In this document: positions 1 to 64,000 of the stretch, in pieces
Numbering within the stretch: position 1 is the stretch's first letter
How the letters are laid out: each line of letters opens with the position of its first letter
Source: Christensenellaceae bacterium
GTDB lineage: Bacteria; Bacillota; Clostridia; Christensenellales; CAG-138
Assembly (NCBI GenBank): GCA_963667795.1
Contig: OY764017.1
Location: forward strand, 2,356,079 to 2,420,078
Direction of reading: 5' to 3'
DNA length: 64,000 nucleotides
Program-made: the position numbers and the translations under genes
The notes under the pieces: generated by a model
What the model was told of the DNA's origin: nothing
Seen by the model: the letters and a program-made list of their open reading frames with translations, nothing else
The model's database searches: none

Positions 1-8510: not shown

Positions 8511-11500
8511 TTACGAAAAATATACGACCGCCGATTCGAACAGACGCATATCGAACACGCCCGGCACGTTTTTGTACAAACCGTCGCCAATGCGTTCGCT
8601 GTGACCCATTTTGCCGAGGATACGGCCGTCCGGCGACGTAACGGCTTCCACGGCCGCGAACGAACCACTCGGATTAAAGCGCACGTCCATGGAAGGCTTA
8701 CCGACTTCGTCAACGTACCGCGCCGCAATCTGCGCGTTTTGCACCAAGTCTTCAAACACATTTGGCGGGCATAAAAACCGGCCTTCACCATGCGAAATTG
8801 GTGCGGTATAGATTTCGCCAGCACCGGCAAGCATCAGCCACGGCGATTTGTCGGACGTGACGAGCGTCCGCACAAGGCGGGACTGATGCCGCCCGATCGC
8901 GTTGAAGGTCAAAGTTGGTGCATCGACCGAAGGTTCCATAATGTGTCCGTAGGGAAGCAGGCCGAGTTTGATGAGTGCCTGAAATCCGTTGCAGATGCCA
9001 AGCGCGAGGCCATCTCGCTCGTCAAGCAGACGGGTTAATGCATCGGCGGCGAGAGGATTTCTCAAAAACGCGGTGATATATTTGCCAGAGCCGTCCGGTT
9101 CGTCACCGTTGGAAAAACCGCCGGGTAAAAACAGCGCCTGCGCGTTGTTCAGGTGTGCGGAAAATGCATGCAAAGATTCGTTTGTTGCCGCGGCGGATTG
9201 GGTTCTGATAACCAGAACGTCCGCAACGGCACCGGCATGCTCCACGGCACGGGCGGACTCATATTCGCAATTGGTGCCGGGGAAAACCGGAATTAAAATT
9301 CTGGGCTTCGTAATTTTAATGCATGGCGTAACGCGCTTTTCGGCATGGACGATCGGCACGTCGGCGATTGAGTCCGACGAGTCTGCGTGTGTGGGAAAGA
9401 CACCTTCCAGCGTTTCTTCATATGCTGTTTCCAGTTCGTCCATTGAAACGGTTTCGTTTTGCCAGACCATCGTTTGATCGGAAAGTGTGCGTCCAAGCAA
9501 TGTACCAATATTGCAACCATCTGCAAGTTCCACAATAAATGCGCCACAGCGTGACTGGAATAGATACTGAAGCGTCTGCTTGTCATCAAATTGAAAACCG
9601 AGACCATCGCCAAGGCACATTTTGAAGATTGCCTCGGCGATCCCACCTGCCCCCGGCGCATAAACCGAGAACACCTGCTTTGCAGTGATCAATTCGTGAA
9701 TCTGTTGGAATAATCGGTTCAGCGAATCCGGTTCCGGCAAACCATCGTCACGATAATCGGGGCAGAGCAACGCAACATTCGAACCGACGTGCTTAAATTC
9801 GGGCGAGAGCATCGTTTTTGAATCCCCGACGGCAACCGCAAAACTGACAAGCGTTGGCGGCACGTCAAGCGATTCGAATGAGCCGCTCATGGAGTCTTTG
9901 CCGCCGATTGCGGCAACGCCGAGGTCCATTTGCGCGGCCAGCGCGCCGAGCAGCGCCGCCGTCGGTTTTCCCCAACGGACGGGGTCTGTGCCGGGCTTTC
10001 CAAAATATTCCTGAAACGTTAGATAGCGCTCGTCCAGCGGCGCGCCGGACGCGGCCAACTTGGCAAGCGAATCGACAACGGCGCAATACCCGCCGGAATA
10101 CGGGGACGCTTCCGAAAGATATGGATCGTACCCCCAGGACATCACGGTGCATGCGTCGGTTTCACCATGTAAGAGCGGGAACTTTGCCGCCATGACCTGC
10201 GAAGGCGTCATCTGACGTGAACCGCCGAACGGCATGAGCACGCTGTATGCGCCGACCGTGGAATCGAAGCGTTCGCTCAATCCACGTTTGGAACAGACAT
10301 TCAAATCCGATACCAGTGTTTTATATTGCTCGGCAAAACTGCTATGTACTGTCTTTGCGGCGCGGGTGTTCGGCCGCTCTATTCGTGCTTGCGCATGTTT
10401 GCTTGCGCCGTTGCTGTCGATAAAGCTTCTTGGTAATTCCACAATACGCTCACCCCGCCAGCACATGGTCAACCGTGGCGCTTCGGTCACGGTTGCTACG
10501 GCTACGGCGGATAAATTCTCCTGATCTGCCAGTGAGATAAATCGCGCCACATCTTCGGGCGCGACGACGACGGCCATGCGCTCCTGCGACTCGCTGATGG
10601 CGAGTTCCGTTCCATCAAGGCCTTCGTATTTTATGGGAACTTTGTCGAGGTCGATTGACAGCCCGTCGGCCAACTCGCCGATGGCCACAGAAACGCCGCC
10701 CGCACCAAAGTCGTTGCAGCGCTTGATGAGCCGCGCCGCCTCGGAATTGCGAAACAGACGCTGGAGTTTCCGTTCTTCCGGCGCGTTGCCTTTTTGCACT
10801 TCCGCACCGCACTGTGCAAGCGAACCCGTGTCATGTGCCTTGGATGATCCGGTCGCCCCGCCGCATCCGTCCCGCCCGGTCTTTCCGCCAAGCAGTAAAA
10901 CGACGTCACCGTCCACGGGTGTTTCGCGACGGACGTTTTCCGCCGGAACCGCGCCGATCACCGCGCCGATCTCCATGCGCTTTGCAAGGAAGCCTTCGTG
11001 GTAAATTTCGTCCACCAGGCCCGTTGCAAGGCCAATTTGGTTGCCATAGGAACTATATCCCGCCGCGGCGGTGGTTACAAGCTTTCGCTGTGGCAGTTTG
11101 CCGGGTAATGTTTCGGAGTACGGCCGTCTCGGGTCGGCGGCTCCGGTTACGCGCATCGCCTGATAAACGAACGACCGCCCGGAAAGCGGGTCGCGTATGG
11201 CACCGCCGATACATGTCGCCGCGCCGCCGAACGGCTCGATCTCTGTCGGGTGGTTGTGCGTTTCGTTTTTAAACAATACCAGCCAACGTTCACGCCTGCC
11301 GTTGACCGTAATCTCCGTCTTGACCGTGCATGCATTGATTTCCGCAGAATCGTCCAGATTGTCCAGCTTGCCGTTCCGTTGGAACCAGCGTCCGGCGATC
11401 GTTGCCAGATCCATTAGCGTCACGGGCTTGGTGACACCGAGCTCGCGCCGCATGGAAAGGTAATCCTGATATGTTTTTTCTGCACGCGCGTCGGAAAACG

Positions 11501-12203
11501 TTACCTCGTCCAGCTCGGTAAGGAATGTGGTGTGCCGGCAATGATCCGACCAGTAGGTGTCGAGCAGTTTCAGCTCCGTGAGTGTCGGGTCACGTTTTTC
11601 GGAACGAAAATGTGCGCGACAGCACTTCAGGTCGTCCAGATCCATCGCAAGGCCGTATTCGACAATCAGGCTGTTTAAATGCTCGTCGTCAAGCGAGGTG
11701 AATCCGTTCAGTGTTGGTATGGGTTCGGGCGCGCAGGATTCCAGCGTCAACGTCTGATATGTTTCCAGCGAAGCTTCGCACGCTTCCACCGGATTGATAA
11801 CATATTGCCGTATTGCGGAAAGATCATCCCCACTTACAATGCCATTTATCCGATAAACACGTGAAGCCCTCACCACCGGAGCATCTTTTCCGGAAAGAAG
11901 TGCAATGCATTGCCCCGCTGCGTCGGCCCGCTGGTCATATTGCCCGGGAAGATATTCCACAGCAAACATTGTTTGCGCGTCGTCCGGCAGCATGTCGTAT
12001 ATCAAATCGGTTTGCGGTTCTGCAAACACCGCGTACCGGAAGGACGAAAACAGTTCTGCGTCAACGCCTTCCACGTCATACCGATTCAAAATGCGAACGC
12101 CGGTAACGCTCTTTATCCCCAGTACGTCCCGAATATCCGCGAGGAGCGCGGTTGCTTCCTGTGCGAATTCCGGTCGCTTTTCAACATAAATTCTATTTAC
12201 CAT
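8511..12203 (-). CDS. purL: Phosphoribosylformylglycinamidine (FGAM) synthase, single-chain large PurL
   Basis: About 1230 aa with AIR-synthase-like repeats ('ETHNHPTEIEPFGGAATCIGG') and a C-terminal glutaminase ('GICNGFQALIKLG', 'HGEGRF'). The start at MVNRIYVEKR has SD aaaggaaaa. Confidence 0.9.
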   Translation of the reverse strand: MVNRIYVEKRPEFAQEATALLADIRDVLGIKSVTGVRILNRYDVEGVDAELFSSFRYAVFAEPQTDLIYDMLPDDAQTMFAVEYLPGQYDQRADAAGQCIALLSGKDAPVVRASRVYRINGIVSGDDLSAIRQYVINPVEACEASLETYQTLTLESCAPEPIPTLNGFTSLDDEHLNSLIVEYGLAMDLDDLKCCRAHFRSEKRDPTLTELKLLDTYWSDHCRHTTFLTELDEVTFSDARAEKTYQDYLSMRRELGVTKPVTLMDLATIAGRWFQRNGKLDNLDDSAEINACTVKTEITVNGRRERWLVLFKNETHNHPTEIEPFGGAATCIGGAIRDPLSGRSFVYQAMRVTGAADPRRPYSETLPGKLPQRKLVTTAAAGYSSYGNQIGLATGLVDEIYHEGFLAKRMEIGAVIGAVPAENVRRETPVDGDVVLLLGGKTGRDGCGGATGSSKAHDTGSLAQCGAEVQKGNAPEERKLQRLFRNSEAARLIKRCNDFGAGGVSVAIGELADGLSIDLDKVPIKYEGLDGTELAISESQERMAVVVAPEDVARFISLADQENLSAVAVATVTEAPRLTMCWRGERIVELPRSFIDSNGASKHAQARIERPNTRAAKTVHSSFAEQYKTLVSDLNVCSKRGLSERFDSTVGAYSVLMPFGGSRQMTPSQVMAAKFPLLHGETDACTVMSWGYDPYLSEASPYSGGYCAVVDSLAKLAASGAPLDERYLTFQEYFGKPGTDPVRWGKPTAALLGALAAQMDLGVAAIGGKDSMSGSFESLDVPPTLVSFAVAVGDSKTMLSPEFKHVGSNVALLCPDYRDDGLPEPDSLNRLFQQIHELITAKQVFSVYAPGAGGIAEAIFKMCLGDGLGFQFDDKQTLQYLFQSRCGAFIVELADGCNIGTLLGRTLSDQTMVWQNETVSMDELETAYEETLEGVFPTHADSSDSIADVPIVHAEKRVTPCIKITKPRILIPVFPGTNCEYESARAVEHAGAVADVLVIRTQSAAATNESLHAFSAHLNNAQALFLPGGFSNGDEPDGSGKYITAFLRNPLAADALTRLLDERDGLALGICNGFQALIKLGLLPYGHIMEPSVDAPTLTFNAIGRHQSRLVRTLVTSDKSPWLMLAGAGEIYTAPISHGEGRFLCPPNVFEDLVQNAQIAARYVDEVGKPSMDVRFNPSGSFAAVEAVTSPDGRILGKMGHSERIGDGLYKNVPGVFDMRLFESAVVYFS

Positions 12204-12227
12204 CGTTTTCCTTTTTGGTTGCAAAAT

Positions 12228-13505
12228 TTATTGTTCGGTCGCTGTCAGCGCGCGTTCGCCGATATCGTGCCGGTAAAACGCGTTTTCAAAGCGAATGTTC
12301 TTCACCGCTTCATAGGCGGCGCACTGTGCTTTGCGCGGTGTGTCACCGACGGCGGTCACACCAAGCACGCGCCCGCCGGAGGTGCGTATTCGCCCGCTTT
12401 CGCATTGGGTTCCCGCGTGATATACAAAAGTGTTTTTTTGAAGACCAGCATCGTTGATCGAAATTTCAAAACCGGTTTCATATTTTGCCGGATAACCCTG
12501 CGAAGCCATCACAACGCAACAGGCCGCGCCGTCTTTTATCCGCACCGGAATATCACAAAGGCGTTCGTCTTCCACGACGAGCATGATTTCGAACAAATCC
12601 GACTCCAGCAACGGCAAAACGACCTGCGTCTCGGGATCGCCGAAACGGCAGTTGTATTCGATGACCTTCGGGCCGTTATCCGTCAGCATTAAACCAAAAT
12701 AGAGACATCCCTTGAACTTGCGGCCTTCCGCGTTCATCGCCCGTATGGTTGGCAAAAAGATACGCTCCATGCATTCTTTTGCGATTGGTTCTGTATAGAA
12801 TGGATTCGGCGCAAGCGCACCCATGCCGCCGGTGTTCGGACCCAAGTCGTTATCAAACGCGCGCTTGTGGTCAAGCGCCGACACCATAGGAATTAGCGTG
12901 CTGCCGTCGGTAAAGGCGAGTACGCTCACTTCGTTGCCGGTTAAAAACTCTTCGATGACGACGCGTCGACCGCTTTGCCCAAGCGCACCTTGCTCCATGA
13001 GCGCGGATATCGCTTGTTTTGCTTCGTCTTCAGTTTGTGCAATAAACACGCCTTTTCCAAGAGCCGGACCATCGGCTTTTACAACGGTTGGGTACGGAAT
13101 TGTGGAAAGGTACGCGTAAGCGTCAGCCGCTTGGTCGAACACCTTGTAAGATGCGGTCGGGATGCTGTACTTTTGCATGAGTTCCTTAGCAAAACTTTTG
13201 CTGCCTTCAATGGCGGCGGCTGCGGCGGAAGGCCCGAAACAGCGAACACCGACACTGCGCAGCCGGTCGCACGCGCCCTGAATCAACGGGTCATCAGGTG
13301 CGACAATCGCAAAAGAAATGTCCTTTTCGAGCGCGAACGCAATGATGCCGTCGATGTCCGTTGCGGATATCGGGACGCACGTGGCGTGCTCGCTCATGCC
13401 GCCGTTGCCTGGCAAGGCATAAATCGTATCGATGCGCGGGTTTTCAAGCAACTTTTCCAGTATGGCGTGTTCGCGGCCGCCACCGCCGACCAACATGATT
13501 TTCAT
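12228..13505 (-). CDS. purD: Phosphoribosylamine--glycine ligase
   Basis: 'MKIMLVGGGGREHAI', an ATP-grasp core 'VVKADGPALGKGV', and 'GPKVIEYNCRFGDPE'. 425 aa. Confidence 0.9.
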   Translation of the reverse strand: MKIMLVGGGGREHAILEKLLENPRIDTIYALPGNGGMSEHATCVPISATDIDGIIAFALEKDISFAIVAPDDPLIQGACDRLRSVGVRCFGPSAAAAAIEGSKSFAKELMQKYSIPTASYKVFDQAADAYAYLSTIPYPTVVKADGPALGKGVFIAQTEDEAKQAISALMEQGALGQSGRRVVIEEFLTGNEVSVLAFTDGSTLIPMVSALDHKRAFDNDLGPNTGGMGALAPNPFYTEPIAKECMERIFLPTIRAMNAEGRKFKGCLYFGLMLTDNGPKVIEYNCRFGDPETQVVLPLLESDLFEIMLVVEDERLCDIPVRIKDGAACCVVMASQGYPAKYETGFEISINDAGLQKNTFVYHAGTQCESGRIRTSGGRVLGVTAVGDTPRKAQCAAYEAVKNIRFENAFYRHDIGERALTATEQ

Positions 13506-13581
13506 ATCTTTATCTTCACTGATCCTTCGTTTGCATTTGCTTTTTTTCGGATTCCGTCGCCGACAGAGAAACGCTTGTGTT

Positions 13582-14763
13582 TTAATGATGGAACAGACGA
13601 AGTCCGGTAAAGAACATCGCCATGCCGTATTTGTCACAAGCGGCGATCACGTCCGCATCGCGCACCGACCCGCCGGGTTGTGCAATGTAAACGACACCGC
13701 TTTCACGGGCACGGTCAATATTGTCGCCAAAGGGGAAGAATGCGTCGCTGCCGAGAGAAACGCCGGACAACCGGGCGATGTGCTCCGCGCGGTCGCTCTG
13801 CGACAGTGGCTCCGGCTTGCTCGTAAACCAGTTTTTCCAGCCGTTCTCGCTGAATGCGTCGTCGACACGCCCAGAGATGTAGGAGTCGATCAGATTGTCA
13901 CATTCAGGCCGCTTCAGTGTTGGCAGAAACGGCAGGTTCAACACCTTGTCATGGCGGCGCATCCACCAAATATCCGCTTTTTCACCGGCCAGCCGCGTAC
14001 AGTGGATGCGGGACTGTTGGCCTGCACCAACGCCAATGGTCTGTCCGCCGCAGGCAAAGCAGACCGAGTTCGACTGCGTATATTTCAGCGTAATCAGCGA
14101 AAGGACCAGGTCGCGTTTGGCGGACGCGTCCACCGTTTTTTGATTTGTAACGGATTCGCCGAGTAATTCCATGCCGATTTCGGCGGCGTTGCGCGGCTGT
14201 TCAAACGTGACGCCGAACACTTGCTTGCTTTCCATTACAGCGGGCTCGTAACTTTCGTCGATACGAAGCACACCATAGGTTCCTTTGCGTTTGGTTTTTA
14301 ATATTTCAAGAGCTTCCTTCGTATAACCCGGCGCGATCACGCCGTCCGACACTTCGCGCTTGATGATGGACGCGGTAGTAGCGTCGCAAACGTCACTCAA
14401 TGCGATAAAATCGCCAAAGGACGACATGCGGTCGGTTCCGCGTGCCCGTGCATAAGCACAGGCGACGGGCGAAGCGTTTATGCCGTCGATATCGTCCACC
14501 GCACAGGCTTGCAGATCGGTCTCACTCAGCGGCAAACCGAGCGCAGCGCCCGCGGGGCTGACATGCTTGAACGACGCGGCGGCGGGCAAGCCGAGAGACA
14601 TCTTTAATTCTTTTACGAGTTGCCATGCGTTCAGCGCGTCAAGAAAATTGATGTAGCCTGGCCGCCCGTTAAGCACCTCTATGGGCAGTTCGCCACTTTC
14701 CATATAGATACGCGCGGGTTTCTGGTGTGGGTTGCAGCCATATTTTAAAGCGAGTTCTTTCAT
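13582..14763 (-). CDS. purH: AICAR formyltransferase (a PurH lacking the N-terminal MGS-type IMP cyclohydrolase domain)
   Basis: 393 aa. 'KYGCNPHQKPA', 'FKHVSPAG' and 'GGSVRDADVIAACDKYGMAMFFTGLRLFHH' form the AICARFT C-terminal signature. No MGS-like domain is present. Confidence 0.85.
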   Translation of the reverse strand: MKELALKYGCNPHQKPARIYMESGELPIEVLNGRPGYINFLDALNAWQLVKELKMSLGLPAAASFKHVSPAGAALGLPLSETDLQACAVDDIDGINASPVACAYARARGTDRMSSFGDFIALSDVCDATTASIIKREVSDGVIAPGYTKEALEILKTKRKGTYGVLRIDESYEPAVMESKQVFGVTFEQPRNAAEIGMELLGESVTNQKTVDASAKRDLVLSLITLKYTQSNSVCFACGGQTIGVGAGQQSRIHCTRLAGEKADIWWMRRHDKVLNLPFLPTLKRPECDNLIDSYISGRVDDAFSENGWKNWFTSKPEPLSQSDRAEHIARLSGVSLGSDAFFPFGDNIDRARESGVVYIAQPGGSVRDADVIAACDKYGMAMFFTGLRLFHH

Positions 14764-15485
14764 GCTTTGCTTTCCTCCGTAACGTATTGGTTGAACAGTT
14801 TGTCTTCGTATGCACCGCTGCGGACGTCCGTATAGCGCACGTAAAGCGAAATCTTGTTATCCGGATTGAGTGCGTTCCACACGCCGTCCGCGAACGCGTC
14901 GATTCCGTTTGGTATAGCAACGGACTTGGGTTCGCCTGAAAAACTGGGCAATACCGCTCCATCTCCGTCATAGGTGTGAATGAAATGCCCGACGCCTGCT
15001 GCCGGCTCATACGCAAAGGTTTGGCGGAGCGCGGTTTTGCCGTCCGTATCGCCGGATTTGAGGATGGATAGCTTATACGAAAATGCGTCCGCAAAACAGA
15101 GCATACCGCTGATGCGGGGCGTGAAGTGCGGCGCGTCCGGCTCAAAACAGCGCGTTTCAAGCGCCTGCTCAAAGGTTTTTCCAACGGTAAGTGCGTCGCG
15201 AATCGTGTCGGTCTGATCGCCGTTTGTAACAACTGTCACGCCGGGAAACGTGCGAAGCGGTGAATACAGAATCAAGCTCGTATCCGCGGTTTTGCTTGCA
15301 TCCAAAATGTGGATATCGAGGTCATCTCCGTTCTTGACAAATGCGCGGCTGCGACTCCCTGCGCTGCGTCCCATAATAAAATATGCCAGCGCCGCTTTTT
15401 TGCCGTCCGGACTGAAGCCGAGGACGATACCGCGACCCGGATACGTGTTGTTCTCCAGTAAATCATATAAGCTCTGTTGTTCCAT
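14760..15485 (-). CDS. IMP cyclohydrolase, PurO-like (archaeal type)
   Basis: 241 aa. 'NTYPGRGIVLG.SPDGKKAALAYFIMGRS' resembles the PurO / IMP_cyclohyd family. It overlaps the purH start by 4 nt and sits inside the pur operon. Confidence 0.7.
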   Translation of the reverse strand: MEQQSLYDLLENNTYPGRGIVLGFSPDGKKAALAYFIMGRSAGSRSRAFVKNGDDLDIHILDASKTADTSLILYSPLRTFPGVTVVTNGDQTDTIRDALTVGKTFEQALETRCFEPDAPHFTPRISGMLCFADAFSYKLSILKSGDTDGKTALRQTFAYEPAAGVGHFIHTYDGDGAVLPSFSGEPKSVAIPNGIDAFADGVWNALNPDNKISLYVRYTDVRSGAYEDKLFNQYVTEESKA

Positions 15486-16108
15486 TAAAAAACCTCTCTT
15501 TCAAGATGCTTGATTAAATCCGCGCAAACCATTTCTGCCGCCGCGGGGAGCAGTTTCCATTCTGCCTGCTCCATCACACGTCGCTGTAGCGTCTCCGCTG
15601 TATCGCCGGGGAGAACTTCGACGGATTCTTGCATAAGAATACGGCCGCCGTCGGGCACTTCGTTAACCATATGCACCGTTGCGCCCGTTGTGGATTCTCC
15701 GGCGGCAAGCACCGACTCGTGCACCTTCAGACCGTAGAAACCCTTGCCGCAATGCGCGGGAATCATCGAAGGATGCACGTTTAAAATTCGGTCGGGATAT
15801 CGTTCTACAAAAGAAGCGCTCAGTATCTGCATAAAGCCAGCAAGGACGATCACGTTAATTTGATGATCCGAAAGAACGGACAGCAGTTTCTCTTCAAACG
15901 TCTCGCGTGTCGAAAAGTCCGCCCGCGATACCGTTGCGGTCGCGATGTTCGCTTTTTTTGCGCGCTCCAGCGCGTAAGCGCCGGGCTTGTTGGAAACGAC
16001 AAGCGCAAGACTGCCGCTTGTAAAAGCACCGTTTTGTTGTGCGTCGATGAGCGCCTGTAGATTGGTACCGTTTCCCGAAACCAAAACGGCGACGCGTGGT
16101 TTCAGCAT
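15485..16108 (-). CDS. purN: Phosphoribosylglycinamide formyltransferase
   Basis: 'VAVLVSGNGTNLQALID', 'LAGFMQIL' and 'ILNVHPSMIP..G' are present. 207 aa. Confidence 0.9.
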   Translation of the reverse strand: MLKPRVAVLVSGNGTNLQALIDAQQNGAFTSGSLALVVSNKPGAYALERAKKANIATATVSRADFSTRETFEEKLLSVLSDHQINVIVLAGFMQILSASFVERYPDRILNVHPSMIPAHCGKGFYGLKVHESVLAAGESTTGATVHMVNEVPDGGRILMQESVEVLPGDTAETLQRRVMEQAEWKLLPAAAEMVCADLIKHLEREVF

Positions 16109-17112
16109 AGTGTTACGCCTTCCTCGCCTTTCACGACTTCGCCGATGCGATACGCTTCGATGCCTTCGTTGTTTAGTATTTCAATCGCCCGGTCGGCTTG
16201 CGCTTGTGACATGGTCAACGTCATGCCGACGCCCATGTTGAACGTATTGAACATCTCGCGCTCCTCGATATTGCCGAGCGACATCAGTAATTTGAAAATG
16301 GGCAAAACCCGAACGCTTTGCTTTTCGATGCGAGCAGAAAGCCCGGCGGGAAGACTGCGCGGGATATTTTCGTAGAAACCGCCGCCGGTAATATGCGCGG
16401 CGGAGTGTACTTCGACTTTCCCGATCAGCGAAAGTACGGGCTTTACATAGATGCGCGTCGGAGTAAGCAATTCTTCGCCAAGTGTTTTACCAAGCTCGGG
16501 TTTGAATTCGTCAAGCGTTTTGCGCTCCATCGGTATGAGCTTGCGTACTAGCGAAAATCCGTTGGAATGAATGCCGGACGACGCCAGCGCGATGATCGCG
16601 TCGCCTTCGACAACGCGGCTGCTTTCGATCATTGCCGCTTTTTTCGTGATGCCGACGCAAAATCCTGCTAGGTCGTATTCGTCTTCGGTATAGAAGCCCG
16701 GCATTTCGGCGGTTTCGCCGCCGATCAGCGAACAGCCCGCCTGTCTGCAACCGTCCGCAACACCTTTGACGACGGCGGCGGCAACGTCCGGAACCAATTT
16801 TCCGGTCGCTATGTAGTCCAGGAAGAACAGCGGCTTTGCACCGTGACACACCACGTCATTGACGCACATAGCCACACAATCGATTCCGACTGTGTCGTGC
16901 CGCTCCATAACGAATGCGGCTTTGAGCTTTGTACCGACTCCGTCGGTTCCGGAGACGAGCACGTCGTCACCGAGTGCATACATGCCGCCGAACGAACCCA
17001 GCCCCTGCAAAACATTTCCGTCAAATGTGGATTCCGCATACGCCTTCATCTGCTTGACGGCGCTATAGCCCGCTTCCACATTTACGCCGGAATCCTTGTA
17101 TGTAATCGACAT
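16102..17112 (-). CDS. purM: Phosphoribosylformylglycinamidine cyclo-ligase (AIR synthase)
   Basis: 'YKDSGVNVEAG', 'SGTDGVGTKLK', 'DCVAMCVNDVVCHGAKPLFFLDY' and 'GGETAEMPG' are present. 336 aa. Confidence 0.9.
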   Translation of the reverse strand: MSITYKDSGVNVEAGYSAVKQMKAYAESTFDGNVLQGLGSFGGMYALGDDVLVSGTDGVGTKLKAAFVMERHDTVGIDCVAMCVNDVVCHGAKPLFFLDYIATGKLVPDVAAAVVKGVADGCRQAGCSLIGGETAEMPGFYTEDEYDLAGFCVGITKKAAMIESSRVVEGDAIIALASSGIHSNGFSLVRKLIPMERKTLDEFKPELGKTLGEELLTPTRIYVKPVLSLIGKVEVHSAAHITGGGFYENIPRSLPAGLSARIEKQSVRVLPIFKLLMSLGNIEEREMFNTFNMGVGMTLTMSQAQADRAIEILNNEGIEAYRIGEVVKGEEGVTLC

Positions 17113-17122
17113 GACCGTCTCC

Positions 17123-18580
17123 TTATTGATCTAGCAAATTTTTCTTACCGCTTTTCAACAACTCCGATACATCCTCTGGATACTTGCCACTAAAGCAGCC
17201 CGCGCAGAAATTGCATGCCGCACCTTCGACGGTTTTTTTGAGATCATCGAAGCTTAAATAACGCAGGGAATCAGCGCCGATAAACTTGCGGATTTCTTCG
17301 ACGGAGTGACTCGCGCCGATAAGCTGTTCGTGGGACGATGTGTCGATTCCAAAATAGCACGGGTGCGTAACCGGCGGTGAACTCACGCGCAGGTGTACTT
17401 CCTTTGCGCCTGCAGTGCGGAGCATCTCTACGATGCGTTTGCTCGTCGTGCCGCGCACAATGGAATCGTCCACCAGGAGCACGCGCTTTCCGCGCACATT
17501 GCGCTTGAGCACGCTGAGTTTCAGCGAAACGTCCATTTCTCGCCGATCCTGCGAAGGCTCGATGAAGGTGCGCCCCATATAACGGTTTTTTGAAAGTGCG
17601 ACAATGAACGGAAGCCCGGTCTGCTTTGCATAGCCCATTGCCGCAGGGAGCGATGAATCGGGCACGGCTGCTACGACGTCCACGTCGGCGGGCGAAGAGA
17701 TCGCGAGCAGCTCGCCCGCGCGTTCACGCGCTTTGTGTACCGAAATACCGTCGATGTCGGAATCCGGTCGGGCAAAATACACATACTCAAAAATACAAAG
17801 CGCTGTATCCGAAGCGTGCACCGCCTGATGCGACTTTAAGCCGTGCTGCCCGACTGCGATGATTTCGCCCGGGCGAACGTCGCGGATGAATTCTGCGCCG
17901 ATGGTGTCGAACGCGCAGGATTCGGACGCGAACACATATGCGCCATCGATACTTCCGAGCGCGAGAGGACGCATGCCTTTCGGGTCGCGAACGCCAACGA
18001 TCTGATCCCGCGTCATCAACACGAGCGCATAGCTGCCTTGCAGCCGCTCGGTCGCTTTTTCAACGCTTTCGACCAAATTCGAGGTGCCATTCTTTGCAAT
18101 AAGTGCACCGACGACTTCGGAATCGGAGGATGTCTGAAACGTCACGCCTTCGCTTTCAAGCTCTATGCGCAGCTCCTTTGCGTTGATGATATTGCCGTTG
18201 TGCGCAAGCGCAAACGGTCCGTCGGAGGATTCAACGAGCAGCGGCTGCGCGTTGGTCAGCGACGTGTCGCCCGTTGTGGAGTAGCGCACGTGGCCAACGG
18301 CCAGGCTTGCGCCGCTCAATAAAACAAGGCTGTCGCGGAATTTTCCGCTGACCAATCCCATTTCTTTGCAGCATTCGATACGCTTGCCGTGCGCAACGGC
18401 GATGCCTGCGCTCTCCTGGCCGCGGTGCTGCAGCGCAAAGAGCCCGTAATACGCCGCCTCGGCGGCGTCGATTCCACTGCCGTTACAGTAGATGCCAAAA
18501 ACACCGCATTCTTCGTTCATGCGGTCGTGCTCAGGCTTGAGACGATCATATGCTTTTGGCAGGCGTATGCGAAGCGGCAT
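17123..18580 (-). CDS. purF: Amidophosphoribosyltransferase
   Basis: A propeptide is followed by 'NEECGVFGIY' (Ntn Cys). 'VPDSSLPAAMGYA' and 'DDSIVRGTTSK' form the PRT motif, and a C-terminal Cys cluster is present. SD gggaga lies 5 nt before the ATG at 18580. Confidence 0.9.
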   Translation of the reverse strand: MPLRIRLPKAYDRLKPEHDRMNEECGVFGIYCNGSGIDAAEAAYYGLFALQHRGQESAGIAVAHGKRIECCKEMGLVSGKFRDSLVLLSGASLAVGHVRYSTTGDTSLTNAQPLLVESSDGPFALAHNGNIINAKELRIELESEGVTFQTSSDSEVVGALIAKNGTSNLVESVEKATERLQGSYALVLMTRDQIVGVRDPKGMRPLALGSIDGAYVFASESCAFDTIGAEFIRDVRPGEIIAVGQHGLKSHQAVHASDTALCIFEYVYFARPDSDIDGISVHKARERAGELLAISSPADVDVVAAVPDSSLPAAMGYAKQTGLPFIVALSKNRYMGRTFIEPSQDRREMDVSLKLSVLKRNVRGKRVLLVDDSIVRGTTSKRIVEMLRTAGAKEVHLRVSSPPVTHPCYFGIDTSSHEQLIGASHSVEEIRKFIGADSLRYLSFDDLKKTVEGAACNFCAGCFSGKYPEDVSELLKSGKKNLLDQ

Positions 18581-18581
18581 G

Positions 18582-19289
18582 TTATTCTCCCATCAATCGT
18601 TTGATGATCTCGCGGTATGCTTCTTCCACATCGCCAAGGTCGCGACGGAAGCGGTCTTTGTCCAGCTTCTTACCGGTGCTCTTGTCCCAGAAGCGACAGG
18701 TGTCCGGCGAGATTTCGTCGGCAAGAACGACTTTTCCGTCGCAGCGGCCGAATTCAAGTTTGAAATCGATCAGCTCGATTCCGAGTGTATCCAGATATTC
18801 GCGCAGAATATCGTTGATGGCGAAGGAATATTCCTTTACCTTTTCCATTTCTGCGTCCGTTGCAAGGCTCAGCGCGCGGATGTAGTAGGAATTGATGAAC
18901 GGATCGCCGAGTTCGTCGTTTTTGTAGCTATACTCAAGGATAGGGCAGGCCAGCGCGCTGCCCTCCGCAATGCCCATACGCTTGGAAAAACTACCCGCGG
19001 CACGATTGCGAACGATGACCTCGACAGGCAGTATTTCAACGCGTCTGACTGCGGTTTCACGATCGGAAAGCTGCTCGATGTAGTGGGTCGGAATGCCTTT
19101 GCCTTCCAGCAAGCGGAAAAAGTGATTTGACACCTTGTTGTTGACCACGCCTTTTCCGGTGATCGTTCCTTTTTTCAGTCCGTTGAACGCCGTCGCGTCG
19201 TCTTTGTAATCGACGATGACGATCTTGGGATCGTCGGTTGTAAAAACCTTTTTGGCTTTGCCTTCATAAATCTGTTCCAGTTTTTTCAT
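18582..19289 (-). CDS. purC: SAICAR synthase
   Basis: '[11 protein letters not shown]', 'GKG..NN..S..F' and '[14 protein letters not shown]' are present. 235 aa. Confidence 0.9.
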
Positions 19290-19783
19290 ATAGTTTCAAT
19301 CTCCTTTTGCAGCGATTCATTCGCTTCAATGGTTTTTTTTGCAAGGGTTTGTGCGTGCAGGTCGAGCTGCTTTGCCAAATCTTTGTCCTCCAGCGCAAGG
19401 ATGCGAACAGCGAGTAACGCCGCATTGGCCGCGCCGTCGATGGCGACCGTTGCAACGGGAACACCTCTCGGCATCTGCACGGTGGAAAGCAGTGCGTCGA
19501 GTCCGCCCAGATCGTGCGAACTTGCAGGGACACCGATGACCGGCAGCCGCGTGTGCGAAGCCAGGACACCCGCCAAATGTGCGGCCTTTCCGGCAATCGC
19601 AATCAGAACGCCGTATCCTTCCGCCCCCACACAACGTACAAAATCCACTGTTTCGTTCGGCGTTCGATGGGCCGAAAGGACACGCGCCGAGGACGGAACA
19701 CCGAAATCGGACAGCGTTTGAAGCGCATCCTTTGCAAGCGGCAAATCCGAAGCGCTTCCCATGACGACGGCAACTTTTTTCAT
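19286..19783 (-). CDS. purE: 5-(carboxyamino)imidazole ribonucleotide mutase
   Basis: The start is at [14 protein letters not shown] (SD ggagg). 'SAHRTP' and '[13 protein letters not shown]' are present. 165 aa. Confidence 0.9.
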
Positions 19784-19831
19784 TTTAAATTTCCTCCATA
19801 CAATCAAAATAAGCCTGTCGTAACACAAGGC

Positions 19832-20557
19832 TTAAAATTTCATTCGTAACAGCGTATGCTTGATTACGCCGCCGATGTAGTACTGCGGCGAATACAAGAT
19901 CGGCATGCCTTCCTTGTCGTAATCCAGTTCGTCAAGATAGAGAAGCGGCGCACCCTCGTTCACGAGGAGTATCTTCGCAAGTTCGGCGCTTGCAATGGCG
20001 GGCTGCACTTCCGTAATGTCCATGTGCGGTTCAAGGTCGCAGTATTCTTTCAGGAACGAGAAGATCGGTTTTGCCAGAGCCTCCTCCGAAAATGCTTTCC
20101 GTTTTACAAGAGAGAGCGGAATGTAATCCTCGCAGAAAATGGCGGGATTACCGTCTGCCCCGATCAACCGAACGGCGCGCAGGACCGCGTCGCCTTCGGA
20201 TATTGCAAGACGCGCGGCAACGTTTTTCGCAGCCGGGAGCGTTTCGTGACTGGAAAGCAGTAGACTCGGCGTATAACCGGACTGGGCGATCATGTCCATA
20301 AACTCGATCTCCATGTCCATGCGCACTTTCACAGTTAGCACGTGCCGGTTGATCATTGTTCCGACACCCTGCCGCCTGCTGATGAATCCTTCCCGCTCAA
20401 GCTGCGCGAGGCTGTCACGCAGCTGAGTCCGGCTGATGTCCAACCGCTCGGCGAGGACATCCTCTCTTGGCAGCATGTTGGAATAGCGGTATACGCCGTC
20501 CTTCATTTCCTGGAGCAACCGAAGTCGCACGGATTGCATCTGCGTGGTTTTGTTCAT
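19832..20557 (-). CDS. GntR-family (HutC subfamily, UTRA effector domain) transcriptional regulator
   Basis: The start is at MNKTTQMQ (SD ggagg). The winged HTH is 'LPREDVLAERLDISRTQLRDSLAQLEREGFISRRQGVGTMI'. The C-terminal ~150 aa are UTRA-like. Confidence 0.8.
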   Translation of the reverse strand: MNKTTQMQSVRLRLLQEMKDGVYRYSNMLPREDVLAERLDISRTQLRDSLAQLEREGFISRRQGVGTMINRHVLTVKVRMDMEIEFMDMIAQSGYTPSLLLSSHETLPAAKNVAARLAISEGDAVLRAVRLIGADGNPAIFCEDYIPLSLVKRKAFSEEALAKPIFSFLKEYCDLEPHMDITEVQPAIASAELAKILLVNEGAPLLYLDELDYDKEGMPILYSPQYYIGGVIKHTLLRMKF

Positions 20558-20583
20558 AATGGGAGTGCCTCCGGTCTTTAAAT

Positions 20584-20603
20584 GTATTACCAATATGTAA
20601 TAC
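20584..20603. promoter_or_regulatory. Perfect inverted repeat GTATTAC-N6-GTAATAC, a candidate GntR/HutC operator
   Basis: Read directly from the sequence. It has the GT..AC architecture typical of GntR operators and lies between the predicted promoter and the SD of the GntR gene. Confidence 0.5.
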
Positions 20604-20616
20604 CAATTCGGGTTTG

Positions 20617-20645
20617 ACTTTAGCATATTTTATTCGGTTTGTAAA
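20617..20645 (-). promoter_or_regulatory. Sigma-70-like promoter for the GntR gene (TTTACA-17-TAAAGT with TGn)
   Basis: The minus strand reads tttacaaaccgaataaaatatgctaaagt. Confidence 0.45.
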
Positions 20646-21061
20646 GCAATCCATGGATGTATTTTTTAGTATTTTGCAAGGTGTGAAAAAGACTGTTTTT
20701 GCTCGGCGTGAATGGATTTGTGTTACCCGCTCAAAGGGTTTGCGGCTGCTGGCGAAAAAACAACAAAACGGGTAAATATACAGGCAGGGAGTTTTTCATC
20801 AATAACGAGTTTGAACAGACACCCCGGTGAACAACAAAAATCTACTGATTTGCTTGGAAAACGGGATGAATATTCTGTCGCTCAAAAGCTAATAATCGCG
20901 GCGATTGTCATAAAAGCATAAATATTTATTATTAATGCATAATTATAATTAGCTTTCCTCTTGCTTAAAGGTGTGTTATATTACTCGCTAAGAAAGAGTA
21001 GCAGCCGTGGAAAACGGACTGCGACAGATAGCGACGATGATATGCCGAGGGGGCGATAAGA

Positions 21062-22150
21062 GTGGAAAAACAGAGATATCTCACCCTGGAAGACGGACGG
21101 GTCTTCAAGGGAAAAGCATTTGGCGCCAACGGAAGGGTCGAGGGTGAAATTGTTTTCACAACGGCCATGACCGGGTATTTGGAGACGTTGACCGATCCAA
21201 GCTATTATGGGCAAATGGTTGTTCAAACGTTTCCTTTGATCGGAAATTACGGGGTTATTCCTTCCGATTTTGAGGGAAAAGCTCCTGCGTTAAAAGCGTA
21301 TATCGTTCGTGATTGGTGTCATGTGCCTTCAAACTTTCGCAGTGAAGAAGACCTTGACGCCTTTTTGTTATCAAGCGGCGTTGTGGGGCTTTGGAATATT
21401 GACACGCGTGCACTCGTTAAGATCATTCGCGAACACGGCGTGATGAATGCGGTGATCTCCGATAAGCCCGAAACGGACGTACAGTCGCTGAAAAGATTAA
21501 AATCCTATCGTATCGAAAACGCGGTGAATTTTGTCAGCTGCCCGTCGACCGAGACAATGCGCACCGGGGACGGCAAGCGTAACGTTGTTCTTTGGGATTT
21601 CGGCGCAAAGCGGAACATCCAAAACGAACTAATCAAGCGCGGATGCAATGTAACGAACGTTCCGGCAAACACTACGGCGGCGGCTATCCTCGCGTTGAAA
21701 CCGGACGGCGTAATGCTATCCAACGGACCGGGAGACCCCGCCGATAACACCGGCGTGATACGTGAACTGACAGAACTTTTCAACACGAAAACGCCGATTT
21801 TCGGCATATGCCTTGGTCATCAGCTGCTTGCGTTGGCACGCGGCGGACAGACGATGAAGTTGAAATACGGACATCGTGGCGCAAACCAACCCGTGCAGGA
21901 GACCACGACAAGCAAGGTTTATATAACAAGCCAAAATCACGGCTATGCCGTAACGACGGACGACGTGCTGCCGAAGAACGCAGCGGTCAGCTTTTTAAAT
22001 CTCAACGACGGTACCTGTGAAGGACTGGATTATCTTGACATGCCTGCATTTTCCGTACAGTTCCATCCGGAAGCCTGCGGAGGCCCGTTGGACACACGCT
22101 ATCTGTTCGACCGGTTTATCGAACTGATGGATACGCAAGCGAAAGCATAG
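21062..22150 (+). CDS. carA: Carbamoyl-phosphate synthase small (glutaminase) subunit
   Basis: GTG start. 'LEDGRVFKGKAFGA', 'FTTAMTGYLETLTDPSY', 'GICLGHQLL' and 'HG.N.PV' are present. 362 aa. Confidence 0.9.
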   Translation: MEKQRYLTLEDGRVFKGKAFGANGRVEGEIVFTTAMTGYLETLTDPSYYGQMVVQTFPLIGNYGVIPSDFEGKAPALKAYIVRDWCHVPSNFRSEEDLDAFLLSSGVVGLWNIDTRALVKIIREHGVMNAVISDKPETDVQSLKRLKSYRIENAVNFVSCPSTETMRTGDGKRNVVLWDFGAKRNIQNELIKRGCNVTNVPANTTAAAILALKPDGVMLSNGPGDPADNTGVIRELTELFNTKTPIFGICLGHQLLALARGGQTMKLKYGHRGANQPVQETTTSKVYITSQNHGYAVTTDDVLPKNAAVSFLNLNDGTCEGLDYLDMPAFSVQFHPEACGGPLDTRYLFDRFIELMDTQAKA

Positions 22151-22202
22151 CGGACAAACGACATATAAAGAGTTTTTGACGCATACGGAAGGAGAAAACA
22201 GT

Positions 22203-25200
22203 ATGCCCCTGAATAAAGATGTGAAGCGCGTTATGGTCATCGGTTCCGGCCCGATCGTCATCGGTCAGGCTGCGGAGTTTGACTATGCGGGAACGCAGGC
22301 CTGCCGCGCGCTGAAAGAAGAAGGACTGGAAGTGATCCTTGTCAACTCCAATCCGGCAACCATCATGACCGATCAGGCTATGGCGGATTGCATTTATATC
22401 GAGCCGCTGACGCTGACCACCGTAAAGCGCATCATAGAAAAAGAGAAGCCGGACAGCCTGCTTTCCACGCTTGGCGGACAGACGGGACTGACGCTTTCCA
22501 TGCAGCTTGCGGAGGAAGGTTTTCTTGAAAAACACGATGTGAAGCTGCTTGGCGCAAACCCGGAAACGATTGCGAAAGCTGAAGACCGACAACTGTTTAA
22601 GGACGCGATGCTTTCTATTGAAGAGCCGATCATTCCATCCAAGGTGGTGACGGATGCAATGGCCGCGCTGGAATACGCCGAAGAGATCACATATCCGGTG
22701 ATCGTACGTCCGGCGTTCACGCTTGGCGGTTCCGGCGGCGGAATCGCGCAGACGCGCGACGAGCTGAAGAAAATTGCGGAGAGCGGACTTCGCGCGTCGC
22801 CGATCACCCAGATTCTTGTTGAAAAATGCGTCTCCGGCTGGAAAGAGATCGAGTTTGAAGGCATGCGGGATAAAAACGGCAACGTCATCACGATCTGCAG
22901 TATGGAAAACTTTGATCCGGTCGGTGTGCACACGGGTGACAGCATTGTCATTGCACCTGCGGTCACGCTTGCCGACCGGGAATACCAGATGCTCCGCTCC
23001 GCCACGCGAAAAATCATCGATACGCTTGGCATTGAAGGCGGATGCAATTGCCAGTTTGCATTGAACCCGAACAGCTTTGAGTATGCGGTCATCGAAGTCA
23101 ACCCGCGCGTGTCGCGTTCTTCCGCACTGGCTTCCAAGGCGACGGGATACCCGATTGCGAAAGTCGCGGCAAAGATCGCGATCGGTTATACGCTGGACGA
23201 AATCAAAAACGCAGTGACGGGTAAAACCTCCGCGTGCTTTGAGCCTGCGCTCGACTATGTTGTGGTCAAGCTGCCGAAATGGCCGTTTGATAAGTTTATC
23301 CATGCCAAGCGGACGCTGGGTACGCAAATGAAAGCGACCGGCGAGGTCATGGCCATCGGTCCGACGTTTGAGCAGGCGATTATGAAAGCCGTACGCGGCG
23401 CGGAGATTTCGCTGGACAGCCTGAATCTGCCGAAGCTTGCCGAAAAATCGACGGACGAATTGAGGGCGTTGCTGCACACTTGCGACGACGAACGGCTGTT
23501 TGTGACATTTGCGGCGCTCAAGCGTGGCGTTTCAGCCGACGAAATCGGCTCGATTACGACGATTGACCGTTGGTTTTTGCATAAACTGCGCCACCTTGCG
23601 GAGTTTGAATTGGAACTCGAACAAGAAGGATTGTCGAATGAACGCTATTACGAAGGCAAAACGCTTGGATATCCCGACAACGTCCTTGCACGCATCTCCG
23701 GCGACCCGATCAAGCAACACCTGTCTGCGGGATACCGCATGGTGGATACCTGCGCCGCGGAATTTGAGGCGCAGACGCCGTATTTTTACGCGGATTACGG
23801 CTGCGAAAATGAAGCGGTTGAATTTAACGCCCGTCGGAATTCAGACAAGCGACGTGTGATTGTCTTCGGCTCCGGTCCGATCCGAATCGGTCAGGGAATT
23901 GAGTTCGATTACGCCTCGGTGCACTGCGTCTGGGCGCTCAAGCGTGCGGGGTTCGAGGTGATCATCGTCAACAACAACCCCGAAACCGTCTCTACGGATT
24001 TCGACACCGCCGATAGGCTGTATTTTGAGCCACTGACGGCGGAGGACGTGATGAACGTGATTGAGACGGAGCAACCGTATGGCGTGGTCGTCGCGTTCGG
24101 CGGGCAGACCGCCATCAAGCTCACGCGCCATCTCGTCGACAACGGAGTCCGTATTCTCGGCACATCCGCGGACAGCATCGACGCGGCAGAAGATCGCGAA
24201 CGTTTCGATGCGCTGCTGGAGCAACTTCATATCAAACGTCCGAGCGGGCTCACGGTCAAAACAGCGGAGCAGGCGCTTGTTGCTGCAAAGGAACTTGGTT
24301 ATCCGGTGCTCATCCGCCCGTCCTACGTGCTTGGCGGACAAAACATGATCATAGCCTTTAGCGACGAGGACGTTCGCGAATACATGGGCATCATCCTGCG
24401 GCAGGGCATCGACAACCCGATTTTGATCGACCAGTACCTGATGGGGACGGAGATCGAGGTCGACGCGATCTGCGACGGAGAGGATATCCTGATTCCCGGC
24501 ATCATGGAACATATCGAGCGCGCGGGCGTGCACTCGGGGGACTCCATCGCCGTCTATCCGGCGTGGAATCTCAACGGTCCGCTGATCGAGCGTATCATCG
24601 ACCACTCCAAACAGCTGGCGTTGGCGCTCCATACGCGTGGACTGATCAATATCCAATACGTGATTTATGAAAACGAGATTTTCGTCATCGAAGTTAACCC
24701 GCGCTCGTCCCGGACGGTCCCGTACATCAGCAAAGTGACGGGCGTGCCGATGGTCGATCTTGCGACGCGCGCGATGTTGGGTGAACGCCTGGGCGATATG
24801 GGATTCGGCACCGGACTGTACCGGACGCCGCCGTATGTTGCGGTTAAGGTGCCGGTCTTCTCGTTTGAAAAACTTGCGGACGTCGACACGTTGCTCGACC
24901 CGGAGATGAAGTCCACTGGTGAGGTGCTGGGCATCGGCAAAACGCGTGACGAAGCGCTCTACAAAGGGCTTGTCGCCGCCGGATACAAGATGAAAAGGCG
25001 CGGCGGTTTGCTCGTTACCGTGCGGGACAGCGACAAGAGCGAGATTACAGATGCGGTGCGAAAATTTGTCGACCAGGGATTCACCGTGTATGCAACAAAA
25101 GGTACGGCGCAGGCCATCCGCGACGCGGGCATGGCTGTAACGGAAGTAAAGAAACTGCATGAATCGTCCGACAACATTATTACGCTTATGGAAAGCGGTG

Positions 25201-26243
25201 AAGTGGACTACATCATCTCCACATCGTCGAAAGGTCGGATTCCGTCCAGGGACAGCGTCAAAATTCGCCGAAAAGCGATTGAGCGCGCAATCCCTTGCAT
25301 CACGTCCGTCGATACGGCAAATGCACTTGCAGACAGCCTTCGGAGTCGCTTTACCCAGCATAGTACCGAGCTTGTGGACATCAACCACATGCGTACGGAG
25401 AAGATGCGGCTGAATTTCACCAAAATGAACGGTACAAGCAACGACTACATCTATTTCAGCTGCTTCGACCAACAGATCGACGCGCCGGAGTCGCTGAGCG
25501 TGTATCTTTCCGATCCGCATAGCGGTGTTGGCGGCGACGGTGTGATCCTGATCTGTCCGTCGGACATTGCGGACGCGAAGATGCGCATTTTCAACCGTGA
25601 CGGAAGCGAAGGCAAGATGTGTGGAAACGGCATCCGCTGCGTTGGCAAATACTTGTATGACAACGGGTTTACGAACAAAACAGACCTGACGATTGAAACG
25701 CTGAGCGGAAACAAGCATTTGCGACTCTATGTGCGCGGCGGAAAGGTTAAGTCCGTTACCGTGGACATGGGCAAGGCGGAGCTTACGCCGGGAAATATCC
25801 CCGTACGGCTGGAAGGCGACCGCGTTGTCGGCAAAGCGATAGGGATTGAAGGGGAACTGTTCGAAATCACTTGTGTCTCTATGGGCAATCCGCACTGCGT
25901 CGTTTTTAAAGACAACCTCGATTTACTGGAGATCGGCAAGATAGGCCCTGCGTTTGAAAACGCGTCGCTCTTCCCAGAGCAGGTGAATACGGAGTTCGTC
26001 AAGGTGATCGACAGTCACACGCTCAAAATGCGCGTTTGGGAGCGTGGCAGCGGGGAGACGCTGGCCTGCGGTACCGGCGCGTGCGCGGCCGTGGTCGCCG
26101 CGGTGGAAAACGGATTCTGCGAAAAAGGCGAGGATATTACGGTTCGACTGCGCGGCGGAGACCTGCTGGTGCGTTATACCGACGAGACAGTGTTGATGAC
26201 GGGCGACGCAAGAAAGAACTTTGAGGGGATCGCAGAATTGTAA
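22203..26243 (+). CDS. carB: Carbamoyl-phosphate synthase large subunit fused in frame to diaminopimelate epimerase (CarB::DapF, 1346 aa)
   Basis: A full CarB of 1067 aa spans 22203-25403. It has two ATP-grasp halves ('VMVIGSGPIVIGQAAEFDYAG' and 'VIVFGSGPIRIGQGIEFDY') and an MGS-like tail. This is followed immediately by ATG at 25404 and a full-length DapF with no intervening stop codon. Confidence 0.85.
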   Translation: MPLNKDVKRVMVIGSGPIVIGQAAEFDYAGTQACRALKEEGLEVILVNSNPATIMTDQAMADCIYIEPLTLTTVKRIIEKEKPDSLLSTLGGQTGLTLSMQLAEEGFLEKHDVKLLGANPETIAKAEDRQLFKDAMLSIEEPIIPSKVVTDAMAALEYAEEITYPVIVRPAFTLGGSGGGIAQTRDELKKIAESGLRASPITQILVEKCVSGWKEIEFEGMRDKNGNVITICSMENFDPVGVHTGDSIVIAPAVTLADREYQMLRSATRKIIDTLGIEGGCNCQFALNPNSFEYAVIEVNPRVSRSSALASKATGYPIAKVAAKIAIGYTLDEIKNAVTGKTSACFEPALDYVVVKLPKWPFDKFIHAKRTLGTQMKATGEVMAIGPTFEQAIMKAVRGAEISLDSLNLPKLAEKSTDELRALLHTCDDERLFVTFAALKRGVSADEIGSITTIDRWFLHKLRHLAEFELELEQEGLSNERYYEGKTLGYPDNVLARISGDPIKQHLSAGYRMVDTCAAEFEAQTPYFYADYGCENEAVEFNARRNSDKRRVIVFGSGPIRIGQGIEFDYASVHCVWALKRAGFEVIIVNNNPETVSTDFDTADRLYFEPLTAEDVMNVIETEQPYGVVVAFGGQTAIKLTRHLVDNGVRILGTSADSIDAAEDRERFDALLEQLHIKRPSGLTVKTAEQALVAAKELGYPVLIRPSYVLGGQNMIIAFSDEDVREYMGIILRQGIDNPILIDQYLMGTEIEVDAICDGEDILIPGIMEHIERAGVHSGDSIAVYPAWNLNGPLIERIIDHSKQLALALHTRGLINIQYVIYENEIFVIEVNPRSSRTVPYISKVTGVPMVDLATRAMLGERLGDMGFGTGLYRTPPYVAVKVPVFSFEKLADVDTLLDPEMKSTGEVLGIGKTRDEALYKGLVAAGYKMKRRGGLLVTVRDSDKSEITDAVRKFVDQGFTVYATKGTAQAIRDAGMAVTEVKKLHESSDNIITLMESGEVDYIISTSSKGRIPSRDSVKIRRKAIERAIPCITSVDTANALADSLRSRFTQHSTELVDINHMRTEKMRLNFTKMNGTSNDYIYFSCFDQQIDAPESLSVYLSDPHSGVGGDGVILICPSDIADAKMRIFNRDGSEGKMCGNGIRCVGKYLYDNGFTNKTDLTIETLSGNKHLRLYVRGGKVKSVTVDMGKAELTPGNIPVRLEGDRVVGKAIGIEGELFEITCVSMGNPHCVVFKDNLDLLEIGKIGPAFENASLFPEQVNTEFVKVIDSHTLKMRVWERGSGETLACGTGACAAVVAAVENGFCEKGEDITVRLRGGDLLVRYTDETVLMTGDARKNFEGIAEL
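25404..26243 (+). other. dapF: DapF (diaminopimelate epimerase) module of the fusion ORF
   Basis: 'MRLNFTKMNGTSNDYIYF', 'MCGNGIRCVGKY', 'VSMGNPHCVVF', 'NTEFV' and 'RVWERGSGETLACGTGACA' include both catalytic Cys motifs. It encodes 279 aa, the length of a stand-alone DapF. Confidence 0.85.
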
Positions 26244-26270
26244 CTAGATGATTCTTGTTAAACCAAAGTG

Positions 26271-26305
26271 AAGCGGTTTGTCTTAATCGAGCGGACCGCT
26301 TTTTC
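26271..26305 (+). terminator. Putative rho-independent terminator
   Basis: aagcggt (26271-77) pairs with accgctt (26295-301) and is followed by tttt. The loop is large at 17 nt. Confidence 0.45.
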
Positions 26306-26503
26306 ATGCGCCAAGGGTGAAATCCTGCGTGCGAACACAGCCGAATCCATTGAGAAATGCGGGTTTTTGTAATACAATAATCCGTGCGGAATAGCGATCT
26401 GAATATTAGAGAACCAAATCCAATATAGAAACAACAACAATAAGAAAATAGCGCTTTACATGAAATGCATATAAAATTATGCGAACGATTGGGAGCAGAG
26501 TTG

Positions 26504-27499
26504 ATGAGAAAAATTCTACTGTTGACCACAGGCGGCACCATCGCTTCACGAAACGGCGAAAACGGACTTCAGCCGGTTATAAACGCAAGCGAACTATTGC
26601 GTGCGTTTGTTTACGATACGGCGCGCTTTAGCATCACCGCCGTCGGCGTGCTGGATATGGATTCCTCCAATATTCAACCCGAAGAATGGCAGATCATAGC
26701 GAAGAAGATTGAGCAGGAATATCAAAATTACGACGGATTTGTTATCACCCATGGAACCGACACGCTGGCGTATACGGCGTCCGCGCTGAGTTATATGCTG
26801 CGGGATTTGACAAAAAGTGTGGTGTTAACGGGCTCGCAGATCCCAATCGGTCAGGATGTCAGCGACGCACAAACGAACCTGACAACGGCGCTCTGGGCCG
26901 TTGAGGCAGATATCTGGGGCGTATCGGTCGCGTTTAACCGGCGTATCATTCGCGGAACGCGTGCCGTCAAGGTCAGCACCATGAGTTTCGACGCCTTTCA
27001 GAGTGTGAACGCGCCGTATTTGGCACAGATTACGGCGGAAGGAATACATGTTGTGGACGACGGGCATCAGTTTGCCCGTCTGGGCGAATCGTTCACCATT
27101 GCGCCGGATCTTTACAGCAAGGTGTTTTTATTGAAGGTCATACCGGGAACGCAGCCGGACCTGATTGAGAGCCTGCCCGCGTTGGGATACAAAAGCCTTG
27201 TGATCGAAGCCTTTGGCGCAGGCGGTATTCACTATCTGCACAGGAATCTTTTGCATTCGCTGGAACGGCTCATTGAAAATGGCATTTTAGTTGTCATTTG
27301 TAGCCAGTGTCTGTACGATTGCAGCGATTTGACGCTGTATGAAGTGGGACGGCAACTGCTCAATATCGACGTGGTGCCGGCGCTGGATATGACGACCGAA
27401 GCGATCGTTACAAAGCTGATGTGGATATGGGGTCAGACGGACGACTATCAGGAAGCAAAAACGCTGTTTTGCCGAAATTTGGCGGGGGAGATGTCGTAA
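26504..27499 (+). CDS. ansA: L-asparaginase, type I
   Basis: The start is at MRKILLLTTGGTIAS, which holds the catalytic Thr motif. 'ITHGTDTLAYTA' is present. SD gggag. 331 aa. Confidence 0.85.
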   Translation: MRKILLLTTGGTIASRNGENGLQPVINASELLRAFVYDTARFSITAVGVLDMDSSNIQPEEWQIIAKKIEQEYQNYDGFVITHGTDTLAYTASALSYMLRDLTKSVVLTGSQIPIGQDVSDAQTNLTTALWAVEADIWGVSVAFNRRIIRGTRAVKVSTMSFDAFQSVNAPYLAQITAEGIHVVDDGHQFARLGESFTIAPDLYSKVFLLKVIPGTQPDLIESLPALGYKSLVIEAFGAGGIHYLHRNLLHSLERLIENGILVVICSQCLYDCSDLTLYEVGRQLLNIDVVPALDMTTEAIVTKLMWIWGQTDDYQEAKTLFCRNLAGEMS

Positions 27500-27717
27500 A
27501 TACAAATGCGCGAAAGCAGTTGCCGGGCAACAGCATATATAATACAAATGACTATATATAAATATTGCAGGATGACAAGTATTTTTGTTATGTATTATAA
27601 TTATACGTAATTATACATTTTCTTGAATGCCGATAGGTAAAAACAGCATGTTGACGGCGGACTGGTATGACCGAGAATTCGGCAGGCCGGGCGACGCGAC
27701 CGAAGGAGGTTGAGTAC

Positions 27718-29616
27718 GTGTCTAAACTGAAAGATTTAATCCGGTACTTTGGCATGCCATTGGTCGTTGTCGCCATCATGATTACAACATTCATCGCATT
27801 CCGAACGCAAATCGCCTCCGAAATTCAGCAGGGAACGTACCAGATATTGCGGGAGTCATCACTTCAGCAAAAAAACGATGTTGTGAAATATCTAACCATG
27901 GTGGTTCGGAGAGCTGAAATCGTTACGGAATACAACAAAAACACCGGTAAAATTACATTGACGGAGACGCTGAAGACTGAACTTTCCGATAGCGACGTGA
28001 GCGAGGATTCAAGCGTTCGCGTAGGGTATGCTGATATGCAGGGCCGTGTCCTGTATGGCGATACAGACGTAATCGACGTTTCGCAAAAAGAGTGGTTTTG
28101 CTCTGGCTTAAAGGGGAAAAGTGATATTTCATTGTACCCATCTACGGTCAACGGCGGGCGTGACGATGTTTTGATCTCCGTTCCCGCATTTTTGGACGAT
28201 ACCGTAAGCGGCGTCCTGTTTGCAATTCTGCCAAACCACACGGTTTCCAACCTGATTGCGACGACCGCATATGAAGGCAAAGCGGTATCTGGCGTTTGTG
28301 ACACGGAAGGAAATTTAATCTTTACAGAACGGGATTTTGAGTTTGGATATCGTCTGGAAAATGTTTTTAGCCTGATTCAGGATGATTCTTTGGAAAACAG
28401 TTTTACACAGACTTGGTTAAAGCAGGCTATGCGTAACTCGGAAGAGAAAGATTTTTATTTTTACTACGAAGGGGAACGGTACTACACGGTTATCCAGCCT
28501 ATCGGCATTAGGGATTGGTATGTGTTTTCAACTGTCGACGGAACAACGGCCGACACGATCCAACGGCACGTAAGCACGTATGTTTCCTCAATGTTTTTGA
28601 TTGTATTTGCAGTCGGCATTGCAATGATTCTCGAAGCGTTTTTGCACGAAAGAACAACGGTAAAGCGGCTGGAACAAGATAAAGAACTGCTTCGCCAAAG
28701 CAGCGCGCGATATGCTTTGATCAATCGTCTGTCAAACGAAGTGCTCTTCACGGTCAATATGGAGAATGGCAATATTGATTTTAACGACAACTTCGAAACG
28801 ATGTTCGGCTTTTCGCCACCGGAATGCTCCATCGACAACCCGGAGTCGTACACCCAACTGGTGGTTGAAAGTGACCGGCCGCAGTTTATGCGGTTTGTCG
28901 AGCGCATGCTGTCCGGCGCAGCGGAAGCGCAAGAAGAGTTGCGCATGATCAATGCTCGCGGCGTAAGCCGATGGAAGCATCTGGAGATCTATTCGGTTTT
29001 TGACAGTGAAGGACGATCAACAGAAGCCGTGGGCAAAATATCAGATATCCATCGGCAGAAACAGTCGTTGCAGCGCCTTAAGAAGCAAGCGGACAGCGAT
29101 TCTTTGACTGGGCTGCTCAATCGATCCGCAATGGAGCGCTACACGCGGGAGTTTCTTGACGGAGAAGGAAAAGAAACGAAGCATGCATTTTTTATACTGG
29201 ATTTTGATAACTTTAAACAGGTGAACGACACGCTGGGCCATGCAGAAGGCGATCAGATGCTTGTTGCGTTTGCATACGCCGCCAAGCGTTTGTTCCGTAC
29301 GGGAGATCTCATTGCGCGAATCGGCGGGGACGAGTATACGATGCTTATGAAAACGATCGATTCGGATGAAAGCGCGCTTGAAAAAGCCGAACAGATGCGC
29401 AGGGCGATGGGGCGAGTGAGCGCAGAGTTTAAGTTCAATGTGACCGTCAGTATCGGAATTGCGATGTTTGATCGGGATGGTAAAACGTTTGAGGAGCTGT
29501 ACAAAGCCGCGGACGCAGCTCTCTATAACGTCAAGAAATCCGGAAAAGACGATTGCGTATTTTGTAGCGCTGCGGATATAATAACGAAACGGGATAAAAA
29601 CGATACGGAGGATTAA
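27718..29616 (+). CDS. Sensor diguanylate cyclase (N-terminal TM + Cache-like periplasmic domain, PAS, GGDEF)
   Basis: The GTG at 27718 is preceded by ggagg; an alternative ATG lies at 27667. The GGDEF domain runs 'DSLTGLLNR..FILDFDNFKQVND..GH..GD', with the active-site variant 'RIGGDEY' and the I-site 'RTGD' five residues upstream. Confidence 0.85.
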   Translation: MSKLKDLIRYFGMPLVVVAIMITTFIAFRTQIASEIQQGTYQILRESSLQQKNDVVKYLTMVVRRAEIVTEYNKNTGKITLTETLKTELSDSDVSEDSSVRVGYADMQGRVLYGDTDVIDVSQKEWFCSGLKGKSDISLYPSTVNGGRDDVLISVPAFLDDTVSGVLFAILPNHTVSNLIATTAYEGKAVSGVCDTEGNLIFTERDFEFGYRLENVFSLIQDDSLENSFTQTWLKQAMRNSEEKDFYFYYEGERYYTVIQPIGIRDWYVFSTVDGTTADTIQRHVSTYVSSMFLIVFAVGIAMILEAFLHERTTVKRLEQDKELLRQSSARYALINRLSNEVLFTVNMENGNIDFNDNFETMFGFSPPECSIDNPESYTQLVVESDRPQFMRFVERMLSGAAEAQEELRMINARGVSRWKHLEIYSVFDSEGRSTEAVGKISDIHRQKQSLQRLKKQADSDSLTGLLNRSAMERYTREFLDGEGKETKHAFFILDFDNFKQVNDTLGHAEGDQMLVAFAYAAKRLFRTGDLIARIGGDEYTMLMKTIDSDESALEKAEQMRRAMGRVSAEFKFNVTVSIGIAMFDRDGKTFEELYKAADAALYNVKKSGKDDCVFCSAADIITKRDKNDTED

Positions 29617-29641
29617 GAAAACGGAACAGCAGAAACAAACG

Positions 29642-30112
29642 GTGAAGCTCACCAAAAAACAAAATGTGTTTCAGGGACTGAAGTTCCTGCTCTTTTCCTG
29701 CTCAGCCGGACTGATTGAAATGGGCTCGTTTGCTCTGCTCAACGAAACCATGGAGTGGAGCTATTGGCCAAGCTATCTTATCGCGTTGACATTGTCGGTC
29801 CTTTTTAATTTTACGGTCAATCGAAAGTTTACATTTAAGTCGGCAAAGAACGTACCGTTGGCTATGATGCAGGTGATCGGGTACTATCTCGTGTTTACAC
29901 CGCTTTCCACCTGGTGGGGCGAAGCGTTGACCCGCGTTGGGTGGAATGAATACATCATTCTGTTCGGAACCATGGTAATCAACCTTGTTACAGAGTTTAG
30001 CTTTTATCGATTTGTGGTGTACAGAAATCATCTTTTCACCAACAAAGCAGCTCAAAAAGAATTGGAGAAGATAGCTGACGAAGAAGCGGCAAGCGAAATC
30101 CCGGTGGAATAA
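29642..30112 (+). CDS. GtrA-family membrane protein
   Basis: 156 aa with 4 TM segments. 'FLLFSCSAGLIEMGSFALL' and 'FNFTVNRKFTFKS' are present. Confidence 0.75.
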   Translation: MKLTKKQNVFQGLKFLLFSCSAGLIEMGSFALLNETMEWSYWPSYLIALTLSVLFNFTVNRKFTFKSAKNVPLAMMQVIGYYLVFTPLSTWWGEALTRVGWNEYIILFGTMVINLVTEFSFYRFVVYRNHLFTNKAAQKELEKIADEEAASEIPVE

Positions 30113-30120
30113 CAGATAAT

Positions 30121-30156
30121 AAAAAAGCGCTTCGGCCAAGACCGAAGCGCTTTTTT
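30121..30156. terminator. Bidirectional rho-independent terminator
   Basis: aaaaaagcgcttcgg-ccaaga-ccgaagcgctttttt forms a perfect 9-bp GC-rich stem flanked by A6 and T6. Confidence 0.9.
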
Positions 30157-30178
30157 GTGTACCATTAGAAAGATCGAC

Positions 30179-31033
30179 CTATTCGATCGGCTTGAAACCT
30201 TCGCCGTGAACTTCCGTTGCATCGGTAACGAAGATAAACGCACGATTGTCCGCGATTTTCACCGCCTTCATCGTTTGCGCAAACGTGTTGCGCCGCGTAA
30301 CCAGCATCAGCACGTGCTTGTCACGCTTTGTATAGCCGCCGCGTCCTTGCAAAACAGTCACGCCGCGGCCAAGTTCACCGGCAATCAGGGAAAGGATCTC
30401 CTCGCCGCGCTCAGTCACGATGTAGATGACCTTTGCATGGTCAACGCCCTGCATAATGGCGTCGATGGTACGCGTGGTGACAAAGATGGTTACGATGGAA
30501 TACAAGGCGACCTCGATATCCCGAAAAACGAACACGGCAAACAGCACGACCGTTGCGTCCACCACCAAAAGCAGGGAACCGACGGAAAAGTTCGGAAAGA
30601 TGCGATTGAGCAACAGACTGATCAGGTCGGTTCCGCCGGTCGTCGCGCCGCGAACGAAGATCATGCCCATGCCGATGCCGGAGAGTACGCCGCCAAGCAC
30701 CGAAGCCAGCAGTATATTGTTGGTATACGGCGGAAGGATCAACGTGAATACGTCGATCAGCAGCGATAGCAACAATGTCGCCAGCACCGTCTTCAGCAAG
30801 GGGCGCAGGCCAAGTTTCCACCATGAGAGAAGCATGAGTGGAATATTCAGAAGAAGGGCCCAAATACCGACGGTGATGGGAGAAATATAAGCCAGCGCGG
30901 TCGCAAGACCGGAGACGCCGCCGGGCGCGATATTGTTTGGAATGGTGAATAAAACCAACCCCGCCGCGATGAGCGCGCTGCCGAAAATGATCGCGACGAT
31001 ATCAAAAAACCAAGCGCGCGCAGACTGCTTCAT
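30179..31033 (-). CDS. YitT-family membrane protein (DUF2179 C-terminal domain)
   Basis: 'FTIPNNIAPGGVSGLATALAY' is the YitT motif. The protein has 5-6 TM segments and a soluble C-terminal domain. Confidence 0.8.
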   Translation of the reverse strand: MKQSARAWFFDIVAIIFGSALIAAGLVLFTIPNNIAPGGVSGLATALAYISPITVGIWALLLNIPLMLLSWWKLGLRPLLKTVLATLLLSLLIDVFTLILPPYTNNILLASVLGGVLSGIGMGMIFVRGATTGGTDLISLLLNRIFPNFSVGSLLLVVDATVVLFAVFVFRDIEVALYSIVTIFVTTRTIDAIMQGVDHAKVIYIVTERGEEILSLIAGELGRGVTVLQGRGGYTKRDKHVLMLVTRRNTFAQTMKAVKIADNRAFIFVTDATEVHGEGFKPIE

Positions 31034-32154
31034 TACGGATTCAGCCCTTTCAGCGATTCGGGTAGGAACAGCCCGTCTTTGCGGATCATCTTGCCGTCAA
31101 ACCAGATTTCGCCGCCGCCGAACGCTGCGGTCTGGATGCAGACGATGTCGAGATGCAGTTGTGACTTGTTGCCGTTAAATGCGTCGGCATAAGCGCAGCC
31201 GGGTGTGAGATGGAATGATCCGCCGATTTTTTCATCGTACAGGGTGTTGCCGATGGAGCGTGTGACGGCGTTGTTGACGCCGATGGCAAATTCACCGAGA
31301 TAGCGCGCGCCTTCGTCCGCGTCCAGCATTTCGTTGAACCCGGCGACGTCTCCGTCGCAGCTTGCTTTGTCGATATGGCCGTCTTTGAAGACAAGTCGGG
31401 GGTTGTCAAACTTTTTACCGTAGCGCATGGCCGGCGTATTGTACTGCACAACGCCGTTTGCGCTGTCCCTTACCGGCGCGGTGTACACTTCGCCGTCAGG
31501 GATGTTCAATTCGCCGTGGCAGGGTACAACTGGGATATCCTTGATGGAGAACGTCAGATCGGTTCCGGGGCCGACAAGGCGAACCATATCGGTTTTTTCC
31601 ATCAGCTCGACCAGCGGTTCCATGTCTTTCGCCATTTTTTTGTAGTTCACGAGTGTGGCCGAAAGGAAGAATTCATAGAAATCGTCGTAACACATGCCGG
31701 CCTTCTGTGCGTCCGCCATAGTGGGCCAGTGCAAATAGACCCAACGACGCTCGTCAATAATTTTATCGCGCAGGGCTCTGCGGGCATTGCGGTAATAGGT
31801 CAGCGCACCGGTGTCGACAGCGGAAAGCTCTGCGTCGTTTTCGTCCACGCCGATGTCGATGTGTGCCGACATGTGGTCCCAGTATTTGTTTTCCCATTCA
31901 AGCTGTGCATCGATGGCGGATTTTGCTTTTTCCGGGTGTTCGGGGTCGATAAAGCCGAAGAACAGGCGGCTGATCTCGTCGTCCGTCACCTTAACAAACG
32001 GTACGGCATCGATTGCGTGCGCGCGCTTCAAAAGCGATTTGATCAGAGGCTTCGCCGGGACGCCGCCGTTGATTTCAAAGAGTTCACCGGGTTGTAATTT
32101 TAGAGAATAATTCAATAGCAAATCAGAAAGGCGATCCAATCGTTCGTCGTGCAT
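31033..32154 (-). CDS. Aminopeptidase, M29 family (AmpS/PepS-like)
   Basis: 373 aa. 'RLDRLSDLLLNYSLKLQPGE' and 'GEFAIGVN..IGNTLYDEKIGGSFHLTPG' match the M29 architecture. Confidence 0.75.
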   Translation of the reverse strand: MHDERLDRLSDLLLNYSLKLQPGELFEINGGVPAKPLIKSLLKRAHAIDAVPFVKVTDDEISRLFFGFIDPEHPEKAKSAIDAQLEWENKYWDHMSAHIDIGVDENDAELSAVDTGALTYYRNARRALRDKIIDERRWVYLHWPTMADAQKAGMCYDDFYEFFLSATLVNYKKMAKDMEPLVELMEKTDMVRLVGPGTDLTFSIKDIPVVPCHGELNIPDGEVYTAPVRDSANGVVQYNTPAMRYGKKFDNPRLVFKDGHIDKASCDGDVAGFNEMLDADEGARYLGEFAIGVNNAVTRSIGNTLYDEKIGGSFHLTPGCAYADAFNGNKSQLHLDIVCIQTAAFGGGEIWFDGKMIRKDGLFLPESLKGLNP

Positions 32155-32183
32155 AATAAATCCTCCTTTTACGCTCTTCGATT

Positions 32184-32212
32184 ATTCTATAGCAAAAGAA
32201 GGCGTACTTCAA
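32184..32212 (-). promoter_or_regulatory. Sigma-70-like promoter TTGAAG-17-TAGAAT upstream of the aminopeptidase
   Basis: The minus strand reads ttgaagtacgccttcttttgctatagaat. Confidence 0.4.
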
Positions 32213-32302
32213 CACCGTGCGCTGGTAGAAAACAGTATATATAATAAGGACGAAAGCATGTTTGCCTTCGCCCTTTGCGTTTTGGTGTTTTACTTTAATG
32301 GA

Positions 32303-32998
32303 TTACCGCCGTGTACGGTTGGCCAAGGCAAGCAGGCGCAGAAAGCTGACAAGCGACGCAATCGCCGCCCACACATAGGTCATTGCGGCGGCATTGAGTA
32401 CTTTCCGCGCGCCGTCGGACTCGTCATAGGTGATGTAGTTGCCTTCCTCCAACATGCGCAGTGCGCGGCTGGACGCATTGAATTCCACGGGCAGCGTCGC
32501 TATCTGGAACACCAGCATCGCGCCGAACAGAACAACGCCGATCATGGCGAGATTATAACTGCCCATGAACAAACCAAGGATAACGATCCAGGGCGCCGCA
32601 TACGAACCGATGGACGCAACGGGCAAAATTGCATTGCGCAATCGAATCGGCATATAGCCTTCCTGATATTGCATCACATGACCGATTTCGTGTGCCGCAA
32701 CGGCGATGGCGGCGATAGAGTTTTGCCCATATACCTGCGTGGACAGGCCGACGACGCCGTTTTTCGGGTCATAGTGGTCGGTCAGGCTGCCTTGCACCGG
32801 TTCGATCTGGACGTTACTGTTTCCGTTATAAAGCAACTGCTGCGCAACCTGCTCTGCGCGCATGCCGGAAGAAACCGACTTATCGGAAAATTGTTGAAAG
32901 GTTTTTTGAACCTTGTTCTGTGCGAATAAACTAAAGCCCATGACCACAAATAGCAGCAGGATATATAGTATGTCGGTCGAGCCGTAGCCAAAGTACAT
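32303..32998 (-). CDS. Membrane zinc metallopeptidase (YugP / Zn_peptidase_2 family)
   Basis: 231 aa with an N-terminal TM segment, the motif 'HEIGHVMQ' (HExxH) and C-terminal TM segments. Confidence 0.8.
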   Translation of the reverse strand: MYFGYGSTDILYILLLFVVMGFSLFAQNKVQKTFQQFSDKSVSSGMRAEQVAQQLLYNGNSNVQIEPVQGSLTDHYDPKNGVVGLSTQVYGQNSIAAIAVAAHEIGHVMQYQEGYMPIRLRNAILPVASIGSYAAPWIVILGLFMGSYNLAMIGVVLFGAMLVFQIATLPVEFNASSRALRMLEEGNYITYDESDGARKVLNAAAMTYVWAAIASLVSFLRLLALANRTRR

Positions 32999-33223
32999 GT
33001 GGTTCCCCTCCTTATTATGTAGCGTTAGTATACCACAGCAAGACGCACGGTACAGCGCTTTTCACGATCGTTTCCAATTCGGACGCGATTAATACAAAAA
33101 ACGAAGGGCGATACGGCAAAAAAAGAACGAGAAAAGCGCATATTGCCGGAAAAAAGCGGTTTGCAATGATAAAATGTGGTATACTAGCTAGAAATCCAAA
33201 TTCTTAACAGCGAGGTTATCGCC

Positions 33224-34603
33224 ATGACGCTCAAATTGTCACAGATTCAAAAATCACCGGAATCGTACGCAGGACAGATCGCGGTTTGCGGCTGGGTGCG
33301 CACCGTACGCGAGGGTAAAACCCTCGGGTTCGTAGAACTGACCGACGGAAGCTGCTTTAAGCCCGTGCAGATCGTTTACGAACGCGATGATCGAAATCTT
33401 GGCAACGGGCTGTCCACCGGCTGCGCAATCGCGGTGCAAGGAGCGCTCGTTTTGACGCCGGACGCACCGCAGCCGTTTGAAATCCGCGCGGAGGAAATCG
33501 TGGTCGAAGGCAGCTGCCCGAGCGATTATCCACTGCAGAAAAAACGGCATACGCTGGAATATCTGCGCACCATTCAGCATCTGCGTCCGCGCACGAACAC
33601 CTTTCAGGCGACGTTTCGCGTGCGCTCGGTCGTTGCCGCGGCCATTCATGAGTTTTTCCAGCAGAACGGGTTTGTGTATGTGCACACCCCGCTGATCACG
33701 GGCTCCGACTGCGAAGGCGCGGGCGAAATGTTCCAGGTAACAACCTTGCCGCTGACCGATATTCCGAAGAATGACGACGGCGCAGTGGACTTTTCCGGCG
33801 ACTTTTTCGGAAAACCTGCGAACCTGACCGTCTCCGGACAGCTTTACGGCGAGGCGTTTGCGCTTGCGTTCCGGGACATCTATACATTCGGACCGACATT
33901 CCGTGCCGAATACAGCTTTACCGCGCGGCACGCCGCGGAGTTTTGGATGATCGAACCCGAAATGGCGTTCTGCGACCTCGCGGACGATCTCGACGTCGCC
34001 GAGGCCATGATCAAGTTCATCATCAAGACTGTTCTCGATCGCTGCCCTGCGGAGATGGAGTTTTTCAACAAATTTATCGACAAAGGATTGCTGGAGCGAC
34101 TGGATAACGTGCTCAACAATGAGTTTGTCCGCCTGAGTTATACAAAGGCTGTCGAACAGTTGAAAGCCTCCGGTGCGGACTTCAAATACCCGGTTGAATG
34201 GGGACTGGAACTCCAGACCGAGCACGAACGCTATCTGACCGAACAGGTCTACAAATGTCCGGTTTTCGTAACGGATTATCCCAAGGGCGTAAAGGCATTC
34301 TACATGCGCGTCAATGACGACAACGAGACCGTCGCGGCGGCGGACCTGCTCGTCCCCGGCGTCGGTGAGATCATCGGCGGCAGTCAGCGTGAAGAGCGGC
34401 TGGACGTGCTGGAACAGCGCATCGAAGAACTCGGCATGGATTTGGGTCAGTATGACTGGTATCTTGAACTGCGCAAGTACGGCGGGGTCAAGCACGCGGG
34501 CTTCGGCCTCGGCTTTGAGCGCATGGTCATGTATGTCACCGGCATGCAGAACATCCGCGACGTACTGCCGTTCCCACGCACGACAAGCAACATGGAGATG
34601 TAG
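33224..34603 (+). CDS. asnS: Asparagine--tRNA ligase
   Basis: 459 aa. It has an OB-fold N-terminus ('[23 protein letters not shown]') and class II motifs 'FRAE', '[11 protein letters not shown]' and '[15 protein letters not shown]'. Confidence 0.9.
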
Positions 34604-34635
34604 GACAGCCGGAAAACCAACCAGGCAAAGAGAGA

Positions 34636-34680
34636 GACGCACTTGTAACGGACGATTGCAAGCGCGTCTTTGCATCTTTC
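34636..34680 (+). terminator. Putative rho-independent terminator after asnS
   Basis: gacgcacttg (34636-45) pairs with caagcgcgtc (34658-67) with one mismatch. A T-rich tail follows. Confidence 0.5.
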
Positions 34681-34729
34681 GAATAAATTGCGATTCGATT
34701 TTCTTTTAACCGGATAAGTCGGAGGGACA

Positions 34730-35584
34730 ATGATAAAAGTATTAGCCGAAGAGATGCTGGAACAAGCGGTGGAGCTGTCCTGGCGGCTGTGCCAAAGCGT
34801 TTCCACGCGCAGTTATCCGCTGTTTCAAAGCAAACAGGCAATCCGGAAAGCGTATCTCATGCGCCAAAAGGAAGAGCACGGGGAATTGCTGGGTTGTTTT
34901 TCCGGGAAAGCACTGATCGGCGTGTGCGCCTTCTTCGTCATTCCATCGGATACCTACCTTCAGACGGTTGCTTTTTATATCGAACGGGATTACCCAAAAA
35001 CCATAACCGAATTCCTCGATTATTTGAAAGAGAATTATCCGGATTATTCGGTCAACATCGGCCTTCCGTTCGAAAACACCGCCGTTGCGGGGGCGCTGGA
35101 GCAGAACGGATTCGATTTGGCGGAGGACAGCTTTGATATGCGCTTGGATTTAAATGATTTTACATGTAGCGGCAGATCAAAAGAACCCGCCTTGCGGTTA
35201 ACGGCGGATCGATACGCAGAATATAAAAAATTTCACGATCTGCATTTCCCGGATATCTACTGGAATGCGCAACGCCTGCTGTCCGACATTGCGCGCTGGC
35301 GAATTTTCGTCCATTTAAGAGACGGAAAAATCGACGGGGGCATATTCGTCATGCCGCAAAGCAAAATGGCGGAGATATTTGGATTGTGGGCGCCGGATGC
35401 GGAAATTGCAGGTGAATTGCTGTGCGGTTCAATTCAGGCAGTGACAACTGAAAACACGAATATCGGGGAGATAATCTTTTTTGTGGAAGAAGACGAGACG
35501 CATAATTTGAATGCAGCGGAGGCGTGCGGTTTTTGCTGTGCGGCGCATTATCAGCTTTGGAGTAGCAAAACACATGACGCTTGA
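34730..35584 (+). CDS. Hypothetical protein, possibly a tandem GNAT-fold acetyltransferase
   Basis: 284 aa in two similar-sized halves with GNAT-like beta-strand/helix patterns ('LIGVCAFFVIP', 'GGIFVMP..EIFGLW'). No firm motif was found. Confidence 0.35.
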   Translation: MIKVLAEEMLEQAVELSWRLCQSVSTRSYPLFQSKQAIRKAYLMRQKEEHGELLGCFSGKALIGVCAFFVIPSDTYLQTVAFYIERDYPKTITEFLDYLKENYPDYSVNIGLPFENTAVAGALEQNGFDLAEDSFDMRLDLNDFTCSGRSKEPALRLTADRYAEYKKFHDLHFPDIYWNAQRLLSDIARWRIFVHLRDGKIDGGIFVMPQSKMAEIFGLWAPDAEIAGELLCGSIQAVTTENTNIGEIIFFVEEDETHNLNAAEACGFCCAAHYQLWSSKTHDA

Positions 35585-35605
35585 AATTCGATAGATAGAG
35601 AATAT

Positions 35606-35629
35606 AAAAAGAGCCTTACGGCTCTTTTA
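35606..35629. terminator. Bidirectional rho-independent terminator
   Basis: aaaagagcc-ttac-ggctctttt lies between convergent genes. Confidence 0.8.
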
Positions 35630-35634
35630 TATAT

Positions 35635-35922
35635 TCAATGTTCTTTTCTTTCCGGCGGCCTTTGTGCATTGGTACCGATCTTTTTCCAGCGGGCGGCTTC
35701 TTCGGCACGCTGGCGTATATAGCGGGCGTGATGACGATTATCAGCAACGGTCGCAGCCGCCAGTGCGATTGTGGCAAGGCAGTACAGTACGATGTATACA
35801 ATGCTGACGGTACTGGTCAAAAACCCCATCGTCGGGTTGTAATAATTCAGAATGACCAGCGTTATAAACACACCGGAAAAGACGAGGCAAATATGGGACA
35901 TAATGCTTCGAAACTTTCTCAT
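35635..35922 (-). CDS. Small membrane protein (2 TM segments, basic C-terminal tail)
   Basis: 95 aa. Two hydrophobic segments are present, and it overlaps the upstream gene by 4 nt. No family was recognised. Confidence 0.5.
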   Translation of the reverse strand: MRKFRSIMSHICLVFSGVFITLVILNYYNPTMGFLTSTVSIVYIVLYCLATIALAAATVADNRHHARYIRQRAEEAARWKKIGTNAQRPPERKEH

Positions 35923-36944
35923 TCGGTATCGCTCCCTCCAAAGTAGATGATGTCGCTGACCGTTCTTCCGCCTTTGTACGGCTGGTTGACGATCAGGCCG
36001 TTGTAAACCATCATGGCGGTCTGCCCGCCGTCAAGATTATAAGCGTCCACGCAGCCAAGGTCGATAAATGTTTGTGAAAGCTGCTCAAGCGTCATGCCGC
36101 GTGAATATCCACTCTGCCGTCCGTCGACCGTAATCAGGCAGTAATGACCGGGCTCGTAATAGCCGATAGCCGAACGCGGATTGCGGCTGATGATTGTTGC
36201 AGTGGTGTTGTAACTGTCGGGAACCTGCCCGTTGTCGATCAGTTTTGGCCCGAATGACCATCCCTGATACGCGCCGCGTTCGATGACGGATTCCAGATCA
36301 AACGCGTCTTCGTAATAACTCTCCATCACGCCGTCGGCATAAAGGATACACACGTCGCTGTTGACACTGTCGCGGTAAAGGTCTCCGTTGCGGATGACAA
36401 TGCCGCTTGAACGACCGCCGTAATAGTCGCCGGAAATCGCCACGATAGCGTTGTTGTTTGTGGCAATAACCGTCGGCATGGCAGCATACCCGCGGCCAAA
36501 CGTTCCGTTTGAAAAGGCGGTTTTAAATTCCTGAATGTTTTTAATCCAAACGTCGGCCACATAATAAACGGCATCGTAATTCTCTTTTTGCGTAATGACG
36601 ATGCGCAATGTGTCCGAAATAGAACTGCCGTAAACGCCTTCCTCAACTGTTTCGTCAGAAGGGAATGTTGCGGAAAAGTCGCCGGGCGCAGGCGTCGGCG
36701 TTGGTTCGGGCGTCGGCGAAACGGTCGACAAGGCTTCCATGTCGTTCGTCTCTGCGGCCGGTTCCGGGGTAACGACGACCGCAGCCGGCGTTGCCGTATC
36801 ACTAAAAACAATACTCTGCAGAGGGTCGCTGCTGTCCAGCCGCAGAATATGGTGGAACAATATGAAAACTAAAAGCATCACGCCAACGCCCAACAGATCC
36901 AAAAAAATGACCAGGAAGATGGGCAATGGCTTTTTCGGTCGCAT
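35919..36944 (-). CDS. Phosphodiester glycosidase family protein (NAGPA/DUF2233-like), membrane-anchored
   Basis: N-terminal TM segment and a PT-rich linker. 'AISGDYYGGRSSGIVIRNG', 'RSAIGY' and 'AYNLDGGQTAMMVYNG' are present. Confidence 0.7.
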   Translation of the reverse strand: MRPKKPLPIFLVIFLDLLGVGVMLLVFILFHHILRLDSSDPLQSIVFSDTATPAAVVVTPEPAAETNDMEALSTVSPTPEPTPTPAPGDFSATFPSDETVEEGVYGSSISDTLRIVITQKENYDAVYYVADVWIKNIQEFKTAFSNGTFGRGYAAMPTVIATNNNAIVAISGDYYGGRSSGIVIRNGDLYRDSVNSDVCILYADGVMESYYEDAFDLESVIERGAYQGWSFGPKLIDNGQVPDSYNTTATIISRNPRSAIGYYEPGHYCLITVDGRQSGYSRGMTLEQLSQTFIDLGCVDAYNLDGGQTAMMVYNGLIVNQPYKGGRTVSDIIYFGGSDTE

Positions 36945-37127
36945 AAGCTGTCCTTTCGGTTCAAAGATGCGGCATCCATGCCGGCAAACCGATGTCGAAG
37001 TATTTTCTGGGAATTGGCTCTGATGATATCTTTATGTATTGAAAAAAGCAATCGTCCGCAGAAAAAGCAACAGTAAATTCACAAATGTTGGGAAAAGTTG
37101 TCAAAATGTATGAAGGCTCAAAATTTT

Positions 37128-37171
37128 ATGAAAAACAAATGGCACCGCAATCCGGTTTCGGACTGCGGTGC
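37128..37171 (-). terminator. Rho-independent terminator after deoD
   Basis: The minus strand reads gcaccgcagtccgaaaccggattgcggtgc followed by catttgttttt. Confidence 0.8.
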
Positions 37172-37200
37172 TTGTGTTGTGCGATTGATTGAGAATGAAT

Positions 37201-37920
37201 TTATTCCGCGATAGTCAGGGCGACCTGCATCATATCGTGGAACGCATTCTGGCGTTCTTCGGCGGTCGTCACTTCACCGCCTTCGAGCAGATCGGAAATG
37301 GTGCAGATGGCAAGGGCTTTTTTACCAGCGCGTGCTGCGTTCATATAGAGCGCCGCAGCTTCCATTTCAACGGCGAGGATACCCAGCTTTTTCCATTCCA
37401 TCGTTCCAGCCATGCCTTTTTCGCTGTAGAAAACGTCGCTGGAAAGCAGGTTGCCGACCTTGTAGTTCAGCCCGCGTTTTTCACACTCGTCAACGGCCTT
37501 TCTAAGCGTACCGAAATCTGCAATCGGCGCGAAAGAGCCTGTCAGGCCATACTGCGAAAAATAGGCGGAATTTGTGCAGGCGCCCTGGCCAAGCACAAGG
37601 TCGAAGAGCTTCAGGTCGGGATGCATGCCGCCGGCGGAGCCGATGCGGATGATTGTCTCGACACCAAAGAAGTTATACAATTCAAAGGAATAGATACCCA
37701 TGCTCGGCATACCCATACCACTCGCCATAACGGACACGCGCTTACCTTCATAATAGCCCGTGTAGCCCTGTATACCGCGTACGTTGTTGACAAGTTCATA
37801 GTCGCTCAAATACGTCTCGGCAATAAACTTGGCGCGCAGCGGGTCGCCCGGCATTAAAACGGTTTTTGCAAAGTCTTCCGGACTGCAGCCGATATGCGGT
37901 GTGATATTCGCGTTTTTCAT
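37201..37920 (-). CDS. deoD: Purine nucleoside phosphorylase, DeoD type
   Basis: The start is at MKNANITPHIG (SD ggagg, 9-nt spacer). 'LMPGDPLRAKFIAE', 'SVMASGMGMPS' and 'RIGSAGG..' are present. 239 aa. Confidence 0.9.
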   Translation of the reverse strand: MKNANITPHIGCSPEDFAKTVLMPGDPLRAKFIAETYLSDYELVNNVRGIQGYTGYYEGKRVSVMASGMGMPSMGIYSFELYNFFGVETIIRIGSAGGMHPDLKLFDLVLGQGACTNSAYFSQYGLTGSFAPIADFGTLRKAVDECEKRGLNYKVGNLLSSDVFYSEKGMAGTMEWKKLGILAVEMEAAALYMNAARAGKKALAICTISDLLEGGEVTTAEERQNAFHDMMQVALTIAE

Positions 37921-38004
37921 AAACATAGACCTCCGATTTGATATGCTGATGATTAATTCGAGTATATCATACCCGCGCAACAAATGCACCAGAACATAAA
38001 CTGC

Positions 38005-38034
38005 TTGACAACCTTTTTTAAGCTGGACTAAACT
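38005..38034 (+). promoter_or_regulatory. Putative promoter TTGACA-18-TAAACT upstream of asnA
   Basis: Read directly from the sequence. Confidence 0.35.
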
Positions 38035-38073
38035 TATTTGAGAACCCATATAGGACTTAAGGAGGAGAACATT

Positions 38074-39081
38074 ATGTCCAAGTCATTCATTCCGCAGGGT
38101 TATCGCTCCACACTGGGGCTTTACGACACGCAGAATGCCATCGAAATCATCAAAACGACGTTCCTGGAATCGTTTTCCGCGATTCTGCGCCTCAAGCGCG
38201 TTTCGGCGCCGCTTTTCGTCAACCCGGCTGAGGGATTGAATGACAATTTAAACGGCGTGGAACGTCCGGTGTCGTTTGACATTCCCGCAACGGGCGGCAA
38301 CGGTGAAGTTGTGCAGTCGCTTGCCAAATGGAAGCGCTATGCGCTCGGCCGCTACGGCTTCCGCCCGGGCAAAGGGCTTGTAACCGATATGAACGCAATC
38401 CGGCGCGACGAGGCGCTGGACAACCTCCACTCCGTATATGTTGACCAGTGGGACTGGGAAAAGGTCATCACGCCGGAGGAGCGCAGCATGGAGACGCTGA
38501 AACAGACCGTCGAAAGCATTGTTGACGCGATCTACTATACACAGCAGGTGATCTGCGCAAAATACGATGTGCTCACGCCGTTCGTCAGTCGGGACGTTAC
38601 CTTCGTCACCACACAGGAGTTACTAGACCTCTATCCTGACTGCGATCCGAAAGAGCGGGAATACCGCTTTGTAAAAGAACATCCTACAACATTTATTTCG
38701 GGGATCGGCGGAGAATTGAGTGACGGTAAGCCGCACGACGGACGCGCGCCGGATTATGACGACTGGGACATCAACGGTGATATTTTGTTCTATAATCCAG
38801 TGCTGGACTGTGCATTTGAAGTCTCCAGCATGGGTGTGCGCGTAGACGCAAAGACACTTGACCGTCAACTGACGGTTGCCGGATGCGACAACCGCAGACA
38901 GCTGCCGTTCCACAGGCAGCTTTTGGAAGGCAAATTGCCGCAGACCATCGGCGGTGGAATCGGCCAGTCGAGACTGTGCATGCTGTTGCTCAACAAAGCG
39001 CATATTGGCGAGGTGCAATCTTCGCTTTGGGATGCTGAAACACTGGCGCTGTGCGAGCACGCCGGGGTAACGCTGCTATAA
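38074..39081 (+). CDS. asnA: Aspartate--ammonia ligase (asparagine synthetase A)
   Basis: The start is at MSKSFIPQGY (SD ggaggag). 'LRLKRVSAPLFV', 'DNLHSVYVDQWDWEKV' and 'GGGIGQSRLCMLLL' are present. 335 aa. Confidence 0.9.
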   Translation: MSKSFIPQGYRSTLGLYDTQNAIEIIKTTFLESFSAILRLKRVSAPLFVNPAEGLNDNLNGVERPVSFDIPATGGNGEVVQSLAKWKRYALGRYGFRPGKGLVTDMNAIRRDEALDNLHSVYVDQWDWEKVITPEERSMETLKQTVESIVDAIYYTQQVICAKYDVLTPFVSRDVTFVTTQELLDLYPDCDPKEREYRFVKEHPTTFISGIGGELSDGKPHDGRAPDYDDWDINGDILFYNPVLDCAFEVSSMGVRVDAKTLDRQLTVAGCDNRRQLPFHRQLLEGKLPQTIGGGIGQSRLCMLLLNKAHIGEVQSSLWDAETLALCEHAGVTLL

Positions 39082-39092
39082 ACAAAAATCGA

Positions 39093-39136
39093 AACAGCGG
39101 AGCGGCCCTTCAGGGCCGCTCCGCTGTTTTGGTTTT
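39093..39136 (+). terminator. Rho-independent terminator after asnA
   Basis: cagcggagcggccc-ttca-gggccgctccgctg forms a 14-bp perfect stem and is followed by ttttggtttt. Confidence 0.9.
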
Positions 39137-39288
39137 GCAAGGTGCACGATGCGATCGATTGTGTTCAATATTGTTTTTTGCGAGTGCAATACGCTTAGAA
39201 AAGCATGAAAAAATTACGATGTAACAGAAAATTCCAATGAATGATGCATCTTTTTTGTGAGCGCGTTATGTTTCAATGTAACATTTTG

Positions 39289-39318
39289 TTGCAAAGTTGT
39301 AATTTTCAGCGGTATAAT
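39289..39318 (+). promoter_or_regulatory. Sigma-70 promoter TTGCAA-18-TATAAT, about 220 nt upstream of the SARP-like regulator
   Basis: Read directly from the sequence. It lies in a 450-bp AT-rich intergenic region. Confidence 0.5.
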
Positions 39319-39539
39319 CATACTATAGAATGATAACCGTTCATTTATATGACGCATTACATAGATCATACGGTTGCCGTTTCCTCCTTTTATTTAATAC
39401 CATGTGTCGAAATTTTTTTAATCCTGATGTGACGGAAATATATTTCTAGAACGATCGCTATCCCCGGGCGGAACGCGACACAAATGTGAGCGAACCTGCG
39501 TTGACCGGGCCAATATATGCTATAGGAAGGGTGGACCGT

Positions 39540-40772
39540 ATGCCGGAAGCAAAGATTAAGATTAAGATGTTTGGCAGTTTTGAGATTGTCGTAAAGGGAA
39601 ATGTGGTGCTACCGCAGTTGCGTCAGGCAAAAAAGACCTGTCAACTTTTGGAATATCTGATTCTAAAGAAAGACCGGCCGGTTCCGCATGAAGAACTGTT
39701 GGAAATGCTATGGTCGGACAAGGAAAATCGAAATCCTGCCACGGCCCTCCGAACGCTGCTGCATCGTTACCGTGCGTTGGTCGATCAGAGCGGGTTACCG
39801 GAACTTTCAAATTCTATCCTGACGGCGCGGGGTGCATACCAATGGAACCCGGACCTTGACTGTGAAATCGACGTATTTGAGTTCGAACGACTCTGTCAGG
39901 AGGCGAGAACGCCCGGCATGAGCAGCCGTGACAGCATCGAACGGTATATGCGCATGCTTGAGCTCTATACGGGACCGCTTTTGACCAACTCTGCCGAGGA
40001 GATGTGGGTCGTTCCGAAGAGCGTATATTATCATGACTTGTTTTTGGAAAGCGTATTCACGATGCTCGACCTGCTAAAGTCCGAAGAGGATTACGATATG
40101 ATCGTTCAGGTCTGCCGCAAGGCGATGGATGTGGATATGTTCGACGAGAGACTTCATTTGGAACTTATGATGGCGCTGGTCAAAACCGGTAAAAAACGCG
40201 AAGCGCTTTCACAGTATTATTTTGCGACTGACTTGCAATACAAACAGCTTGGCATTCAGCCGTCCGGTGAAATCCGCGCGGTTTATAAGCACATCGTGCA
40301 GGCGGACCAGGAGATGGAAGCCGACATCGAAAAAGTACAGAACGTGCTTGAAGAGGAGTCCGAAAGTTATGGTGCCTTTGTCTGCCAATATGAGATATTT
40401 AAGGAAATCTATCAGCTGCAACGGCGCATGCTGGAACGGTATAACGGAACGATGTTCCTTGCGCTTTTGACCGTCAGCAACACGTCTGAACAGCAATTTG
40501 AGAACATGGTGCTGGATAACATCATGAAACGGCTTTTGAATGTGGCGCAGACAAACCTTCGCCGCGGGGACACGATATCCCGCTATAGCGTTATGCAATA
40601 CGTCGTGCTCCTGCCGTCGGTTACATATGAGACGGGCCGCGTGGTCATGGATCGTATCAAAAAGGCATTTTACAACGAATATGTAAAATCCTCCGTTGTG
40701 TTGACCTATAAATTGCGTCCGCTTTGTATCAATAAATATGACACGACCGGGCAAAAGCAAATCAACGAATAA
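39540..40772 (+). CDS. SARP/BTAD-type transcriptional regulator (OmpR-like winged helix + BTAD) with a C-terminal degenerate GGDEF domain
   Basis: The start is at MPEAKIKIKMFGSFEIV. The winged helix is 'LLEYLILKKDRPVPHEELLEMLW'. The BTAD region runs 'FEFERL..YMRMLELYTGPLL....LHLELMMALVKTGKKREALSQY'. The C-terminal 'LRRGDTISRYSVMQYVVLLPS' aligns with 'FRTGDLIARIGGDEYTMLMKT' of the in-window cyclase. Confidence 0.75.
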   Translation: MPEAKIKIKMFGSFEIVVKGNVVLPQLRQAKKTCQLLEYLILKKDRPVPHEELLEMLWSDKENRNPATALRTLLHRYRALVDQSGLPELSNSILTARGAYQWNPDLDCEIDVFEFERLCQEARTPGMSSRDSIERYMRMLELYTGPLLTNSAEEMWVVPKSVYYHDLFLESVFTMLDLLKSEEDYDMIVQVCRKAMDVDMFDERLHLELMMALVKTGKKREALSQYYFATDLQYKQLGIQPSGEIRAVYKHIVQADQEMEADIEKVQNVLEEESESYGAFVCQYEIFKEIYQLQRRMLERYNGTMFLALLTVSNTSEQQFENMVLDNIMKRLLNVAQTNLRRGDTISRYSVMQYVVLLPSVTYETGRVVMDRIKKAFYNEYVKSSVVLTYKLRPLCINKYDTTGQKQINE

Positions 40773-40798
40773 CATTCAGTTTTCAGCCCGTGAAATAA

Positions 40799-40828
40799 TA
40801 AAGGAAGCTTAATCAGCTTCCTTTTTTA
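40799..40828 (+). terminator. Rho-independent terminator after the regulator gene
   Basis: aaggaagct-taatc-agcttcctt is followed by tttt. Confidence 0.85.
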
Positions 40829-40883
40829 CCGACATGCGGTGCGAAAGCACTTATAGAAAGAATCATCGCATGGCCAGGTTCGA

Positions 40884-40912
40884 TTGACACCATACTCCTT
40901 GCATGATAGAAT
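40884..40912 (+). promoter_or_regulatory. Near-consensus sigma-70 promoter TTGACA-17-(TGa)TAGAAT for the glycan operon
   Basis: Read directly from the sequence. It lies ~100 nt upstream of the ATG at 41016. Confidence 0.6.
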
Positions 40913-41015
40913 TTTTGCTATAAGCGGGGAAAGAGGCCCGTTTGCTTTGTATAGGCAAAAGCCTGGGAAATACCCTGTATCGAAAGCGGTTTTGCCGCAT
41001 CGAAGAAGGAAGAAC

Positions 41016-42854
41016 ATGTATATTCGCATCAAGCGATTTCTGGACATTGCGTTGTCTCTGATAGGCGGCATAGTCCTTTCACCGTTGCTGCTTGCTTTGA
41101 CGCTCGCGGTCAAGCTCGATTCCAAGGGCCCCGTGCTGTTTAGACAAAAGCGCGTGGGCAAGGGAAAGGCATTTTTTTCGATTTTAAAATTTCGCACAAT
41201 GCGTGTAGATACGCCCTGCGACGTCCCAACGCACCAGCTTTGTGATCCGGAGCGGTGGATTACGCGCGTTGGGCGGTTTTTGCGTAAAACGAGTTTGGAT
41301 GAACTGCCGCAGCTTTGGAATATTTTTGTTGGCGACATGTCTCTTGTCGGCCCACGGCCAGCGCTTTGGAATCAGGACGATTTGATTGCACAGCGGGATC
41401 AATATACCGGCCGGTATGGACTCACACCGAACGACGTTCGACCGGGCCTGACGGGGTGGGCACAAATCAACGGGCGAGACGAGTTGCCGATTTGTGTCAA
41501 AGCGAAGTTTGACGGCGAATACGTAGAGCGAATGGGATTTGGTATGGATTGCCGGTGTCTTTTCGGCACTATTGGCAGCGTGCTGCATCATAAAGGTGTT
41601 CGCGAGGGGGTTGCGGAAGTGAAGGAAGATTTGCGGGTAACGTTGGTGTCCGCTTATTTTGCGCCGGAAATCACGCCGATTACGCATCTGTATGCCGATC
41701 TTGCGGAGGACTTGTGCCGGTACGGCGCGTGCGTAACGGTTGTTACCAACTTGGCCAACCGTGGTCTGGACGAGAAAACCCGCGAAGCATATCTGCAAAA
41801 AACGGATGAAACCGTTGCGGAAGGCTATCGTGTTTTGCGCGTTGGAACAAAATCACGCGAGGGCACAAATTTCTTTCGCCGCGGACTACACTTTTTAGTC
41901 AATACACGCGCGCTGCTCAAGGCGGCCAGAAAAACCAAAGCGGACGTATACCTTCTTGGCAGCATGCCGCCGTTCCTCGGTCTTGTAGGCGCGAAACTCA
42001 GCCGCAAAGCACGCACGGTTTATATCCTTCAGGACATCTTTCCGGACAGCATGGTCGCCATGGGAAAATTTACCGAATGGCATCCGGTTGTACGTGCAAG
42101 CCGCCGGATGGAGCAACATACATACAAGAAGAACTCGGCGTTCGTCACCCTGTCTGAAGATATGAAACGGACGCTGACGGCGAGAGGCATTCCGGAAAAG
42201 AAGATTGCAGTTATCCCAAACTGGGCGGACACGGAAGCGGTTAAGCCGATCAGCCGGGAAGACAATCCGCTATTTGACGAATTGAAATTGCCACGGGATC
42301 ATTTCTATGCGGTCTATGCCGGAACCCTTGGTGTTTTACAGGAGCCGGACACGCTGTTGGACGCGGCGAAACTGCTCAAGCCGAAGAAAGATATCCGTGT
42401 GATCATCTTCGGCGGCGGTGCGTTGTATGAACATGTGCACACACGCATCGAAAACGAAAAGATCAGTAATGTTTTGCTCTATCCGCTACTGCCGGAAGAA
42501 CGGGTTGCGGAGGTATATTCGCTTGGTGATGCCGCGCTGGTTCCGCTGAAAGCGGGGACGACGCGCTTTGCAATGCCTTCTAAGACATGGACGGCGCTTG
42601 CGGCCGGGAGGCCGGTAATCGTCTGTGTAGACGCGGGTAGCGAGTGGGCGCGTTCGATCGAGCGGGAAAGCTATGGCATTTGTGTGCATCCCGGCGAACC
42701 AAGGGAGATGGCGGATGCAATTTTGCGATTGCATGCCTGCGCCTTGCCGCTGAACGAGCTCGGCGAACGTGCGCGCAGCTATGTGTGCGAACATGCGTCC
42801 CGTGAATCGGCGACGCGCGCCTATTATGATTGGTTGACAAAGAAATCGTTATAA
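41016..42854 (+). CDS. Fusion of a small monotopic phosphoglycosyl transferase (Bac_transf/PglC-WbaP C-terminal type) with a GT4 (WcaI-like) glycosyltransferase
   Basis: The N-terminal ~200 aa include 'KRFLDIALSLIGGIVLSPLLL..LFRQKRVG..FSILKFRTM' and 'DELPQLWNIFVGDMSLVGPRP'. From ~41631 a GT-B GT4 domain begins with 'LRVTLVSAYFAPE' and contains 'GDAALVPL'. No stop codon separates the two parts. Confidence 0.8.
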   Translation: MYIRIKRFLDIALSLIGGIVLSPLLLALTLAVKLDSKGPVLFRQKRVGKGKAFFSILKFRTMRVDTPCDVPTHQLCDPERWITRVGRFLRKTSLDELPQLWNIFVGDMSLVGPRPALWNQDDLIAQRDQYTGRYGLTPNDVRPGLTGWAQINGRDELPICVKAKFDGEYVERMGFGMDCRCLFGTIGSVLHHKGVREGVAEVKEDLRVTLVSAYFAPEITPITHLYADLAEDLCRYGACVTVVTNLANRGLDEKTREAYLQKTDETVAEGYRVLRVGTKSREGTNFFRRGLHFLVNTRALLKAARKTKADVYLLGSMPPFLGLVGAKLSRKARTVYILQDIFPDSMVAMGKFTEWHPVVRASRRMEQHTYKKNSAFVTLSEDMKRTLTARGIPEKKIAVIPNWADTEAVKPISREDNPLFDELKLPRDHFYAVYAGTLGVLQEPDTLLDAAKLLKPKKDIRVIIFGGGALYEHVHTRIENEKISNVLLYPLLPEERVAEVYSLGDAALVPLKAGTTRFAMPSKTWTALAAGRPVIVCVDAGSEWARSIERESYGICVHPGEPREMADAILRLHACALPLNELGERARSYVCEHASRESATRAYYDWLTKKSL

Positions 42855-42875
42855 GATGGAAAATGAGAGAAACGG

Positions 42876-43916
42876 ATGGAACGGGGGCGACACGATTTGT
42901 TTGATGGAAAAACACTGCTGATCACAGGTGGCACGGGAAGCTTTGGCAACGCCGTGCTGGAGCGGTTTCTGGATTCCGGCATTCAGGAGATTCGGATTTT
43001 TTCGCGGGACGAAAAAAAGCAGGACGATATGCGACGGCATTATCAAAGCGATAAAATCCGGTATTTTATCGGAGACGTACGCGACATCACGTCCGTGCAG
43101 AATGCAATTTATAATGTCGACTATGTGTTTCATGCGGCGGCTCTGAAACAGGTGCCGTCCTGTGAGTTTTTTCCGCTGGAAGCGGTCAAGACCAACGTAT
43201 TTGGTACGGACAATGTGCTGACTGCCGCAATTGACGCAGGCGTTTCGAGGGTGATTTGCCTTTCAACCGATAAGGCGGCCTATCCGATCAACGCCATGGG
43301 TACGAGCAAAGCCATGATGGAAAAGGTCGTGGTTGCAAAATCGCGTACCGTCTCGCCGGAAAAGACGATGATCAGCTGTACACGGTACGGGAACGTCATG
43401 TGCTCGCGGGGGAGCGTGATTCCACTGTTTATAGAGCAAATCAAGGCAGGCGCACCGCTGACGGTAACGAATCTTGATATGACGCGCTTTATTATGAGCC
43501 TGGATGAAGCGGTGGACCTTGTAGTGTATACGTTTGAACATGGCAATACCGGCGACATTATGGTGCAGAAGGCTCCGGCTTGTACGCTCAGCGTGCTGGC
43601 GCAGGCCGTGAAGGAATTGTTTGATGCGGACAATCCGATTCGTACAATCGGAATTCGGCACGGTGAAAAGATGTATGAAACGCTGTTGACCAATGAAGAA
43701 TGTGCGCGTGCCGTCGATATGGGCGGTTATTTCCGTGTTCCCGCGGACTCACGCGACTTGAATTATGAGAAATATTTTGAGCAGGGCAACGCAGAGCGCA
43801 GCAGGCTTACCGAGTTCAACTCCAACAATACAACGTTGCTCAACGTTGAAGAAGTGAAGGAGCGGTTGCTGAAATTGTCGTATATTCGCGCGGAGCTGGC
43901 CGGGTGGAAGCAATAA
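42876..43916 (+). CDS. fnlA: UDP-N-acetylglucosamine 4,6-dehydratase/5-epimerase (CapE/FnlA/WbjB)
   Basis: 'LLITGGTGSFGNAVLERFLD..IRIFSRDEKKQDDMR', 'HAAALKQVPSCEFFP.EAVKTN' and 'STDKAAYPINAMGTSKAMMEK' are nearly collinear with S. aureus CapE as recalled. Confidence 0.9.
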   Translation: MERGRHDLFDGKTLLITGGTGSFGNAVLERFLDSGIQEIRIFSRDEKKQDDMRRHYQSDKIRYFIGDVRDITSVQNAIYNVDYVFHAAALKQVPSCEFFPLEAVKTNVFGTDNVLTAAIDAGVSRVICLSTDKAAYPINAMGTSKAMMEKVVVAKSRTVSPEKTMISCTRYGNVMCSRGSVIPLFIEQIKAGAPLTVTNLDMTRFIMSLDEAVDLVVYTFEHGNTGDIMVQKAPACTLSVLAQAVKELFDADNPIRTIGIRHGEKMYETLLTNEECARAVDMGGYFRVPADSRDLNYEKYFEQGNAERSRLTEFNSNNTTLLNVEEVKERLLKLSYIRAELAGWKQ

Positions 43917-43995
43917 CAGCTTAAAGCGAATCCATGCCGATACCGAAAGAATGAGTTGACACGCAGGACTGGACATAGGAGAGGACACGGTTAGC

Positions 43996-45114
43996 ATGAA
44001 GATATTGATCACGGGCGCCAGCGGGTTCATCGGCAAGAATCTAATTTCCACACTGAGAACCTATGGATATACCGATATCCTGTATTACGATGCGGACACT
44101 CCTGCGGAACGGCTTGAGCGTTACTGCGCAGAGTGTGAATTCGTCTATCATCTTGCGGGGGTCAATCGTCCCAAGACACAGGATGAATTTATGCAGGGTA
44201 ATTTCGGGTTTACCGACACGCTGCTTCGCACGCTGATCAAATATAGAAACAACTGCCCGATTATGTTTGCAAGCTCCACACAGGCCGCCTTACCGAATCT
44301 TTACGGCAGAAGCAAAAAAGCAGGTGAAGAACTGTTCTTTCAGTATCAGCGCGAGACAGAAGCGAAAGTCTATGTATTCCGATTTCCAAACGTATTTGGT
44401 AAATGGTCGAAACCAAACTACAACAGCGCGATTGCGACGTTTTGCTATAACATTTCACATGATTTACCGATTACGGTCAACGACCCGTCGACCGAGCTGC
44501 ACCTTGCATACATCGACGATGTTGTCGAAGCGCTTATTGCGCTGCTGGATGACGAAACGACGATGGAAGGCCCGTATTGTGTCGTTCCTATGATACATTC
44601 AGCAAAGCTTGGCGATATTGCCGATCGGATTCGTTCGTTCCGAAAGATACGGAAAGAAAATGAACTGCCGGATATGAGTGCACCGCTGACACGCAAGCTC
44701 TATGCAACGTATTTGAGTTTTTTGCCGACCATGGAATTTGCGTATCCACTGACGATGCATGAAGACGACCGCGGGAGTTTTACGGAGTTTTTGCGCTCCG
44801 ACAGCGGTGGACAGGTTTCCGTCAACATCAGCAAACCGGGCATTGTAAAAGGCAACCACTGGCACCACACGAAGACCGAGAAGTTTCTCGTAGTCTACGG
44901 GTCAGGCGTGATTCGTTTTCGCAGTCCTGATGTGGAGGAAGTTTTGGAATACCATGTCAGCGGAAAGAAGCTGGTCGTGGTAGACATCCCGGTCGGGTAT
45001 GCGCACAGCATTGAAAATACGGGTAAATCAGATATGGTGACGCTGATGTGGGCGAGCGAATGCTTCGATCCTGAACATCCGGACACCATTGCAACGGAGG
45101 TTCAACGAGCATGA
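43996..45114 (+). CDS. fnlB: CapF/FnlB/WbjC reductase-epimerase (SDR N-domain + cupin C-domain)
   Basis: 'MKILITGASGFIGKNL', 'HLAGVNRP', 'FGKWSKPNYNSAIATFCYNI' and 'DDRGSFTEF..GQVSVNISKPGIVKGNHWHHTKTEKFLVV' are present. 372 aa. Confidence 0.9.
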   Translation: MKILITGASGFIGKNLISTLRTYGYTDILYYDADTPAERLERYCAECEFVYHLAGVNRPKTQDEFMQGNFGFTDTLLRTLIKYRNNCPIMFASSTQAALPNLYGRSKKAGEELFFQYQRETEAKVYVFRFPNVFGKWSKPNYNSAIATFCYNISHDLPITVNDPSTELHLAYIDDVVEALIALLDDETTMEGPYCVVPMIHSAKLGDIADRIRSFRKIRKENELPDMSAPLTRKLYATYLSFLPTMEFAYPLTMHEDDRGSFTEFLRSDSGGQVSVNISKPGIVKGNHWHHTKTEKFLVVYGSGVIRFRSPDVEEVLEYHVSGKKLVVVDIPVGYAHSIENTGKSDMVTLMWASECFDPEHPDTIATEVQRA

Positions 45115-46235
45115 CGAAATTAAAGCTCATGACGGTGCTTGGCACACGACCGGAAATCATCCGCCTTTCGGCGGTGATTCCATGTGCGGACAAATACTTC
45201 CACCATATTCTGGTTCATACCGGACAGAACTACGATTATACGCTCAATAAAATTTTCTTTGACGATCTTGGTCTGCGTGCGCCGGACTACTACCTGGAAA
45301 GCGTCGGCAAGGACCTTGGTGAAACCATGGGCAATATCATTGCCAAGTCCTATGAAGTCATGCAGCGTGAAAAACCGGACGCACTTTTGGTGCTTGGAGA
45401 CACCAACTCCGCGCTGGCGGCGATTTCAGCAAAGCGGCTGAAGATACCGATTTTCCATATGGAGGCGGGCAACCGCTGCTGGGACTGGAACGTCCCCGAA
45501 ATGGTCAATCGCGTCATCGTAGACCGCATCAGCGACGTAAACATGCCGTACACGGAGCATTCCCGCCGATACCTGCTTTCGGAAGGATACGACGGAAAGT
45601 TTCTCTTCGTCACCGGATCGCCCATGCGTGAGGTGCTTGAAAAACAGAAGAACAAGATCCTCCAAAGCGACGTTCTTTCCCGTCTTGGATTGGAAGAGAA
45701 AAAATACATCCTACTTTCGGCACATCGTGAAGAAAACATTGACGACGAGGGACACTTTTTGTCACTCATGCGCGCGATCAACGATATTGCCGAGACCTAC
45801 GATATGCCGGTCGTTTATTCCACACACCCGCGAAGCAGGAAGTTCATCGAACAGCGCGCGTTTCGTTTTCACCCGAACGTCCGCTCGCTGGAACCGTTTG
45901 GCTTTTTCGACTATAACCGTTTGCAGCTTTCTTCGTACTGTGTGCTTTCCGACAGCGGGACGCTTTCGGAAGAAAGCGCCATGCTGGACTTTCCAGCCGT
46001 ACTGATCCGAACGTCCACCGAACGCCCGGAAGCGCTGGATGCGGGAACGATCGTGCTTGGCGGTGTAACGCGCAAGAGTGTCGAACAGGCGATGGCGCTG
46101 GCCGTCTCCATGTTTGAAAACCATGAACCGACCGCCATGCCGGACGACTATCAGGATGTCAATGTCAGCGTAAAGGTCGTCAAGATTATTGAAAGCTACG
46201 CAGACATCGTTATGCGCACAACCTGGGGCAGGTAA
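45111..46235 (+). CDS. fnlC: UDP-N-acetylglucosamine 2-epimerase, non-hydrolysing (CapG/FnlC/WbjD)
   Basis: 'VLGTRPEIIRLS', 'HTGQNYDY', 'LGDTNS' and 'HMEAGNRC' are present. 374 aa. It overlaps fnlB by 4 nt. Confidence 0.85.
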   Translation: MTKLKLMTVLGTRPEIIRLSAVIPCADKYFHHILVHTGQNYDYTLNKIFFDDLGLRAPDYYLESVGKDLGETMGNIIAKSYEVMQREKPDALLVLGDTNSALAAISAKRLKIPIFHMEAGNRCWDWNVPEMVNRVIVDRISDVNMPYTEHSRRYLLSEGYDGKFLFVTGSPMREVLEKQKNKILQSDVLSRLGLEEKKYILLSAHREENIDDEGHFLSLMRAINDIAETYDMPVVYSTHPRSRKFIEQRAFRFHPNVRSLEPFGFFDYNRLQLSSYCVLSDSGTLSEESAMLDFPAVLIRTSTERPEALDAGTIVLGGVTRKSVEQAMALAVSMFENHEPTAMPDDYQDVNVSVKVVKIIESYADIVMRTTWGR

Positions 46236-47455
46236 TGAGCACAGGCGTGTTTAGAAATGAGCCTCCAAGGGTTTTATATGGATCGACACTGATGAGCGCG
46301 GAGACGTTTTCCGCGCTGTTTTCGCGTGCGCAGGTACGTCCAAGTCTTGCCGCGCAAAAATATCATGGCCTTATGACAAGAGGATTGGCACACAATGGTG
46401 TTTCCATAACCGCGCTGAGCGTGCCGCCGGTTTCGCGGCAGACGAGCCAAAGGCGGTTTGTACGCGTCCATGATGAAAAAACAAACGGTGTGGCATTTCA
46501 TTATCTGCCGGTGGTTGTCATTCCAGGCCTTAAGCATGCTTTGGTTGCGGCAAGCGCGTTTTTGTATACACTGGTACACTTGGGACGATCGGATTATGCT
46601 GTTTGCGACGGATTGAATATAGCGTTAAGCATGGGGATTCGTGCCGCCGCAAAGTTGAAGCGACGTCCATGCATTGCGATTGTAACCGACGTGCCGGACA
46701 TCCTTGCCGGAGGACAAACACAAACTTCGAAAACGAACACGCATCTTCTGGCACGGTTTGACGGATATATTTTGCTAACCGAGGCGATGAACACGCTGGT
46801 TAACCCGTTCGGGAAACCGTTCTTGGTTGCGGAGGGGCAAGTTGACGCAGCCATGTCGGATGCTGCGAATGATTTGAGCGGCAAGTGCTCCGAAAAAATC
46901 TGTCTATACGCGGGCATGCTACACGAAAAATACGGCGTGGTCAAATTGGTGGAAGCGTTTCGAAAAGTGAACGATGAGGCGGCACGCCTGGTTCTTTATG
47001 GCGACGGCGATGCGACGGAACGAATCCGCGAAATTGCAAACGAAGATGAGCGGATCGAATACCGCGGCATGGCCGATAACCGAACCGTCGTGCAGGAAGA
47101 ATTGAAAGCGACGCTGCTGATCAATCCTCGGCCTTCGGACGAAGACTTCACAGCTTATTCGTTTCCGTCGAAAAATCTGGAGTACATGGTTTCGGGAACG
47201 CCTGTTCTAACGACGAAACTGCCGGGGATGCCGCGTGAATATGACCAATATGCATATCTGTTCGACGACGAATCGGTGGATGGAATGGCAAAAACACTGA
47301 ACGAAGTGCTCAGGCTTTCGCTTGAGGAACTGCATTCGATGGGGAGTCGAGCAAAAGCATTTGTATTAAGCAACAAATCCAATACCGCGCAGGCGCGGCG
47401 TGTACTCGAATTTATGAAGACGCTTGATCGGAACATAACAACACAAGGAAAGTGA
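46235..47455 (+). CDS. Glycosyltransferase family 4 (GT-B)
   Basis: The C-terminal half contains 'YAGMLHEKYGVVKLVEAF..LVLYGDGD' and 'FPSKNLEYMVSGTPVLTT' (E-x7-E type). Confidence 0.75.
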   Translation: MSTGVFRNEPPRVLYGSTLMSAETFSALFSRAQVRPSLAAQKYHGLMTRGLAHNGVSITALSVPPVSRQTSQRRFVRVHDEKTNGVAFHYLPVVVIPGLKHALVAASAFLYTLVHLGRSDYAVCDGLNIALSMGIRAAAKLKRRPCIAIVTDVPDILAGGQTQTSKTNTHLLARFDGYILLTEAMNTLVNPFGKPFLVAEGQVDAAMSDAANDLSGKCSEKICLYAGMLHEKYGVVKLVEAFRKVNDEAARLVLYGDGDATERIREIANEDERIEYRGMADNRTVVQEELKATLLINPRPSDEDFTAYSFPSKNLEYMVSGTPVLTTKLPGMPREYDQYAYLFDDESVDGMAKTLNEVLRLSLEELHSMGSRAKAFVLSNKSNTAQARRVLEFMKTLDRNITTQGK

Positions 47456-47459
47456 TAGG

Positions 47460-48518
47460 ATGGCTGCAAACGAATGTACAGCCCGACAACCAAATATACC
47501 GGAAGGTCCGCAGGCGCGTGTTTTATTCTTTGGCGGTGCGAGTGTATCCATAGAAACCGATATACCCTCGACCGATGTTGAACTGAAGCGGTATGCTAAC
47601 GAGCACGATTATCGTTGTGGAGCCCTGATCTCCGGCACCGGAACGCCCGACTGGCTCAAGGAGCAGGATATCGGCATCGTTTCGTTGCCCGGCATGACGC
47701 AACAGGAACTTTCCATCGTTCGGGAGCAATTGAGCCCATCGGTAGGAATCGGCATTGGTGAGAATGCACCGCTGGCAAACCGACCTGCGGTGATCGCGGT
47801 CAATGGTGTTCGCCTGGGCGTTTTGTCTTTAAACGAAACGACATGGCGCAGCGACGCATACGCCGTGGAAGCGGATATTGAGGATTTGTCCGTCTATGAT
47901 CATGTTCGCATGTTGCTTCCGCAATGCGATCATGTTATTGTATTTTGCCGAACAGGACTGCCGGGGTTTGAAATGCCGCTTCCAGAATGGCGCGAGCGAT
48001 ACCGGCACCTGATAGAATCGGGTGCTAGCATTGTGCTGGGGGTTCGCTCGGACGAGCCGCTAGGTTGGGAAGAGTATGGGCACGGCGTGGCGTTTTACGG
48101 CATCGGCACGTTAACAAGAGAGTCGCTTGCAGTATCGGTGACCTTTGAACGAAACGGCCGATTCACATACGAGTCACGACTGCTGGAAGCAATTGACGGT
48201 AAGATCAGCTTTTCAGCCGATGATACGAAAAAGGAAGCGATCAACGCAAAGAATGCACTGTTGGTTGACGAAGCACAGTATTTGGACGAAACTGAGCGCG
48301 CTTGTGTCGCTTTTTACCAAGCCGAAGGCTATACGGCGCTACTGAACGTGTGCGCAAAACGCGGCGCGCTTTCCGGCTTGCTGCGCAAAAAGCAAGCCGA
48401 CAATCGTCGAATCGACGAAGCGATGCTGAAAGATTTACTTGTAGGAACCTCGCGTAGGTATGCTGTACTGCGGGCACTGAACGCAACCGAACGGACGAAA
48501 GACGGGGACACGAAATGA
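47460..48518 (+). CDS. CapA/PGA_cap-like (metallophosphatase-fold) paralog with all metal-ligand motifs replaced
   Basis: It is collinear with the bona fide CapA-family protein at 59471-60658, but the motifs differ. GDLM becomes FGGA, ANNH becomes LPGM, PHWG becomes CRTG, GSHPH becomes GVRSD, and MGNF becomes IGTL. Confidence 0.55.
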   Translation: MAANECTARQPNIPEGPQARVLFFGGASVSIETDIPSTDVELKRYANEHDYRCGALISGTGTPDWLKEQDIGIVSLPGMTQQELSIVREQLSPSVGIGIGENAPLANRPAVIAVNGVRLGVLSLNETTWRSDAYAVEADIEDLSVYDHVRMLLPQCDHVIVFCRTGLPGFEMPLPEWRERYRHLIESGASIVLGVRSDEPLGWEEYGHGVAFYGIGTLTRESLAVSVTFERNGRFTYESRLLEAIDGKISFSADDTKKEAINAKNALLVDEAQYLDETERACVAFYQAEGYTALLNVCAKRGALSGLLRKKQADNRRIDEAMLKDLLVGTSRRYAVLRALNATERTKDGDTK

Positions 48519-49786
48519 AGATTTTATGGGTGGTCGCACCGATGCTGCCGCAGATTGCGAAACTGACAGGCAACGCCCGGCAATATGCGGGTGGTTGGCT
48601 GGTGTCCGTTTGCGACGGCCTGCTTTCAAACGAAGCAAACGAGCTGTTCATTTGTTATCTTTCGAACGGACGTAAACAAAGCGGAAAGAGCGGCAGGCTC
48701 TCCTATGAATCATATGGCCAGGACACGTTGCGGTATTCAGTTCGGACGCAGCAACAATTTGAAGAAATCCTCCGGCGTGAACAGCCGGACGTCATCCATG
48801 TTTGGGGGACGGAGTATCCGCTTACGTTGGCGATGACCAACGCCTGTGAACAGACGGGGATGCTTGATCGCATGGTCGTCAGCATTCAAGGGCTGTGTTC
48901 CGTTTATGCATGGCATTTTGCCGCAGGGTTGCCGCAGAAGGTGCTGCGAGGGGTGACCTTCCGGGATTTACTCCGGCGGGACAACATCTACAGGCAGCGA
49001 GAGAAATATGTCGTTCGCGGCGCGTTTGAAACGGCCGCACTGCAAAAAGCGGAGCATGTAATTGGCCGGACGGACTGGGACCGTACTTGCGTGCGTCAGA
49101 TCAATTCGGAAGCGTCATACCATTTTTGTAACGAGACTCTACGGGACACGTTTTATGAAGGAAAATGGAGCGCAGACGGCTGTAAACGGCACACGATCTT
49201 CGTTTCTCAGGGAAACTATCCGATCAAGGGGTTGCATAAGGCTCTTGCGGCGTTGGTGTTTTTAAAGAGAGACTTTCAGGATGTTCGACTGGTTACAACC
49301 GGTGCAGACCCGCGTGACGGTTCTTTGAAAAAGCGGATGCGGCGGTCAAACTATGCAAGATATCTGGCAAAGATTATTCGGGATTGGGGTTTGGACGATC
49401 ACGTTGCATTTGTCGGGATGCTGTCGGCAGAGCAGATGAAACAGCAGTATCTGGATGCACATGTTGCGCTGACGCCGTCGTCCATTGAAAACAGCTCAAA
49501 CTCCATCGGCGAAGCGATGTTGCTTGGTGTGCCCGTTGTGGCGAGCTATGTCGGCGGCACGCCGGACTTGCTGGACCATGGTGTGGAAGGATTCTTGTAT
49601 CCGTTCGACGCGCCGTACATGATGGCCGAATACATACGCCGTATTTTTTCAGACGACGCGCTTGCAATAAAACTTGGAGAGAATGGACGCGTCCGTGCAC
49701 AGAAACGGCACGATGCGGCACGTAATTTATCCGAATTAAACGAAATTTACGCACGCCTTGCAAGCGGAACTGAAAAGAAAGGCTGA
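48515..49786 (+). CDS. Glycosyltransferase family 4
   Basis: 'MKILWVV', 'GGW', 'ENSSNSIGEAMLLGVPVVASYVGG' and 'GVEGFLY' form GT4 motifs. 423 aa. Confidence 0.8.
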   Translation: MKILWVVAPMLPQIAKLTGNARQYAGGWLVSVCDGLLSNEANELFICYLSNGRKQSGKSGRLSYESYGQDTLRYSVRTQQQFEEILRREQPDVIHVWGTEYPLTLAMTNACEQTGMLDRMVVSIQGLCSVYAWHFAAGLPQKVLRGVTFRDLLRRDNIYRQREKYVVRGAFETAALQKAEHVIGRTDWDRTCVRQINSEASYHFCNETLRDTFYEGKWSADGCKRHTIFVSQGNYPIKGLHKALAALVFLKRDFQDVRLVTTGADPRDGSLKKRMRRSNYARYLAKIIRDWGLDDHVAFVGMLSAEQMKQQYLDAHVALTPSSIENSSNSIGEAMLLGVPVVASYVGGTPDLLDHGVEGFLYPFDAPYMMAEYIRRIFSDDALAIKLGENGRVRAQKRHDAARNLSELNEIYARLASGTEKKG

Positions 49787-49787
49787 T

Positions 49788-51125
49788 ATGAAACTTTTCG
49801 GCATGGACAACCCGATACGAAAGCGGTTTGCCGCAAACACAGGCTGGCTGATTGCGCAGAGCGTTTTTCAGTATGTCCTTTCGGCGGTCATCGGCATCAT
49901 TGCCGCGCGCTTTCTCGGCCCGGCGAATTATGGCATTCTTGGTTATGGCGTTTCGCTGATGGCCATGTTTCAGGCGTTTTGCACGCTTGGGCTGAATGAC
50001 ATACAGATCACGAATATGATCGAAACACCGGACGACATCGGCGGTATTATTGGAACAGCGCTTGTTATGCGTCTGACCTCATCGACGCTGTCCATCCTGG
50101 GCATCGCTGCTATAGCGATGATCTCCCGTCCCGGCGAAAAGCTGCTGCTGATCGTGACCGTGCTGCAAAGCCTCCAACTGATTCTCCAGGCATTCGATGT
50201 GTTTCGGCTTTGGTTCCAAATGAAGTTGATGAGCAAATATACCGCCATCGGCTCCATCATCGGCAATATCGCCTGCAGCGTGTGGCGCATCGTGCTCCTG
50301 ATTCAGGGTGCGTCGGTGGAGTGGTTCGCATTGACCAGCGTTATACAGATGTTTACGAATTACCTGTTCGTCGCACCGCTGTTTTTTGCAAAGGCAAAGA
50401 TGCGGCTTTGGGTTTCGTTTTCCATCGGAAAGCGGCTGCTGAAACGAAGCTGGCATTTTATCTTGTCGGGCTTGACCAACGCGGCTTCCGCACACTTCAG
50501 CAAGCTCTACCTTGGCGTCGCACTGGGTGACGCGATGCTGGGTTATTATAACGCCGCGTATACAATAGCAACTATGTGGCTGTTTGTTCCACTGGCAATT
50601 GTGGATTCGGCGTTTCCCGTGCTGCTGCAAACCAAGAAAAACAACCCGGAAGCATTCCGCCCACGGTACCAGCTGATGCTGATGGCGGTACTGGGAATCG
50701 GCGTCTGTGCAGGCATCGGCCTGAGCATTCTTGCACCTTGGATTATCAATCTGCTGTACGGTCCGGACTATGCGCCTGGCGCAGATGTTCTGCGTATCGT
50801 TGCCTGGATTGGGATTCTCTCTAATGTCGGTTCCGCGCGGAACATCTGGATTCAGGCGGAAAGCAAACAGAGCTCTGTGAAATACATTTCGTTGCTCTCA
50901 GCAATTGCAAGCATTGTGCTGAGTGTTATACTGATTCCAATCTTCGGCCTCAATGGTGCGGCAATCGCCTGTGTCGTGAGCTTCCTTGTTTCATCGTTTG
51001 TGGCAACGTGGGCGCTGAAGAGTACACGACCGTTTGTATCACTGTATCTTGGATCGTTTGGCACGCTCTATCAGGTTGGGCGAAACTTCCTGCGGAACAG
51101 AAAAGCTGGCGGTGATAACAAATGA
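49788..51125 (+). CDS. wzx: Oligosaccharide flippase Wzx (MOP/polysaccharide biosynthesis protein family)
   Basis: The start at MKLFGMD lies 2 nt after the upstream stop. About 445 aa with about 12 TM segments. 'NTGWLIAQSVFQYVLSAVIGIIAARFLGP.NYG' is present. Confidence 0.8.
   Translation: MKLFGMDNPIRKRFAANTGWLIAQSVFQYVLSAVIGIIAARFLGPANYGILGYGVSLMAMFQAFCTLGLNDIQITNMIETPDDIGGIIGTALVMRLTSSTLSILGIAAIAMISRPGEKLLLIVTVLQSLQLILQAFDVFRLWFQMKLMSKYTAIGSIIGNIACSVWRIVLLIQGASVEWFALTSVIQMFTNYLFVAPLFFAKAKMRLWVSFSIGKRLLKRSWHFILSGLTNAASAHFSKLYLGVALGDAMLGYYNAAYTIATMWLFVPLAIVDSAFPVLLQTKKNNPEAFRPRYQLMLMAVLGIGVCAGIGLSILAPWIINLLYGPDYAPGADVLRIVAWIGILSNVGSARNIWIQAESKQSSVKYISLLSAIASIVLSVILIPIFGLNGAAIACVVSFLVSSFVATWALKSTRPFVSLYLGSFGTLYQVGRNFLRNRKAGGDNK
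50327..51075 (+). repeat. Direct repeat copy 1 (749 bp, inside wzx)
   Basis: It is identical to 53682-54430 (offset 3355, no indels) except for A/G differences at 50362/53717 and 50400/53755. I verified this by comparing the sequence and three reading frames of ORF translations. Confidence 0.9.
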
Positions 51126-52154
51126 AACGATATAAAGTACTGATCATTCAGCAAACGATTCCCAGCTATCGGGTTCCGATTTTCAACTTGTTGGCGCAGA
51201 AAACGGATCTAACGGTTGTATACGAATATGGAGCAAGGCCATCGGATGCAGCATTTTGCATGAAACAAATGCAGACATTCCACATCACTCGCGTTGGAAA
51301 GGTTATCGCGACGGTTTGAAAAAACTGACGAACGGGTACGACGTCGTGATCAATTCTTACGATACACCGCTGTATGCGGTACGTAAGCTGGTTCGCCTAA
51401 AAAACATGGCTTTGGATTAATCCACTGGGGTATTGGCGTATCGGCCAGCTATTCGTCCCATTTTGATGCCGGGTATATAAACAGACCGTTTTACGATAAC
51501 ATTCTTAGGGAATCTGACGCCTGTTTGTTTTACAGCGTGTATCCAATTGAGAAATATTCGAATGCAGGCTGGTCGCGCGAGAAGCTTTTCACCGCACCGA
51601 ATACTGTCCGTGTTGTACGGGAAGAAACGCCGCAAAAAAAGGACACCATCTTGTTTTTAGGGTCACTCTATCCGCAAAAAGGATCTGATGAGTTGCTGGA
51701 ACAATATTTTCGGGCGTACAGCGTGGATTCAAATGTACCGAAACTGATTTTCATTGGCGACGGCAGCGAACGAGCTCGAATTGAAAGCTGGATATCCCAA
51801 AAGAATCTGAAAGATCGGATTTCGCTGACCGGGGCGATTTACGATGATGCCGTACTCGGCAAATATTTTTCAAAAGCGATCGTGTGCGTTTCACCAAAAC
51901 AGGCAGGGTTGACGGTTTTGAAGAGCATGGGGTGCGGCGTAGCGTATGTGACGAGAAAAGATGTGATTACCGGTGGCGAAATTTTTAACATTCAGGATGG
52001 GATAAACGGCGTTTTATACGAACAACAAGACGAACTGGGCGATATCATTCTTGATTTGATCAAAAACCCGGACAAATACCATCAAATGGGACGAAGAGCA
52101 AGGGAGCATTACGATCAAAATAGAAGCCGTCTGATATGGTGGATGGATTTATGA
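51122..52154 (+). pseudogene. Glycosyltransferase family 4 gene disrupted by at least 2 frameshifts
   Basis: The N-terminus 'MKRYKVLIIQQTIPSYRVPIFNLL' (51122-51319) reads in one frame and the middle 'GYRDGLKKLTNGYDVVI..' in a second. A third frame carries 'GLIHWGIGVS..' through the C-terminal GT4 domain (51525-52154: 'ILFLGSLYPQKG', 'FIGDGSER', 'GGEIF'). The second shift coincides with an A6 run at ~51403-51408, where A7 would restore the frame. Confidence 0.7.
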
Positions 52155-52203
52155 ACGCAATTGACTACGCCGCCCGAATATCCAAGGAACGGAGCGATGG
52201 ACG

Positions 52204-53319
52204 ATGAAAAAAGTAATGGTTATTTTCGGCACTCGGCCGGAAGCGATAAAAATGGGTCCTGTTGTGCTGGCACTAAAAGCAAGCGGCGACATTGAAACGG
52301 TCGTCTGCGTGACTGGGCAGCATAAGGAGATGCTTCAGCAAGTTCTTGATTGTTTTGCTATCGAACCGGATTATGATCTTGCCGTCATGCGTGAACGGCA
52401 GACGTTGTTTGACATCACGCGCAACATTCTGGCTTCCATCGGCGAAGTTTTACAGAAAGAAAATCCGGATATTGTGCTTGTCCATGGCGACACAACAACG
52501 ACGTTTGCTTCCGCGCTCGCAGCATTTTACCTGAAGATTCCGGTTGGACATGTGGAAGCCGGTCTCCGAACGCATGATCTGTACGCGCCGTTTCCGGAAG
52601 AATTTAACCGAAAAGCTACGTCGATCGTTGCGGCGCTTAACTTTGCGCCGACCGAATTAGCCAAACAGAATCTTCGGAGCGAAGGATATGATGAAGCAAG
52701 TATCTTTGTTACGGGAAATACGGCGATCGACGCCATGAAGACAACCGTGCAAGAAACGTTTGAATCTCCCCTGACGCATTGGCTTGGCGACAGCCGGCTG
52801 ATTCTTTTAACCGCCCATAGGCGAGAGAACATTGGTGAGCCGCTGAAAAATATCTTTCGTGCGGTTCGCAGGATCGTAGAGGAAACACCTGACGTTAAGG
52901 TGATCTATCCTGTGCACATGAACCCCGCAGTGCGCGAATCGGCAAACGAAATTCTCTCCGGCAACGACAATATTCGGCTCATCGAGCCGCAGGACGTGCT
53001 GACATTCCACAACCTGATGGCGCGCGCGTATTTGATTATGACCGACAGCGGCGGCATTCAGGAAGAAGCTCCTTCGCTGGGGAAACCGGTTTTAGTGCTG
53101 CGGGATGTAACGGAACGACCGGAAGGCATCGAAGTAGGCACGCTTAAGTTGACCGGGGCCGATGAACAGACGGTTTATCACGAAGCAATGCGCTTGTTAA
53201 CCGACAAGGATGAATATATGCGTATGAGTACGGCAAAAAACCCGTATGGCGACGGATTGGCATCCGAACGCATTGTCAAAGCAATATTGGAATGGAATGG
53301 TGGGCAAACAACGCTGTAA
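52204..53319 (+). CDS. wecB: UDP-N-acetylglucosamine 2-epimerase, non-hydrolysing (WecB/MnaA)
   Basis: 'VIFGTRPEAIKMGPV', 'VTGQHKEML', 'VHGDTTTTFA', 'HVEAGLRT' and 'TDSGGIQEEAPSLGKPVLVLR' are present. 371 aa. Confidence 0.9.
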   Translation: MKKVMVIFGTRPEAIKMGPVVLALKASGDIETVVCVTGQHKEMLQQVLDCFAIEPDYDLAVMRERQTLFDITRNILASIGEVLQKENPDIVLVHGDTTTTFASALAAFYLKIPVGHVEAGLRTHDLYAPFPEEFNRKATSIVAALNFAPTELAKQNLRSEGYDEASIFVTGNTAIDAMKTTVQETFESPLTHWLGDSRLILLTAHRRENIGEPLKNIFRAVRRIVEETPDVKVIYPVHMNPAVRESANEILSGNDNIRLIEPQDVLTFHNLMARAYLIMTDSGGIQEEAPSLGKPVLVLRDVTERPEGIEVGTLKLTGADEQTVYHEAMRLLTDKDEYMRMSTAKNPYGDGLASERIVKAILEWNGGQTTL

Positions 53320-53416
53320 ACAAAGCGAACGGACTTGTGTCCGGCCTCTGGAATTATTATAATAAGTAAGCGCTTTCAATCGTAGCGTGTTCAATGCGGA
53401 AGAGACGACGGAGCGG

Positions 53417-53681
53417 ATGAGAATCAATGTGGTTGGCCTTGGATCATCGGACTGCCAACGGCGCTGAGCCTGGTGCAGGTGGCTGGGAAGTTGTCGGAGC
53501 CGATAAAAACGGACAGCTGCTTCAAAGACTTTCGTCCGGCGAGACAACGTTTGAAGAAAAGGGGATGCCGGAGCTTTTTGAGAAAGCAGCAGCAAGCGGG
53601 AACCTCACATTTTCACAGACATGCGTTTCTGCGGACGTTTATATCGTTGCCGTTCCTACACCGTATATGAAGACCAACAAG
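53417..53681 (+). pseudogene. wecC: 5' remnant of a UDP-ManNAc dehydrogenase (WecC/Cap5O-like), frameshifted and truncated
   Basis: 'MRINVVGLG', 'IIGLPTALSLVQ' and 'GWEVVGADKNG...SGNL.F...ADVYIVAVPTPY' are spread over three frames. These form the Rossmann GLGYIGLP and the VPTP motif. The remnant ends abruptly at the junction with repeat copy 2. Confidence 0.65.
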
Positions 53682-54430
53682 CGCATTGACCAGCGTTATA
53701 CAGATGTTTACGAATTGCCTGTTCGTCGCACCGCTGTTTTTTGCAAAGGCAAAGGTGCGGCTTTGGGTTTCGTTTTCCATCGGAAAGCGGCTGCTGAAAC
53801 GAAGCTGGCATTTTATCTTGTCGGGCTTGACCAACGCGGCTTCCGCACACTTCAGCAAGCTCTACCTTGGCGTCGCACTGGGTGACGCGATGCTGGGTTA
53901 TTATAACGCCGCGTATACAATAGCAACTATGTGGCTGTTTGTTCCACTGGCAATTGTGGATTCGGCGTTTCCCGTGCTGCTGCAAACCAAGAAAAACAAC
54001 CCGGAAGCATTCCGCCCACGGTACCAGCTGATGCTGATGGCGGTACTGGGAATCGGCGTCTGTGCAGGCATCGGCCTGAGCATTCTTGCACCTTGGATTA
54101 TCAATCTGCTGTACGGTCCGGACTATGCGCCTGGCGCAGATGTTCTGCGTATCGTTGCCTGGATTGGGATTCTCTCTAATGTCGGTTCCGCGCGGAACAT
54201 CTGGATTCAGGCGGAAAGCAAACAGAGCTCTGTGAAATACATTTCGTTGCTCTCAGCAATTGCAAGCATTGTGCTGAGTGTTATACTGATTCCAATCTTC
54301 GGCCTCAATGGTGCGGCAATCGCCTGTGTCGTGAGCTTCCTTGTTTCATCGTTTGTGGCAACGTGGGCGCTGAAGAGTACACGACCGTTTGTATCACTGT
54401 ATCTTGGATCGTTTGGCACGCTCTATCAGG
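53682..54430 (+). repeat. Direct repeat copy 2 (749 bp)
   Basis: See copy 1. Confidence 0.9.
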
Positions 54431-54471
54431 CAGTGAGGAATTACTTGAGAAATAGCAAGGCGGGCGCTTAG
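53682..54471 (+). pseudogene. 3' fragment (~260 codons) of a second wzx, with its own divergent last ~14 codons
   Basis: It matches wzx residues ~181-430 and then reads 'QAVRNYLRNSKAGA*', where copy 1 reads 'QVGRNFLRNRKAGGDNK*'. It lacks the N-terminal ~180 codons and has no start context of its own. Confidence 0.8.
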
Positions 54472-54501
54472 AAGAAACCGAGAATATAAGAGGCTCAACA
54501 A

Positions 54502-55674
54502 ATGAAAATCGTACATATTGTTCAACATTATATGCAAGGACATACGTATCAGGAGAATTATCTGCCTGCTGCGATGGCGAAGCTCGGACATGATGTAACA
54601 ATCATTTCCGGTGTGGACAATCCGGACTTTTTTAAAGAACCACAGCATAAGCGCGGAGATAAAATCCGGGATAAAGGCGTTACAATTCGCTACACGAAAA
54701 TAGGCTACAAACGGTTTTATACGCCGGTTCAAAATCTTTACGAGTTTTTATGCGAGGAGAAACCGGAGTTTGTGTTTGTTCACGGGTTCATCCTTACAAG
54801 AAGTCCACAGCTGCTGCGGTACGCGCGCCAAAACCCGGACTGTGTGTTTGCAGCGGACACACATGAAACGTATCTGCTGGCGTACAATGCATGCTTCACC
54901 AACACGATTCGGGACCGCATTCGACATTTTGTATATTTCAAGTGTATTTACCAACTCTGGCGGCGCACGGTGGAACGCCGGTATTGCAGCGTGTTTTACG
55001 TCACGCCGCCGCGTAAGACGTTTGCAATGCGGGAGTTTGGTTTTTCAGAACATATCTTAAAACCACTTTGGATGGGTGCGGATTTTCAGACACTGCCATA
55101 CGAACAAAAGCCGGCATTACGCGGCGCGATGCGCGAAAAATACGGAATTCCAACAGACGCGAACATTATGGTACTGGCCGGCAAGCTGGATGCAAAAAAA
55201 CGTCCCGTGGAACTGGCCGAAGCATTTCGTCGATTGGATAATGCGAACTGGTGGCTGATGTATGTTGGAAGTACGGAAGCGGACGTTTGCAAGCGCATTG
55301 AACGGGCTGCGGGAGAGACAGAGCAAATCATTTTTACCGGGTTTTTATCCGGCAACGAGGTCCTTGAACATATCGCGGCAAGCGACCTTGCGGTATATCC
55401 CGGCGCGCATTCCGTCTTATGGGAGCAAACGGTTTGTCTAGGCATTCCCGCTGTCTTTTACGAGGAACATCCGGGAGATGCTGCGCATCTTTCGGATAGG
55501 AATGCATTATTTATTCATCACGGTGACGCCGAAGAAATTTTAGACCGTTTGCAGAAGCTCTGCGCTGACAAAGCGTTGTTGATACAAATGGGCAAGCGTG
55601 CGCGTCAGTATGCGGAGAGCAACCTTTCGTATGATAAAACAGCGGAAAAAGCGCTCCATGATTGCGGATTCTGA
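54502..55674 (+). CDS. Glycosyltransferase family 4
   Basis: 'MKIVHIVQHY', 'VLAGKLDAKKRP' and 'FTGFLSG..' are present, with 'AASDLAVYPG' in the C-terminal GT-B domain. 390 aa. Confidence 0.75.
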   Translation: MKIVHIVQHYMQGHTYQENYLPAAMAKLGHDVTIISGVDNPDFFKEPQHKRGDKIRDKGVTIRYTKIGYKRFYTPVQNLYEFLCEEKPEFVFVHGFILTRSPQLLRYARQNPDCVFAADTHETYLLAYNACFTNTIRDRIRHFVYFKCIYQLWRRTVERRYCSVFYVTPPRKTFAMREFGFSEHILKPLWMGADFQTLPYEQKPALRGAMREKYGIPTDANIMVLAGKLDAKKRPVELAEAFRRLDNANWWLMYVGSTEADVCKRIERAAGETEQIIFTGFLSGNEVLEHIAASDLAVYPGAHSVLWEQTVCLGIPAVFYEEHPGDAAHLSDRNALFIHHGDAEEILDRLQKLCADKALLIQMGKRARQYAESNLSYDKTAEKALHDCGF

Positions 55675-55890
55675 AAAGTGAAACGAGCTTTTTCGGACGT
55701 ATATCATTGCTTAGCCGCAAAAGAGACCCACAAAATCTTTGCAGAAATGGTTTTTGGATAAAAAGTGTGCGAAACAAACGGATTTCAGCTATAATAAAAC
55801 GATAAAATCGTGAAGAATATGAGCAAGCTATAGTAGAAACGGCGGCAACCATGACGAAAAAACGAACAATTATGAAACAATACACTTTGG

Positions 55891-55920
55891 TTGCGCGCTT
55901 TTCTTACGCTGTGATATAAT
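55891..55920 (+). promoter_or_regulatory. Promoter TTGCGC-18-(TGa)TATAAT upstream of ftsA
   Basis: Read directly from the sequence. The extended -10 is tgatataat. Confidence 0.45.
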
Positions 55921-55959
55921 ATCGCCGTATATGTTGAGAAGTTGGCGGAGGAGACCGCA

Positions 55960-57141
55960 TTGAAGCCGGCTGCGGTACTGGACATAGGGAGTTCAAAGGT
56001 TATCTGTCTGTGTGGCAGTTTTGTCAATCGGGATGGCATTACGGTGCACGGTGTTTCGGTGTGCCCGTATGAAGGCTATCAAAACGGCGTTTTTTCTAAT
56101 CATCGATCGCTGCATAGCGCAATCGTCGAAGCAGTATCCCGCGCCGAGCAGGAAGCCCGTATGCGCATCCGCGAAATCGCGTTGAGTGTACCGTCTCCGT
56201 TCTGCAAGATCGTGATGACGGAAGCGACACTGGCAATTGGCAGCCGCAACAAACGGGTGATGGCAGAAGATATTGACGACGTCATCTCGCTTTCCCTGAA
56301 AAAGGTCAAGCTGAGCGGGTATGTGCTCATGCACAGCACGCCGGTGTCCTTTACGGTTGGCGGGGTGGTGTCTTCTACACTTCCGGCGGGCGCGAAAACC
56401 GAAGAACTTGGCGCGCTCGTGTCGCATATGTATGTGCAGGAAGAGTTTGTCAAAACGATCGAGCAGGTGCTCGCAACGCTAGACATTGAGATTTCCATGA
56501 GCGTATCGACACAGCTTTGCGGTGCGCTGGCGATCATTCCCGAAAAGGAACGCGTACGCCCCGCGATACTCATCGACGTTGGATATACGCACACAGATGT
56601 GTCCATCGTGGAAAATGCGGCGCTGACCGATATACGCACCGTAGAAATAGGCGGCAAACATTTTGCTTCCGATCTCGCGTTCGGCCTTGACGTGCCGATT
56701 GAAACGGCGGAACTTGTGAAGCGGCGTTATGTCTTTTTGCAGGAACCACTCAGCACTACAGAAATCGTTCGTTCGCCTTCGGGCGCCAAGCGAGTCGACC
56801 ACGCTGCGATTGAGCTGATTATCGAAGCGCGTGCGAGCGAACTGGTTTCGATGATCCGCGATGCGCTCAAGGAAATGGGCGTTTCGCCGGAAGCAAGCCC
56901 GGTGACCTATTTAACAGGCGGCGGGATTGCAATGATGAAAGGCGGCATCGAATACCTCAAACGCGGCTTGCAGCTGTCCATTCAGCCGGACACGCCGTGG
57001 GTGGCGGATATGGATACGCCTAACTATACAAGCGCATTTGCGGCTTTGGATTTTGTTCTGCGCGCTACGAGCGACGATGTTGTAACCAACACCGCGCCCG
57101 CAACCGTTGCAGACAGGCTTCGTAACCTTTTTACCAAATAA
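55960..57141 (+). CDS. ftsA: Cell division protein FtsA
   Basis: A TTG start at 55960 is preceded by ggcggaggag; the ORF is open from TTG at 55942. The actin-like motif 'AVLDIGSSKV', 'LIDVGYTHTDVSIV' and 'YLTGGGIAMMKG' are present, and the amphipathic C-terminus is 'DRLRNLFTK'. Confidence 0.85.
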   Translation: MKPAAVLDIGSSKVICLCGSFVNRDGITVHGVSVCPYEGYQNGVFSNHRSLHSAIVEAVSRAEQEARMRIREIALSVPSPFCKIVMTEATLAIGSRNKRVMAEDIDDVISLSLKKVKLSGYVLMHSTPVSFTVGGVVSSTLPAGAKTEELGALVSHMYVQEEFVKTIEQVLATLDIEISMSVSTQLCGALAIIPEKERVRPAILIDVGYTHTDVSIVENAALTDIRTVEIGGKHFASDLAFGLDVPIETAELVKRRYVFLQEPLSTTEIVRSPSGAKRVDHAAIELIIEARASELVSMIRDALKEMGVSPEASPVTYLTGGGIAMMKGGIEYLKRGLQLSIQPDTPWVADMDTPNYTSAFAALDFVLRATSDDVVTNTAPATVADRLRNLFTK

Positions 57142-57153
57142 GGGGGACAAACT

Positions 57154-58485
57154 ATGTTTGAACCGGATTTCGAAAACACATCATTTGCTCAGATTAAAGT
57201 CATCGGCGTTGGAGGCGCTGGCTGTAACGCCATCAATCGGATGGTGCAGTACGGCCTCAGAGGCGTCGATTTTATTGCGATCAACACTGATAAGCAGGCG
57301 CTGTTTCTGGCAAAAGCACCAACAAAGATACAGATCGGCGAAAAGCTGACCAAAGGCCTCGGCGCGGGTGCCGATCCGGAGATCGGACGCAAGGCCGCGG
57401 ACGAAAGTCGTGAGTTGATCACGGAAGCGCTTCAGGATACCGATATGGCCTTTATCACCGCCGGCATGGGCGGCGGCACCGGGACGGGCGCTACGTCCAT
57501 CGTTGCCGAATGTGCGCGTGAACTGGGCATTTTGACCATCGCGGTCGTTACAAAGCCGTTCACGTTCGAAGGCAAGGTTCGCATGCGCAATGCGGAAATC
57601 GGCATTGCCGCGCTCAAGCCAGCCGTGGATACGCTGATTACAATTCCAAACGATAAATTAATCGATTTGGTAGGTCGCGCAAGCCTTCCGGACGCGCTCC
57701 GTGTTGCGGACGACGTGCTCCGCCAAGGTATTCAGGGCATTTCCGACCTGATTGCCGTACCGGCCATGATTAACCTCGACTTTGCAGACGTCAAAACCAT
57801 TATGCGCGAAAAGGGACTGGCGCACATGGGCATCGGCAATGCGTCCGGCGAAAAACGTGCGTCGGAAGCCGCACGGCAGGCCATCGAAAGCCCGTTGCTG
57901 GAGACCAGCATCAACGGCGCGCGCGGCGTGCTCATGAATATTACGGGCGGCCCGGATTTGAGCCTGCTCGAAGTCAACGAAGCCGCGGAACTCATCAGCG
58001 AAAATGTCGATCCCGAGGCGAACATCATCTTTGGCGCAGATATCGACGAAGCGATGGGTGAAGCGCTGCGCATCACGGTCATCGCAACCGGGTTCGACCG
58101 CACCGACCGCAGCGGCGGCGCACAGACGATCCCTGGTTACGGCGCCACGCCGTTCAGCTCGTTCCGCTCACCTTACGGCAATGCGAACATGGGTGGATCG
58201 CCTCAGCCGCAGCAGCCGCAACAGCCGCAACCGATGCAGCAGCCGCAGCAACCGCAACAGCCGCAGTATCAGCAGCCACAGACTATGCGTCCGAATCCCG
58301 GCCAGCCGGTCTATTCTTCGGCGTCGTATGCGCCGCGCCGCCCGATTATGGCGGACGAACCGGTTGCCGCGCCCGTGCCGCAGCAACGGCAGGATCAGCC
58401 GATCGGCGAAAATGATATTCGCCGCGACTATCAGGAAAAACCGAAGAGCAAGCTGGACGTGCCCGCGTTCCTTCGCAATCGGTAA
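57154..58485 (+). CDS. ftsZ: Cell division GTPase FtsZ
   Basis: '[17 protein letters not shown]' and '[10 protein letters not shown]' (tubulin signature) are present. A Q/P-rich linker is followed by the conserved C-terminal peptide '[10 protein letters not shown]'. Confidence 0.95.
58201..58281 (+). repeat. Low-complexity CAG/CCG-rich tract encoding the PQ-rich FtsZ linker
   Basis: cagccgcagcagccgcaacagccgcaaccg... translates as [27 protein letters not shown]. Confidence 0.7.
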
Positions 58486-58501
58486 ATTTGTTTGCACACA
58501 T

Positions 58502-58536
58502 AAAGCGCCGCAATTCTGCGGCGCTTTGTTGTTTTG
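58502..58536. terminator. Rho-independent terminator between convergent ftsZ and sanA-like genes
   Basis: aaagcgccgca-attc-tgcggcgcttt is followed by gttgtttt. Confidence 0.85.
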
Positions 58537-58551
58537 GTCGATGGAAATTCT

Positions 58552-59244
58552 TTAGTCGTTTGTAAGGTCCCCGTCACCCCAAATTGGGATTGCATCGCCA
58601 AGATAGGTTGGCTTTGGCATGAACAGCGTATAGAAGAAGTCTTTGTTTCGCGCAAGAATCTCTCTTGCAACAAAGCGCGGCATACCCGGATAGGTGCGAA
58701 TATCCGCCGCAACGCCATACGCCGTCAACCCCATTGTCTCGGCAACATACAATGCGCGGTAAAGGTGGTACTCCTGCGTGACGATGAGCACGCTTTCCAC
58801 GTGAAAGACGTCTCTTGCGCGATACAGGCTCTCATAGGTTGAAAAACCGGCGTGATCCATAAAGACGTTTTCCGACGGGATGCCCTGTTCGACGGCGTAT
58901 GCTTTCATCGCATTGACTTCATCATAATCCGTGTTTCCATGGTCGCCGCTCATCAGGATGCGGTCGGATGCGCCGTTTTCGTAAGCGGCGATGCCAGTGA
59001 TCAGGCGATCTTCCAGAATACCGCTTGGATTGCCGTTGTCCCAAACGCGAGCGCCGAGAATCAAAACGCAATCTACGTCCAATGTACCCGCTTCGTCCAA
59101 GGTGACGATACGGTCCCGGACGGACGCGCACATGATTCCGCTGACTGCAAATGGTGAAAGCAGCAATACCAACAAGAGAAGCGCACTTATCCAAATCAGC
59201 GTGTGCTTCCAATTGGAACGAGGTTGCTTAATTATATGTTTCAT
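58552..59244 (-). CDS. SanA/YdcF (DUF218) family membrane-anchored protein
   Basis: N-terminal TM segment. 'DCVLILGARVW.NG.PS..LEDRL', 'ILMSGDHG...YDEVNAMK' and 'HAGFSTYES' are present. Confidence 0.75.
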   Translation of the reverse strand: MKHIIKQPRSNWKHTLIWISALLLLVLLLSPFAVSGIMCASVRDRIVTLDEAGTLDVDCVLILGARVWDNGNPSGILEDRLITGIAAYENGASDRILMSGDHGNTDYDEVNAMKAYAVEQGIPSENVFMDHAGFSTYESLYRARDVFHVESVLIVTQEYHLYRALYVAETMGLTAYGVAADIRTYPGMPRFVAREILARNKDFFYTLFMPKPTYLGDAIPIWGDGDLTND

Positions 59245-59384
59245 GAGATATAGTATACCGGTGGTATTTGAAGCGGGTGAAACAAAACGTTAAATAATTT
59301 GCAAACAAGAAAACAACAGTTCTTTTTAAATAGTAGACACAGAGCGTTGGAGATGCATAATAAACAGCTATTATAAGTACATTG

Positions 59385-59413
59385 TTGAATTTCAAAATTG
59401 TCGTAGCTATAAT
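59385..59413 (+). promoter_or_regulatory. Consensus-like promoter TTGAAT-17-TATAAT
   Basis: Read directly from the sequence. It lies 58 nt upstream of the CapA-family gene start. Confidence 0.5.
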
Positions 59414-59414
59414 G

Positions 59415-59447
59415 AATGAAATGCCTGCTTTTGGGCATTCATTTTTT
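59415..59447 (+). other. Hairpin plus T6 immediately after the -10 box (a terminator-like element or an operator palindrome)
   Basis: tgaa(a)tgcc (59417-25) pairs with ggcattca (59434-41) and is followed by tttttt. The predicted TSS falls inside the 5' arm. Confidence 0.4.
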
Positions 59448-59470
59448 GTATAAAACATTGGGGTACACGA

Positions 59471-60658
59471 TTGAAACGATTGGCGCCAGTTTTTTGTTTG
59501 ATTATTTTGTGTTTATGCTGTAACCTCGGTTGCCGAAGCAATGACACCGACGAAACGTCACAAATGACGCAGACGCCTACGCCTGCGAATATTCGGGTTG
59601 CTACGGCAGAACCGACCGCAACCCCAACGCCGCAGACGCAAAGGGCGGTGATTGTGGCGGTGGGTGATTTAATGTGTACAAGTGGGCAGATTATCGCGGG
59701 CAAAACAGGCGGCGGATACGATTTTCACGGCAGCTTCGAGCAGACGAAAGAATCGCTCGTTTCGGCGGATCTCGCCGTTGGCAACCTCGAAACGCTTGTA
59801 GCGGACGATCTGCCATTTAGCACAACGGCCAGTCCGGACAAAGAGGACGACCGAATCAAGTATCTGATGAACGCGCCGACCGAATTTTTAATAGCGCTTC
59901 GTGACGCAGGGTTTGATGTGCTTACACTGGCAAACAATCACATTTTTGATTATCGCGCCGAAGGGATCACACAGACACTGGAAAATATGGATGCGTTGTC
60001 GCTGCTCCACACGGGAGCGTATGCCACCGAATCCGAGCGGCAGATATTGATTACGGAAGTCAACGGAATCCATATTGCTCTGTTGGCCTATACGCGTGTG
60101 TTAAATGTGAGCACGGGTGGGCGATACGGATTTATGGTGGATGCTATCAAGTACGATGCAATTGAGGCAGACATCGAAGCGGCGCGCGCCGCGGGCGCCG
60201 ATTTTGTGATCGTTTTTCCGCATTGGGGAACGGAGGATTCACAGCAGGCAAGCAAAGACCAGCGCCGCGTTGCGGAAAAGATTGCGGCGGCCGGTGCTGA
60301 TTTGATTCTGGGATCACACCCGCATTGCATTCAGCCGGTTGAAGTCATAGAAACCGACCACGGCACAGTACCCGTGTTCTATTCGATGGGGAATTTCATC
60401 ACAAACATGGGGAGAAATACCAATAGAGATGGCGTCATTGTATCGGTTGTTCTTGAAAAACTGACGGAAACAGGGGAAACGGTTATCACTTCGCTTTCCT
60501 ACACACCGACGGTATGTTTGTCTACGAACGAAGAAAAATACGTAATCTACCCTGCAGACGCCGCTTCCATTACCGGCAGTCCGGTTGAGGTAGAGTTAAC
60601 GGGATCGCGCGAACGTACGCTTCGCATACTAAAAGAAGAAATCGCCAATATAAACTAA
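59471..60658 (+). CDS. CapA-family (PGA_cap metallophosphatase-fold) lipoprotein
   Basis: TTG start. The lipoprotein signal is 'LIILCLCCNLGC'. Intact motifs are 'VAVGDLM', 'GNLE', 'LANNHIFD', 'FPHWGTE', 'GSHPHCIQP' and 'YSMGNF'. Confidence 0.8.
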   Translation: MKRLAPVFCLIILCLCCNLGCRSNDTDETSQMTQTPTPANIRVATAEPTATPTPQTQRAVIVAVGDLMCTSGQIIAGKTGGGYDFHGSFEQTKESLVSADLAVGNLETLVADDLPFSTTASPDKEDDRIKYLMNAPTEFLIALRDAGFDVLTLANNHIFDYRAEGITQTLENMDALSLLHTGAYATESERQILITEVNGIHIALLAYTRVLNVSTGGRYGFMVDAIKYDAIEADIEAARAAGADFVIVFPHWGTEDSQQASKDQRRVAEKIAAAGADLILGSHPHCIQPVEVIETDHGTVPVFYSMGNFITNMGRNTNRDGVIVSVVLEKLTETGETVITSLSYTPTVCLSTNEEKYVIYPADAASITGSPVEVELTGSRERTLRILKEEIANIN

Positions 60659-60753
60659 AGAAGCAAGTGAGAATAAAAAACTGACAAAACTTGACGTGTA
60701 TCCGTCGGGTTTTGTTTGCTATACTGGATGCAACGAAAGGAGAAAGACTGCCT

Positions 60754-61620
60754 ATGCATTATGCCGACTATAAAACCATCCTTTCGCCACAAAATGGAAT
60801 GAATCTGTACCGCGGCTGTTCGCACGGCTGCATCTATTGCGACAGCCGGAGCAAATGTTACCAAATTAACCACGCGTTTGAAGATATCGAAGTCAAGCGA
60901 AACGCAGCGCAAATTTTGGAAGCACAACTTCGCAAAAGAAGAAAACCCTGCATGATCGGTACGGGGTCGATGTGCGACCCGTATATTCCACTTGAAACAA
61001 AACTGCAGCTCACACGGCAATGCATCGAACTGATCGAGCGATACGGGTTTGGATTAGCGATCCTGACGAAATCCGCGCGAATTTTGCGGGATATCGACCT
61101 GCTGAAAAGGATCAATCAAAAGACAAAATGTGTTGTGCAGATGACCCTGACGACCTATGACGAAGCCCTGTGCAAAAAGCTGGAGCCAAATGTGTCTACA
61201 ACATTGGAGCGCTTTCATGCGCTGGAGACAATGCGCGACGAAGGTATCCCGACCGTGGTTTGGATGAGTCCGATTCTGCCGTTTATCAACGATACGGAGG
61301 AGAATATCGAAGGTTTGCTGGATTACTGCATTCGCGCAAAGGTGCACGGCATCGTAAATTTCGGTTTTGGGGTTACGCTGCGCGAAGGCGACCGCGAATA
61401 CTTTTATGCCGCGCTGGATCGTGATTTTCCGGGCGTGAAGCAGCGTTATATACAACAGTTCGGCAACGCATACGAATGCTCCAGCCCCAACAACAAGAAG
61501 CTGATGGAAATCTATCGATCGACGTGCAAACAGCGCGGAATTCTATACCGACCGAATGATGTGTTTGCGTATATGCATGAATTTGAAAGCAAAGACAGGC
61601 AGCTGTCCCTGTTTGAATGA
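60754..61620 (+). CDS. Radical SAM protein (SPL/DNA-photolyase-like family)
   Basis: The start is at MHYADYK (SD aaaggag). The 4Fe-4S motif is 'CSHGCIYC' (CxxxCxxC). 288 aa. Confidence 0.7.
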   Translation: MHYADYKTILSPQNGMNLYRGCSHGCIYCDSRSKCYQINHAFEDIEVKRNAAQILEAQLRKRRKPCMIGTGSMCDPYIPLETKLQLTRQCIELIERYGFGLAILTKSARILRDIDLLKRINQKTKCVVQMTLTTYDEALCKKLEPNVSTTLERFHALETMRDEGIPTVVWMSPILPFINDTEENIEGLLDYCIRAKVHGIVNFGFGVTLREGDREYFYAALDRDFPGVKQRYIQQFGNAYECSSPNNKKLMEIYRSTCKQRGILYRPNDVFAYMHEFESKDRQLSLFE

Positions 61621-61644
61621 ACGCTGCTGTATGAATCGGGCCAG

Positions 61645-62130
61645 TTACAGGTCATTGATGCGAATAATTTTACAGCCTTTACTCTCGTAATAGCGCAGCA
61701 TGTCGTCAATTTTTCGCTTATCATAGCTTGTAACGCAATCCGACAATACGCTAACACTATAATCTGCTTTACGTAAGTTATAACAGGTTGATTTTACACA
61801 AGCAACGGCATCTGCGCCTGCTATGTAGAAATCACATATTTCATTTTTGCGAATAAAGTCTGCGAATTCTTCACTGCTTAATGCGTTTCCTTTGTATTTT
61901 GTAAAAACATTTGTCGATACGATTTTGAGGTCGGGTGCGAATTCCGATCCGTGCGTGTTGGGTTTAAAAGTCCGCGTGCCGGCGGATAGATTTTCGTGCC
62001 TTATGTAAACTACATGAATATGATTAGCGACTGCCCAATCAATCGCTCTGTTAATATTGCCGATAATCTCCTTGTAATTCTTTGTTATGTCATTTTGAAT
62101 ATCGATGATTACCAAAGCCTTTTTCTGCAT
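61645..62130 (-). CDS. Isochorismatase-family cysteine hydrolase
   Basis: The start is at MQKKALVIIDIQND (SD aggagg). A D-K-C triad is present: D in 'IIDIQND', K in 'FTKYK' and C in 'GADAVACV'. 161 aa. Confidence 0.75.
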   Translation of the reverse strand: MQKKALVIIDIQNDITKNYKEIIGNINRAIDWAVANHIHVVYIRHENLSAGTRTFKPNTHGSEFAPDLKIVSTNVFTKYKGNALSSEEFADFIRKNEICDFYIAGADAVACVKSTCYNLRKADYSVSVLSDCVTSYDKRKIDDMLRYYESKGCKIIRINDL

Positions 62131-62182
62131 AGTACTTCCTCCTGAATGTTTGATTACGATTACCTTTTTACTATAACGCGTG

Positions 62183-62215
62183 ATTGTTGACAATAGTATG
62201 GCAACAATACATACT
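62183..62215 (+). promoter_or_regulatory. Promoter TTGACA-17-CATACT overlapped by the inverted repeat ATTGTTG-N12-CAACAAT
   Basis: Read directly from the sequence, in the divergent intergenic region between the hydrolase and the WYL regulator. Confidence 0.4.
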
Positions 62216-62247
62216 GATTATAGGAAATTTTGGAGGGCGGCTATCAA

Positions 62248-63180
62248 ATGAAAGTTGACCGACTTGTTAGCATTATCATGATACTCCTCGAAACAGAGCG
62301 GATAGGCGCACAGGAGTTGGCGGACATGTTTGAGGTTTCACCCCGCACAATCTACCGTGATATAGACACGATCAACATGGCGGGTATTCCAGTTCGATCA
62401 ACACCGGGAGCCGGCGGCGGATTTGAAATCATGCAGCAATACAAGATTCATAAAAAAGTTTTTTCAACTGCCGACCTTTCCGCTATCCTGATGGGGCTTT
62501 CCAGCCTTTCCAACATGATACGGGGAGACGAGCTGGCAAACGCACTTGCGAAAGTTAAGAGCTTTATTCCTGCCGACAAAGCGAAAGACATTGAATTAAA
62601 AGCCAACCAAATTTATATCGATTTAAGTCCCTGGGTGAGCAACCGGAACATACAACCATATTTAGAAATGATCAAAACGGCCATACAGGAAAGCAAACTG
62701 CTATCATTTGAATATACAGACCGCCACGGGAGTAAAACAGCGCGAACAGCCGAGCCGTATCAACTGGTACTGAAGGGTAATCATTGGTATTGGCAAGGGT
62801 ATTGTCAAACAAGAGATGATTTTCGCTTGTTCAGGATATCTCGCATGTCAAACTTAAAAATAGAAAAAGAGACTTTTACGCCACGCGAATATCAAAAACC
62901 GCAGTTGGAATTTTCCGATATTTTGGAAGCTTTACAAACAAAAATTAAAATTCGCATTCATAAATCTGTTATGGACAGAGTGCTGGATTATTGTGCTTAT
63001 GAAGCATTTTCACCAGACGGCGACGAACACTACATCGTAGAATTTCCATTCATAGAGAATGACTATTATTACGATATTCTTTTCAGTTTCGGAGACAAAT
63101 GCGAATGCTTGGAACCGTTGCATATTCGCATGGAAATGAAACGCAGAATCCATGCTATCGCTCATTTATACGAATACTAG
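62248..63180 (+). CDS. YafY-like transcriptional regulator (HTH + WYL + WCX domains)
   Basis: The start is at MKVDRL (SD ggaggg). The HTH is 'AQELADMFEVSPRTIYRDIDTINMAGIPV'. The WYL region is 'EPYQLVLKGNHWYWQGYC..RDDFRLFRISRM'. Confidence 0.8.
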   Translation: MKVDRLVSIIMILLETERIGAQELADMFEVSPRTIYRDIDTINMAGIPVRSTPGAGGGFEIMQQYKIHKKVFSTADLSAILMGLSSLSNMIRGDELANALAKVKSFIPADKAKDIELKANQIYIDLSPWVSNRNIQPYLEMIKTAIQESKLLSFEYTDRHGSKTARTAEPYQLVLKGNHWYWQGYCQTRDDFRLFRISRMSNLKIEKETFTPREYQKPQLEFSDILEALQTKIKIRIHKSVMDRVLDYCAYEAFSPDGDEHYIVEFPFIENDYYYDILFSFGDKCECLEPLHIRMEMKRRIHAIAHLYEY

Positions 63181-63196
63181 AATCATTTTCAAAAGC

Positions 63197-63223
63197 AAAG
63201 AGGACGCTCTCGCGTCCTCTTTT
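63197..63223. terminator. Bidirectional rho-independent terminator
   Basis: aaagaggacgc-tctc-gcgtcctcttt lies between convergent genes. Confidence 0.85.
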
Positions 63224-63237
63224 GATAAGTCGTTCCT

Positions 63238-64000
63238 TTAGGATTTTGCCCGTGTCGCGATTTCTTCCAGCAGTTTTGCACGGAAGTCGTCCAGTGACAT
63301 AACGCCGAGATCGCCATCCTTGCGCGAACGCACGGATACAACGTTTTGCTCCACTTCCTTGTCGCCAAGGATGAGCATATACGGCGTCTTCTGCATCTGT
63401 GCCTCGCGGATTTTGAAGCCGATCTTTTCGTTGCGCAGGTCGGTCTCCACACGGATACCGTACTGTTCCAGCGATTTTGCGACTTCGACGGAAGCGTCCG
63501 CCGCACGGTCGGTGATGGGCAGTACCTTCACCTGCACGGGTGCGATCCACGTCGGCAATGCACCGGCGTACTTTTCGATCAGCAGCGCAAGCGTGCGCTC
63601 GTAGCAGCCGATGGATGTACGATGGATGACCACCGGATACTTCTTCTGTCCGTCGCTGTCGGTGTACATCATGCCGAAACGCTCGGCCAGCTGGAAGTCG
63701 ATCTGGATGGTGATCAGCGTATCTTCCTTGCCGTAGACGTTGCGAATCTGGATGTCCAGCTTCGGTCCGTAGAACGCCGCTTCGCCGTCTACCTCGTCAA
63801 ACGGCACCTCAAGATCGTTGAGAATGTCGCGCATCATATCCTGCGTGCGTTCCCAGCCTTCCTTATCACCGATGTACTTCTCGGTGTCGTTTTCGTCCCA
63901 CTTGCTGAAACGGTAGCTCACATCTTCCGTAAAGCCAAGGGTGTCGATCATGAATTTGGCCAGATCAAGACAGCCCTTGAATTCCTCTTCCACCTGATCG
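63238..64000 (-). CDS. thrS: Threonine--tRNA ligase, 3' portion (the gene continues beyond the window)
   Basis: 'FYGPKLDIQI', 'TIQIDFQLAERF', 'PVVIHRTSIGCYERTLALLIE' and the anticodon-binding domain 'APVQVKVLPI' are present. The ORF is open to base 64000. Confidence 0.9.
   Translation of the reverse strand, partial: DQVEEEFKGCLDLAKFMIDTLGFTEDVSYRFSKWDENDTEKYIGDKEGWERTQDMMRDILNDLEVPFDEVDGEAAFYGPKLDIQIRNVYGKEDTLITIQIDFQLAERFGMMYTDSDGQKKYPVVIHRTSIGCYERTLALLIEKYAGALPTWIAPVQVKVLPITDRAADASVEVAKSLEQYGIRVETDLRNEKIGFKIREAQMQKTPYMLILGDKEVEQNVVSVRSRKDGDLGVMSLDDFRAKLLEEIATRAKS

Follow-up and report, generated by a model that had tools for sequence, protein, structure and literature searches.

The gene that occupies positions 22203-26243 on the forward strand of the window (the whole stretch of 64 kb of DNA that was analysed) is, with high probability, a genuine, ancient and selected fusion of carB and dapF, which would be expressed as a bifunctional polypeptide from a carA-carB::dapF operon. 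The features to which we refer are the following.

20905..20932, + strand: promoter-like site 5' of carA, TTGTCA-16-TATTAT, with 10 of 12 consensus positions, predicted from the consensus alone.
21062..22150, + strand: carA, glutamine-hydrolysing small subunit of carbamoyl-phosphate synthetase, 362 aa, GTG start (NF009475, 477.9 bits, cut-off 221).
22203..25403, + strand: CarB moiety, aa 1-1067, with two ATP-grasp halves, an oligomerisation domain, an MGS-like allosteric domain and a C-terminal tail of native length.
25356..25424, + strand: junction, stop-free, with the conserved CarB tail S-T-E-L-V-D-I-N-H-M-R, the 7-residue spacer TEKMRLN and the first DapF strand F-T-K-M.
25401-25403 and 25404-25406, + strand: junction codons, AAG and ATG respectively.
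25404..26243, + strand: DapF moiety, aa 1068-1346 plus the stop codon, with catalytic C1140 (codon 25620-25622) and C1289 (codon 26067-26069).

The region forms a single ORF of 1346 codons, in which a complete CarB is followed by a complete DapF. The frame is open from position 22176 to the stop codon that ends at 26243, and translation probably starts from the ATG at 22203, which has an AGGAG 8 nt ahead of it and yields the MPLN N-terminus common to the homologues. The CarB sequence ends as ...VDINHMRTEK, the last codon being the AAG at 25401-25403; the ATG at 25404 and then MRLNFTKMNGTSNDYIYF follow at once, with neither a stop codon nor a linker in between.

Both moieties are recognized by the profile models of their families. 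For the CarB part, the equivalog model NF003671 gives 1481 bits (cut-off 599) over aa 1-1050, corresponding to model positions 1-1050 of 1058, and TIGR01369 gives 1436 bits (cut-off 1027); the Pfam domains CPSase_L_D1 and CPSase_L_D2 are each found twice, together with CPSase_L_D3 (aa 424-498) and MGS (aa 948-1034). For the DapF part, TIGR00652 gives 273.8 bits (cut-off 114.65) over aa 1071-1344, corresponding to model positions 2-268 of 270, and Pfam DAP_epimerase (PF01678) is also found; the model for the bifunctional DapF/glutamate racemase (NF038284) stays below its cut-off of 350, with 109.1 bits. Both parts can be considered full length, because E. coli CarB aligns to aa 1-1052 and the solved DapF 2otn aligns from aa 1067. 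An earlier note on this DNA had described a full-length CarB of 1067 aa ending in VDINHMRTEK and a full-length DapF of 279 aa beginning at ATG 25404 with both cysteine motifs, each of the length expected of a free-standing protein: the ORF, the profile models and the alignments to E. coli CarB and 2otn bear this description out.

Residues 1-1060 of the 1073 of E. coli CarB (1bxr, 1jdb, 1a9x) are those that align to the fusion, with the same domain order and a tail of native length; the difference from free-standing CarB is that the tail of the fusion runs on into a second enzyme, in an arrangement for which there is no solved chain spanning both parts. The conserved tail motif TELVDINxMR was considered as a sign of a role born with the fusion and was given low weight, as the tail has native length when compared to E. 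coli CarB, which presumably carries a similar T-E-x-V...M motif. The DapF moiety matches free-standing epimerases (TIGR00652; 2otn, 9mro, 1bwz, 2gke) over its full length (E = 5.6e-79 to 2otn), relatives being 42-67% identical, and shares with them the catalytic dyad and the binding residues. The dyad consists of C1140 in MCGNG and C1289 in ACGTG, which we take to be Cys73 and Cys217 in E. coli/H. influenzae numbering. The binding residues are also complete (N1080, N1131, G1141, N1142, N1229, N1262, E1280, R1281, G1290, T1291); we take the reference set, from H. influenzae inhibitor complexes, to be N11, N64, G74, N75, N157, N190, E208, R209, G218 and S/T219. Unlike free-standing DapF, the fused domain is joined to CarB via a 7-residue spacer, is mostly devoid of its own start across the family, and has one or both catalytic cysteines replaced in many homologues, the window's not among them.

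The carB::dapF gene is evidently common to many gut and anaerobic Clostridia, in hundreds of genomes. Every one of the best 120 database clusters has a length of 1345-1355 aa, with 72-94% identity and 100% coverage; the taxa represented include Papillibacter, Sporotomaculum, Syntrophomonas, Dehalobacterium, Christensenellales and Oscillospiraceae, and fused proteins can be found down to about 60% CarB identity. The alignment of related carB-dapF junctions, a check proposed in the earlier note, was carried out with the best 80 loci (GTDB, one genome per species): the junction is open, with no stop codon, in 79 of them. An unfused carB-stop-dapF intermediate was not found among these 80 loci; the sole unfused close relative in the set, L071, is preceded by a promoter of its own and lies away from carB. 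A further sequence checked as a possible unfused intermediate (P0184) lies on a 1.7-kb contig. With clustering at 50%, a single full-length representative of the fused family is left besides fragments, and the next matches are free-standing DapFs with 42-56% identity. An NJ tree of the DapF domain is uninformative as to monophyly of the fused domains, since midpoint rooting splits the fused set and several of the 'free' representatives are fragments of fused genes. The spacer consists of exactly 7 residues in 200 of 200 sequences: its residues vary, its length is fixed. Since the junction falls at the same residue in all members, with no added linker, a single origin is suggested, in which one fusion event would have removed the carB stop codon directly ahead of the dapF start.

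An exact-sequence look-up of the window protein gave no hit. Its nearest relative is on an independently assembled, syntenic metagenome contig of 3.9 Mb (L082), whose AAG-ATG junction is identical to that of the window and against which selection on the fused gene can be gauged. The dN/dS ratios versus this relative are 0.037 for CarB and 0.059 for DapF, in an analysis of pairwise dN/dS that is limited to few close pairs, dS being saturated in most. Around the junction (aa 1051-1071) there are 0 non-synonymous and 5 synonymous differences, with dS of about 0.5. These values indicate that both halves and the junction are under purifying selection. They also bear on the possibility that a recent loss of the stop codon, or a sequencing or assembly error, gives the appearance of a fusion, with carB and dapF being truly separate genes in the organism. 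The sole point in favour of this explanation is that the AAG lies one substitution away from TAG (the earlier note had named TAA as well, which is two substitutions away). Against it, the same open junction recurs in hundreds of independent assemblies, the 3.9-Mb contig included, no change near the junction is non-synonymous, and both halves are strongly constrained by purifying selection: we attach hardly any probability to it. A base-call error, in particular, is ruled out by the open junction in the relatives and by the identical junction of the syntenic contig. At the gene level, the first of the three readings offered in the earlier note, that of a genuine bifunctional polypeptide, is supported by a fused frame that hundreds of genomes share and by the purifying selection that acts on the junction.

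A different question is whether the window's organism makes two products from this gene, the fused protein and a free DapF translated from the internal ATG at 25404. A GGAG is indeed located 3 nt 5' of this ATG, as had been observed before (positions 25397-25400), and some internal initiation is possible given that the window retains both elements; most of its closest relatives also keep M at position 1068, and in a few species (L001, L013, L043) a Shine-Dalgarno-like motif is likewise combined with ATG or GTG. However, a spacing of 3 nt is far below the 8 nt found at the true carB start, the GGAG is encoded by Thr-Glu codons, no promoter-like site was found just 5' of 25404, and most of the family has lost both the start codon and the motif. 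The residue at position 1068 is M in 60 of 121 close homologues. Among the 80 species loci just 11 have ATG at this codon, CAG, CGT, GGC and ACN being frequent there instead; the family has therefore not conserved an internal start for DapF, nor the GGAG ahead of it. We consider the production of dual products very unlikely. The proposal that the stop codon was lost recently and that the internal start continues to supply DapF finds no support, in view of the extension of the fusion to the most divergent CarBs mentioned above (about 60% identity) and of the lack of conservation of ATG and GGAG.

Directly upstream of the fused gene, on the same strand, lies carA, in an arrangement shared by at least 34 related loci and also by the syntenic contig L082 and by L083; in the window's organism carA and carB::dapF would form a two-gene operon. 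The promoter-like site 5' of carA overlaps an AT-rich near-palindrome at about 20925-20955, and with Rfam models run over the entire window neither a riboswitch nor a leader was detected 5' of carA. No second dapF was found in the 64-kb window. In Sporotomaculum and Papillibacter the fusion gene sits among nitrogen-assimilation and glutamine-amidotransferase genes.

The predicted product of carB::dapF is one polypeptide of about 150 kDa, which is probably made and maintained in one piece with both activities retained: residues 1-1067, with CarA, would provide carbamoyl phosphate for arginine and pyrimidine synthesis, and the last 279 residues would constitute a complete diaminopimelate epimerase, converting LL-DAP to meso-DAP for lysine and peptidoglycan. 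The fusion may have been kept for the sake of fixed 1:1 co-expression, or of a structural or regulatory integration of the DapF domain with the synthetase, or both. Two observations point to such integration, the fixed length of the spacer and the retention of the DapF domain in relatives that have lost the catalytic cysteines; on the structural side the idea is unsupported by modelling, because AlphaFold2 gave no confident packing between the domains. Models of aa 925-1346 and aa 553-1346 show a confident fold for each of the two domains, whereas confidence is low for the junction (pLDDT <50 in one run, 52-70 in the second) and for the orientation of the domains to each other; pTM was 0.64 and 0.58, the models being truncated and the alignments behind them shallow. 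To our knowledge there is no metabolic link between the CarB and DapF reactions, and for this reason the selective advantage of the fusion is conjectural.

The fate of the catalytic cysteines adds a further dimension to the analysis. About a third of the fused homologues (the window's excluded) are without one or both of them: A, G or S stands in place of the first in 28 of the 121 homologues from the database and in 39 of the 80 species loci, and in 19 of the former and one of the latter the second is replaced as well. At least 15 independent changes are found on a CarB tree. The substrate-binding residues are essentially invariant in every dyad class, and the domains lacking cysteines diverge about as slowly as the intact ones (dN/dS of 0.05-0.06 at unsaturated dS). 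Furthermore, a separate canonical dapF is located just 3' of the fusion in three loci (L022, L023, L043). The loss of cysteines with retention of the domain and the separate downstream dapF hint at a second, non-catalytic role.

Carried to its limit, this idea would turn the DapF domain into a mainly non-catalytic module of the synthetase, either an oligomerisation scaffold or a sensor of a DAP-type ligand, with an incidental or dispensable epimerase activity and a working epimerase elsewhere. The repeated loss of catalytic cysteines with binding residues kept and dN/dS low, the canonical dapF next to the fusion in the three loci, and the invariant spacer length are all in keeping with such a module; in addition, E. 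coli DapF already moonlights as an activator of RppH through protein-protein contact (PMC4227774, PMC6061791). The latter is a precedent for DapF acting via contact with another protein, apart from its own catalysis, although in a non-covalent complex and with a different partner; an effect of the fused DapF domain on the synthetase would be hypothetical. On the other side, neither a catalytic cysteine nor a binding residue is missing from the window protein or from any of its close relatives (80-94% identity), and their scores lie far above the DapF equivalog cut-off; no confident interface is seen in the AlphaFold2 models, and no ligand effect on the synthetase is known. We regard this explanation as unlikely. 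With the same reserve, we offer as a tentative possibility that the carbamoyl-phosphate synthetase of Clostridia has taken up DapF as one of its integral parts (a DAP-type ligand-binding/regulatory or oligomerisation element), with the epimerase chemistry being optional. This would explain why the domain, its pocket and the spacer length are kept under strong selection even in cysteine-less lineages, why a separate dapF adjoins the fusion in some genomes, and why the fusion has nitrogen-assimilation and glutamine-amidotransferase neighbours in Sporotomaculum and Papillibacter; the window's own DapF domain would then be both enzyme and module.

The CarB-DapF fusion can be compared with other multienzyme chains. 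In the eukaryotic CAD and URA2, additional enzymes follow the C-terminus of carbamoyl-phosphate synthetase within the same chain; those of CAD carry out the next pyrimidine steps, and there the small subunit is fused too, whereas in carB::dapF the small subunit is separate and the added enzyme comes from an unrelated pathway. Other DapF fusions seen in our protein library are an aminotransferase-DapF (P0249, 687 aa) and a DapF-Mur ligase (P0224, 776 aa), in which DapF is likewise joined to another biosynthetic enzyme in a single polypeptide; in these, unlike in carB::dapF, the partners apparently catalyse adjacent DAP/peptidoglycan steps, as judged from Pfam domains alone, while CarB shares no intermediate with DapF. 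No description of a CarB-DapF fusion was found in the literature searched; in a paper on C. thermocellum the genes are separate, and an assay of DAP secretion offers a read-out for dapF complementation (bioRxiv 10.1101/2024.10.14.618325). The earlier statement that there is no precedent is correct as regards the searched literature; in the databases, however, it does not apply, as this architecture is common there, under the automatic names "CarB" or "multifunctional fusion protein" only.

CarB and DapF are textbook, essential enzymes, and the allosteric domain of the synthetase is a classic system. Pathway logic gives no reason to expect that the synthetase should be fused to an enzyme from a pathway unrelated to its own and that the fusion should persist in many Clostridial lineages, among them taxa abundant in the gut and rumen. 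Annotation pipelines give the 1346-aa protein no name other than CarB, and a pathway reconstruction may then score dapF as absent; conversely, a cysteine-less domain may be counted as an active epimerase. The family provides a natural series, from an intact dyad to the loss of one cysteine and then of both, plus genomes with an extra free dapF, which could be used to ask how an enzyme domain turns into a non-catalytic part of another enzyme, and it would allow testing whether the status of cell-wall and lysine precursors feeds into the supply of carbamoyl phosphate.

The carB::dapF frame is free of stop codons in the window from 22176 until the stop codon that ends at 26243, and translation probably begins at the ATG at 22203, which lies 8 nt after an AGGAG and opens an N-terminal MPLN common to the homologues; the translation has 1346 residues. 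The CarB part ends with ...VDINHMRTEK (AAG, 25401-25403), directly followed by the ATG at 25404 and MRLNFTKMNGTSNDYIYF. The CarB equivalog model covers residues 1-1050 (1481 bits, cut-off 599) and the DapF model residues 1071-1344 (273.8 bits, cut-off 114.65), Pfam finds every CarB domain along with DAP_epimerase, the solved E. coli CarB (1073 aa) aligns with residues 1-1052, and solved DapF chains align from residues 1067-1071 on; no chain among the solved structures compared spans both CarB and DapF. The earlier note's observation that carB reads into dapF without a stop, with both halves full length, is therefore correct, while its AAG is one substitution from TAG, as claimed, but two from TAA. 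Both catalytic cysteines (C1140, C1289) are present, likewise in all close relatives. Both activities are probably intact in this organism.

At the junction a CarB tail, T-E-L-V-D-I-N-x-M-R (87-99% conserved), is followed by seven residues of freely variable sequence and then by F-x-K-M, which is invariant and belongs to the first DapF strand. The spacer is exactly 7 residues long in 200 of 200 sequences, with no linker added, and in length the CarB tail matches that of E. coli CarB, so that the fusion event looks like a simple stop loss between abutting carB and dapF; because the junction is identical in all members, a single origin can be argued for. In AlphaFold2 models of residues 925-1346 (pLDDT 84.9, pTM 0.64) and 553-1346 (pLDDT 77.8, pTM 0.58) both domains fold well, with low scores at the junction (below 50 in the shorter model, 52-70 in the longer).

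The earlier note weighed a base-call error, a recently lost stop and a genuine bifunctional polypeptide, and proposed that related carB-dapF junctions be inspected for a stop. A whole-protein search gave 120 clusters among the matches listed, all of 1345-1355 aa at 100% coverage and 94% to 72% identity, with Papillibacter cinnamivorans, Sporotomaculum syntrophicum, Syntrophomonas, Dehalobacterium, Christensenellales, Avimonas and Oscillospiraceae as named sources; they are annotated as 'multifunctional fusion protein' (UniRef) or 'carbamoyl-phosphate synthase large subunit' (NCBI). After clustering at 50% identity, the protein library keeps a single full-length representative of the family (P0121) and some fragments that span the junction; free-standing DapF proteins (~280 aa) come next at 42-56% identity. 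When one genome per species was scanned, at least 599 related stretches turned up. The best 80 loci were analysed (Ruminococcus, Acutalibacter, Neglectibacter, Yeguia, Saccharofermentans and Christensenellaceae among them); the frame is open across the junction in 79 of these, in ORFs typically of 1340-1370 codons. A syntenic relative, L082 (3.9-Mb contig), shares the window's gene order (pur genes, GntR regulator, carA, fusion, asparaginase, GGDEF) and an identical AAG-ATG, nearby differences being synonymous and in third positions: the 21-codon junction carries 0 non-synonymous and 5 synonymous changes (dS ~0.5), and dN/dS between the two is 0.037 for CarB and 0.059 for DapF. A base-call error is ruled out by the identical AAG-ATG and by the fused length of every listed cluster, and a recent stop loss by the fused form in clusters down to 72% identity and by the open loci. 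What stands of the bifunctional reading is a conserved, selected fused gene, and we consider it very probable that carB::dapF is a genuine gene, fused long ago and under selection, that encodes a bifunctional CarB-DapF chain.

The fusion is also present in two records assigned outside the Oscillospirales-type taxa, one titled Treponema sp. from termite gut (L042) and Lachnospiraceae bacterium 46-61 (L026), which could reflect binning error, misclassification or horizontal transfer. At L043 (4276-6171), an Acutalibacter MAG, the frame through the junction has only 631 codons, carB is interrupted and the fused DapF domain is degenerate (S/G dyad, GNPS, WKRG). Either decay of the copy or misassembly could explain this.

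Independent initiation at 25404, also raised earlier, has in its favour the ATG and a GGAG in the window, set 3 nt apart, compared with 8 nt at the actual carB start. Neither is kept family-wide. Of 121 close homologues, 60 have Met at the site of M1068, and the others have V, L, I, S, R, Q, T, E or K; in the 80 species loci the codon there is most often CAG (19), with ATG in 11 and GTG in 3, then CGT, GGC, ACN and others, and the GGAG shows no conservation because it is made by Thr-Glu codons. A consensus search of the window found no promoter-like site just upstream of 25404. Internal initiation is thus possible in this strain, but the family as a whole does not rely on it.

The genes and sites around the fusion in the window are:

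12228-20626, minus strand: purine-biosynthesis operon, divergent, upstream of carA (purE, purC, purF, purM confirmed)
19832-20626, minus strand: GntR/UTRA-family regulator, heading the purine operon
22116-23477, minus strand: antisense ORF, 453 aa, opposite the carB coding region
23841-25895, minus strand: antisense ORF, 684 aa, opposite the carB coding region
26350-26378: promoter-like site before the asparaginase gene (consensus match)
26465-27499, plus strand: type I asparaginase gene, downstream of the fusion
27667-29616, plus strand: PAS-GGDEF diguanylate cyclase, downstream of the asparaginase

carA lies directly upstream of the fusion; its adjoining position and the promoter-like sites ahead of carA (a consensus match) and ahead of the asparaginase gene point to carA-carB::dapF as the predicted transcription unit. 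An AT-rich near-palindrome (ATAAATATTTATTATTAATGCATAATTATAATTAG, 20925-20955) overlaps the site before carA; it resembles an arginine-repressor-type operator and is a candidate for one. Judged by synteny with L082, the purine operon would continue with purN, an IMP cyclohydrolase, purH and purD. The antisense ORFs are most likely codon-composition artefacts, not genes. The 64-kb window holds no second carB or dapF, and a scan of it found no Rfam elements. The order fusion, asparaginase, PAS-GGDEF recurs in L082, but across the 80 species loci the fusion is never followed by an asparaginase. In Sporotomaculum (L083, 1-20000) and Papillibacter (L084, 1-23200) the fusion sits amid nitrogen-assimilation and glutamine-amidotransferase genes (glutamate synthase parts, glnA for glutamine synthetase, an ANTAR regulator, the ammonium transporter gene amt with P-II, asparagine synthase, NAD synthetase, purF, guaA, purL), with guaA between carA and the fusion in Papillibacter cinnamivorans.

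Catalytic cysteines have been lost repeatedly among fused homologues, at least 15 independent dyad changes being required on a CarB-based tree.

Residues at the two DapF catalytic positions: database homologues plus window protein (121); species loci plus window (80)
C/C: 93; 41
S/A: 18; 0
G/C: 6; 9
A/C: 3; 29
S/S: 1; 0
S/G: 0; 1

Members lacking a cysteine include library proteins P0046-P0115 (S/A) and P0066, P0100 and P0103 (A/C), and loci L038-L080 (A/C, G/C). Their DapF domain remains full length. Substrate is bound in characterised DapF by N11, N64, G74, N75, N157, N190, E208, R209, G218 and T219 (E. coli numbering); apart from N11, which is replaced by D in half of the A/C members, these residues show essentially no variation in any dyad class. 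DapF divergence relative to CarB is nearly equal in Cys-less and intact pairs, and dN/dS is 0.05-0.06 in Cys-less pairs with unsaturated dS. In three loci the fusion is closely followed by a separate canonical dapF:

L022 (Neglectibacter), ~8868-9713: free-standing dapF
L023 (Acutalibacter), 7096-7926: free-standing dapF, beginning 25 nt past the fusion stop with its own ribosome-binding site
L043 (Acutalibacter), ~6843-7703: free-standing dapF

These are 62-67% identical to the window DapF, versus 55-60% for the fused domain next to each. Cysteine loss, retained length and binding residues, slow divergence, low dN/dS and the nearby free dapF together suggest that, across much of the family, fused DapF is selected for a role other than epimerisation or additional to it.

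On a conservative view, the stop between the abutting genes would have been lost neutrally, and the fusion would then have become entrenched, with co-expression fixed. It seems to us unlikely, though of more interest, that the synthetase has taken on the DapF domain as a module for structure or ligand sensing. For comparison, E. coli DapF activates RppH through contact alone (PMC4227774, PMC6061791), and DapF2 is an example of an alternative epimerase that could assume catalysis (bioRxiv 10.1101/2024.10.14.618325).

The broader kind is that of multi-enzyme fusions. Elsewhere in the library DapF is fused to a class I/II aminotransferase (P0249, 687 aa) or a Mur ligase (P0224, 776 aa); by their Pfam domains these partners look like pathway neighbours of DapF, which makes CarB the odd one out. 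Two shorter proteins with partial CPSase domains and DapF (P0182, P0203) are possibly truncated or rearranged CarB fusions. A full-text literature search found no paper on the CarB-DapF architecture, which is common in public genomes but machine-annotated only. The main interest of the fusion lies in its cysteine-loss series, more than in the missing stop codon.

Follow-up and report, generated by a model that had tools for sequence, protein, structure and literature searches.

The gene at 39540..40772 of the window (the whole 64,000-nt stretch of Christensenellaceae DNA analyzed here) encodes a putative transcription regulator, and raises the questions of which promoters its product serves and what signal it reads. 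The original prediction was of a SARP (winged helix and BTAD) joined to a degenerate GGDEF domain, which would respond to c-di-GMP and activate the glycan operon next to it. The answer that we favor, with a confidence slightly above even, is a SARP with a dead, shortened GGDEF sensor that keeps the I-site alone and is controlled by c-di-GMP; its ancestral target would be a pilus-operon promoter, and control of glycan genes would be secondary. A SARP fused to a dead GGDEF domain with a preserved signal pocket is probably an uncharacterized c-di-GMP-sensing gene switch for cell-surface structures.

Architecture of the regulator and extent of its family

39540..40772, + strand: regulator gene, SARP plus degenerate GGDEF (410 aa and stop; ORF list, Pfam, 234 homologues)
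39540..39845, + strand: OmpR-type winged-helix DNA-binding domain, aa 1-102 (PF00486; Foldseek to AfsR, E = 6e-11)
39867..40352, + strand: BTAD helical-repeat domain, aa 110-271 (PF03704; AF2 helices 111-271; AfsR and EmbR matches)
40395..40733, + strand: degenerate, C-terminally shortened GGDEF domain, aa 286-398 (alpha-beta-alpha-beta-beta-alpha-beta; profile, Pfam of members, Foldseek)
27667..29616, + strand: genuine diguanylate cyclase (dCache-PAS-GGDEF) with RTGD and GGDEY motifs (PF00990, E = 2.2e-37)

The reading frame lies on the + strand, ends at 40772 and has possible starts at 39486 and 39540; the ATG at 39540, which has an AGGAAGG ribosome-binding site, is the start that orthologues keep, and yields a protein of 410 aa. 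(The 234 homologues are all ~400-420 aa long.) The product is a SARP-family transcription regulator by virtue of its winged helix, BTAD and AfsR/EmbR-like fold. Trans_reg_C (PF00486) scores 29.8 bits against a Pfam cut-off of 26.2, and BTAD (PF03704), directly following it at aa 110-252, scores 67.1 bits against 22.1 (E = 2.8e-18). AF2 models of the protein and of its C-domain reach pLDDT values of 82.5 and 86.6 (the latter for the C-domain), and the N-terminal fold is matched by Foldseek to AfsR (E = 5.9e-11, target-normalized TM-score 0.67-0.70) and to EmbR (E = 1.4e-9); a profile search of the PDB places AfsR at E = 8e-16. Conservation was scored over 147 clusters or representatives with a median identity of 33% to the window protein (148 aligned sequences when the latter is included). 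In these diverged relatives winged-helix residues L70, R76 and R78 are at least 95% conserved, and R76 and R78 of the recognition helix 99-100%.

The C-terminal domain is a genuine but degenerate and shortened GGDEF domain. This identity rests on the family profile, on the Pfam matches of its members and on the fold, since the window protein alone falls below the Pfam threshold: PF00990 scores 17.4 (aa 326-376) and 20.7 bits against a cut-off of 23.8. (Thus, of the three Pfam models proposed as a check on the prediction, PF00486 and PF03704 exceed their cut-offs and PF00990, at 17.4, does not.) PF00990 is nevertheless the sole Pfam match for 19 of 22 family C-domains, the family profile retrieves GGDEF structures exclusively from the PDB (best 3ign, E = 1.5e-8), and all of the top 50 Foldseek matches to the C-terminal part of the AF2 model are GGDEF domains. 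The prediction staked itself on a GGDEF-family HMM or structural match at residues ~270-410, where family profile and Foldseek find GGDEF and nothing else; Pfam, profile and predicted fold together bear out the proposed architecture. Two of its particulars fare less well. The domain was put at ~150 aa, but the folded span is ~115 aa (286-398) and stops short of the helix and strand with which a canonical GGDEF domain ends. It was also said to align with the cyclase encoded elsewhere in the window: the register is correct but pairwise significance is low (BLASTP E = 0.11; hhalign, 32 columns, E = 0.001, probability 21%), and this comparison was dropped as too weak on its own in favor of profile and fold. 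The cyclase itself (27667..29616) shows that the organism has c-di-GMP signaling.

At least 150 clusters at 50% identity retain the full-length C-terminal domain, as do 372 stretches of species-representative genomes, and the family of SARPs with degenerate GGDEF domains is probably common in Clostridia. Its members include abundant Christensenella proteins. Hundreds of these genes are currently annotated just as 'BTAD domain-containing putative transcriptional regulator'.

Promoters and gene neighborhood

39219..39318, + strand: regulator promoter (promoter scan; aligned with pilus-operon promoters of 7 other species)
40796..40828, + strand: intrinsic terminator after the regulator gene (14-nt inverted repeat, 93% complementary, then a T-run)
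40884..40912, + strand: glycan operon promoter, near-consensus sigma-A (TTGACA, 17 nt, TG-extended TAGAAT; 11/12 matches)
40923..40942, + strand: conserved hairpin with which the glycan operon leader begins, a feature of the neighborhood and not of the regulator (RNAalifold, 6-bp stem)
41016..55674, + strand: polysaccharide biosynthesis locus (Pfam: priming transferase-GT4 fusion, FnlA/B/C-like, GT1s, Wzx, PGA_cap)

Promoter-like and terminator-like matches are not more numerous in the window than in shuffled sequence; the regulator and glycan promoters are both conserved across species, and a hairpin followed by a T-run occupies the terminator site in every orthologue aligned. The regulator had been credited with its own promoter (39289-39318) and terminator (40799-40828). 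Both are conserved, but the promoter, judged by its alignment, is the orthologue or relic of one that in relatives serves a type IV pilus-like operon. It consists of two boxes, ATGTAACA at 39219-39226 and 39276-39283, a -35 element TTGCAA (39289-39294), TGTAAT (39298-39303) and a -10 element TATAAT (39313-39318). The 64-kb window holds three copies of ATGTAACA, two of them here. In at least 25 relatives these GTAAC boxes stand 35, ~90 and (in most) ~129 nt upstream of the -10 element; they adjoin the -35 element of the regulator promoter, and of the pilus-operon promoters of relatives, and successive boxes are 55 and 39 nt apart. (SARP repeats are spaced 11 or 22 nt apart, and the GTAAC-box spacings differ from this; a pair of TGTAAY elements is spaced 21 nt start to start.) Box C and the -35 element together form a near-palindrome, GTAACAAtTTGTTgC, that would fit a symmetric dimer and not SARP protomers in tandem, and the GTAAC boxes could belong to another regulator.

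A type IV pilus-like operon ending in pilT lies directly upstream of the regulator in ~62 of the 79 related loci kept for this count. The order of the cluster is TGase-PilC-DUF4860-PilT, beside Flg_new adhesins, and its pilT matches TIGR01420 at 406.8 bits; in two loci (L007 and L008) pilT stop and regulator start are 2-11 nt apart, that is, translationally coupled. The pilus genes have been lost at the window locus, and tblastn finds no remnant of them in the 64 kb. (An FtsA/PilM_2 match at 55942-57141 was rejected as a pilus gene: it is ftsA, beside ftsZ.) Downstream neighbors of distant family members are heterogeneous and share no family. GGDEF, EAL and HD-GYP genes are not enriched near family members, occurring at about the rate that a rough estimate assigns to chance for a 20-kb region; the few c-di-GMP-turnover-type genes are in L008, L039, L060, L062 and L066, with an HD_5 gene in L009. 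Rfam detects no riboswitch or other known RNA at gathering scores anywhere in the window, the regulator's 215-nt leader and the glycan leader included, and only noise at E <= 1.

What, then, of the glycan genes downstream? The locus is a polysaccharide locus by Pfam and its promoter is, as proposed, near-consensus and almost invariant in ~25 species in which the flanks diverge. It lies no more than ~450 nt downstream of the regulator in ~32 of ~43 orthologous loci of at least 74% identity, even though locus content and upstream flank vary, and it is still there at 65% identity; family members at 41-60% identity have no glycan locus downstream. Adjacency is thus conserved among close (Christensenellaceae) orthologues alone, and the survey of relatives that the prediction recommended yields the glycan neighbor at short range but the pilT operon as the family-wide one.

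That the regulator is a c-di-GMP-gated activator acting at 40884-40912 to switch on the 15-kb glycan operon is an explanation that draws on the I-site evidence presented below just as ours does, and exopolysaccharide control by c-di-GMP through degenerate GGDEF receptors is known in Firmicutes. It is nonetheless unlikely on the anatomy of the promoter. SARP-dependent promoters (those of ActII-ORF4, DnrI and AfsR) normally lack a good -35 element and carry repeats over it. The glycan promoter, by its sequence, is not built in this way: it has a perfect -35 element, 17-nt spacing and a TG-extended -10; no SARP-type direct repeats are found at it, the GTAAC boxes of the regulator promoter are absent, and conservation across ~25 species extends no further upstream than the few bases adjoining the -35. 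Moreover, the conserved element following the -10 behaves as an RNA hairpin (substitutions mostly affect one side of the stem and allow G-U pairing, and there is a single double change), which points to control at the leader. The case for activation of the adjacent operon, as originally put forward, is weakened by these features; control of the neighboring polysaccharide operon by the regulator is possible as a secondary role.

Loss of the active site and retention of the I-site

40587..40601, + strand: SVMQY in place of catalytic GG(D/E)EF, aa 350-354 (register from PDB-profile and PleD alignments)
40560..40571, + strand: RRGD, aa 341-344, the primary I-site RxxD motif (R341, D344; alignment to PleD R359/D362, 3ign, 6zxm)
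40653..40655, + strand: R372, equivalent of PleD R390, the third primary I-site residue, in helix alpha3 (gap-free alignment)
40425..40439, + strand: R296-x-x-x-R300 at the end of helix alpha1, candidate secondary I-site (conservation; mapping by position alone)

The C-domain is, as far as sequence and model can tell, catalytically dead, in accord with the prediction that replacement of GG(D/E)EF by SVMQY abolishes cyclase activity. None of the 148 aligned sequences has GG at this motif, whose family form is S-x-x-Q-Y/F (with Q353 88% conserved). T311 occupies the position of the metal-binding aspartate (PleD D327), the region of PleD N335 is variable and gapped in the family alignment, and the domain ends after strand 386-395, so that the last helix, the bearer of PleD K442 and R446, is missing. 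What identifies a diguanylate cyclase (GG(D/E)EF; D327, N335, K442 and R446; a full-length domain) is accordingly not to be found in it.

The I-site has fared differently. It comprises RxxD and R390 (PleD numbering), joined by R313 of an adjacent GGDEF domain, and serves to cross-link domains (PMC7288161). R341, D344 and R372 align without gaps to PleD R359, D362 and R390, and likewise to c-di-GMP-bound 3ign and 6zxm, with R372 opposite the 3ign arginine. Among the 147 relatives these three residues are 98%, 99% and 98% conserved. No more than 11 positions in the entire protein reach 95% conservation, and the triad accounts for three of them; the chance of three named positions all landing in that set is 1.4e-5. 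Their geometry is equally constrained. The intact RxxD that was originally placed five residues upstream is separated from the pentapeptide by exactly 5 residues in all 148 sequences, 17 residues separate the pentapeptide from R372 in 141, and the complete triad is present in 141. R296 and R300 (93% and 95% conserved) lie 41-45 residues upstream of R341, and resemble a secondary I-site by position alone; YdaK has an RxxR motif 42-45 residues upstream of its RxxD (PMC5422440). Both YdaK (PMC5422440) and PssE, which binds two c-di-GMP ligands per protein with a Kd of 0.79 uM (PMC4125290), are Firmicutes receptors that use the I-site of a degenerate GGDEF domain. Conservation of the triad while catalytic residues and last helix were lost makes a c-di-GMP receptor role for the C-domain of the regulator a well-supported prediction. 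The family signature (wHTH-BTAD, R-x-x-D, five residues, S-x-x-Q-Y/F, 17 residues, R) should be of use in annotation. To our knowledge, no GGDEF domain shortened to this extent has been shown to bind c-di-GMP.

The same domain might instead bind no nucleotide and serve in dimerization or as a docking site for a partner such as an active cyclase or PilT. GGDEF domains do dimerize, degenerate ones are reported to serve as interaction modules (E. coli GGDEF/EAL interactome, PMC5635695), and the coupling to pilT in L007 and L008 would suit a protein partner, as would conserved residues that lie beyond the I-site (C282, F287, Q353). Still, among the domain's polar residues the three that are best conserved form precisely the guanine- and phosphate-contacting triad, held at invariant spacing, and its persistence in 141 of 148 sequences while all other GGDEF signatures drifted is not expected of a pure interaction surface, which makes this account rather improbable. 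It is more doubtful still that the I-site-like pocket senses some other guanine nucleotide (pGpG, 3'3'-cGAMP, GTP or (p)ppGpp). Arginine and aspartate read guanine generically, and some degenerate GGDEF domains do have a different ligand (CC3396, GTP; YybT, ATP; PMC7288161), but these use the former active site, which is here destroyed and truncated, whereas the RxxD-plus-arginine site has so far been known as a c-di-GMP site alone, and the organism encodes a canonical cyclase. Finally, the notion of a functionless, decaying remnant on what is in effect a plain small SARP, which truncation and the sub-threshold Pfam score might suggest, is effectively refuted by the domain's full-length retention across the clusters and genomes enumerated above, by the pLDDT of its model and by its share (5 of 11) of the most conserved positions of the protein.

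Proposed mechanism and relation to known systems

Returning to the c-di-GMP-controlled SARP that we prefer, we infer along the following lines how it would bind its ligand, dimerize and recognize the GTAAC boxes, and with what sign it would regulate. An intercalated c-di-GMP dimer would bind the primary I-site formed by R341, D344 and R372; the site would probably be completed by the alpha1 arginine of a second protomer (R300 or R296), or by the protein's own BTAD, as in the product inhibition of PleD and WspR. Such a cross-link would change oligomerization or domain arrangement, and that rearrangement would in turn alter how the winged helices bind the repeated GTAAC boxes and how RNA polymerase is recruited. 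Ancestrally and across the family, the target would be the promoter that serves the type IV pilus-like operon and, as the last gene in it, the regulator. In the window that promoter now drives the regulator alone, which makes autoregulation likely.

A more ambitious reading, which we offer tentatively, extends this to the entire family: SARPs with degenerate GGDEF domains would be a large unrecognized family of c-di-GMP-sensing transcription factors of Clostridia, in which a c-di-GMP dimer cross-links the receptor domains and assembles SARP protomers on GTAAC boxes, so turning on an autoregulated type IV pilus/adhesin operon that in Christensenellaceae is coordinated with an exopolysaccharide locus. 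If so, Firmicutes would gain their first c-di-GMP-binding transcription factors, and no earlier transcription factor would have been shown to read c-di-GMP through an I-site domain derived from GGDEF. The c-di-GMP effectors of Gram-positive anaerobes are poorly known, those described being riboswitches, PilZ proteins and a few membrane GGDEF receptors (for Firmicutes at large the list comprises riboswitches, PilZ, MshEN and membrane GGDEF receptors). Binding of c-di-GMP by the family would constitute a new wiring of signal to transcription, with the I-site as sensor on a SARP, and would explain control of type IV pili, giant adhesins and possibly capsule or exopolysaccharide in many Clostridia, including Christensenella.

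The proposed role is that of BldD, VpsT, FleQ, MrkH, Clp, BrlR and LtmA, regulators of surface structures whose DNA binding or oligomerization is controlled by c-di-GMP. Unlike the window protein, none of these is a SARP or relies on an I-site domain derived from GGDEF; we know of no c-di-GMP-responsive transcription factor of the BldD/VpsT/FleQ type that has been characterized in Firmicutes. (CdeR of Dickeya was considered as a precedent and rejected, being a Ner-like protein without a GGDEF domain.) As to the other half of the molecule, AfsR (with NB-ARC and TPR) and EmbR (with FHA) share its winged helix and BTAD, provide its best sequence and structure matches, and are likewise SARP cores gated by an appended domain. 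PolY is a further SARP with an extra C-terminal sensor domain. The appended domain of the regulator is, in contrast, a GGDEF derivative, and while SARPs of the AfsR/EmbR type are found in actinomycete hosts and antibiotic clusters, this one belongs to a Clostridium-class anaerobe and a pilus, adhesin and glycan context. The literature searched contains no characterized SARP-GGDEF fusion, as the original prediction had surmised for this combination of output and input.

The C-domain itself is most readily compared with PelD (P. aeruginosa), PopA (Caulobacter), PssE (Listeria) and YdaK (B. subtilis), in which a GGDEF fold likewise has a ruined GG(D/E)EF motif, RxxD five residues upstream of it, the helix-alpha3 arginine and a link to surface polymers; YdaK also shares the arginine motif 42-45 residues upstream of RxxD. 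These receptors differ from the regulator in being membrane or adaptor proteins that act post-translationally and have no DNA-binding domain, and in possessing a full-length GGDEF domain where that of the regulator is without the C-terminal helix and strand. Their binding of c-di-GMP has been demonstrated; that of the regulator is predicted from sequence. The set of residues with which PleD and WspR bind an intercalated c-di-GMP dimer (RxxD, the alpha3 arginine and the alpha1 arginine) is conserved in the regulator, with the alpha1 match by position alone (PMC7288161). In PleD and WspR the resulting cross-link switches off an enzyme. In the regulator, which has no enzyme to switch off, the cross-link itself would signal to the DNA-binding domain: an allosteric feedback site would have been kept as a stand-alone receptor after the surrounding enzyme was pared away.

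The regulator protein and its C-terminal domain

The regulator and its surroundings in the window comprise:

38038-39081, asnA, upstream of the regulator, with a strong terminator
39219-39318, regulator promoter, from alignment with the promoters of pilus-like operons of other species
39486/39540-40772, + strand, regulator gene in the ORF list, product of 410 aa
40796-40828, terminator after the regulator gene
41016-55674, polysaccharide (glycan) locus, downstream of the regulator
3' of the polysaccharide locus, ftsA-ftsZ

The start codon kept by orthologues is ATG 39540, with AGGAAGG just 5' of it. By predicted domains and modelled fold the protein belongs to the SARP family: Pfam BTAD and Trans_reg_C score 67.1 and 29.8 bits, each above its cut-off, and the N-terminal portion in AlphaFold2 models (pLDDT 82.5 for the whole regulator, 86.6 for the C-terminal domain alone) matches AfsR and EmbR. 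The same Pfam search, proposed as a check in the original prediction, does not carry the third domain for the window protein alone (GGDEF, 17.4 bits at aa 326-376, below the cut-off of 23.8), so that its assignment needs independent support; several NCBIfam diguanylate cyclase models also match weakly (aa 298-384). That support comes from a profile of 22 C-terminal domains of diverse homologues, which matched only GGDEF structures in the PDB (3ign, E = 1.5e-8; DgcR 6zxm, E = 6e-8; SadC, TM1788 and DosC), from the match of 19 of these 22 members to PF00990 and to no other family, and from the C-terminal part of the AlphaFold2 models, whose top 50 structural matches are all GGDEF domains (query-normalised TM-score ~0.7). 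The description of the protein as a SARP with a degenerate GGDEF domain therefore stands. Its further claim of a position-by-position likeness to the window's cyclase (27667-29616; GGDEF E = 2.2e-37) holds as to register, but the alignment is not significant alone (BLASTP E = 0.11; hhalign, 32 columns, E = 0.001).

This cyclase is a dCache-PAS-GGDEF protein with GGDEY in place of GGDEF and its own RxxD (RTGD) kept; in one relative's locus (L001) its gene is found as well, upstream of the regulator by ~9 kb. Elsewhere in the window, ORF 22176-26243 (1,355 aa) joins a complete carbamoyl-phosphate synthase large chain to a C-terminal diaminopimelate epimerase domain (aa 1233-1347), and is either a gene fusion or the product of a lost stop codon.

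The modelled C-terminal domain runs alpha(286-301), beta(305-314), alpha(322-339), beta(345-350), beta(353-359), alpha(363-380), beta(386-395), where the protein ends. The last helix and strand of the PleD domain, bearing phosphate-binding K442 and R446, are absent. (In length and at 13 numbered residues the PleD sequence compared fits the numbering of the literature.) SVMQY occupies the GG(D/E)EF position, GG occurs there in 0 of 148 aligned family sequences, and T311 stands at the metal-binding aspartate position in the alignment of the profile with PDB structures. Thus, the domain is, judged by its residues, a GGDEF homologue and not a cyclase, as had been expected.

Promoters and neighbouring genes

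The regulator has its own promoter and terminator, as claimed, but the promoter is the orthologue of the one that serves the pilus-like operon of relatives (window 39205-39335 aligned with 4840-4974 of the relative's locus L013 and equivalents). The pattern common to the two is GTAACA(A/T)TTTGTTGCA, N13-14, GC.GTATAATC. In the other species the operon's first ATG follows the -10 by 7-8 nt, which suggests a leaderless mRNA; the window has ATA at this place. The ~215 nt between the predicted -10 and the regulator start codon (39331-39539) are conserved in the closest relatives only and have no Rfam match; Rfam finds no riboswitch in the whole 64-kb window.

In at least 25 species GTAAC boxes precede the -10 by 35, by ~90 and, among most relatives, by ~129 nt. 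In the window the distances are 35 and 92 nt, and two of the three copies of ATGTAACA in 64 kb are at the regulator promoter. More distant members have GT(A/T)AC boxes beside TTGCAA-type -35 elements before their pilus clusters. OmpR-type winged helices (CpxR, OmpR, ArcA) typically recognise half-sites resembling GTAAC, and on this analogy the boxes are, tentatively, the best candidate binding sites of the regulator.

The gene directly upstream encodes a PilT-family ATPase (TIGR01420, 406.8 bits) in the majority of orthologues with 74% identity or more, and likewise in the majority of members as low as 41%; ~62 of 79 distinct loci show this arrangement, L012 (94%) among them. PilT closes a cluster of transglutaminase-like, PilC/GspF-like and DUF4860 proteins followed by two small proteins, and a giant Flg_new adhesin usually adjoins. 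The whole is an unusual pilus-like system. In the stretches L013 28-9903 and L007 and L008 1-9998, which share this conserved cluster, the adhesin has 1,000-2,700 aa, the two small proteins are without annotation and no PilB-type assembly ATPase was seen. The most economical history has the regulator as the closing gene of an autoregulated pilus operon, whose genes between promoter and regulator the window lineage then lost; no pilus gene remnants were found in the window. The asnA neighbour is limited to a few lineages.

The original prediction made the regulator an activator of the glycan operon. In the close clade the two stay neighbours: a glycan locus of varying content starts within ~450 nt downstream in ~32 of ~43 orthologous loci of at least 74% identity. 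Among distant members, however, downstream neighbours share no family, and pilT is the conserved neighbour family-wide. The anatomy of the glycan promoter also disfavours this target:

40876-40965, conserved promoter/leader block, found in loci L011-L061 of relatives too, equally placed with respect to the first glycan gene
40923-40942, leader hairpin of 6 bp, in the conserved part 3' of the glycan -10

The promoter (TTGACA, 17 nt, TG-TAGAAT) and ~45 nt after it are almost invariant in ~25 species, whose spacers cannot be aligned elsewhere, and there is no conservation upstream of the few bases flanking the -35. Unlike a SARP-dependent promoter, this appears to be a strong, activator-independent one with a structured leader. 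Substitutions in the hairpin preserve G-U pairs and for the most part affect one side of the stem, a sign of an RNA-level element; the block has no Rfam match, and the hairpin may be a 5' stabiliser or the target of an antitermination factor. Control of the glycan operon by the regulator is thus unlikely.

Two features of the glycan loci are noted in passing. In the loci of a 65% orthologue (L004/L005, 11484-13386) two insertions separate regulator and glycan locus, a sortase gene and a gene without annotation (304 aa in L005, present as two ORFs of 202 and 101 aa in L004). At the 3' end of the window's locus, short ORFs (51525-52154, 53427-53885, 53686-54471) match only parts of families (GT1 C-terminal half, UDP-glucose dehydrogenase N-terminal fragment, Wzx-type flippase C-terminal part) and suggest pseudogene fragments or scars of recombination.

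Conservation of the I-site and its proposed function

The family is large, with 234 close homologues, 372 stretches in species-representative genomes and, at 50% identity, at least 150 clusters (full-length matches, E < 1e-92). Its hosts are Clostridia, Christensenellaceae among them, those in culture or with a name including Anaerobium acetethylicum and Anaerofustis, and its proteins are labelled just 'BTAD domain-containing putative transcriptional regulator'. An abundant Christensenella paralogue, P0117 (47% identity, on 451 contigs), has a context different from the pilT one: it is flanked by a Crp-like cNMP-binding regulator on one side and an HD_5/HD (HD-GYP-like) gene on the other (L009, L010 9200-12970), with a MucBP/Flg_new adhesin adjoining.

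In an alignment of the window protein with 147 cluster representatives (148 sequences; the representatives share a median 33% identity with it), conservation reaches 95% or more at just 11 of 410 positions. These are the recognition-helix residues L70, R76 and R78; Y100, D111 and Y143, the last two within BTAD; C282 and F287; and R341, D344 and R372, the I-site triad. The probability of three pre-named positions falling among the 11 by chance is 1.4e-5. All three triad residues occur together in 141 of 148 sequences, and the claim that RxxD is intact exactly five residues from SVMQY extends to the family, with that spacing in 148/148.

HMM alignments from RxxD to helix alpha3 are gap-free and equate R341, D344 and R372 with PleD R359, D362 and R390, the primary I-site (PMC7288161). 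In PleD the site is completed by R313, on helix alpha1 of a neighbouring GGDEF domain, so that c-di-GMP dimers cross-link two domains (PMC7288161); a secondary I-site RxxR has been proposed in YdaK, 42-45 residues upstream of its own RxxD (PMC5422440). The regulator's alpha1 arginines, R296 (93% conserved) and R300 (95%), lie 41-45 residues upstream of R341; Q353 is 88% conserved.

Such a pattern would be expected of a domain that works through its I-site, and c-di-GMP binding is predicted. The somewhat favoured reading is that the regulator is a c-di-GMP-sensing SARP whose I-site cross-link controls its action at GTAAC-box promoters. Ligand-mediated cross-linking would govern either DNA binding or RNA polymerase contact, and the targets would be its own promoter in the window and, ancestrally, the pilus operon. 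That the degenerate domain is a nucleotide-free interaction module is distinctly improbable, given a triad so widely kept, and we give still less credence to an I-site-like pocket sensing another guanine nucleotide. A dead remnant is hardly conceivable.

Relation to known systems

The fusion of SARP and GGDEF is confirmed and its interpretation partly supported: c-di-GMP is the ligand that we infer, and the proposed target needed correction. The statement that no characterised SARP of this combination was known held up, since full-text literature searches found no paper on a SARP or BTAD protein fused to a GGDEF domain, nor on a transcription factor sensing c-di-GMP through a GGDEF-derived domain. 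That the regulator senses c-di-GMP is a clear prediction, cheap to test, and it concerns a large family from a little-studied group. In its residues the regulator has what marks I-site receptors, their defining property, binding, being predicted. It can be thought of as working like the degenerate-GGDEF receptors PelD, PopA, PssE and YdaK, a likeness read here from sequence, and it resembles AfsR and EmbR as a SARP with an appended sensor.

Follow-up and report, generated by a model that had tools for sequence, protein, structure and literature searches.

Known systems of the CapA family

CapA/PGA_cap proteins (PF09587) are common in genome annotations. To our knowledge only one of them, MslH, has a defined mechanism, and the part they play in glycan loci other than those for poly-gamma-glutamate (PGA) is unstudied. 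MslH (PDB 8GQ9) is a cytoplasmic protein that epimerises the C-terminal Trp of a lasso peptide, in a Ca-dependent reaction next to the carboxylate (PMC10406935). It uses the dyads H88/D91 and H295/D11 and the Ca ligands E44, N87, H259 and H261, and mutants of D11, E44, N87, H88, D91, H259, H261 or H295 have lost their activity (PMC10406935). In the PgsBCA system the family is represented by PgsA (CapA), which is membrane-anchored and has PgsB and PgsC as partners; removal of pgsA shifts the D/L composition of PGA from 75/25 to 5/95 (PMC6029982). Literature searches turned up no structure of the PgsBCA complex and, on PGA_cap/PF09587, nothing relevant. The calcineurin-like fold is also known with degenerate catalytic residues and a binding or scaffold role, in Vps29 of the retromer and in the B subunits of DNA polymerases alpha, delta and epsilon; VPS29 has been described as a scaffolding protein (PMC5748213). 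For the capA gene orf11 in the O-antigen cluster of E. coli SD2019180, the role "has not yet been elucidated" (PMC10606467), in agreement with the first-pass annotation of the DNA considered here, which had called CapA-like proteins in non-PGA glycan loci uncharacterised.

The glycan locus and its borders

The gene of interest lies at 47460-48518 in the window, by which we mean the whole stretch of 64,000 nt of Christensenellaceae DNA that was analysed. It forms part of a surface-glycan locus with the following features, all on the + strand:

39486-40772, +, Trans_reg_C/BTAD-domain regulator at the left border of the locus (Pfam; border by synteny)
40884-40944, +, conserved promoter TTGACA-17-TAGAAT with a TG element, then a conserved hairpin (11 of 12 matches in the promoter scan; alignment)
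41016-42854, +, Bac_transf-type initiating phosphoglycosyl transferase with a fused GT4 domain (Pfam)
42876-43916, +, FnlA/CapE-like protein (Pfam Polysacc_synt_2 and Polysacc_syn_2C)
43996-45114, +, FnlB/CapF-like protein (Pfam Epimerase and Polysacc_synt_C)
45111-46235, +, FnlC/CapG-like UDP-GlcNAc 2-epimerase (Pfam Epimerase_2)
46235-47455, +, upstream GT4 glycosyltransferase, GT4a (Pfam Glycos_transf_1 and Glyco_trans_1_4; orthologues precede the intact sisters of the gene under study)
47460-48518, +, gene under study; its product is cytoplasmic, of CapA/PGA_cap fold, and degenerate at the metal site (ORF, PF09587, AlphaFold2, Foldseek, dN/dS)
48515-48518, +, ATGA overlap of its stop with the GT4b start, translational coupling (sequence; the same overlap in full-type loci)
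48515-49786, +, downstream GT4 glycosyltransferase, GT4b (Pfam; the NCBIfam EpsE-like match is below cut-off)
49758-51125, +, Wzx-type flippase (Pfam Polysacc_synt and Polysacc_synt_3)
55942-57141, +, ftsA, the syntenic right border (Pfam FtsA, synteny)
57154-58485, +, ftsZ, the syntenic right border (Pfam Tubulin and FtsZ_C)
58500-58529, +, the only strong + strand terminator (terminator scan)
59471-60658, +, intact CapA-family protein, secreted or anchored (PF09587 223 bits with all motifs; N-terminal hydrophobic segment)

The trio at 42876-46235 resembles CapEFG and FnlABC, enzymes of what we take to be the route to a UDP-2-acetamido-2,6-dideoxy-L-hexose of the L-FucNAc type. The promoter is the likely start of the glycan operon: the same element is found in two related loci (L003 and L025), and an alignment of seven loci shows near-invariant blocks. 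For the initiating transferase the ATG at 41016, rather than the TTG at 40884, is the likely true start, judging from its homologues, which align from residue ~40-45, and from the conserved ribosome-binding site and ATG. Between the glycan promoter and the end of ftsZ the terminator scan of the window found no strong terminator on the + strand, and an Rfam scan of 39-59.5 kb gave no RNA family at threshold, the conserved leader hairpin included. The locus was ruled out as part of a dcw division cluster, the upstream genes being asnA, asnS, a peptidase and similar. The ORFs from ~26.5 to 63.2 kb were scanned for domains, and none of these is PgsB-like (Mur-ligase-like) or PgsC-like.

The ORF at 47460-48518 is real and encodes 352 aa from an ATG start codon, immediately preceded by a ribosome-binding-like stretch, AAGGAAAG; the GT4a stop lies 4 nt upstream of the start. 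At the other end, the 4-nt overlap with the downstream GT4 gene claimed in the first-pass annotation is there, as ATGA. The product is predicted to be a soluble, cytoplasmic protein: it has no hydrophobic segment or hydrophobic N-terminus (maximum Kyte-Doolittle 19-residue mean 0.99), compared with a mean of 2.07 at residues 3-22 of the CapA at 59471-60658. The claim that only the latter carries a signal peptide and lipobox thus stands for the missing signal peptide and membrane segment of the 352-aa protein; the "lipobox" of the CapA (NLGC) is non-canonical, so that only a signal or anchor sequence can safely be claimed for it.

Fold and family of the 352-aa protein

In Pfam the protein matches PF09587 PGA_cap above the gathering threshold (40.6 bits against a cut-off of 27; E 2.8e-10), with a match limited to residues 97-216, corresponding to profile positions 111-249 of 255. 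Collinearity over the whole domain was seen by profile-profile alignment (hhalign) with 40 intact members of the family (probability 100%, E 3.6e-60, 341 columns). The AlphaFold2 model is confident and compact (pLDDT 87.9, pTM 0.87), and its best PDB match in Foldseek is MslH (E 5.7e-12, TM 0.60), followed by 5'-nucleotidases and YmdB; all 24 PDB matches at E<=1e-3 have the metallophosphatase fold. The HMM search proposed in the first-pass annotation and the structure prediction therefore agree, and the protein is firmly predicted to have the calcineurin-like (beta-sandwich) metallophosphatase fold of CapA/PGA_cap. A single-sequence search of PDB sequences gave nothing meaningful, and a search with the family profile reached MslH as the only solved structure (E ~1e-3). 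No NCBIfam model matches the protein, and no similarity to other catalytic families was found in the Pfam, NCBIfam and PDB sequence searches. Four features can be distinguished along the chain:

47511-48212, +, metallophosphatase-like core, residues ~18-251 (column counts, hhalign, secondary structure of the model)
47907-47933, +, R150-M-L-L-P-Q155-C156-D157-H158 (RMLLxQCDH), clade-specific invariant motif (conservation in the clade versus intact relatives)
47976-47993, +, PLPEWR signature, residues 173-178 (alignment)
48222-48512, +, C-terminal five-helix region, residues ~255-351 (model helices H255-351; covered by the hhalign alignment)

The C-terminal region lies outside the Pfam PGA_cap model and is common to a family of intact cytoplasmic CapA-like proteins, as are its residues Y274, R333, R338 and L340. 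This "PLPEWR/GWE" cytoplasmic CapA-like family was defined in the present analysis and is not a curated one; it constitutes an uncharacterised subgroup of PF09587, of which orf11 of E. coli SD2019180 is a putative example (PMC10606467). Like the 352-aa protein, its members (~350-380 aa) lack a signal peptide, are collinear over the full length, occur in glycan loci, and carry the C-terminal helical region together with the PLPEWR and GWE (G202-W203-E204) signatures, both absent from the CapA at 59471-60658. That CapA had served as the reference in the first-pass annotation, which described the two proteins as collinear. Direct comparison is weak (BLASTP E 4e-5, 26% identity over 145 aa), and full-length collinearity holds by way of the intact relatives. 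By sequence the CapA is a distant family member, and the intact cytoplasmic family (~375 aa) is the better comparator. As a functional partner or closest paralogue the CapA was ruled out, being extracytoplasmic, no more than 26% identical over those 145 aa and rarely co-located: among the related loci, a CapA of this type was detected near the homologue in L001 only.

Of the described systems, MslH shares with the 352-aa protein the cytoplasmic location and the PGA_cap family, at a sequence identity of only 12-14%. However, its substrate is a peptide and its gene belongs to a lasso-peptide cluster, whereas the present locus encodes sugar-nucleotide enzymes, GT4 transferases and Wzx; the eight MslH residues D11, E44, N87, H88, D91, H259, H261 and H295 align with G, I, G/M, T, E, R, G and D. 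Judged by its sequence, the protein has neither the MslH-type residue set nor the lasso-peptide context. PgsA likewise belongs to PF09587 but is anchored and works with its partners, while our protein has neither the anchor nor the ligands. The Foldseek matches include Vps29 (5xck_B, E 1.8e-4) and the B subunit of polymerase alpha (8foj_C, E 4e-3). These are eukaryotic or archaeal proteins with known partners, unrelated to ours in sequence and context, and by analogy it may resemble them in mode of action, not in membership.

Loss of the metal site

Ligand columns were counted in 36 members of the clade to which the 352-aa protein belongs and in 121 intact relatives. In the latter the positions are 95-100% invariant: D 119/119, N 121, E 121, NNH 121 each, D 116, H 121, E 120, H 121, H 121 and N 115. 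In the clade the corresponding columns read, in order, G 34, A/S/G 35, L/other, G 27, M/L/V 32, variable, H 20 or R 14, P 27, P or gap, D/G/S, and T/A/S. The metal and acid/base residues are thus all retained in the intact family (115-121 of 121), whereas the clade has replaced all ligand positions but one, the histidine of motif IV, which is kept in about 55% of its members; the site is filled by residues that are small or else hydrophobic (G, A/S, L, G, M/L, P, P, T). As the positions are so nearly invariant in the intact relatives and replaced across the whole clade, the substitutions in our protein are not due to chance. By alignment they are D to G26, NNH..D to G78 M79 T80..E83, H..E to R164..P168, H.H to R196.D198, and N to T217. 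All five motif replacements listed in the first-pass annotation are borne out, and a sixth motif absent from that list, the N.E of "GNLE", is also lost (A55, I57). Of the motifs of active metallophosphoesterases (D, N.E, NNH..D, H.G.E, H.H and GN) none is present in the protein. Conservation of the ligands at shifted positions, which would have overturned the claim of ligand loss, was looked for and ruled out: those acidic and His residues that the clade conserves either occur in the intact relatives as well (E126, D157, E176, E204) or are situated at strand N-termini. The metal-dependent chemistry of the CapA family would thus be beyond the present reach of the protein.

The clade has acquired conservation of its own. 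At least 20 positions are >=90% conserved in the clade but not in the intact relatives, among them a contiguous Q-C-D-H and several Arg and Asp, and 33 columns are invariant across 29 homologues. The RMLLxQCDH motif is invariant in the clade and variable in the intact relatives, except for D157; since D157 is conserved there too, it is probably structural. The motif occupies the N-terminal end of the strand leading up to the former motif IV, and from the topology of the fold it would lie opposite the old active site. A new site, catalytic or metal-binding, could be built from C156-D157-H158 and from Arg and Glu residues that are likewise invariant, a possibility that we count against a purely non-catalytic role.

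Phylogeny, selection and variation of the locus

The clade is monophyletic in a neighbour-joining tree (36/36), with two intact proteins (P0039 and P0042) as sisters. On this tree the whole metal and acid/base site was therefore lost once, in the ancestor of a single clade of Christensenellales-type Clostridia. Both sister genes follow an orthologue of GT4a (56-62% identity), and one of the two precedes an orthologue of Wzx (59%). The gene under study can be traced by sequence and context to the widespread intact cytoplasmic CapA-like family of Wzx-dependent glycan loci. Intact members often adjoin a PP-loop (SGGxDS) ATPase or an ATP-grasp gene; our locus has neither.

The dN/dS of the gene is 0.15-0.16 against its close orthologues and 0.10-0.29 in eight other pairs, reduced loci (described below) included, in which it is 0.13-0.29; these values indicate purifying selection. 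Neither the window nor any of the 29 full-length copies from related loci has a broken frame. The first-pass annotation had proposed a cytoplasmic protein retained under selection, with dN/dS among homologues in glycan loci as a check, and the data agree with it on both counts. The gene is at the same time the fastest-evolving of the locus, with 82% amino-acid identity to its counterpart in L001 versus 88-99% for the other locus genes; L001 is a Christensenellaceae MAG whose housekeeping neighbours are 95-99% identical to those of the window.

In related genomes the locus is always bounded by the BTAD regulator and ftsA-ftsZ, and it occurs in two forms. All 12 full-type loci show a 4-nt overlap of the gene's stop with the GT4b start, and at its other end the gene either overlaps the GT4a stop or follows it after a gap of 3-4 nt; up to 7 kb of glycan genes then separate it from ftsA. 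In 20 of the 31 related loci GT4b is absent and ftsA follows directly, 170-300 nt downstream. GT4a is missing too in 19 of these 20 reduced loci, the ones that reach far enough upstream. Here the gene is found between a CapF-like (or FnlC) gene and ftsA, and the CapF-like gene is its most constant neighbour across loci. In the reduced loci a conserved terminator-like hairpin stands between the CapF-like gene and the gene under study, which makes a stoichiometric partnership with CapF less likely. The reduced form of the locus arose several times, nested among lineages of the full type.

Functional interpretation

Catalytic residues that are lost, a fold that is retained and purifying selection on the gene are what is expected of a pseudoenzyme. 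From the sequences a lineage-specific pseudoenzyme is the most likely description, a repurposed enzyme being less likely. We consider it highly probable that the gene is functional in spite of a dead ancestral site. For the protein as a whole the best explanation, to which we give a probability of roughly 0.6, is that of a CapA-fold protein with a dead metal site, kept as a non-catalytic helper in the building of a surface glycan. A specific adapter or binding role is a more tentative proposal, rather less than evenly likely. The protein would then act in the cytoplasmic assembly of a cell-surface glycan of the L-FucNAc type, as an adapter or binding subunit without catalysis of its own. In the full loci it would, owing to the 4-nt gene overlap, be made in fixed proportion with both GT4 transferases. 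The GT4 genes would have been lost repeatedly and the gene kept beside the CapF-like reductase/epimerase gene and upstream of ftsA, in a role with no requirement for the GT4s. Its binding surface would probably be the remodelled former active-site cleft, or else the clade-specific patch of R118, D147, R150, Q155, C156, H158 and S190.

The first-pass annotation had suggested a scaffold or substrate-binding subunit for the flanking GT4 enzymes. The constant junctions in the 12 full-type loci, and the like coupling of the intact sisters to a GT4a orthologue, speak for such a scaffold or substrate-presenting subunit of GT4a and GT4b. The part of the suggestion that fails is the dependence on these partners: with GT4b absent from 20 of 31 loci and GT4a from 19 of those, with the reduced loci nested in full-type lineages (hence repeated loss of the GT4s and retention of the gene) and with selection still purifying there, the function cannot depend on those GT4s, and a GT4-dependent scaffold is accordingly improbable. 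Slightly better placed, but still unlikely, is a repurposed enzyme that has built a new catalytic or cofactor site from C156, D157, H158, R118, D139, D147, R150 and S190 and catalyses another reaction of the glycan pathway. The clade-specific conserved positions, Q-C-D-H included, and the selection on the gene even in minimal loci are in its favour. Yet by fold topology these residues would sit at the N-termini of strands, on the face opposite the usual catalytic one; D157 is shared with the intact relatives; no other catalytic family shows similarity; and the fastest evolution in the locus suits a binding protein better than an enzyme.

The position of the gene immediately upstream of ftsA in the reduced loci, the constant placement of the whole locus between the BTAD regulator and ftsA-ftsZ, and the lack of a strong + strand terminator from the glycan promoter to the end of ftsZ in the window could point to a part in cell division or envelope growth rather than in the glycan pathway, be it by modulating ftsA-ftsZ expression or by tying the state of the envelope glycan to division. 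We regard this as very unlikely, since the adjacency to ftsA may be mere synteny, L003 has a terminator-like hairpin 3' of the gene, the ancestry in a family of glycan-locus enzymes is clear, and in full loci up to 7 kb of glycan genes intervene. Least credible of all is a decaying gene or annotation artefact without function. It would account for the highest amino-acid divergence in the locus and for the loss of the entire catalytic site, but not for the intact frames, the low dN/dS, the 33 invariant columns or the confident compact model; a decaying pseudogene is effectively refuted by these selection and conservation data.

Wider significance

Beside the non-catalytic helper that we prefer, an unlikely but more far-reaching reading is that the protein is a repurposed module, in which the dimetal site was filled in and a new invariant patch on the opposite face (R118, D147, R150, Q155, C156, D157, H158, S190) provides a new ligand-binding or catalytic activity, needed independently of the Wzx-type glycan genes. 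If true, it would explain how the gene survived with the CapF-like gene through at least three independent collapses of the locus, always just upstream of ftsA-ftsZ, and one possibility would then be a sensor or regulator that couples the supply of envelope-sugar precursors to growth of the cell envelope.

Whichever its role, the clade offers a clean natural experiment: a single lineage in which the entire active site was lost once, with the fold and the selection kept, and which has outlived most of its original neighbours. An automatic label such as "CapA family" or "capsule biosynthesis protein" would wrongly imply both PGA synthesis and enzymatic activity. At E<=1e-3 the profile search gathered 7051 representative clusters, more distant CapA-family proteins included, and the intact members examined adjoin wzx, often together with the PP-loop ATPase or ATP-grasp gene. 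The intact parent family may stand for an uncharacterised step of surface-glycan biosynthesis across Bacteroidota, Clostridia, spirochaetes and archaea.

The gene product and its fold

Genes of the glycan locus and its surroundings, in window positions
39486-40772, locus regulator with Trans_reg_C and BTAD domains
46235-47455, upstream GT4 gene (GT4a)
47460-48518, + strand, the gene under study, ATG start, 352 aa
48515-49786, downstream GT4 gene (GT4b)
49758-51125, Wzx flippase gene
59471-60658, intact CapA-family protein, secreted or anchored (the window's CapA)

The start codon of the gene under study is preceded by a AAGGAAAG stretch and lies 4 nt beyond the end of GT4a, while its stop overlaps the start of GT4b as ATGA. 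The product matches Pfam PF09587 (PGA_cap) with 40.6 bits against a cut-off of 27 (E 2.8e-10), confined to residues 97-216, which bears out the family assignment of the first-pass annotation; a search of NCBIfam gave no match. The window's CapA scores 223 bits with the same model, and the two proteins are weakly similar (BLASTP E 4e-5, 26% identity over 145 aa). As had been claimed, there is no signal peptide: the protein has no hydrophobic segment (peak 19-residue hydropathy 0.99), against a hydrophobic N-terminus (2.07) in the window's CapA. The product is a cytoplasmic CapA-fold protein.

The AlphaFold2 model, built on an alignment of 29 homologues, is confident (pLDDT 87.9, pTM 0.87) and consists of a beta-sandwich core (residues ~18-251) and five C-terminal helices (~255-351). 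Its top Foldseek match in the PDB is the lasso-peptide epimerase MslH (8GQ9; E 5.7e-12, TM 0.60), also the sole match in a profile search of PDB sequences; 5'-nucleotidases, YmdB-type phosphatases and SoxB follow, and lower in rank stand Vps29 and the Pol alpha B subunit, both classic non-catalytic members of the fold. Together these matches confirm the metallophosphatase fold predicted by the model: the calcineurin-like fold is present, but its defining catalytic motifs are absent.

Loss of the metal site

A profile run against 1.84 billion representative proteins matched 7051 of them at E<=1e-3, of which 75 reached E<=1e-30. The best matches outside the clade of the protein under study are of ~375 aa, begin at once with 'M..LLF.GD', have no signal peptide and align to its entire length, C-terminal helices included. 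Clade and intact relatives align by hhalign over 341 columns (probability 100%, E 3.6e-60) and have in common the signatures 'PLPEWR' and 'GWE', which are absent from the window's CapA. The metal and acid/base columns are near-invariant in 121 intact relatives, namely D (119/119), N (121) and E (121), then N-N-H (121 each), D (116), H (121) and E (120), and finally H (121), H (121) and N (115); the same columns are replaced in the 36 members of the clade.

Replacements in the clade at the metal and acid/base columns of the intact relatives
Motif I D: G (34 of 36 members)
N of N.E: A/S/G
E of N.E: L or other
First N of NNH: G (27)
Second N of NNH: M/L/V (32)
H of NNH: variable
D after NNH: variable
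Motif IV H: H (20) or R (14)
E of H.G.E: P (27)
Motif V H.H: P or gap, then D/G/S
N of GN: T/A/S

The window protein carries G26, A55/I57, G78-M79-T80, E83, R164, P168, R196, D198 and T217 at the old ligand columns. The equivalent MslH residues, from a partial residue alignment, are D11, E44, N87, H88, D91, H259, H261 and H295, and mutation of each abolished activity (PMC10406935). All five pairs of motif substitutions listed by the first-pass annotation are right when aligned with the intact relatives, and a sixth lost motif, N.E, had been overlooked. The replacements are consistent among members and mostly small or hydrophobic, which suggests that the pocket was remodelled or filled in an ordered way and did not decay at random. 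Judged from these columns, the ancestral metal and acid/base site is gone, and the protein would be unable to carry out the known chemistry of the family.

A single loss, followed by purifying selection

The 36 degenerate proteins group as a single clade when the neighbour-joining tree is rooted on the window's CapA; sister to this clade is a pair of intact CapA-like proteins (P0039 and P0042) with just 25-28% identity to the protein under study. Both sister genes lie directly 3' of a gene 56-62% identical to GT4a, and the end of the P0042 gene overlaps by 4 nt the start of a Wzx gene 59% identical to that of the window. From this monophyly and the setting of the intact sisters, there was one loss of the site, in a branch of an intact glycan-locus family; it occurred within a GT4-CapA-like-Wzx arrangement and was followed by faster divergence.

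The gene is the most divergent of its locus, with 82% identity to its orthologue in the closely related locus L001 (88-99% for the neighbours) and 36-44% to more distant loci, where GT4a keeps 64-68%, GT4b 57-66%, the CapF-like gene 66-81% and FtsA 82-89%. The claim that it is retained under selection holds: dN/dS is 0.150 against L001 (dS 0.67) and 0.162 against L002 (neighbour genes, 0.009 to 0.131) and 0.10-0.29 in eight more pairs, and the alignment of 29 homologues has 33 invariant columns. Selection is purifying; the gene is functional but fairly loosely constrained by comparison, a pattern typical of binding proteins.

Locus architecture

Scanning one genome for each GTDB species yielded 39 loci, of which 31 belong to MAGs with the labels Christensenellaceae, Christensenella, Oscillospiraceae, Clostridia or Eubacteriales. 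The homologue lies between a BTAD-type regulator (left) and ftsA-ftsZ (right) in 31/31 loci.

Locus types
Type IV (full), window and 11 loci: fusion of an initiating phosphoglycosyl transferase with a GT4 (PGT-GT4), FnlA/B/C-like genes, GT4a, the gene under study, GT4b, Wzx and others
Type III, 1 locus: PGT-GT4 fusion, FnlA/B/C-like genes, the homologue, ftsA
Type II, 12 loci: GT4-only gene, CapF-like gene, the homologue, ftsA
Type I, 5 loci, and L004 with other unidentified content: CapF-like gene, the homologue, ftsA

In the truncated locus L027 ftsA also directly follows the homologue. The FnlA/B/C-like set presumably makes a UDP-2-acetamido-2,6-dideoxy-L-hexose such as L-FucNAc, by what is established for CapEFG and FnlABC. 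The 4-nt overlap with GT4b noted in the first-pass annotation recurs in 12/12 full loci, and GT4a overlaps the start by 4 nt in 8/12, with a gap of 3-4 nt in 4/12. In reduced loci, which lack GT4b and, in 19 of 20, GT4a too, the homologue stands 100-220 nt 3' of the CapF-like or FnlC gene and 170-300 nt 5' of ftsA. As full loci are spread across the deep branches of the clade tree, with types I and II nested among them, the full type is ancestral; the locus was reduced at least three times, and the gene was kept every time.

In this clade a variable surface-glycan locus always sits between the BTAD regulator and ftsA-ftsZ (window 39486-58529; L001-L031). Membership of a dcw cluster was rejected: there are no other dcw genes 5' of ftsA-ftsZ, and asnA, asnS and unrelated genes lie 5' of the regulator. 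A GGDEF-like match at the C-terminus of the regulator is weak and sub-threshold (E 0.004); the gene at 27667-29616 codes for a genuine dCache-PAS-GGDEF protein.

The 3' part of wzx lies in a near-perfect direct repeat ~750 bp long (50327-~51090 and 53682-~54445; spacing 3355 nt, 98-100% identity), which leaves a wzx 3' fragment ORF at 53686-54471. The flanked cassette holds a truncated GT4 (51525-52154; 209 aa, where other loci have ~361 aa) together with another UDP-GlcNAc 2-epimerase (52204-53319), and is absent from L001; the repeat is a scar left by recombination or insertion, or else an artefact of assembly.

Regulatory elements

The best promoter match of the window is TTGACA-17-TAGAAT with an extended -10 (40884-40912). 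It belongs to a strongly conserved promoter, TTGACA-17-TA[GA]AAT with TG (window 40884-40944, L003 6522-6582, L025 5166-5194), immediately followed by a conserved hairpin (AAGCGGGG...CCCGTTTG) without an Rfam match. Promoter and hairpin lie just 3' of the BTAD regulator gene in all locus types, whichever gene comes next, and could serve as the target of the regulator or as a 5' leader element. At 40884-41018, the mechanical start of the PGT-GT4 fusion, TTG 40884, falls within this promoter; the true start is likely the in-frame ATG 41016 (codon 45), which is conserved with its RBS, and homologues align from residue ~40-45.

In the window the sole strong + strand terminator lies 3' of ftsZ (58500-58529), none being found between the glycan genes and ftsA-ftsZ. 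In reduced loci, alignment reveals a conserved GC-rich, terminator-like hairpin (GCGCGG...CCGCGCTGTTTT) with a short T tract between the CapF-like or FnlC gene and the homologue (L003 7902-7930, L025 7838-7859 and six others). Just ~50-70 nt separate it from the start of the homologue, and no promoter was detected in this interval, which suggests attenuated, read-through expression.

Proposed role

The observation behind the first-pass annotation is confirmed and its interpretation supported in part. A scaffold for the flanking GT4 enzymes agrees with the tight coupling to both genes in full loci, but the gene repeatedly outlived their loss, which shows that its function is not tied to the two GT4s. 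The CapF-like gene is the neighbour that recurs most regularly, but given the hairpin that separates the two, a 1:1 complex should not be taken for granted. The residues R118, D139, D147, R150, L152, Q155, C156, H158, S190, G209, L223 and N232 are invariant specifically in the clade and appear to mark a newly constrained surface; by topology most would sit at strand N-termini, on the side facing away from the old active site. They could form a partner interface, which we favour over a new ligand or catalytic site, a rather improbable reading of the same residues.

Identity with PgsA was rejected, as the protein, unlike PgsA, has no membrane anchor, and neither pgsB nor pgsC was found in the ORFs scanned (~26.5-63.2 kb). 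An MslH-type epimerase was also rejected, the dyads being absent and the locus not being a peptide cluster. The closest likeness in mode of action, by analogy and not by membership, is to Vps29-like non-catalytic metallophosphatase-fold modules (PMC5748213), which the protein would most resemble in its working. Our literature search found no description of a degenerate CapA clade; a capA gene in an O-antigen cluster has been reported with its role unknown (PMC10606467). The clade is most likely a pseudoenzyme branch of the CapA/PGA_cap family, whose function we infer to be that of a non-catalytic binding or adapter component in the cytoplasmic assembly of a surface glycan.

Intact CapA-like proteins

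PgsA affects the D/L ratio of PGA (PMC6029982), consistent with epimerase chemistry in intact members. Neither pgsB nor pgsC adjoins the gene of the window's CapA, which lies between a DUF218 gene (58552-59244, - strand) and a radical-SAM gene (60691-61620); of the NCBIfam models, that of MslH fits the protein best, though far under cut-off. Elsewhere, in Bacteroidota, Methanohalophilus and metagenomic contigs, intact cytoplasmic CapA-like genes adjoin a PP-loop ATPase of ~450-550 aa (SGGxDS, Asn-synthase/QueC-like) in 5 of ~10 loci examined; the positions noted are L032 7-1023, L033 6038-7699, L034 6565-7950, L036 8815-10182 and L045 10710-12320, together with L040 9450-10346. One intact CapA-like locus has a TupA-type ATP-grasp gene two genes downstream, past wzx, and another a weak AMP-binding match. 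The pairing with the PP-loop ATPase suggests that two enzymes, so far uncharacterised, act together on a carboxylate during glycan biosynthesis; by analogy with the chemistry of MslH, they could perform amidation and epimerisation.

Follow-up and report, generated by a model that had tools for sequence, protein, structure and literature searches.

Capsule and O-antigen cassettes switch by homologous recombination in conserved flanks, as in the pneumococcal cps genes between dexB and aliA. Surface-glycan loci are in general thought to diversify by such cassette swaps between conserved flanks, and intermediate or failed products are rarely seen. Microhomology-mediated template switching is known as FoSTeS/MMBIR and from stress-induced amplification junctions in E. 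coli. An E. coli screen for homology-facilitated illegitimate recombination (HFIR, in which linear DNA recombines homologously at one end and illegitimately at the other) recovered single-crossover products with 109-950-bp duplications of the homology segment (PMC3240628). HFIR in natural transformation has been described in Acinetobacter, S. pneumoniae and P. stutzeri, according to the passages of PMC5361080 that cite this work (de Vries & Wackernagel 2002, Prudhomme et al. 2002, Meier & Wackernagel 2003). Displacement of the HFIR type, with orphan gene remnants staying behind, is on record too (PMC5361080).

The locus considered here comes from an uncultured gut or digester Firmicute (Christensenellaceae-like) and lies in a stretch of 64,000 nucleotides, hereafter the window; all features below are on its plus strand. 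An E. coli origin was rejected, as megablast against 5,426 genomes gave no match. In related genomes (L001 and so on) the DNA between wzx and ftsA is either tailA-GT_A-wecB-wecC (type A) or tailB-GT_B (type B). We consider it rather probable that the window carries a recent recombination scar, produced by an aberrant exchange between a type-A and a type-B cassette in the surface-polysaccharide locus of a type-B lineage.

A direct repeat in wzx

The original prediction described a near-identical direct repeat in wzx, with copy 1 at 50327..51075 and copy 2 at 53682..54430. Base-by-base comparison bears this out: the two copies are free of indels at a constant offset of 3355 bp and are identical at 747 of 749 positions, and the A/G differences between them are exactly two, 50362 A / 53717 G and 50400 A / 53755 G. 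To the left of the repeats 74 of 100 positions are mismatched, so that the left flanks of the two copies are unrelated; to the right, mismatches amount to 134 of 200 positions. A repeat scan of 48000-57000 recovered the same 749-bp pair, with no second repeat family and 0 inverted repeats, and BLAST of the repeat unit against the whole 64-kb window gave no third copy. The insertion between the repeats is 2606 bp long, or 3355 bp with one repeat included.

Copy 1 lies inside a functional wzx, a MOP-family flippase gene (49788..51125; NCBIfam Wzx_EPS / MOP flippase matches) that is full length and has a type-A tail at its end, and copy 2 is part of a 5'-truncated wzx'. The longest wzx ORF begins at 49758 (TTG); homologues begin at the ATG at 49788, the N-terminus of homologue P0127 being MKLFGMD. 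The predicted protein has 96% amino acid identity to the L001 Wzx. Identity through wzx extends up to 51075 and switches there abruptly to the type-A tail, as a single junction inside extended homology. The 13 nt up to 51075 (ACGCTCTATCAGG) are the same in the type-A relative L018, and the true donor may differ. The type-A tail (51076..51125) is homologous to the type-B tail (54431..54471) yet diverged from it; in alignments the former is ~80% identical to the L018 type-A tail, and the latter has one difference from L001 in the aligned stretch. The two C-termini, ...YQVGRNFLRNRKAGGDNK and ...YQAVRNYLRNSKAGA, each before a stop, are those first reported.

Comparison with relatives indicates that copy 1 has the ancestral bases at both variable positions, namely A at 50362, within the Tyr codon of a conserved T/A-N-Y, and A at 50400, where a Met codon begins. 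In copy 2 both positions are a derived G, which changes Tyr to Cys at 53717 and Met to Val at 53755; they sit 36 and 74 nt from the wecC'/wzx' joint. Ancestral residues in copy 1 and derived ones in copy 2 are what is expected if copy 2 is the dead copy.

Alternative cassettes and the type-A remnant

Type A is carried by L002-L008 and L014, and also by L018/19, which are type A without wecC; type B is carried by L001, L010, L012 and L013. For ftsA the window stands at similar distances from both (dS 0.45 to L018, type A, and 0.41 to L012, type B). The closest relative, L001 (90-97% nucleotide identity), is a clean type B. In the alignment, window 40002-51075 corresponds to L001 211-11288 and window 53682-62000 to L001 10540-18875; since these L001 ranges overlap, both repeat copies map onto one 749-bp stretch of L001. 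The window minus 51076-54430 is collinear with L001 across the junction at 90-97%. As had been anticipated, removal of one 3355-bp unit yields wzx(tailB)-GT_B-ftsA, exactly the arrangement of L001 and also that of L010, L012 and L013. The inserted genes correspond to a real alternative arrangement, tailA-GT_A-wecB-wecC, found in L002-L008, L014 and L018/19, and no relative has a complete second wzx after an intact wecC. A search for a wecC remnant in type-B intergenic DNA and in L018 gave none in the window or L001, and just an 18-aa trace in L018. Judged by gene content, the window holds a type-B locus to which a piece of type A is added.

The gene order wzx - GT' - wecB - wecC' - wzx' - GT was upheld by NCBIfam matches. 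The first glycosyltransferase gene had been taken for a truncated one, but tblastn and DNA alignment reveal a full-length GT4 glycosyltransferase pseudogene, GT_A (51122..52207), broken by three 1-bp deletions; tblastn against the L002 GT_A runs through frames +3/+2/+1/+3. Gaps in the DNA alignment place the deletions after 51303, after 51402 and at ~52114-52131. When repaired, GT_A is stop-free if the third deletion sits in an AGAAAG run, and its translation has 243 identities in 362 alignment columns with L018 GT_A. A nonsense mutation in the repaired gene was considered and rejected, as the in-frame TAG is gone once the third deletion is put in the AGAAAG run, in accordance with the tblastn frames.

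The next gene, wecB (52204..53319), encodes a non-hydrolysing UDP-GlcNAc 2-epimerase and is intact; its product clearly passes the TIGR00236 cut-off (526 bits, cut-off 210), with 79% amino acid identity to L002 and 89% to P0002 of L018. It is followed by wecC' (53417..53691; tblastn, profile match), a 5' fragment of ~92 codons of a wecC-like NDP-sugar dehydrogenase gene, which ends in the microhomology described below and has two single-base deletions, after 53444 and after 53471. The full-length L002 homologue of wecC scores 391 bits with TIGR03026 (cut-off 190), and its best specific match, UDP-ManNAc dehydrogenase, reaches 326 bits, under the cut-off of 459, so that only the subfamily cut-off is passed.

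GT_A, wecB and wecC' make up the whole content of the insert, with no integrase. Profile and repeat searches of the insert detected no transposase, replicon homology or inverted repeats, and matches that might point to a plasmid or phage origin were generic wecB homology at 64-73% only. Insertion of a transposable element or IS was rejected because no transposase family is matched, inverted repeats number 0 and the "duplication" is 749 bp. A simple tandem duplication was likewise rejected, because just 749 of 3355 bp recur and the sequence past 54430 is the type-B tail and GT_B. The type-A piece between the repeats is 2.6 kb long and, by its reading frames, predicted to be mostly dead.

Downstream of copy 2, the type-B cassette gene GT_B (54502..55674; NCBIfam) is an intact GT4 glycosyltransferase gene with a dS of 0.22 to L001, like that of the flanking genes. 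It is not an orthologue of GT_A (22% amino acid identity over 170 aa). The right conserved flank spans 55836..57141; from ~100 bp ahead of ftsA (55942-57141) onward the sequence is again homologous to both locus types. Values of dS to L001 are similarly low (0.17-0.25) for GT_B, wzx, the upstream GT4 gene (48515-49786) and ftsA, which argues for the type-B arrangement as the co-inherited one. The gene content of the locus was compared with the S. aureus cap5/8-like L-6-deoxy-HexNAc / ManNAc(A) pathway, as a Wzx-dependent cluster with an initiating phosphotransferase, FnlA/B/C-type genes, GT4 transferases, a flippase and wecB/wecC. The matches comprise a Bac_transf + GT4 fusion, FnlA (530 bits, cut-off 730), a WbcJ-type reductase (385 bits, cut-off 500) and a 2-epimerase (239 bits, cut-off 210); the wzx profile matches are far under the equivalog cut-offs. 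In 48000-56200, promoter-like sites numbered 7 compared with 8.4 in shuffled sequence, and terminator-like sites 16 compared with 10.7 (sd 3.2) in shuffles. These counts are within or near the shuffled level and are therefore uninformative on polarity toward GT_B.

The joint and the possible origin of the structure

It was stated originally that copy 2 is joined to wecC without transition. This is not the case: the first 10 nt of the repeat also extend the wecC frame through a conserved K-R-I-D-P, which places the joint in microhomology. The illegitimate joint, CGCATTGACC at 53682..53691, is readable both as wecC (AAG|CGC ATT GAC C = K R I D P) and as wzx, and its partner site in wzx, CGCATTGACC (TTC GCA TTG ACC), is at 50327..50336, as seen by base-by-base comparison and in the sequences of relatives. 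K-R-I-D-P is encoded at the joint site in all six type-A relatives; L002 wecC has AAGCGCATTGACCC there, and at the partner site wzx reads TTCGCATTGACCAG in both the window and L001. The 10-mer is present in the wzx of L001 and absent from that of more distant relatives. The microhomology is up to 10 nt long, and its exact length hinges on the donor's wobble bases. By our own estimate, the chance that a wzx sequence accidentally encodes R-I-D-P(1) in the wecC frame is ~3e-5.

The joint and the lesions bear on whether the structure was made in the cell or by an assembler. Type-A and type-B strains sharing wzx might have been present, their haplotypes strung in tandem by a metagenome assembler, with the frameshifts being uncorrected long-read errors in a low-coverage haplotype. 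The usual long-read error type is the single-base homopolymer deletion, and all five lesions are single-base deletions, confined to the insert, four of them compatible with contraction of a short homopolymer. The relatives are MAGs. The chimeric ORF P0121 and wecB P0001 were found on one contig only (3,580,236 bp), so that the structure rests on one assembly. The junction was seen nowhere else: its 35-mer had 0 matches in JGI metagenome contigs, and the chimeric 152-aa ORF matched, among 5.8 billion proteins, the window's own copy only, plus unrelated frameshifted wecC N-termini (P0122-P0125). A Wzx search for same-species tail-A/tail-B variants gave a best match of <=92%, and exact-protein look-ups of GT_B, wecB and P0001, meant to reach sister strains, gave no record. 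However, the 1116-bp wecB, which occupies the centre of the insert, is error-free, and the frameshifted GT_A and wecC' are the sole broken genes seen among the long ORFs of the 64-kb window. Moreover, the haplotype-A path halts in the middle of wecC, where a bubble would rejoin at ftsA, and a mis-join or chimeric read is not expected at a 10-nt microhomology that leaves the conserved KRIDP of wecC readable; the overlaps on which overlap and de Bruijn assemblers depend are much longer than 10 nt. We give such an artefact very little credence. Methylation-linked base-calling error was also considered, since a GATC arises at two of the deletions and one falls within CCTGG; as the remaining genes of the 64 kb show no such damage, this idea was left aside.

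In the reading that we prefer, the resident locus would have been type B (wzx-tailB-GT_B-ftsA), as in the closest relative, and DNA from a type-A locus (wzx-tailA-GT_A-wecB-wecC-ftsA) would have recombined with it. On the left side the exchange would have proceeded via wzx homology, with identity ending at 51075. On the right side the incoming DNA would have ended inside wecC, with no homology to pair, and this end may have been joined illegitimately at the CGCATTGACC microhomology (<=10 nt) to wzx at 50327, 749 bp ahead of the left breakpoint. The resulting structure, U-R-[tailA-GT_A-wecB-wecC']-R-tailB-GT_B, shares its topology with Campbell integration of a 3355-bp circle. The Campbell integration proposed originally thus keeps its topology, which a single crossover with a circle does give, and loses its uniqueness: HFIR and replicative template switching lead to the same product and fit equally well. 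The wecC'/wzx' microhomology joint could be the circle's closure joint, or could have been made in linear or replicative recombination. The accompanying proposal of a mosaic or serotype-locus exchange stands as a mosaic of two alternative cassettes and fails as a working serotype switch, GT_A and wecC' being dead. That the type-A genes are dead, which had been missed, points to an abortive exchange leaving a scar. The predicted outcome is a chimeric but complete wzx, intact GT_B and wecB, and dead GT_A and wecC'; as GT_B is intact, the glycan is probably still type B.

Two points weigh on this reading. Five single-base deletions in ~1.35 kb of GT_A and wecC', against two substitutions in the repeat, are far more indels than a recent event and neutral decay predict. 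An extra assumption is therefore needed: that the donor had already decayed, that the repeats underwent gene conversion, or that errors were introduced by the event itself or in sequencing. In addition, the linear and circle routes require a type-A donor whose wzx is ~100% identical up to 51075 and ~45% different over the next 50 bp, and a near-isogenic type-A strain with such a wzx was not among the sampled genomes.

A type-A resident receiving a type-B fragment would give the same sequence, so that the transfer of A into B is presumed here from the surrounding genes. In that case a type-A resident, possibly decaying, would have taken up a type-B fragment (wzx 3' part-tailB-GT_B-ftsA...) by HFIR, with ftsA-side homology as the anchor and the joint at microhomology in wecC; the 3' three-quarters of wecC would be deleted and GT_B added, a sloppy A-to-B switch with the old cassette left in place. 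This has the classical HFIR geometry, with foreign DNA beside the anchor and recipient DNA lost (PMC5361080). If GT_A and wecC were already frameshifted, gain of GT_B would be selected, and the five deletions would predate the event, which removes the paradox of indels and substitutions. The dS of the insert to L018 (1.35-1.9), near that of the flanks (1.1-1.3), would allow the A genes to be native. On the other hand, the fragment would have had 749 bp of perfect wzx homology, so that an illegitimate joint right where this homology begins would be expected to be far rarer than ordinary replacement by two homologous crossovers. The GT4 gene at 48515-49786 and wzx also share their low dS to L001 with GT_B and ftsA, most simply as a resident type-B block. 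We regard this reverse transfer, and with it the sloppy switch, as unlikely.

It is also conceivable that one replicative step made the whole structure, in a natural bacterial MMBIR-like event with a mutation shower. A nascent strand on the resident wzx would have jumped at 51075 to type-A DNA, perhaps quite divergent, copied 2.6 kb, and returned at CGCATTGACC, 749 bp behind its exit point; a single template would then account for the two repeat copies, and hence for their identity. The five deletions and two A-to-G changes would record the mistakes of a low-fidelity polymerase, all within the new tract and mostly <=~330 nt from the two switch points. Four of the five deletions are near the junctions (~330 nt) and both substitutions within 74 nt (P ~0.02 if uniform, ~0.1 excluding wecB as selected; own estimate). 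Such a single-step origin seems quite unlikely.

Finally, the hybrid might be old, either an intermediate in the origin of type B from type A whose repeats were kept alike by gene conversion, or a full 3355-bp tandem duplication at the microhomology whose second cassette was later replaced, with gene conversion since. With greater age five frameshifts could have accumulated, type A is the deeper and more widespread state (L002-L008), and unequal crossing-over at microhomology is a standard source of tandem duplications. Yet the repeats differ by 0.27%, compared with a wzx dS of 0.175 to L001 and ~0.9 to L012/L013; L001, L010, L012 and L013 are clean, remnant-free type B; and a 749-bp direct repeat at 2.6 kb spacing should have been deleted long before. 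As only 749 of 3355 bp are repeated, at least two further events would be required. Either variant appears extremely improbable.

Returning to a recent, abortive exchange of A into B, homologous recombination between the repeats would excise exactly 3355 bp and restore an L001-type locus. The arrangement is presumably unstable, and the population may be heterogeneous for the 3355-bp unit; the prediction is a precise 3355-bp deletion polymorphism.

Comparison with known recombination systems

What can be read here from the nucleotides includes both cassette types, the exact breakpoints, the joint at a 10-nt microhomology and, from a sister genome, the undisturbed parental arrangement. The microhomology joint, the five deletions with wecB intact, and the assignment of the A/G changes as derived to truncated copy 2, near the joint, are new with respect to the original prediction. 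For annotation, the truncated wzx, the split GT and the chimeric 152-aa ORF are explained, and none of them is a real gene. The locus suggests that illegitimate one-sided recombination acts on surface-glycan loci in nature, leaving dead genes. It is a clear but ordinary natural case of botched cassette exchange and reveals no new kind of system.

As in Campbell-type integration (PMC3240628), a direct duplication flanks the insert, 749 bp here and 109-950 bp in that report, and the product is reversible by homologous recombination between the repeats. Unlike there, the insert has no plasmid backbone, replicon or selectable marker and no integrase or att-like signs of a donor, and any circle would have been made of chromosomal type-A DNA alone, with a 10-nt microhomology as its point of closure. 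The likeness to HFIR in transformation is that homology resolves one end and a short microhomology the other, that heterologous DNA is trapped by the anchor, and that the event is a rare by-product of ordinary homologous exchange. Both junctions have the HFIR character (a homology anchor; microhomology between unrelated sequences), as judged from sequence alone. With a type-B resident, in contrast, recipient DNA is duplicated here rather than deleted. FoSTeS/MMBIR resembles the present case in its templated insertion flanked by a resident duplication, its joint microhomology and, possibly, its small mutations clustered near breakpoints; here, however, microhomology can be checked at one junction only, the right one.

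T6SS effector-immunity modules and orphan Rhs/CDI 3' ends (PMC5361080) share with this locus a variable cassette downstream of a conserved gene, remnants beside a working cassette, and repeated pieces of the conserved gene's 3' end. In contrast to those systems, the cassettes here consist of glycosyltransferase and sugar-nucleotide genes, a single step is seen, and the remnant is without obvious benefit, unlike immunity genes. With capsule and O-antigen switching the locus has in common alternative gene sets at one site, here between wzx and ftsA flanks, which are patchy among related lineages; it differs in the small size of its variable part, a single GT to which wecB and wecC may be added, and in that the exchange was a failed or untidy one instead of a clean replacement.

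Gene order and the repeated wzx segment

Genes of the locus were ordered from NCBIfam and Pfam profile matches. A BTAD regulator (39486-40772) is followed by a polyprenyl-phosphate sugar transferase fused to a GT4 glycosyltransferase (40884-42854), an FnlA-like, WbcJ-like and 2-epimerase trio (42876-46235; the first two under the curated NCBIfam cut-offs), a glycosyltransferase (46235-47455), a PGA_cap-like gene (47460-48518), a GT4 (48515-49786) and wzx (49788-51125). Next come GT_A, a broken GT4 (51122-52207), an intact wecB (52204-53319; 526 bits, cut-off 210), wecC', a piece of a wecC-like sugar-nucleotide dehydrogenase covering its first ~92 codons (53417-53691), a 5'-truncated wzx' (53682-54471) and GT_B, an intact GT4 (54502-55674), with ftsA and then ftsZ downstream. 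GT_A and GT_B are non-orthologous (22% identity over 170 aa). The initiating enzyme (656 aa) carries a Bac_transf phosphotransferase domain at residues 50-234 and a complete WcaI-like GT4 at 251-648. The trio, FnlA-like, WbcJ(FnlB)-like and a 2-epimerase of FnlC type, points to a 6-deoxy-L-HexNAc sugar; the first two match below cut-offs. A second PGA_cap-family gene lies after ftsZ (59471-60658); its match is strong (E 5e-66), that of the gene in the glycan locus weak (E 3e-10).

Base-by-base comparison reproduced the collinear repeat described in the original prediction. Copy 1 (50327-51075) and copy 2 (53682-54430) keep a constant offset of 3355 bp, free of indels, and show only two differences, A at 50362 and 50400 being G at 53717 and 53755, respectively, a match far beyond chance. 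On the left, 74 of the 100 adjoining positions are unlike, which marks these flanks as unrelated; on the right, 134 of 200 differ. The claim that the two wzx 3' ends are homologous yet diverged also held, since after 51075 the alternative ends, tailA and tailB, are ~55% identical and homologous down to their stop codons. Simple tandem duplication is ruled out because just 749 of the 3355 bp recur. There is no third copy within the 64-kb window. Neither a transposase nor an inverted repeat near the 749-bp copies was found, which rules out a transposon, and a plasmid or phage fragment was rejected as the source of the insert. A promoter-like site (TTGCAA-16-TATACT with TG; consensus match only) sits inside the repeat and thus occurs twice, at 50905-50932 upstream of GT_A and at 54260-54287 upstream of GT_B; such sites are no commoner in the region than in shuffled sequence.

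Two alternative cassettes between wzx and ftsA

Nineteen loci were collected, from one genome per species scanned with Wzx, from metagenomes and from a protein search. The window does not come from E. coli; the relatives are MAGs of Christensenellaceae, Oscillospiraceae and Clostridia. The nearest, L001 (OY762278.1), is a complete Christensenellaceae MAG chromosome in which GT_B and ftsA come straight after wzx. Window 40002-51075 aligns with L001 211-11288 and window 53682-62000 with L001 10540-18875; as these L001 coordinates overlap, both repeat copies correspond to one 749-bp stretch. When 51076-54430 was removed from the window, global alignment with L001 gave 90-97% identity, continuous across the junction, in agreement with the clean wzx(tailB)-GT arrangement that the original prediction expected on loss of the 3355 bp. 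The same order, with wzx directly before the counterpart of the glycosyltransferase at 54502, was also found in L010, L012 and L013 (~82% nt). We refer to it as type B.

In contrast to type B, loci L002-L008 and L014 (~70-77% nt) have the order wzx(tailA)-GT_A-wecB-wecC-ftsA without GT_B (type A). A third form, wzx-GT_A-wecB-ftsA, lacks wecC and has an intact GT_A; it is found in L018 (8937-11487) and L019 (ENA ERZ15186021 and ERZ15186017; ~80% nt, wecB 89% aa). Its 365-bp spacer retains an 18-aa trace of wecC, which indicates that wecC was lost independently in another lineage. The dS of the window ftsA is 0.45 to L018 versus 0.41 to L012, and from this comparable evolutionary distance type A and type B are taken as alternative cassettes at one site. 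The limits of this site are wzx on the left and, on the right, a point ~100 bp before ftsA; the window locus is type B with a partial type A added. None of the relatives compared has a second wzx copy. TailA is ~80% similar to the type-A tail of L018, in which the final 13 nt before the break at 51075 (ACGCTCTATCAGG) are identical, and tailB is almost identical to the L001 tail.

The wecC'/wzx' joint and the origin of the structure

In six of six type-A relatives examined, wecC reads VPTPY-L-K-x-x-K-R-I-D-P (in L002, AAGCGCATTGACCC at the equivalent site). The window reads VPTPYMKTNK-R-I-D-Q at the joint, with codons AAG CGC ATT GAC CAG, and the first base of repeat copy 2 is the C of the CGC codon. 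At 50325-50339 wzx of both the window and L001 has TTC GCA TTG ACC AGC. From the readings of both partners, the ten bases CGCATTGACC are common to wecC and wzx and the crossover lies within them; the exact length of the microhomology hinges on wobble bases of the donor. The chance that wzx sequence would supply R-I-D-P (first base) in the wecC frame by accident would be, by our estimate, ~3e-5. A microhomology joint is a hallmark of in vivo illegitimate recombination, and is not expected from an assembler mis-join or a ligation chimera.

The window wecB protein and a 152-aa chimeric ORF spanning the joint (P0121) were found on one 3,580,236-bp contig only, so a single assembly supports the structure. 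JGI metagenome contigs gave no match to the junction 35-mer, and the protein collection has no Wzx closer than 92%. A chimera assembled from a strain mixture is improbable: the microhomology at the joint is in frame, the type-A path ends mid-wecC without rejoining at ftsA, wecB is intact, and the remainder of the window is clean.

Most likely, the order wzx-repeat-[tailA-GT_A-wecB-wecC']-repeat-tailB-GT_B is the product of one aberrant exchange between type A and type B, in which homology in wzx resolved one side and the microhomology served for the other. Entry of a type-A fragment into a type-B resident is favoured. First, dS to L001 is similarly low (0.17-0.25) for GT4, wzx, GT_B and ftsA (48515-57141) compared with 0.32-0.67 for seven upstream genes (ftsZ, 0.39; 39486-61620 compared). 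Secondly, the reverse direction, a type-B fragment entering a type-A resident, is less favoured because it would bring 749 bp of perfect homology and should recombine legitimately. The low run at 48515-57141 suggests that the cassette lies at the centre of an older block of recombination, although the gene-to-gene scatter of dS is large (0.15 to L001 for 59471-60658). The reading that the window preserves an ancient step by which type B arose was rejected: type-B relatives show no remnant of it, and the two repeat copies match at 99.7%, against a wzx dS of 0.175 to L001.

Concerning the route, single crossover of a 3355-bp circle, homology-facilitated illegitimate recombination (HFIR) of linear DNA and replicative template switching would equally give this product. 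In topology the Campbell integration originally predicted largely holds, but the mechanism is not unique to it. In HFIR, linear DNA is joined by homology on one side and illegitimately on the other (PMC5361080). Single-crossover duplications of this sort, of 109-950 bp, made up most of the recombinants when HFIR was screened for in E. coli (PMC3240628).

Decay of the type-A insert and the likely outcome

By tblastn with L002 proteins, GT_A falls into four frame segments (+3, +2, +1, +3) and the N-terminus of wecC' is frame-shifted, while wecB between them is intact; no other broken gene was seen among the long ORFs of the 64-kb window. DNA alignments located single-base deletions after 51303, after 51402, near 52114-52131, after 53444 and after 53471, four of the five being compatible with contraction of short runs (T3, A7, A3, G3) and the fifth not. 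With the deletions repaired, the GT_A frame stays open to its end, matching L018 GT_A at 243 of 362 alignment columns, and wecC' reads MRINVVGLGxIGLPTALSL. Two deletions create GATC and one lies in CCTGG. Short wecC N-terminal ORFs (P0122-P0125, 115-177 aa) from other metagenome assemblies run out of frame soon after VPTPY. Frameshifts in the genes or errors of assembly may account for them, and they have no connection with the window junction.

Comparison with relatives places the derived state at both A/G sites in copy 2, 36 and 74 nt from the joint. Copy 1 retains Met and the Tyr of a T/A-N-Y motif present in every relative readable here; copy 2 has Val and Cys in their place. All seven recent-looking changes (the five deletions, with 53717 and 53755) fall within the insert or in the first part of copy 2, and event-associated errors, decay or base-calling are candidate causes. 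Five indels in ~1.35 kb, against two substitutions in the repeats, exceed what neutral decay after a recent event would leave. It is possible that the type-A cassette had already decayed in its source, or that the event is older than it appears and gene conversion kept the repeats alike. Long-read consensus errors in a low-coverage segment are also possible, as is error-prone synthesis during the event. The last agrees with the position of the changes, as four of the five deletions are no more than ~330 nt, and the two substitutions no more than 74 nt, from a junction (P ~0.02 by estimate; ~0.1 if wecB is excluded as selected).

The strain probably still makes the type-B glycan, since GT_B is intact and wzx, though its 17-residue tail has been swapped, is complete. 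Both GT_A and wecC' are presumably dead, and neither the 261-aa wzx' ORF nor P0121 is likely to be a real gene. What the window records is an abortive exchange, not a functional switch of serotype. RecA-dependent deletion occurs between repeats of several hundred bp; here recombination would remove exactly 3355 bp and restore the L001 arrangement, and on that general ground instability is expected unless the cell needs wecB. The structure falls among kinds already known, namely recombination scars of polysaccharide loci and duplication-insertion by one-sided homology. The window trio (42876-46235) plus type-A wecB/wecC is similar in gene content to S. aureus cap5/8.
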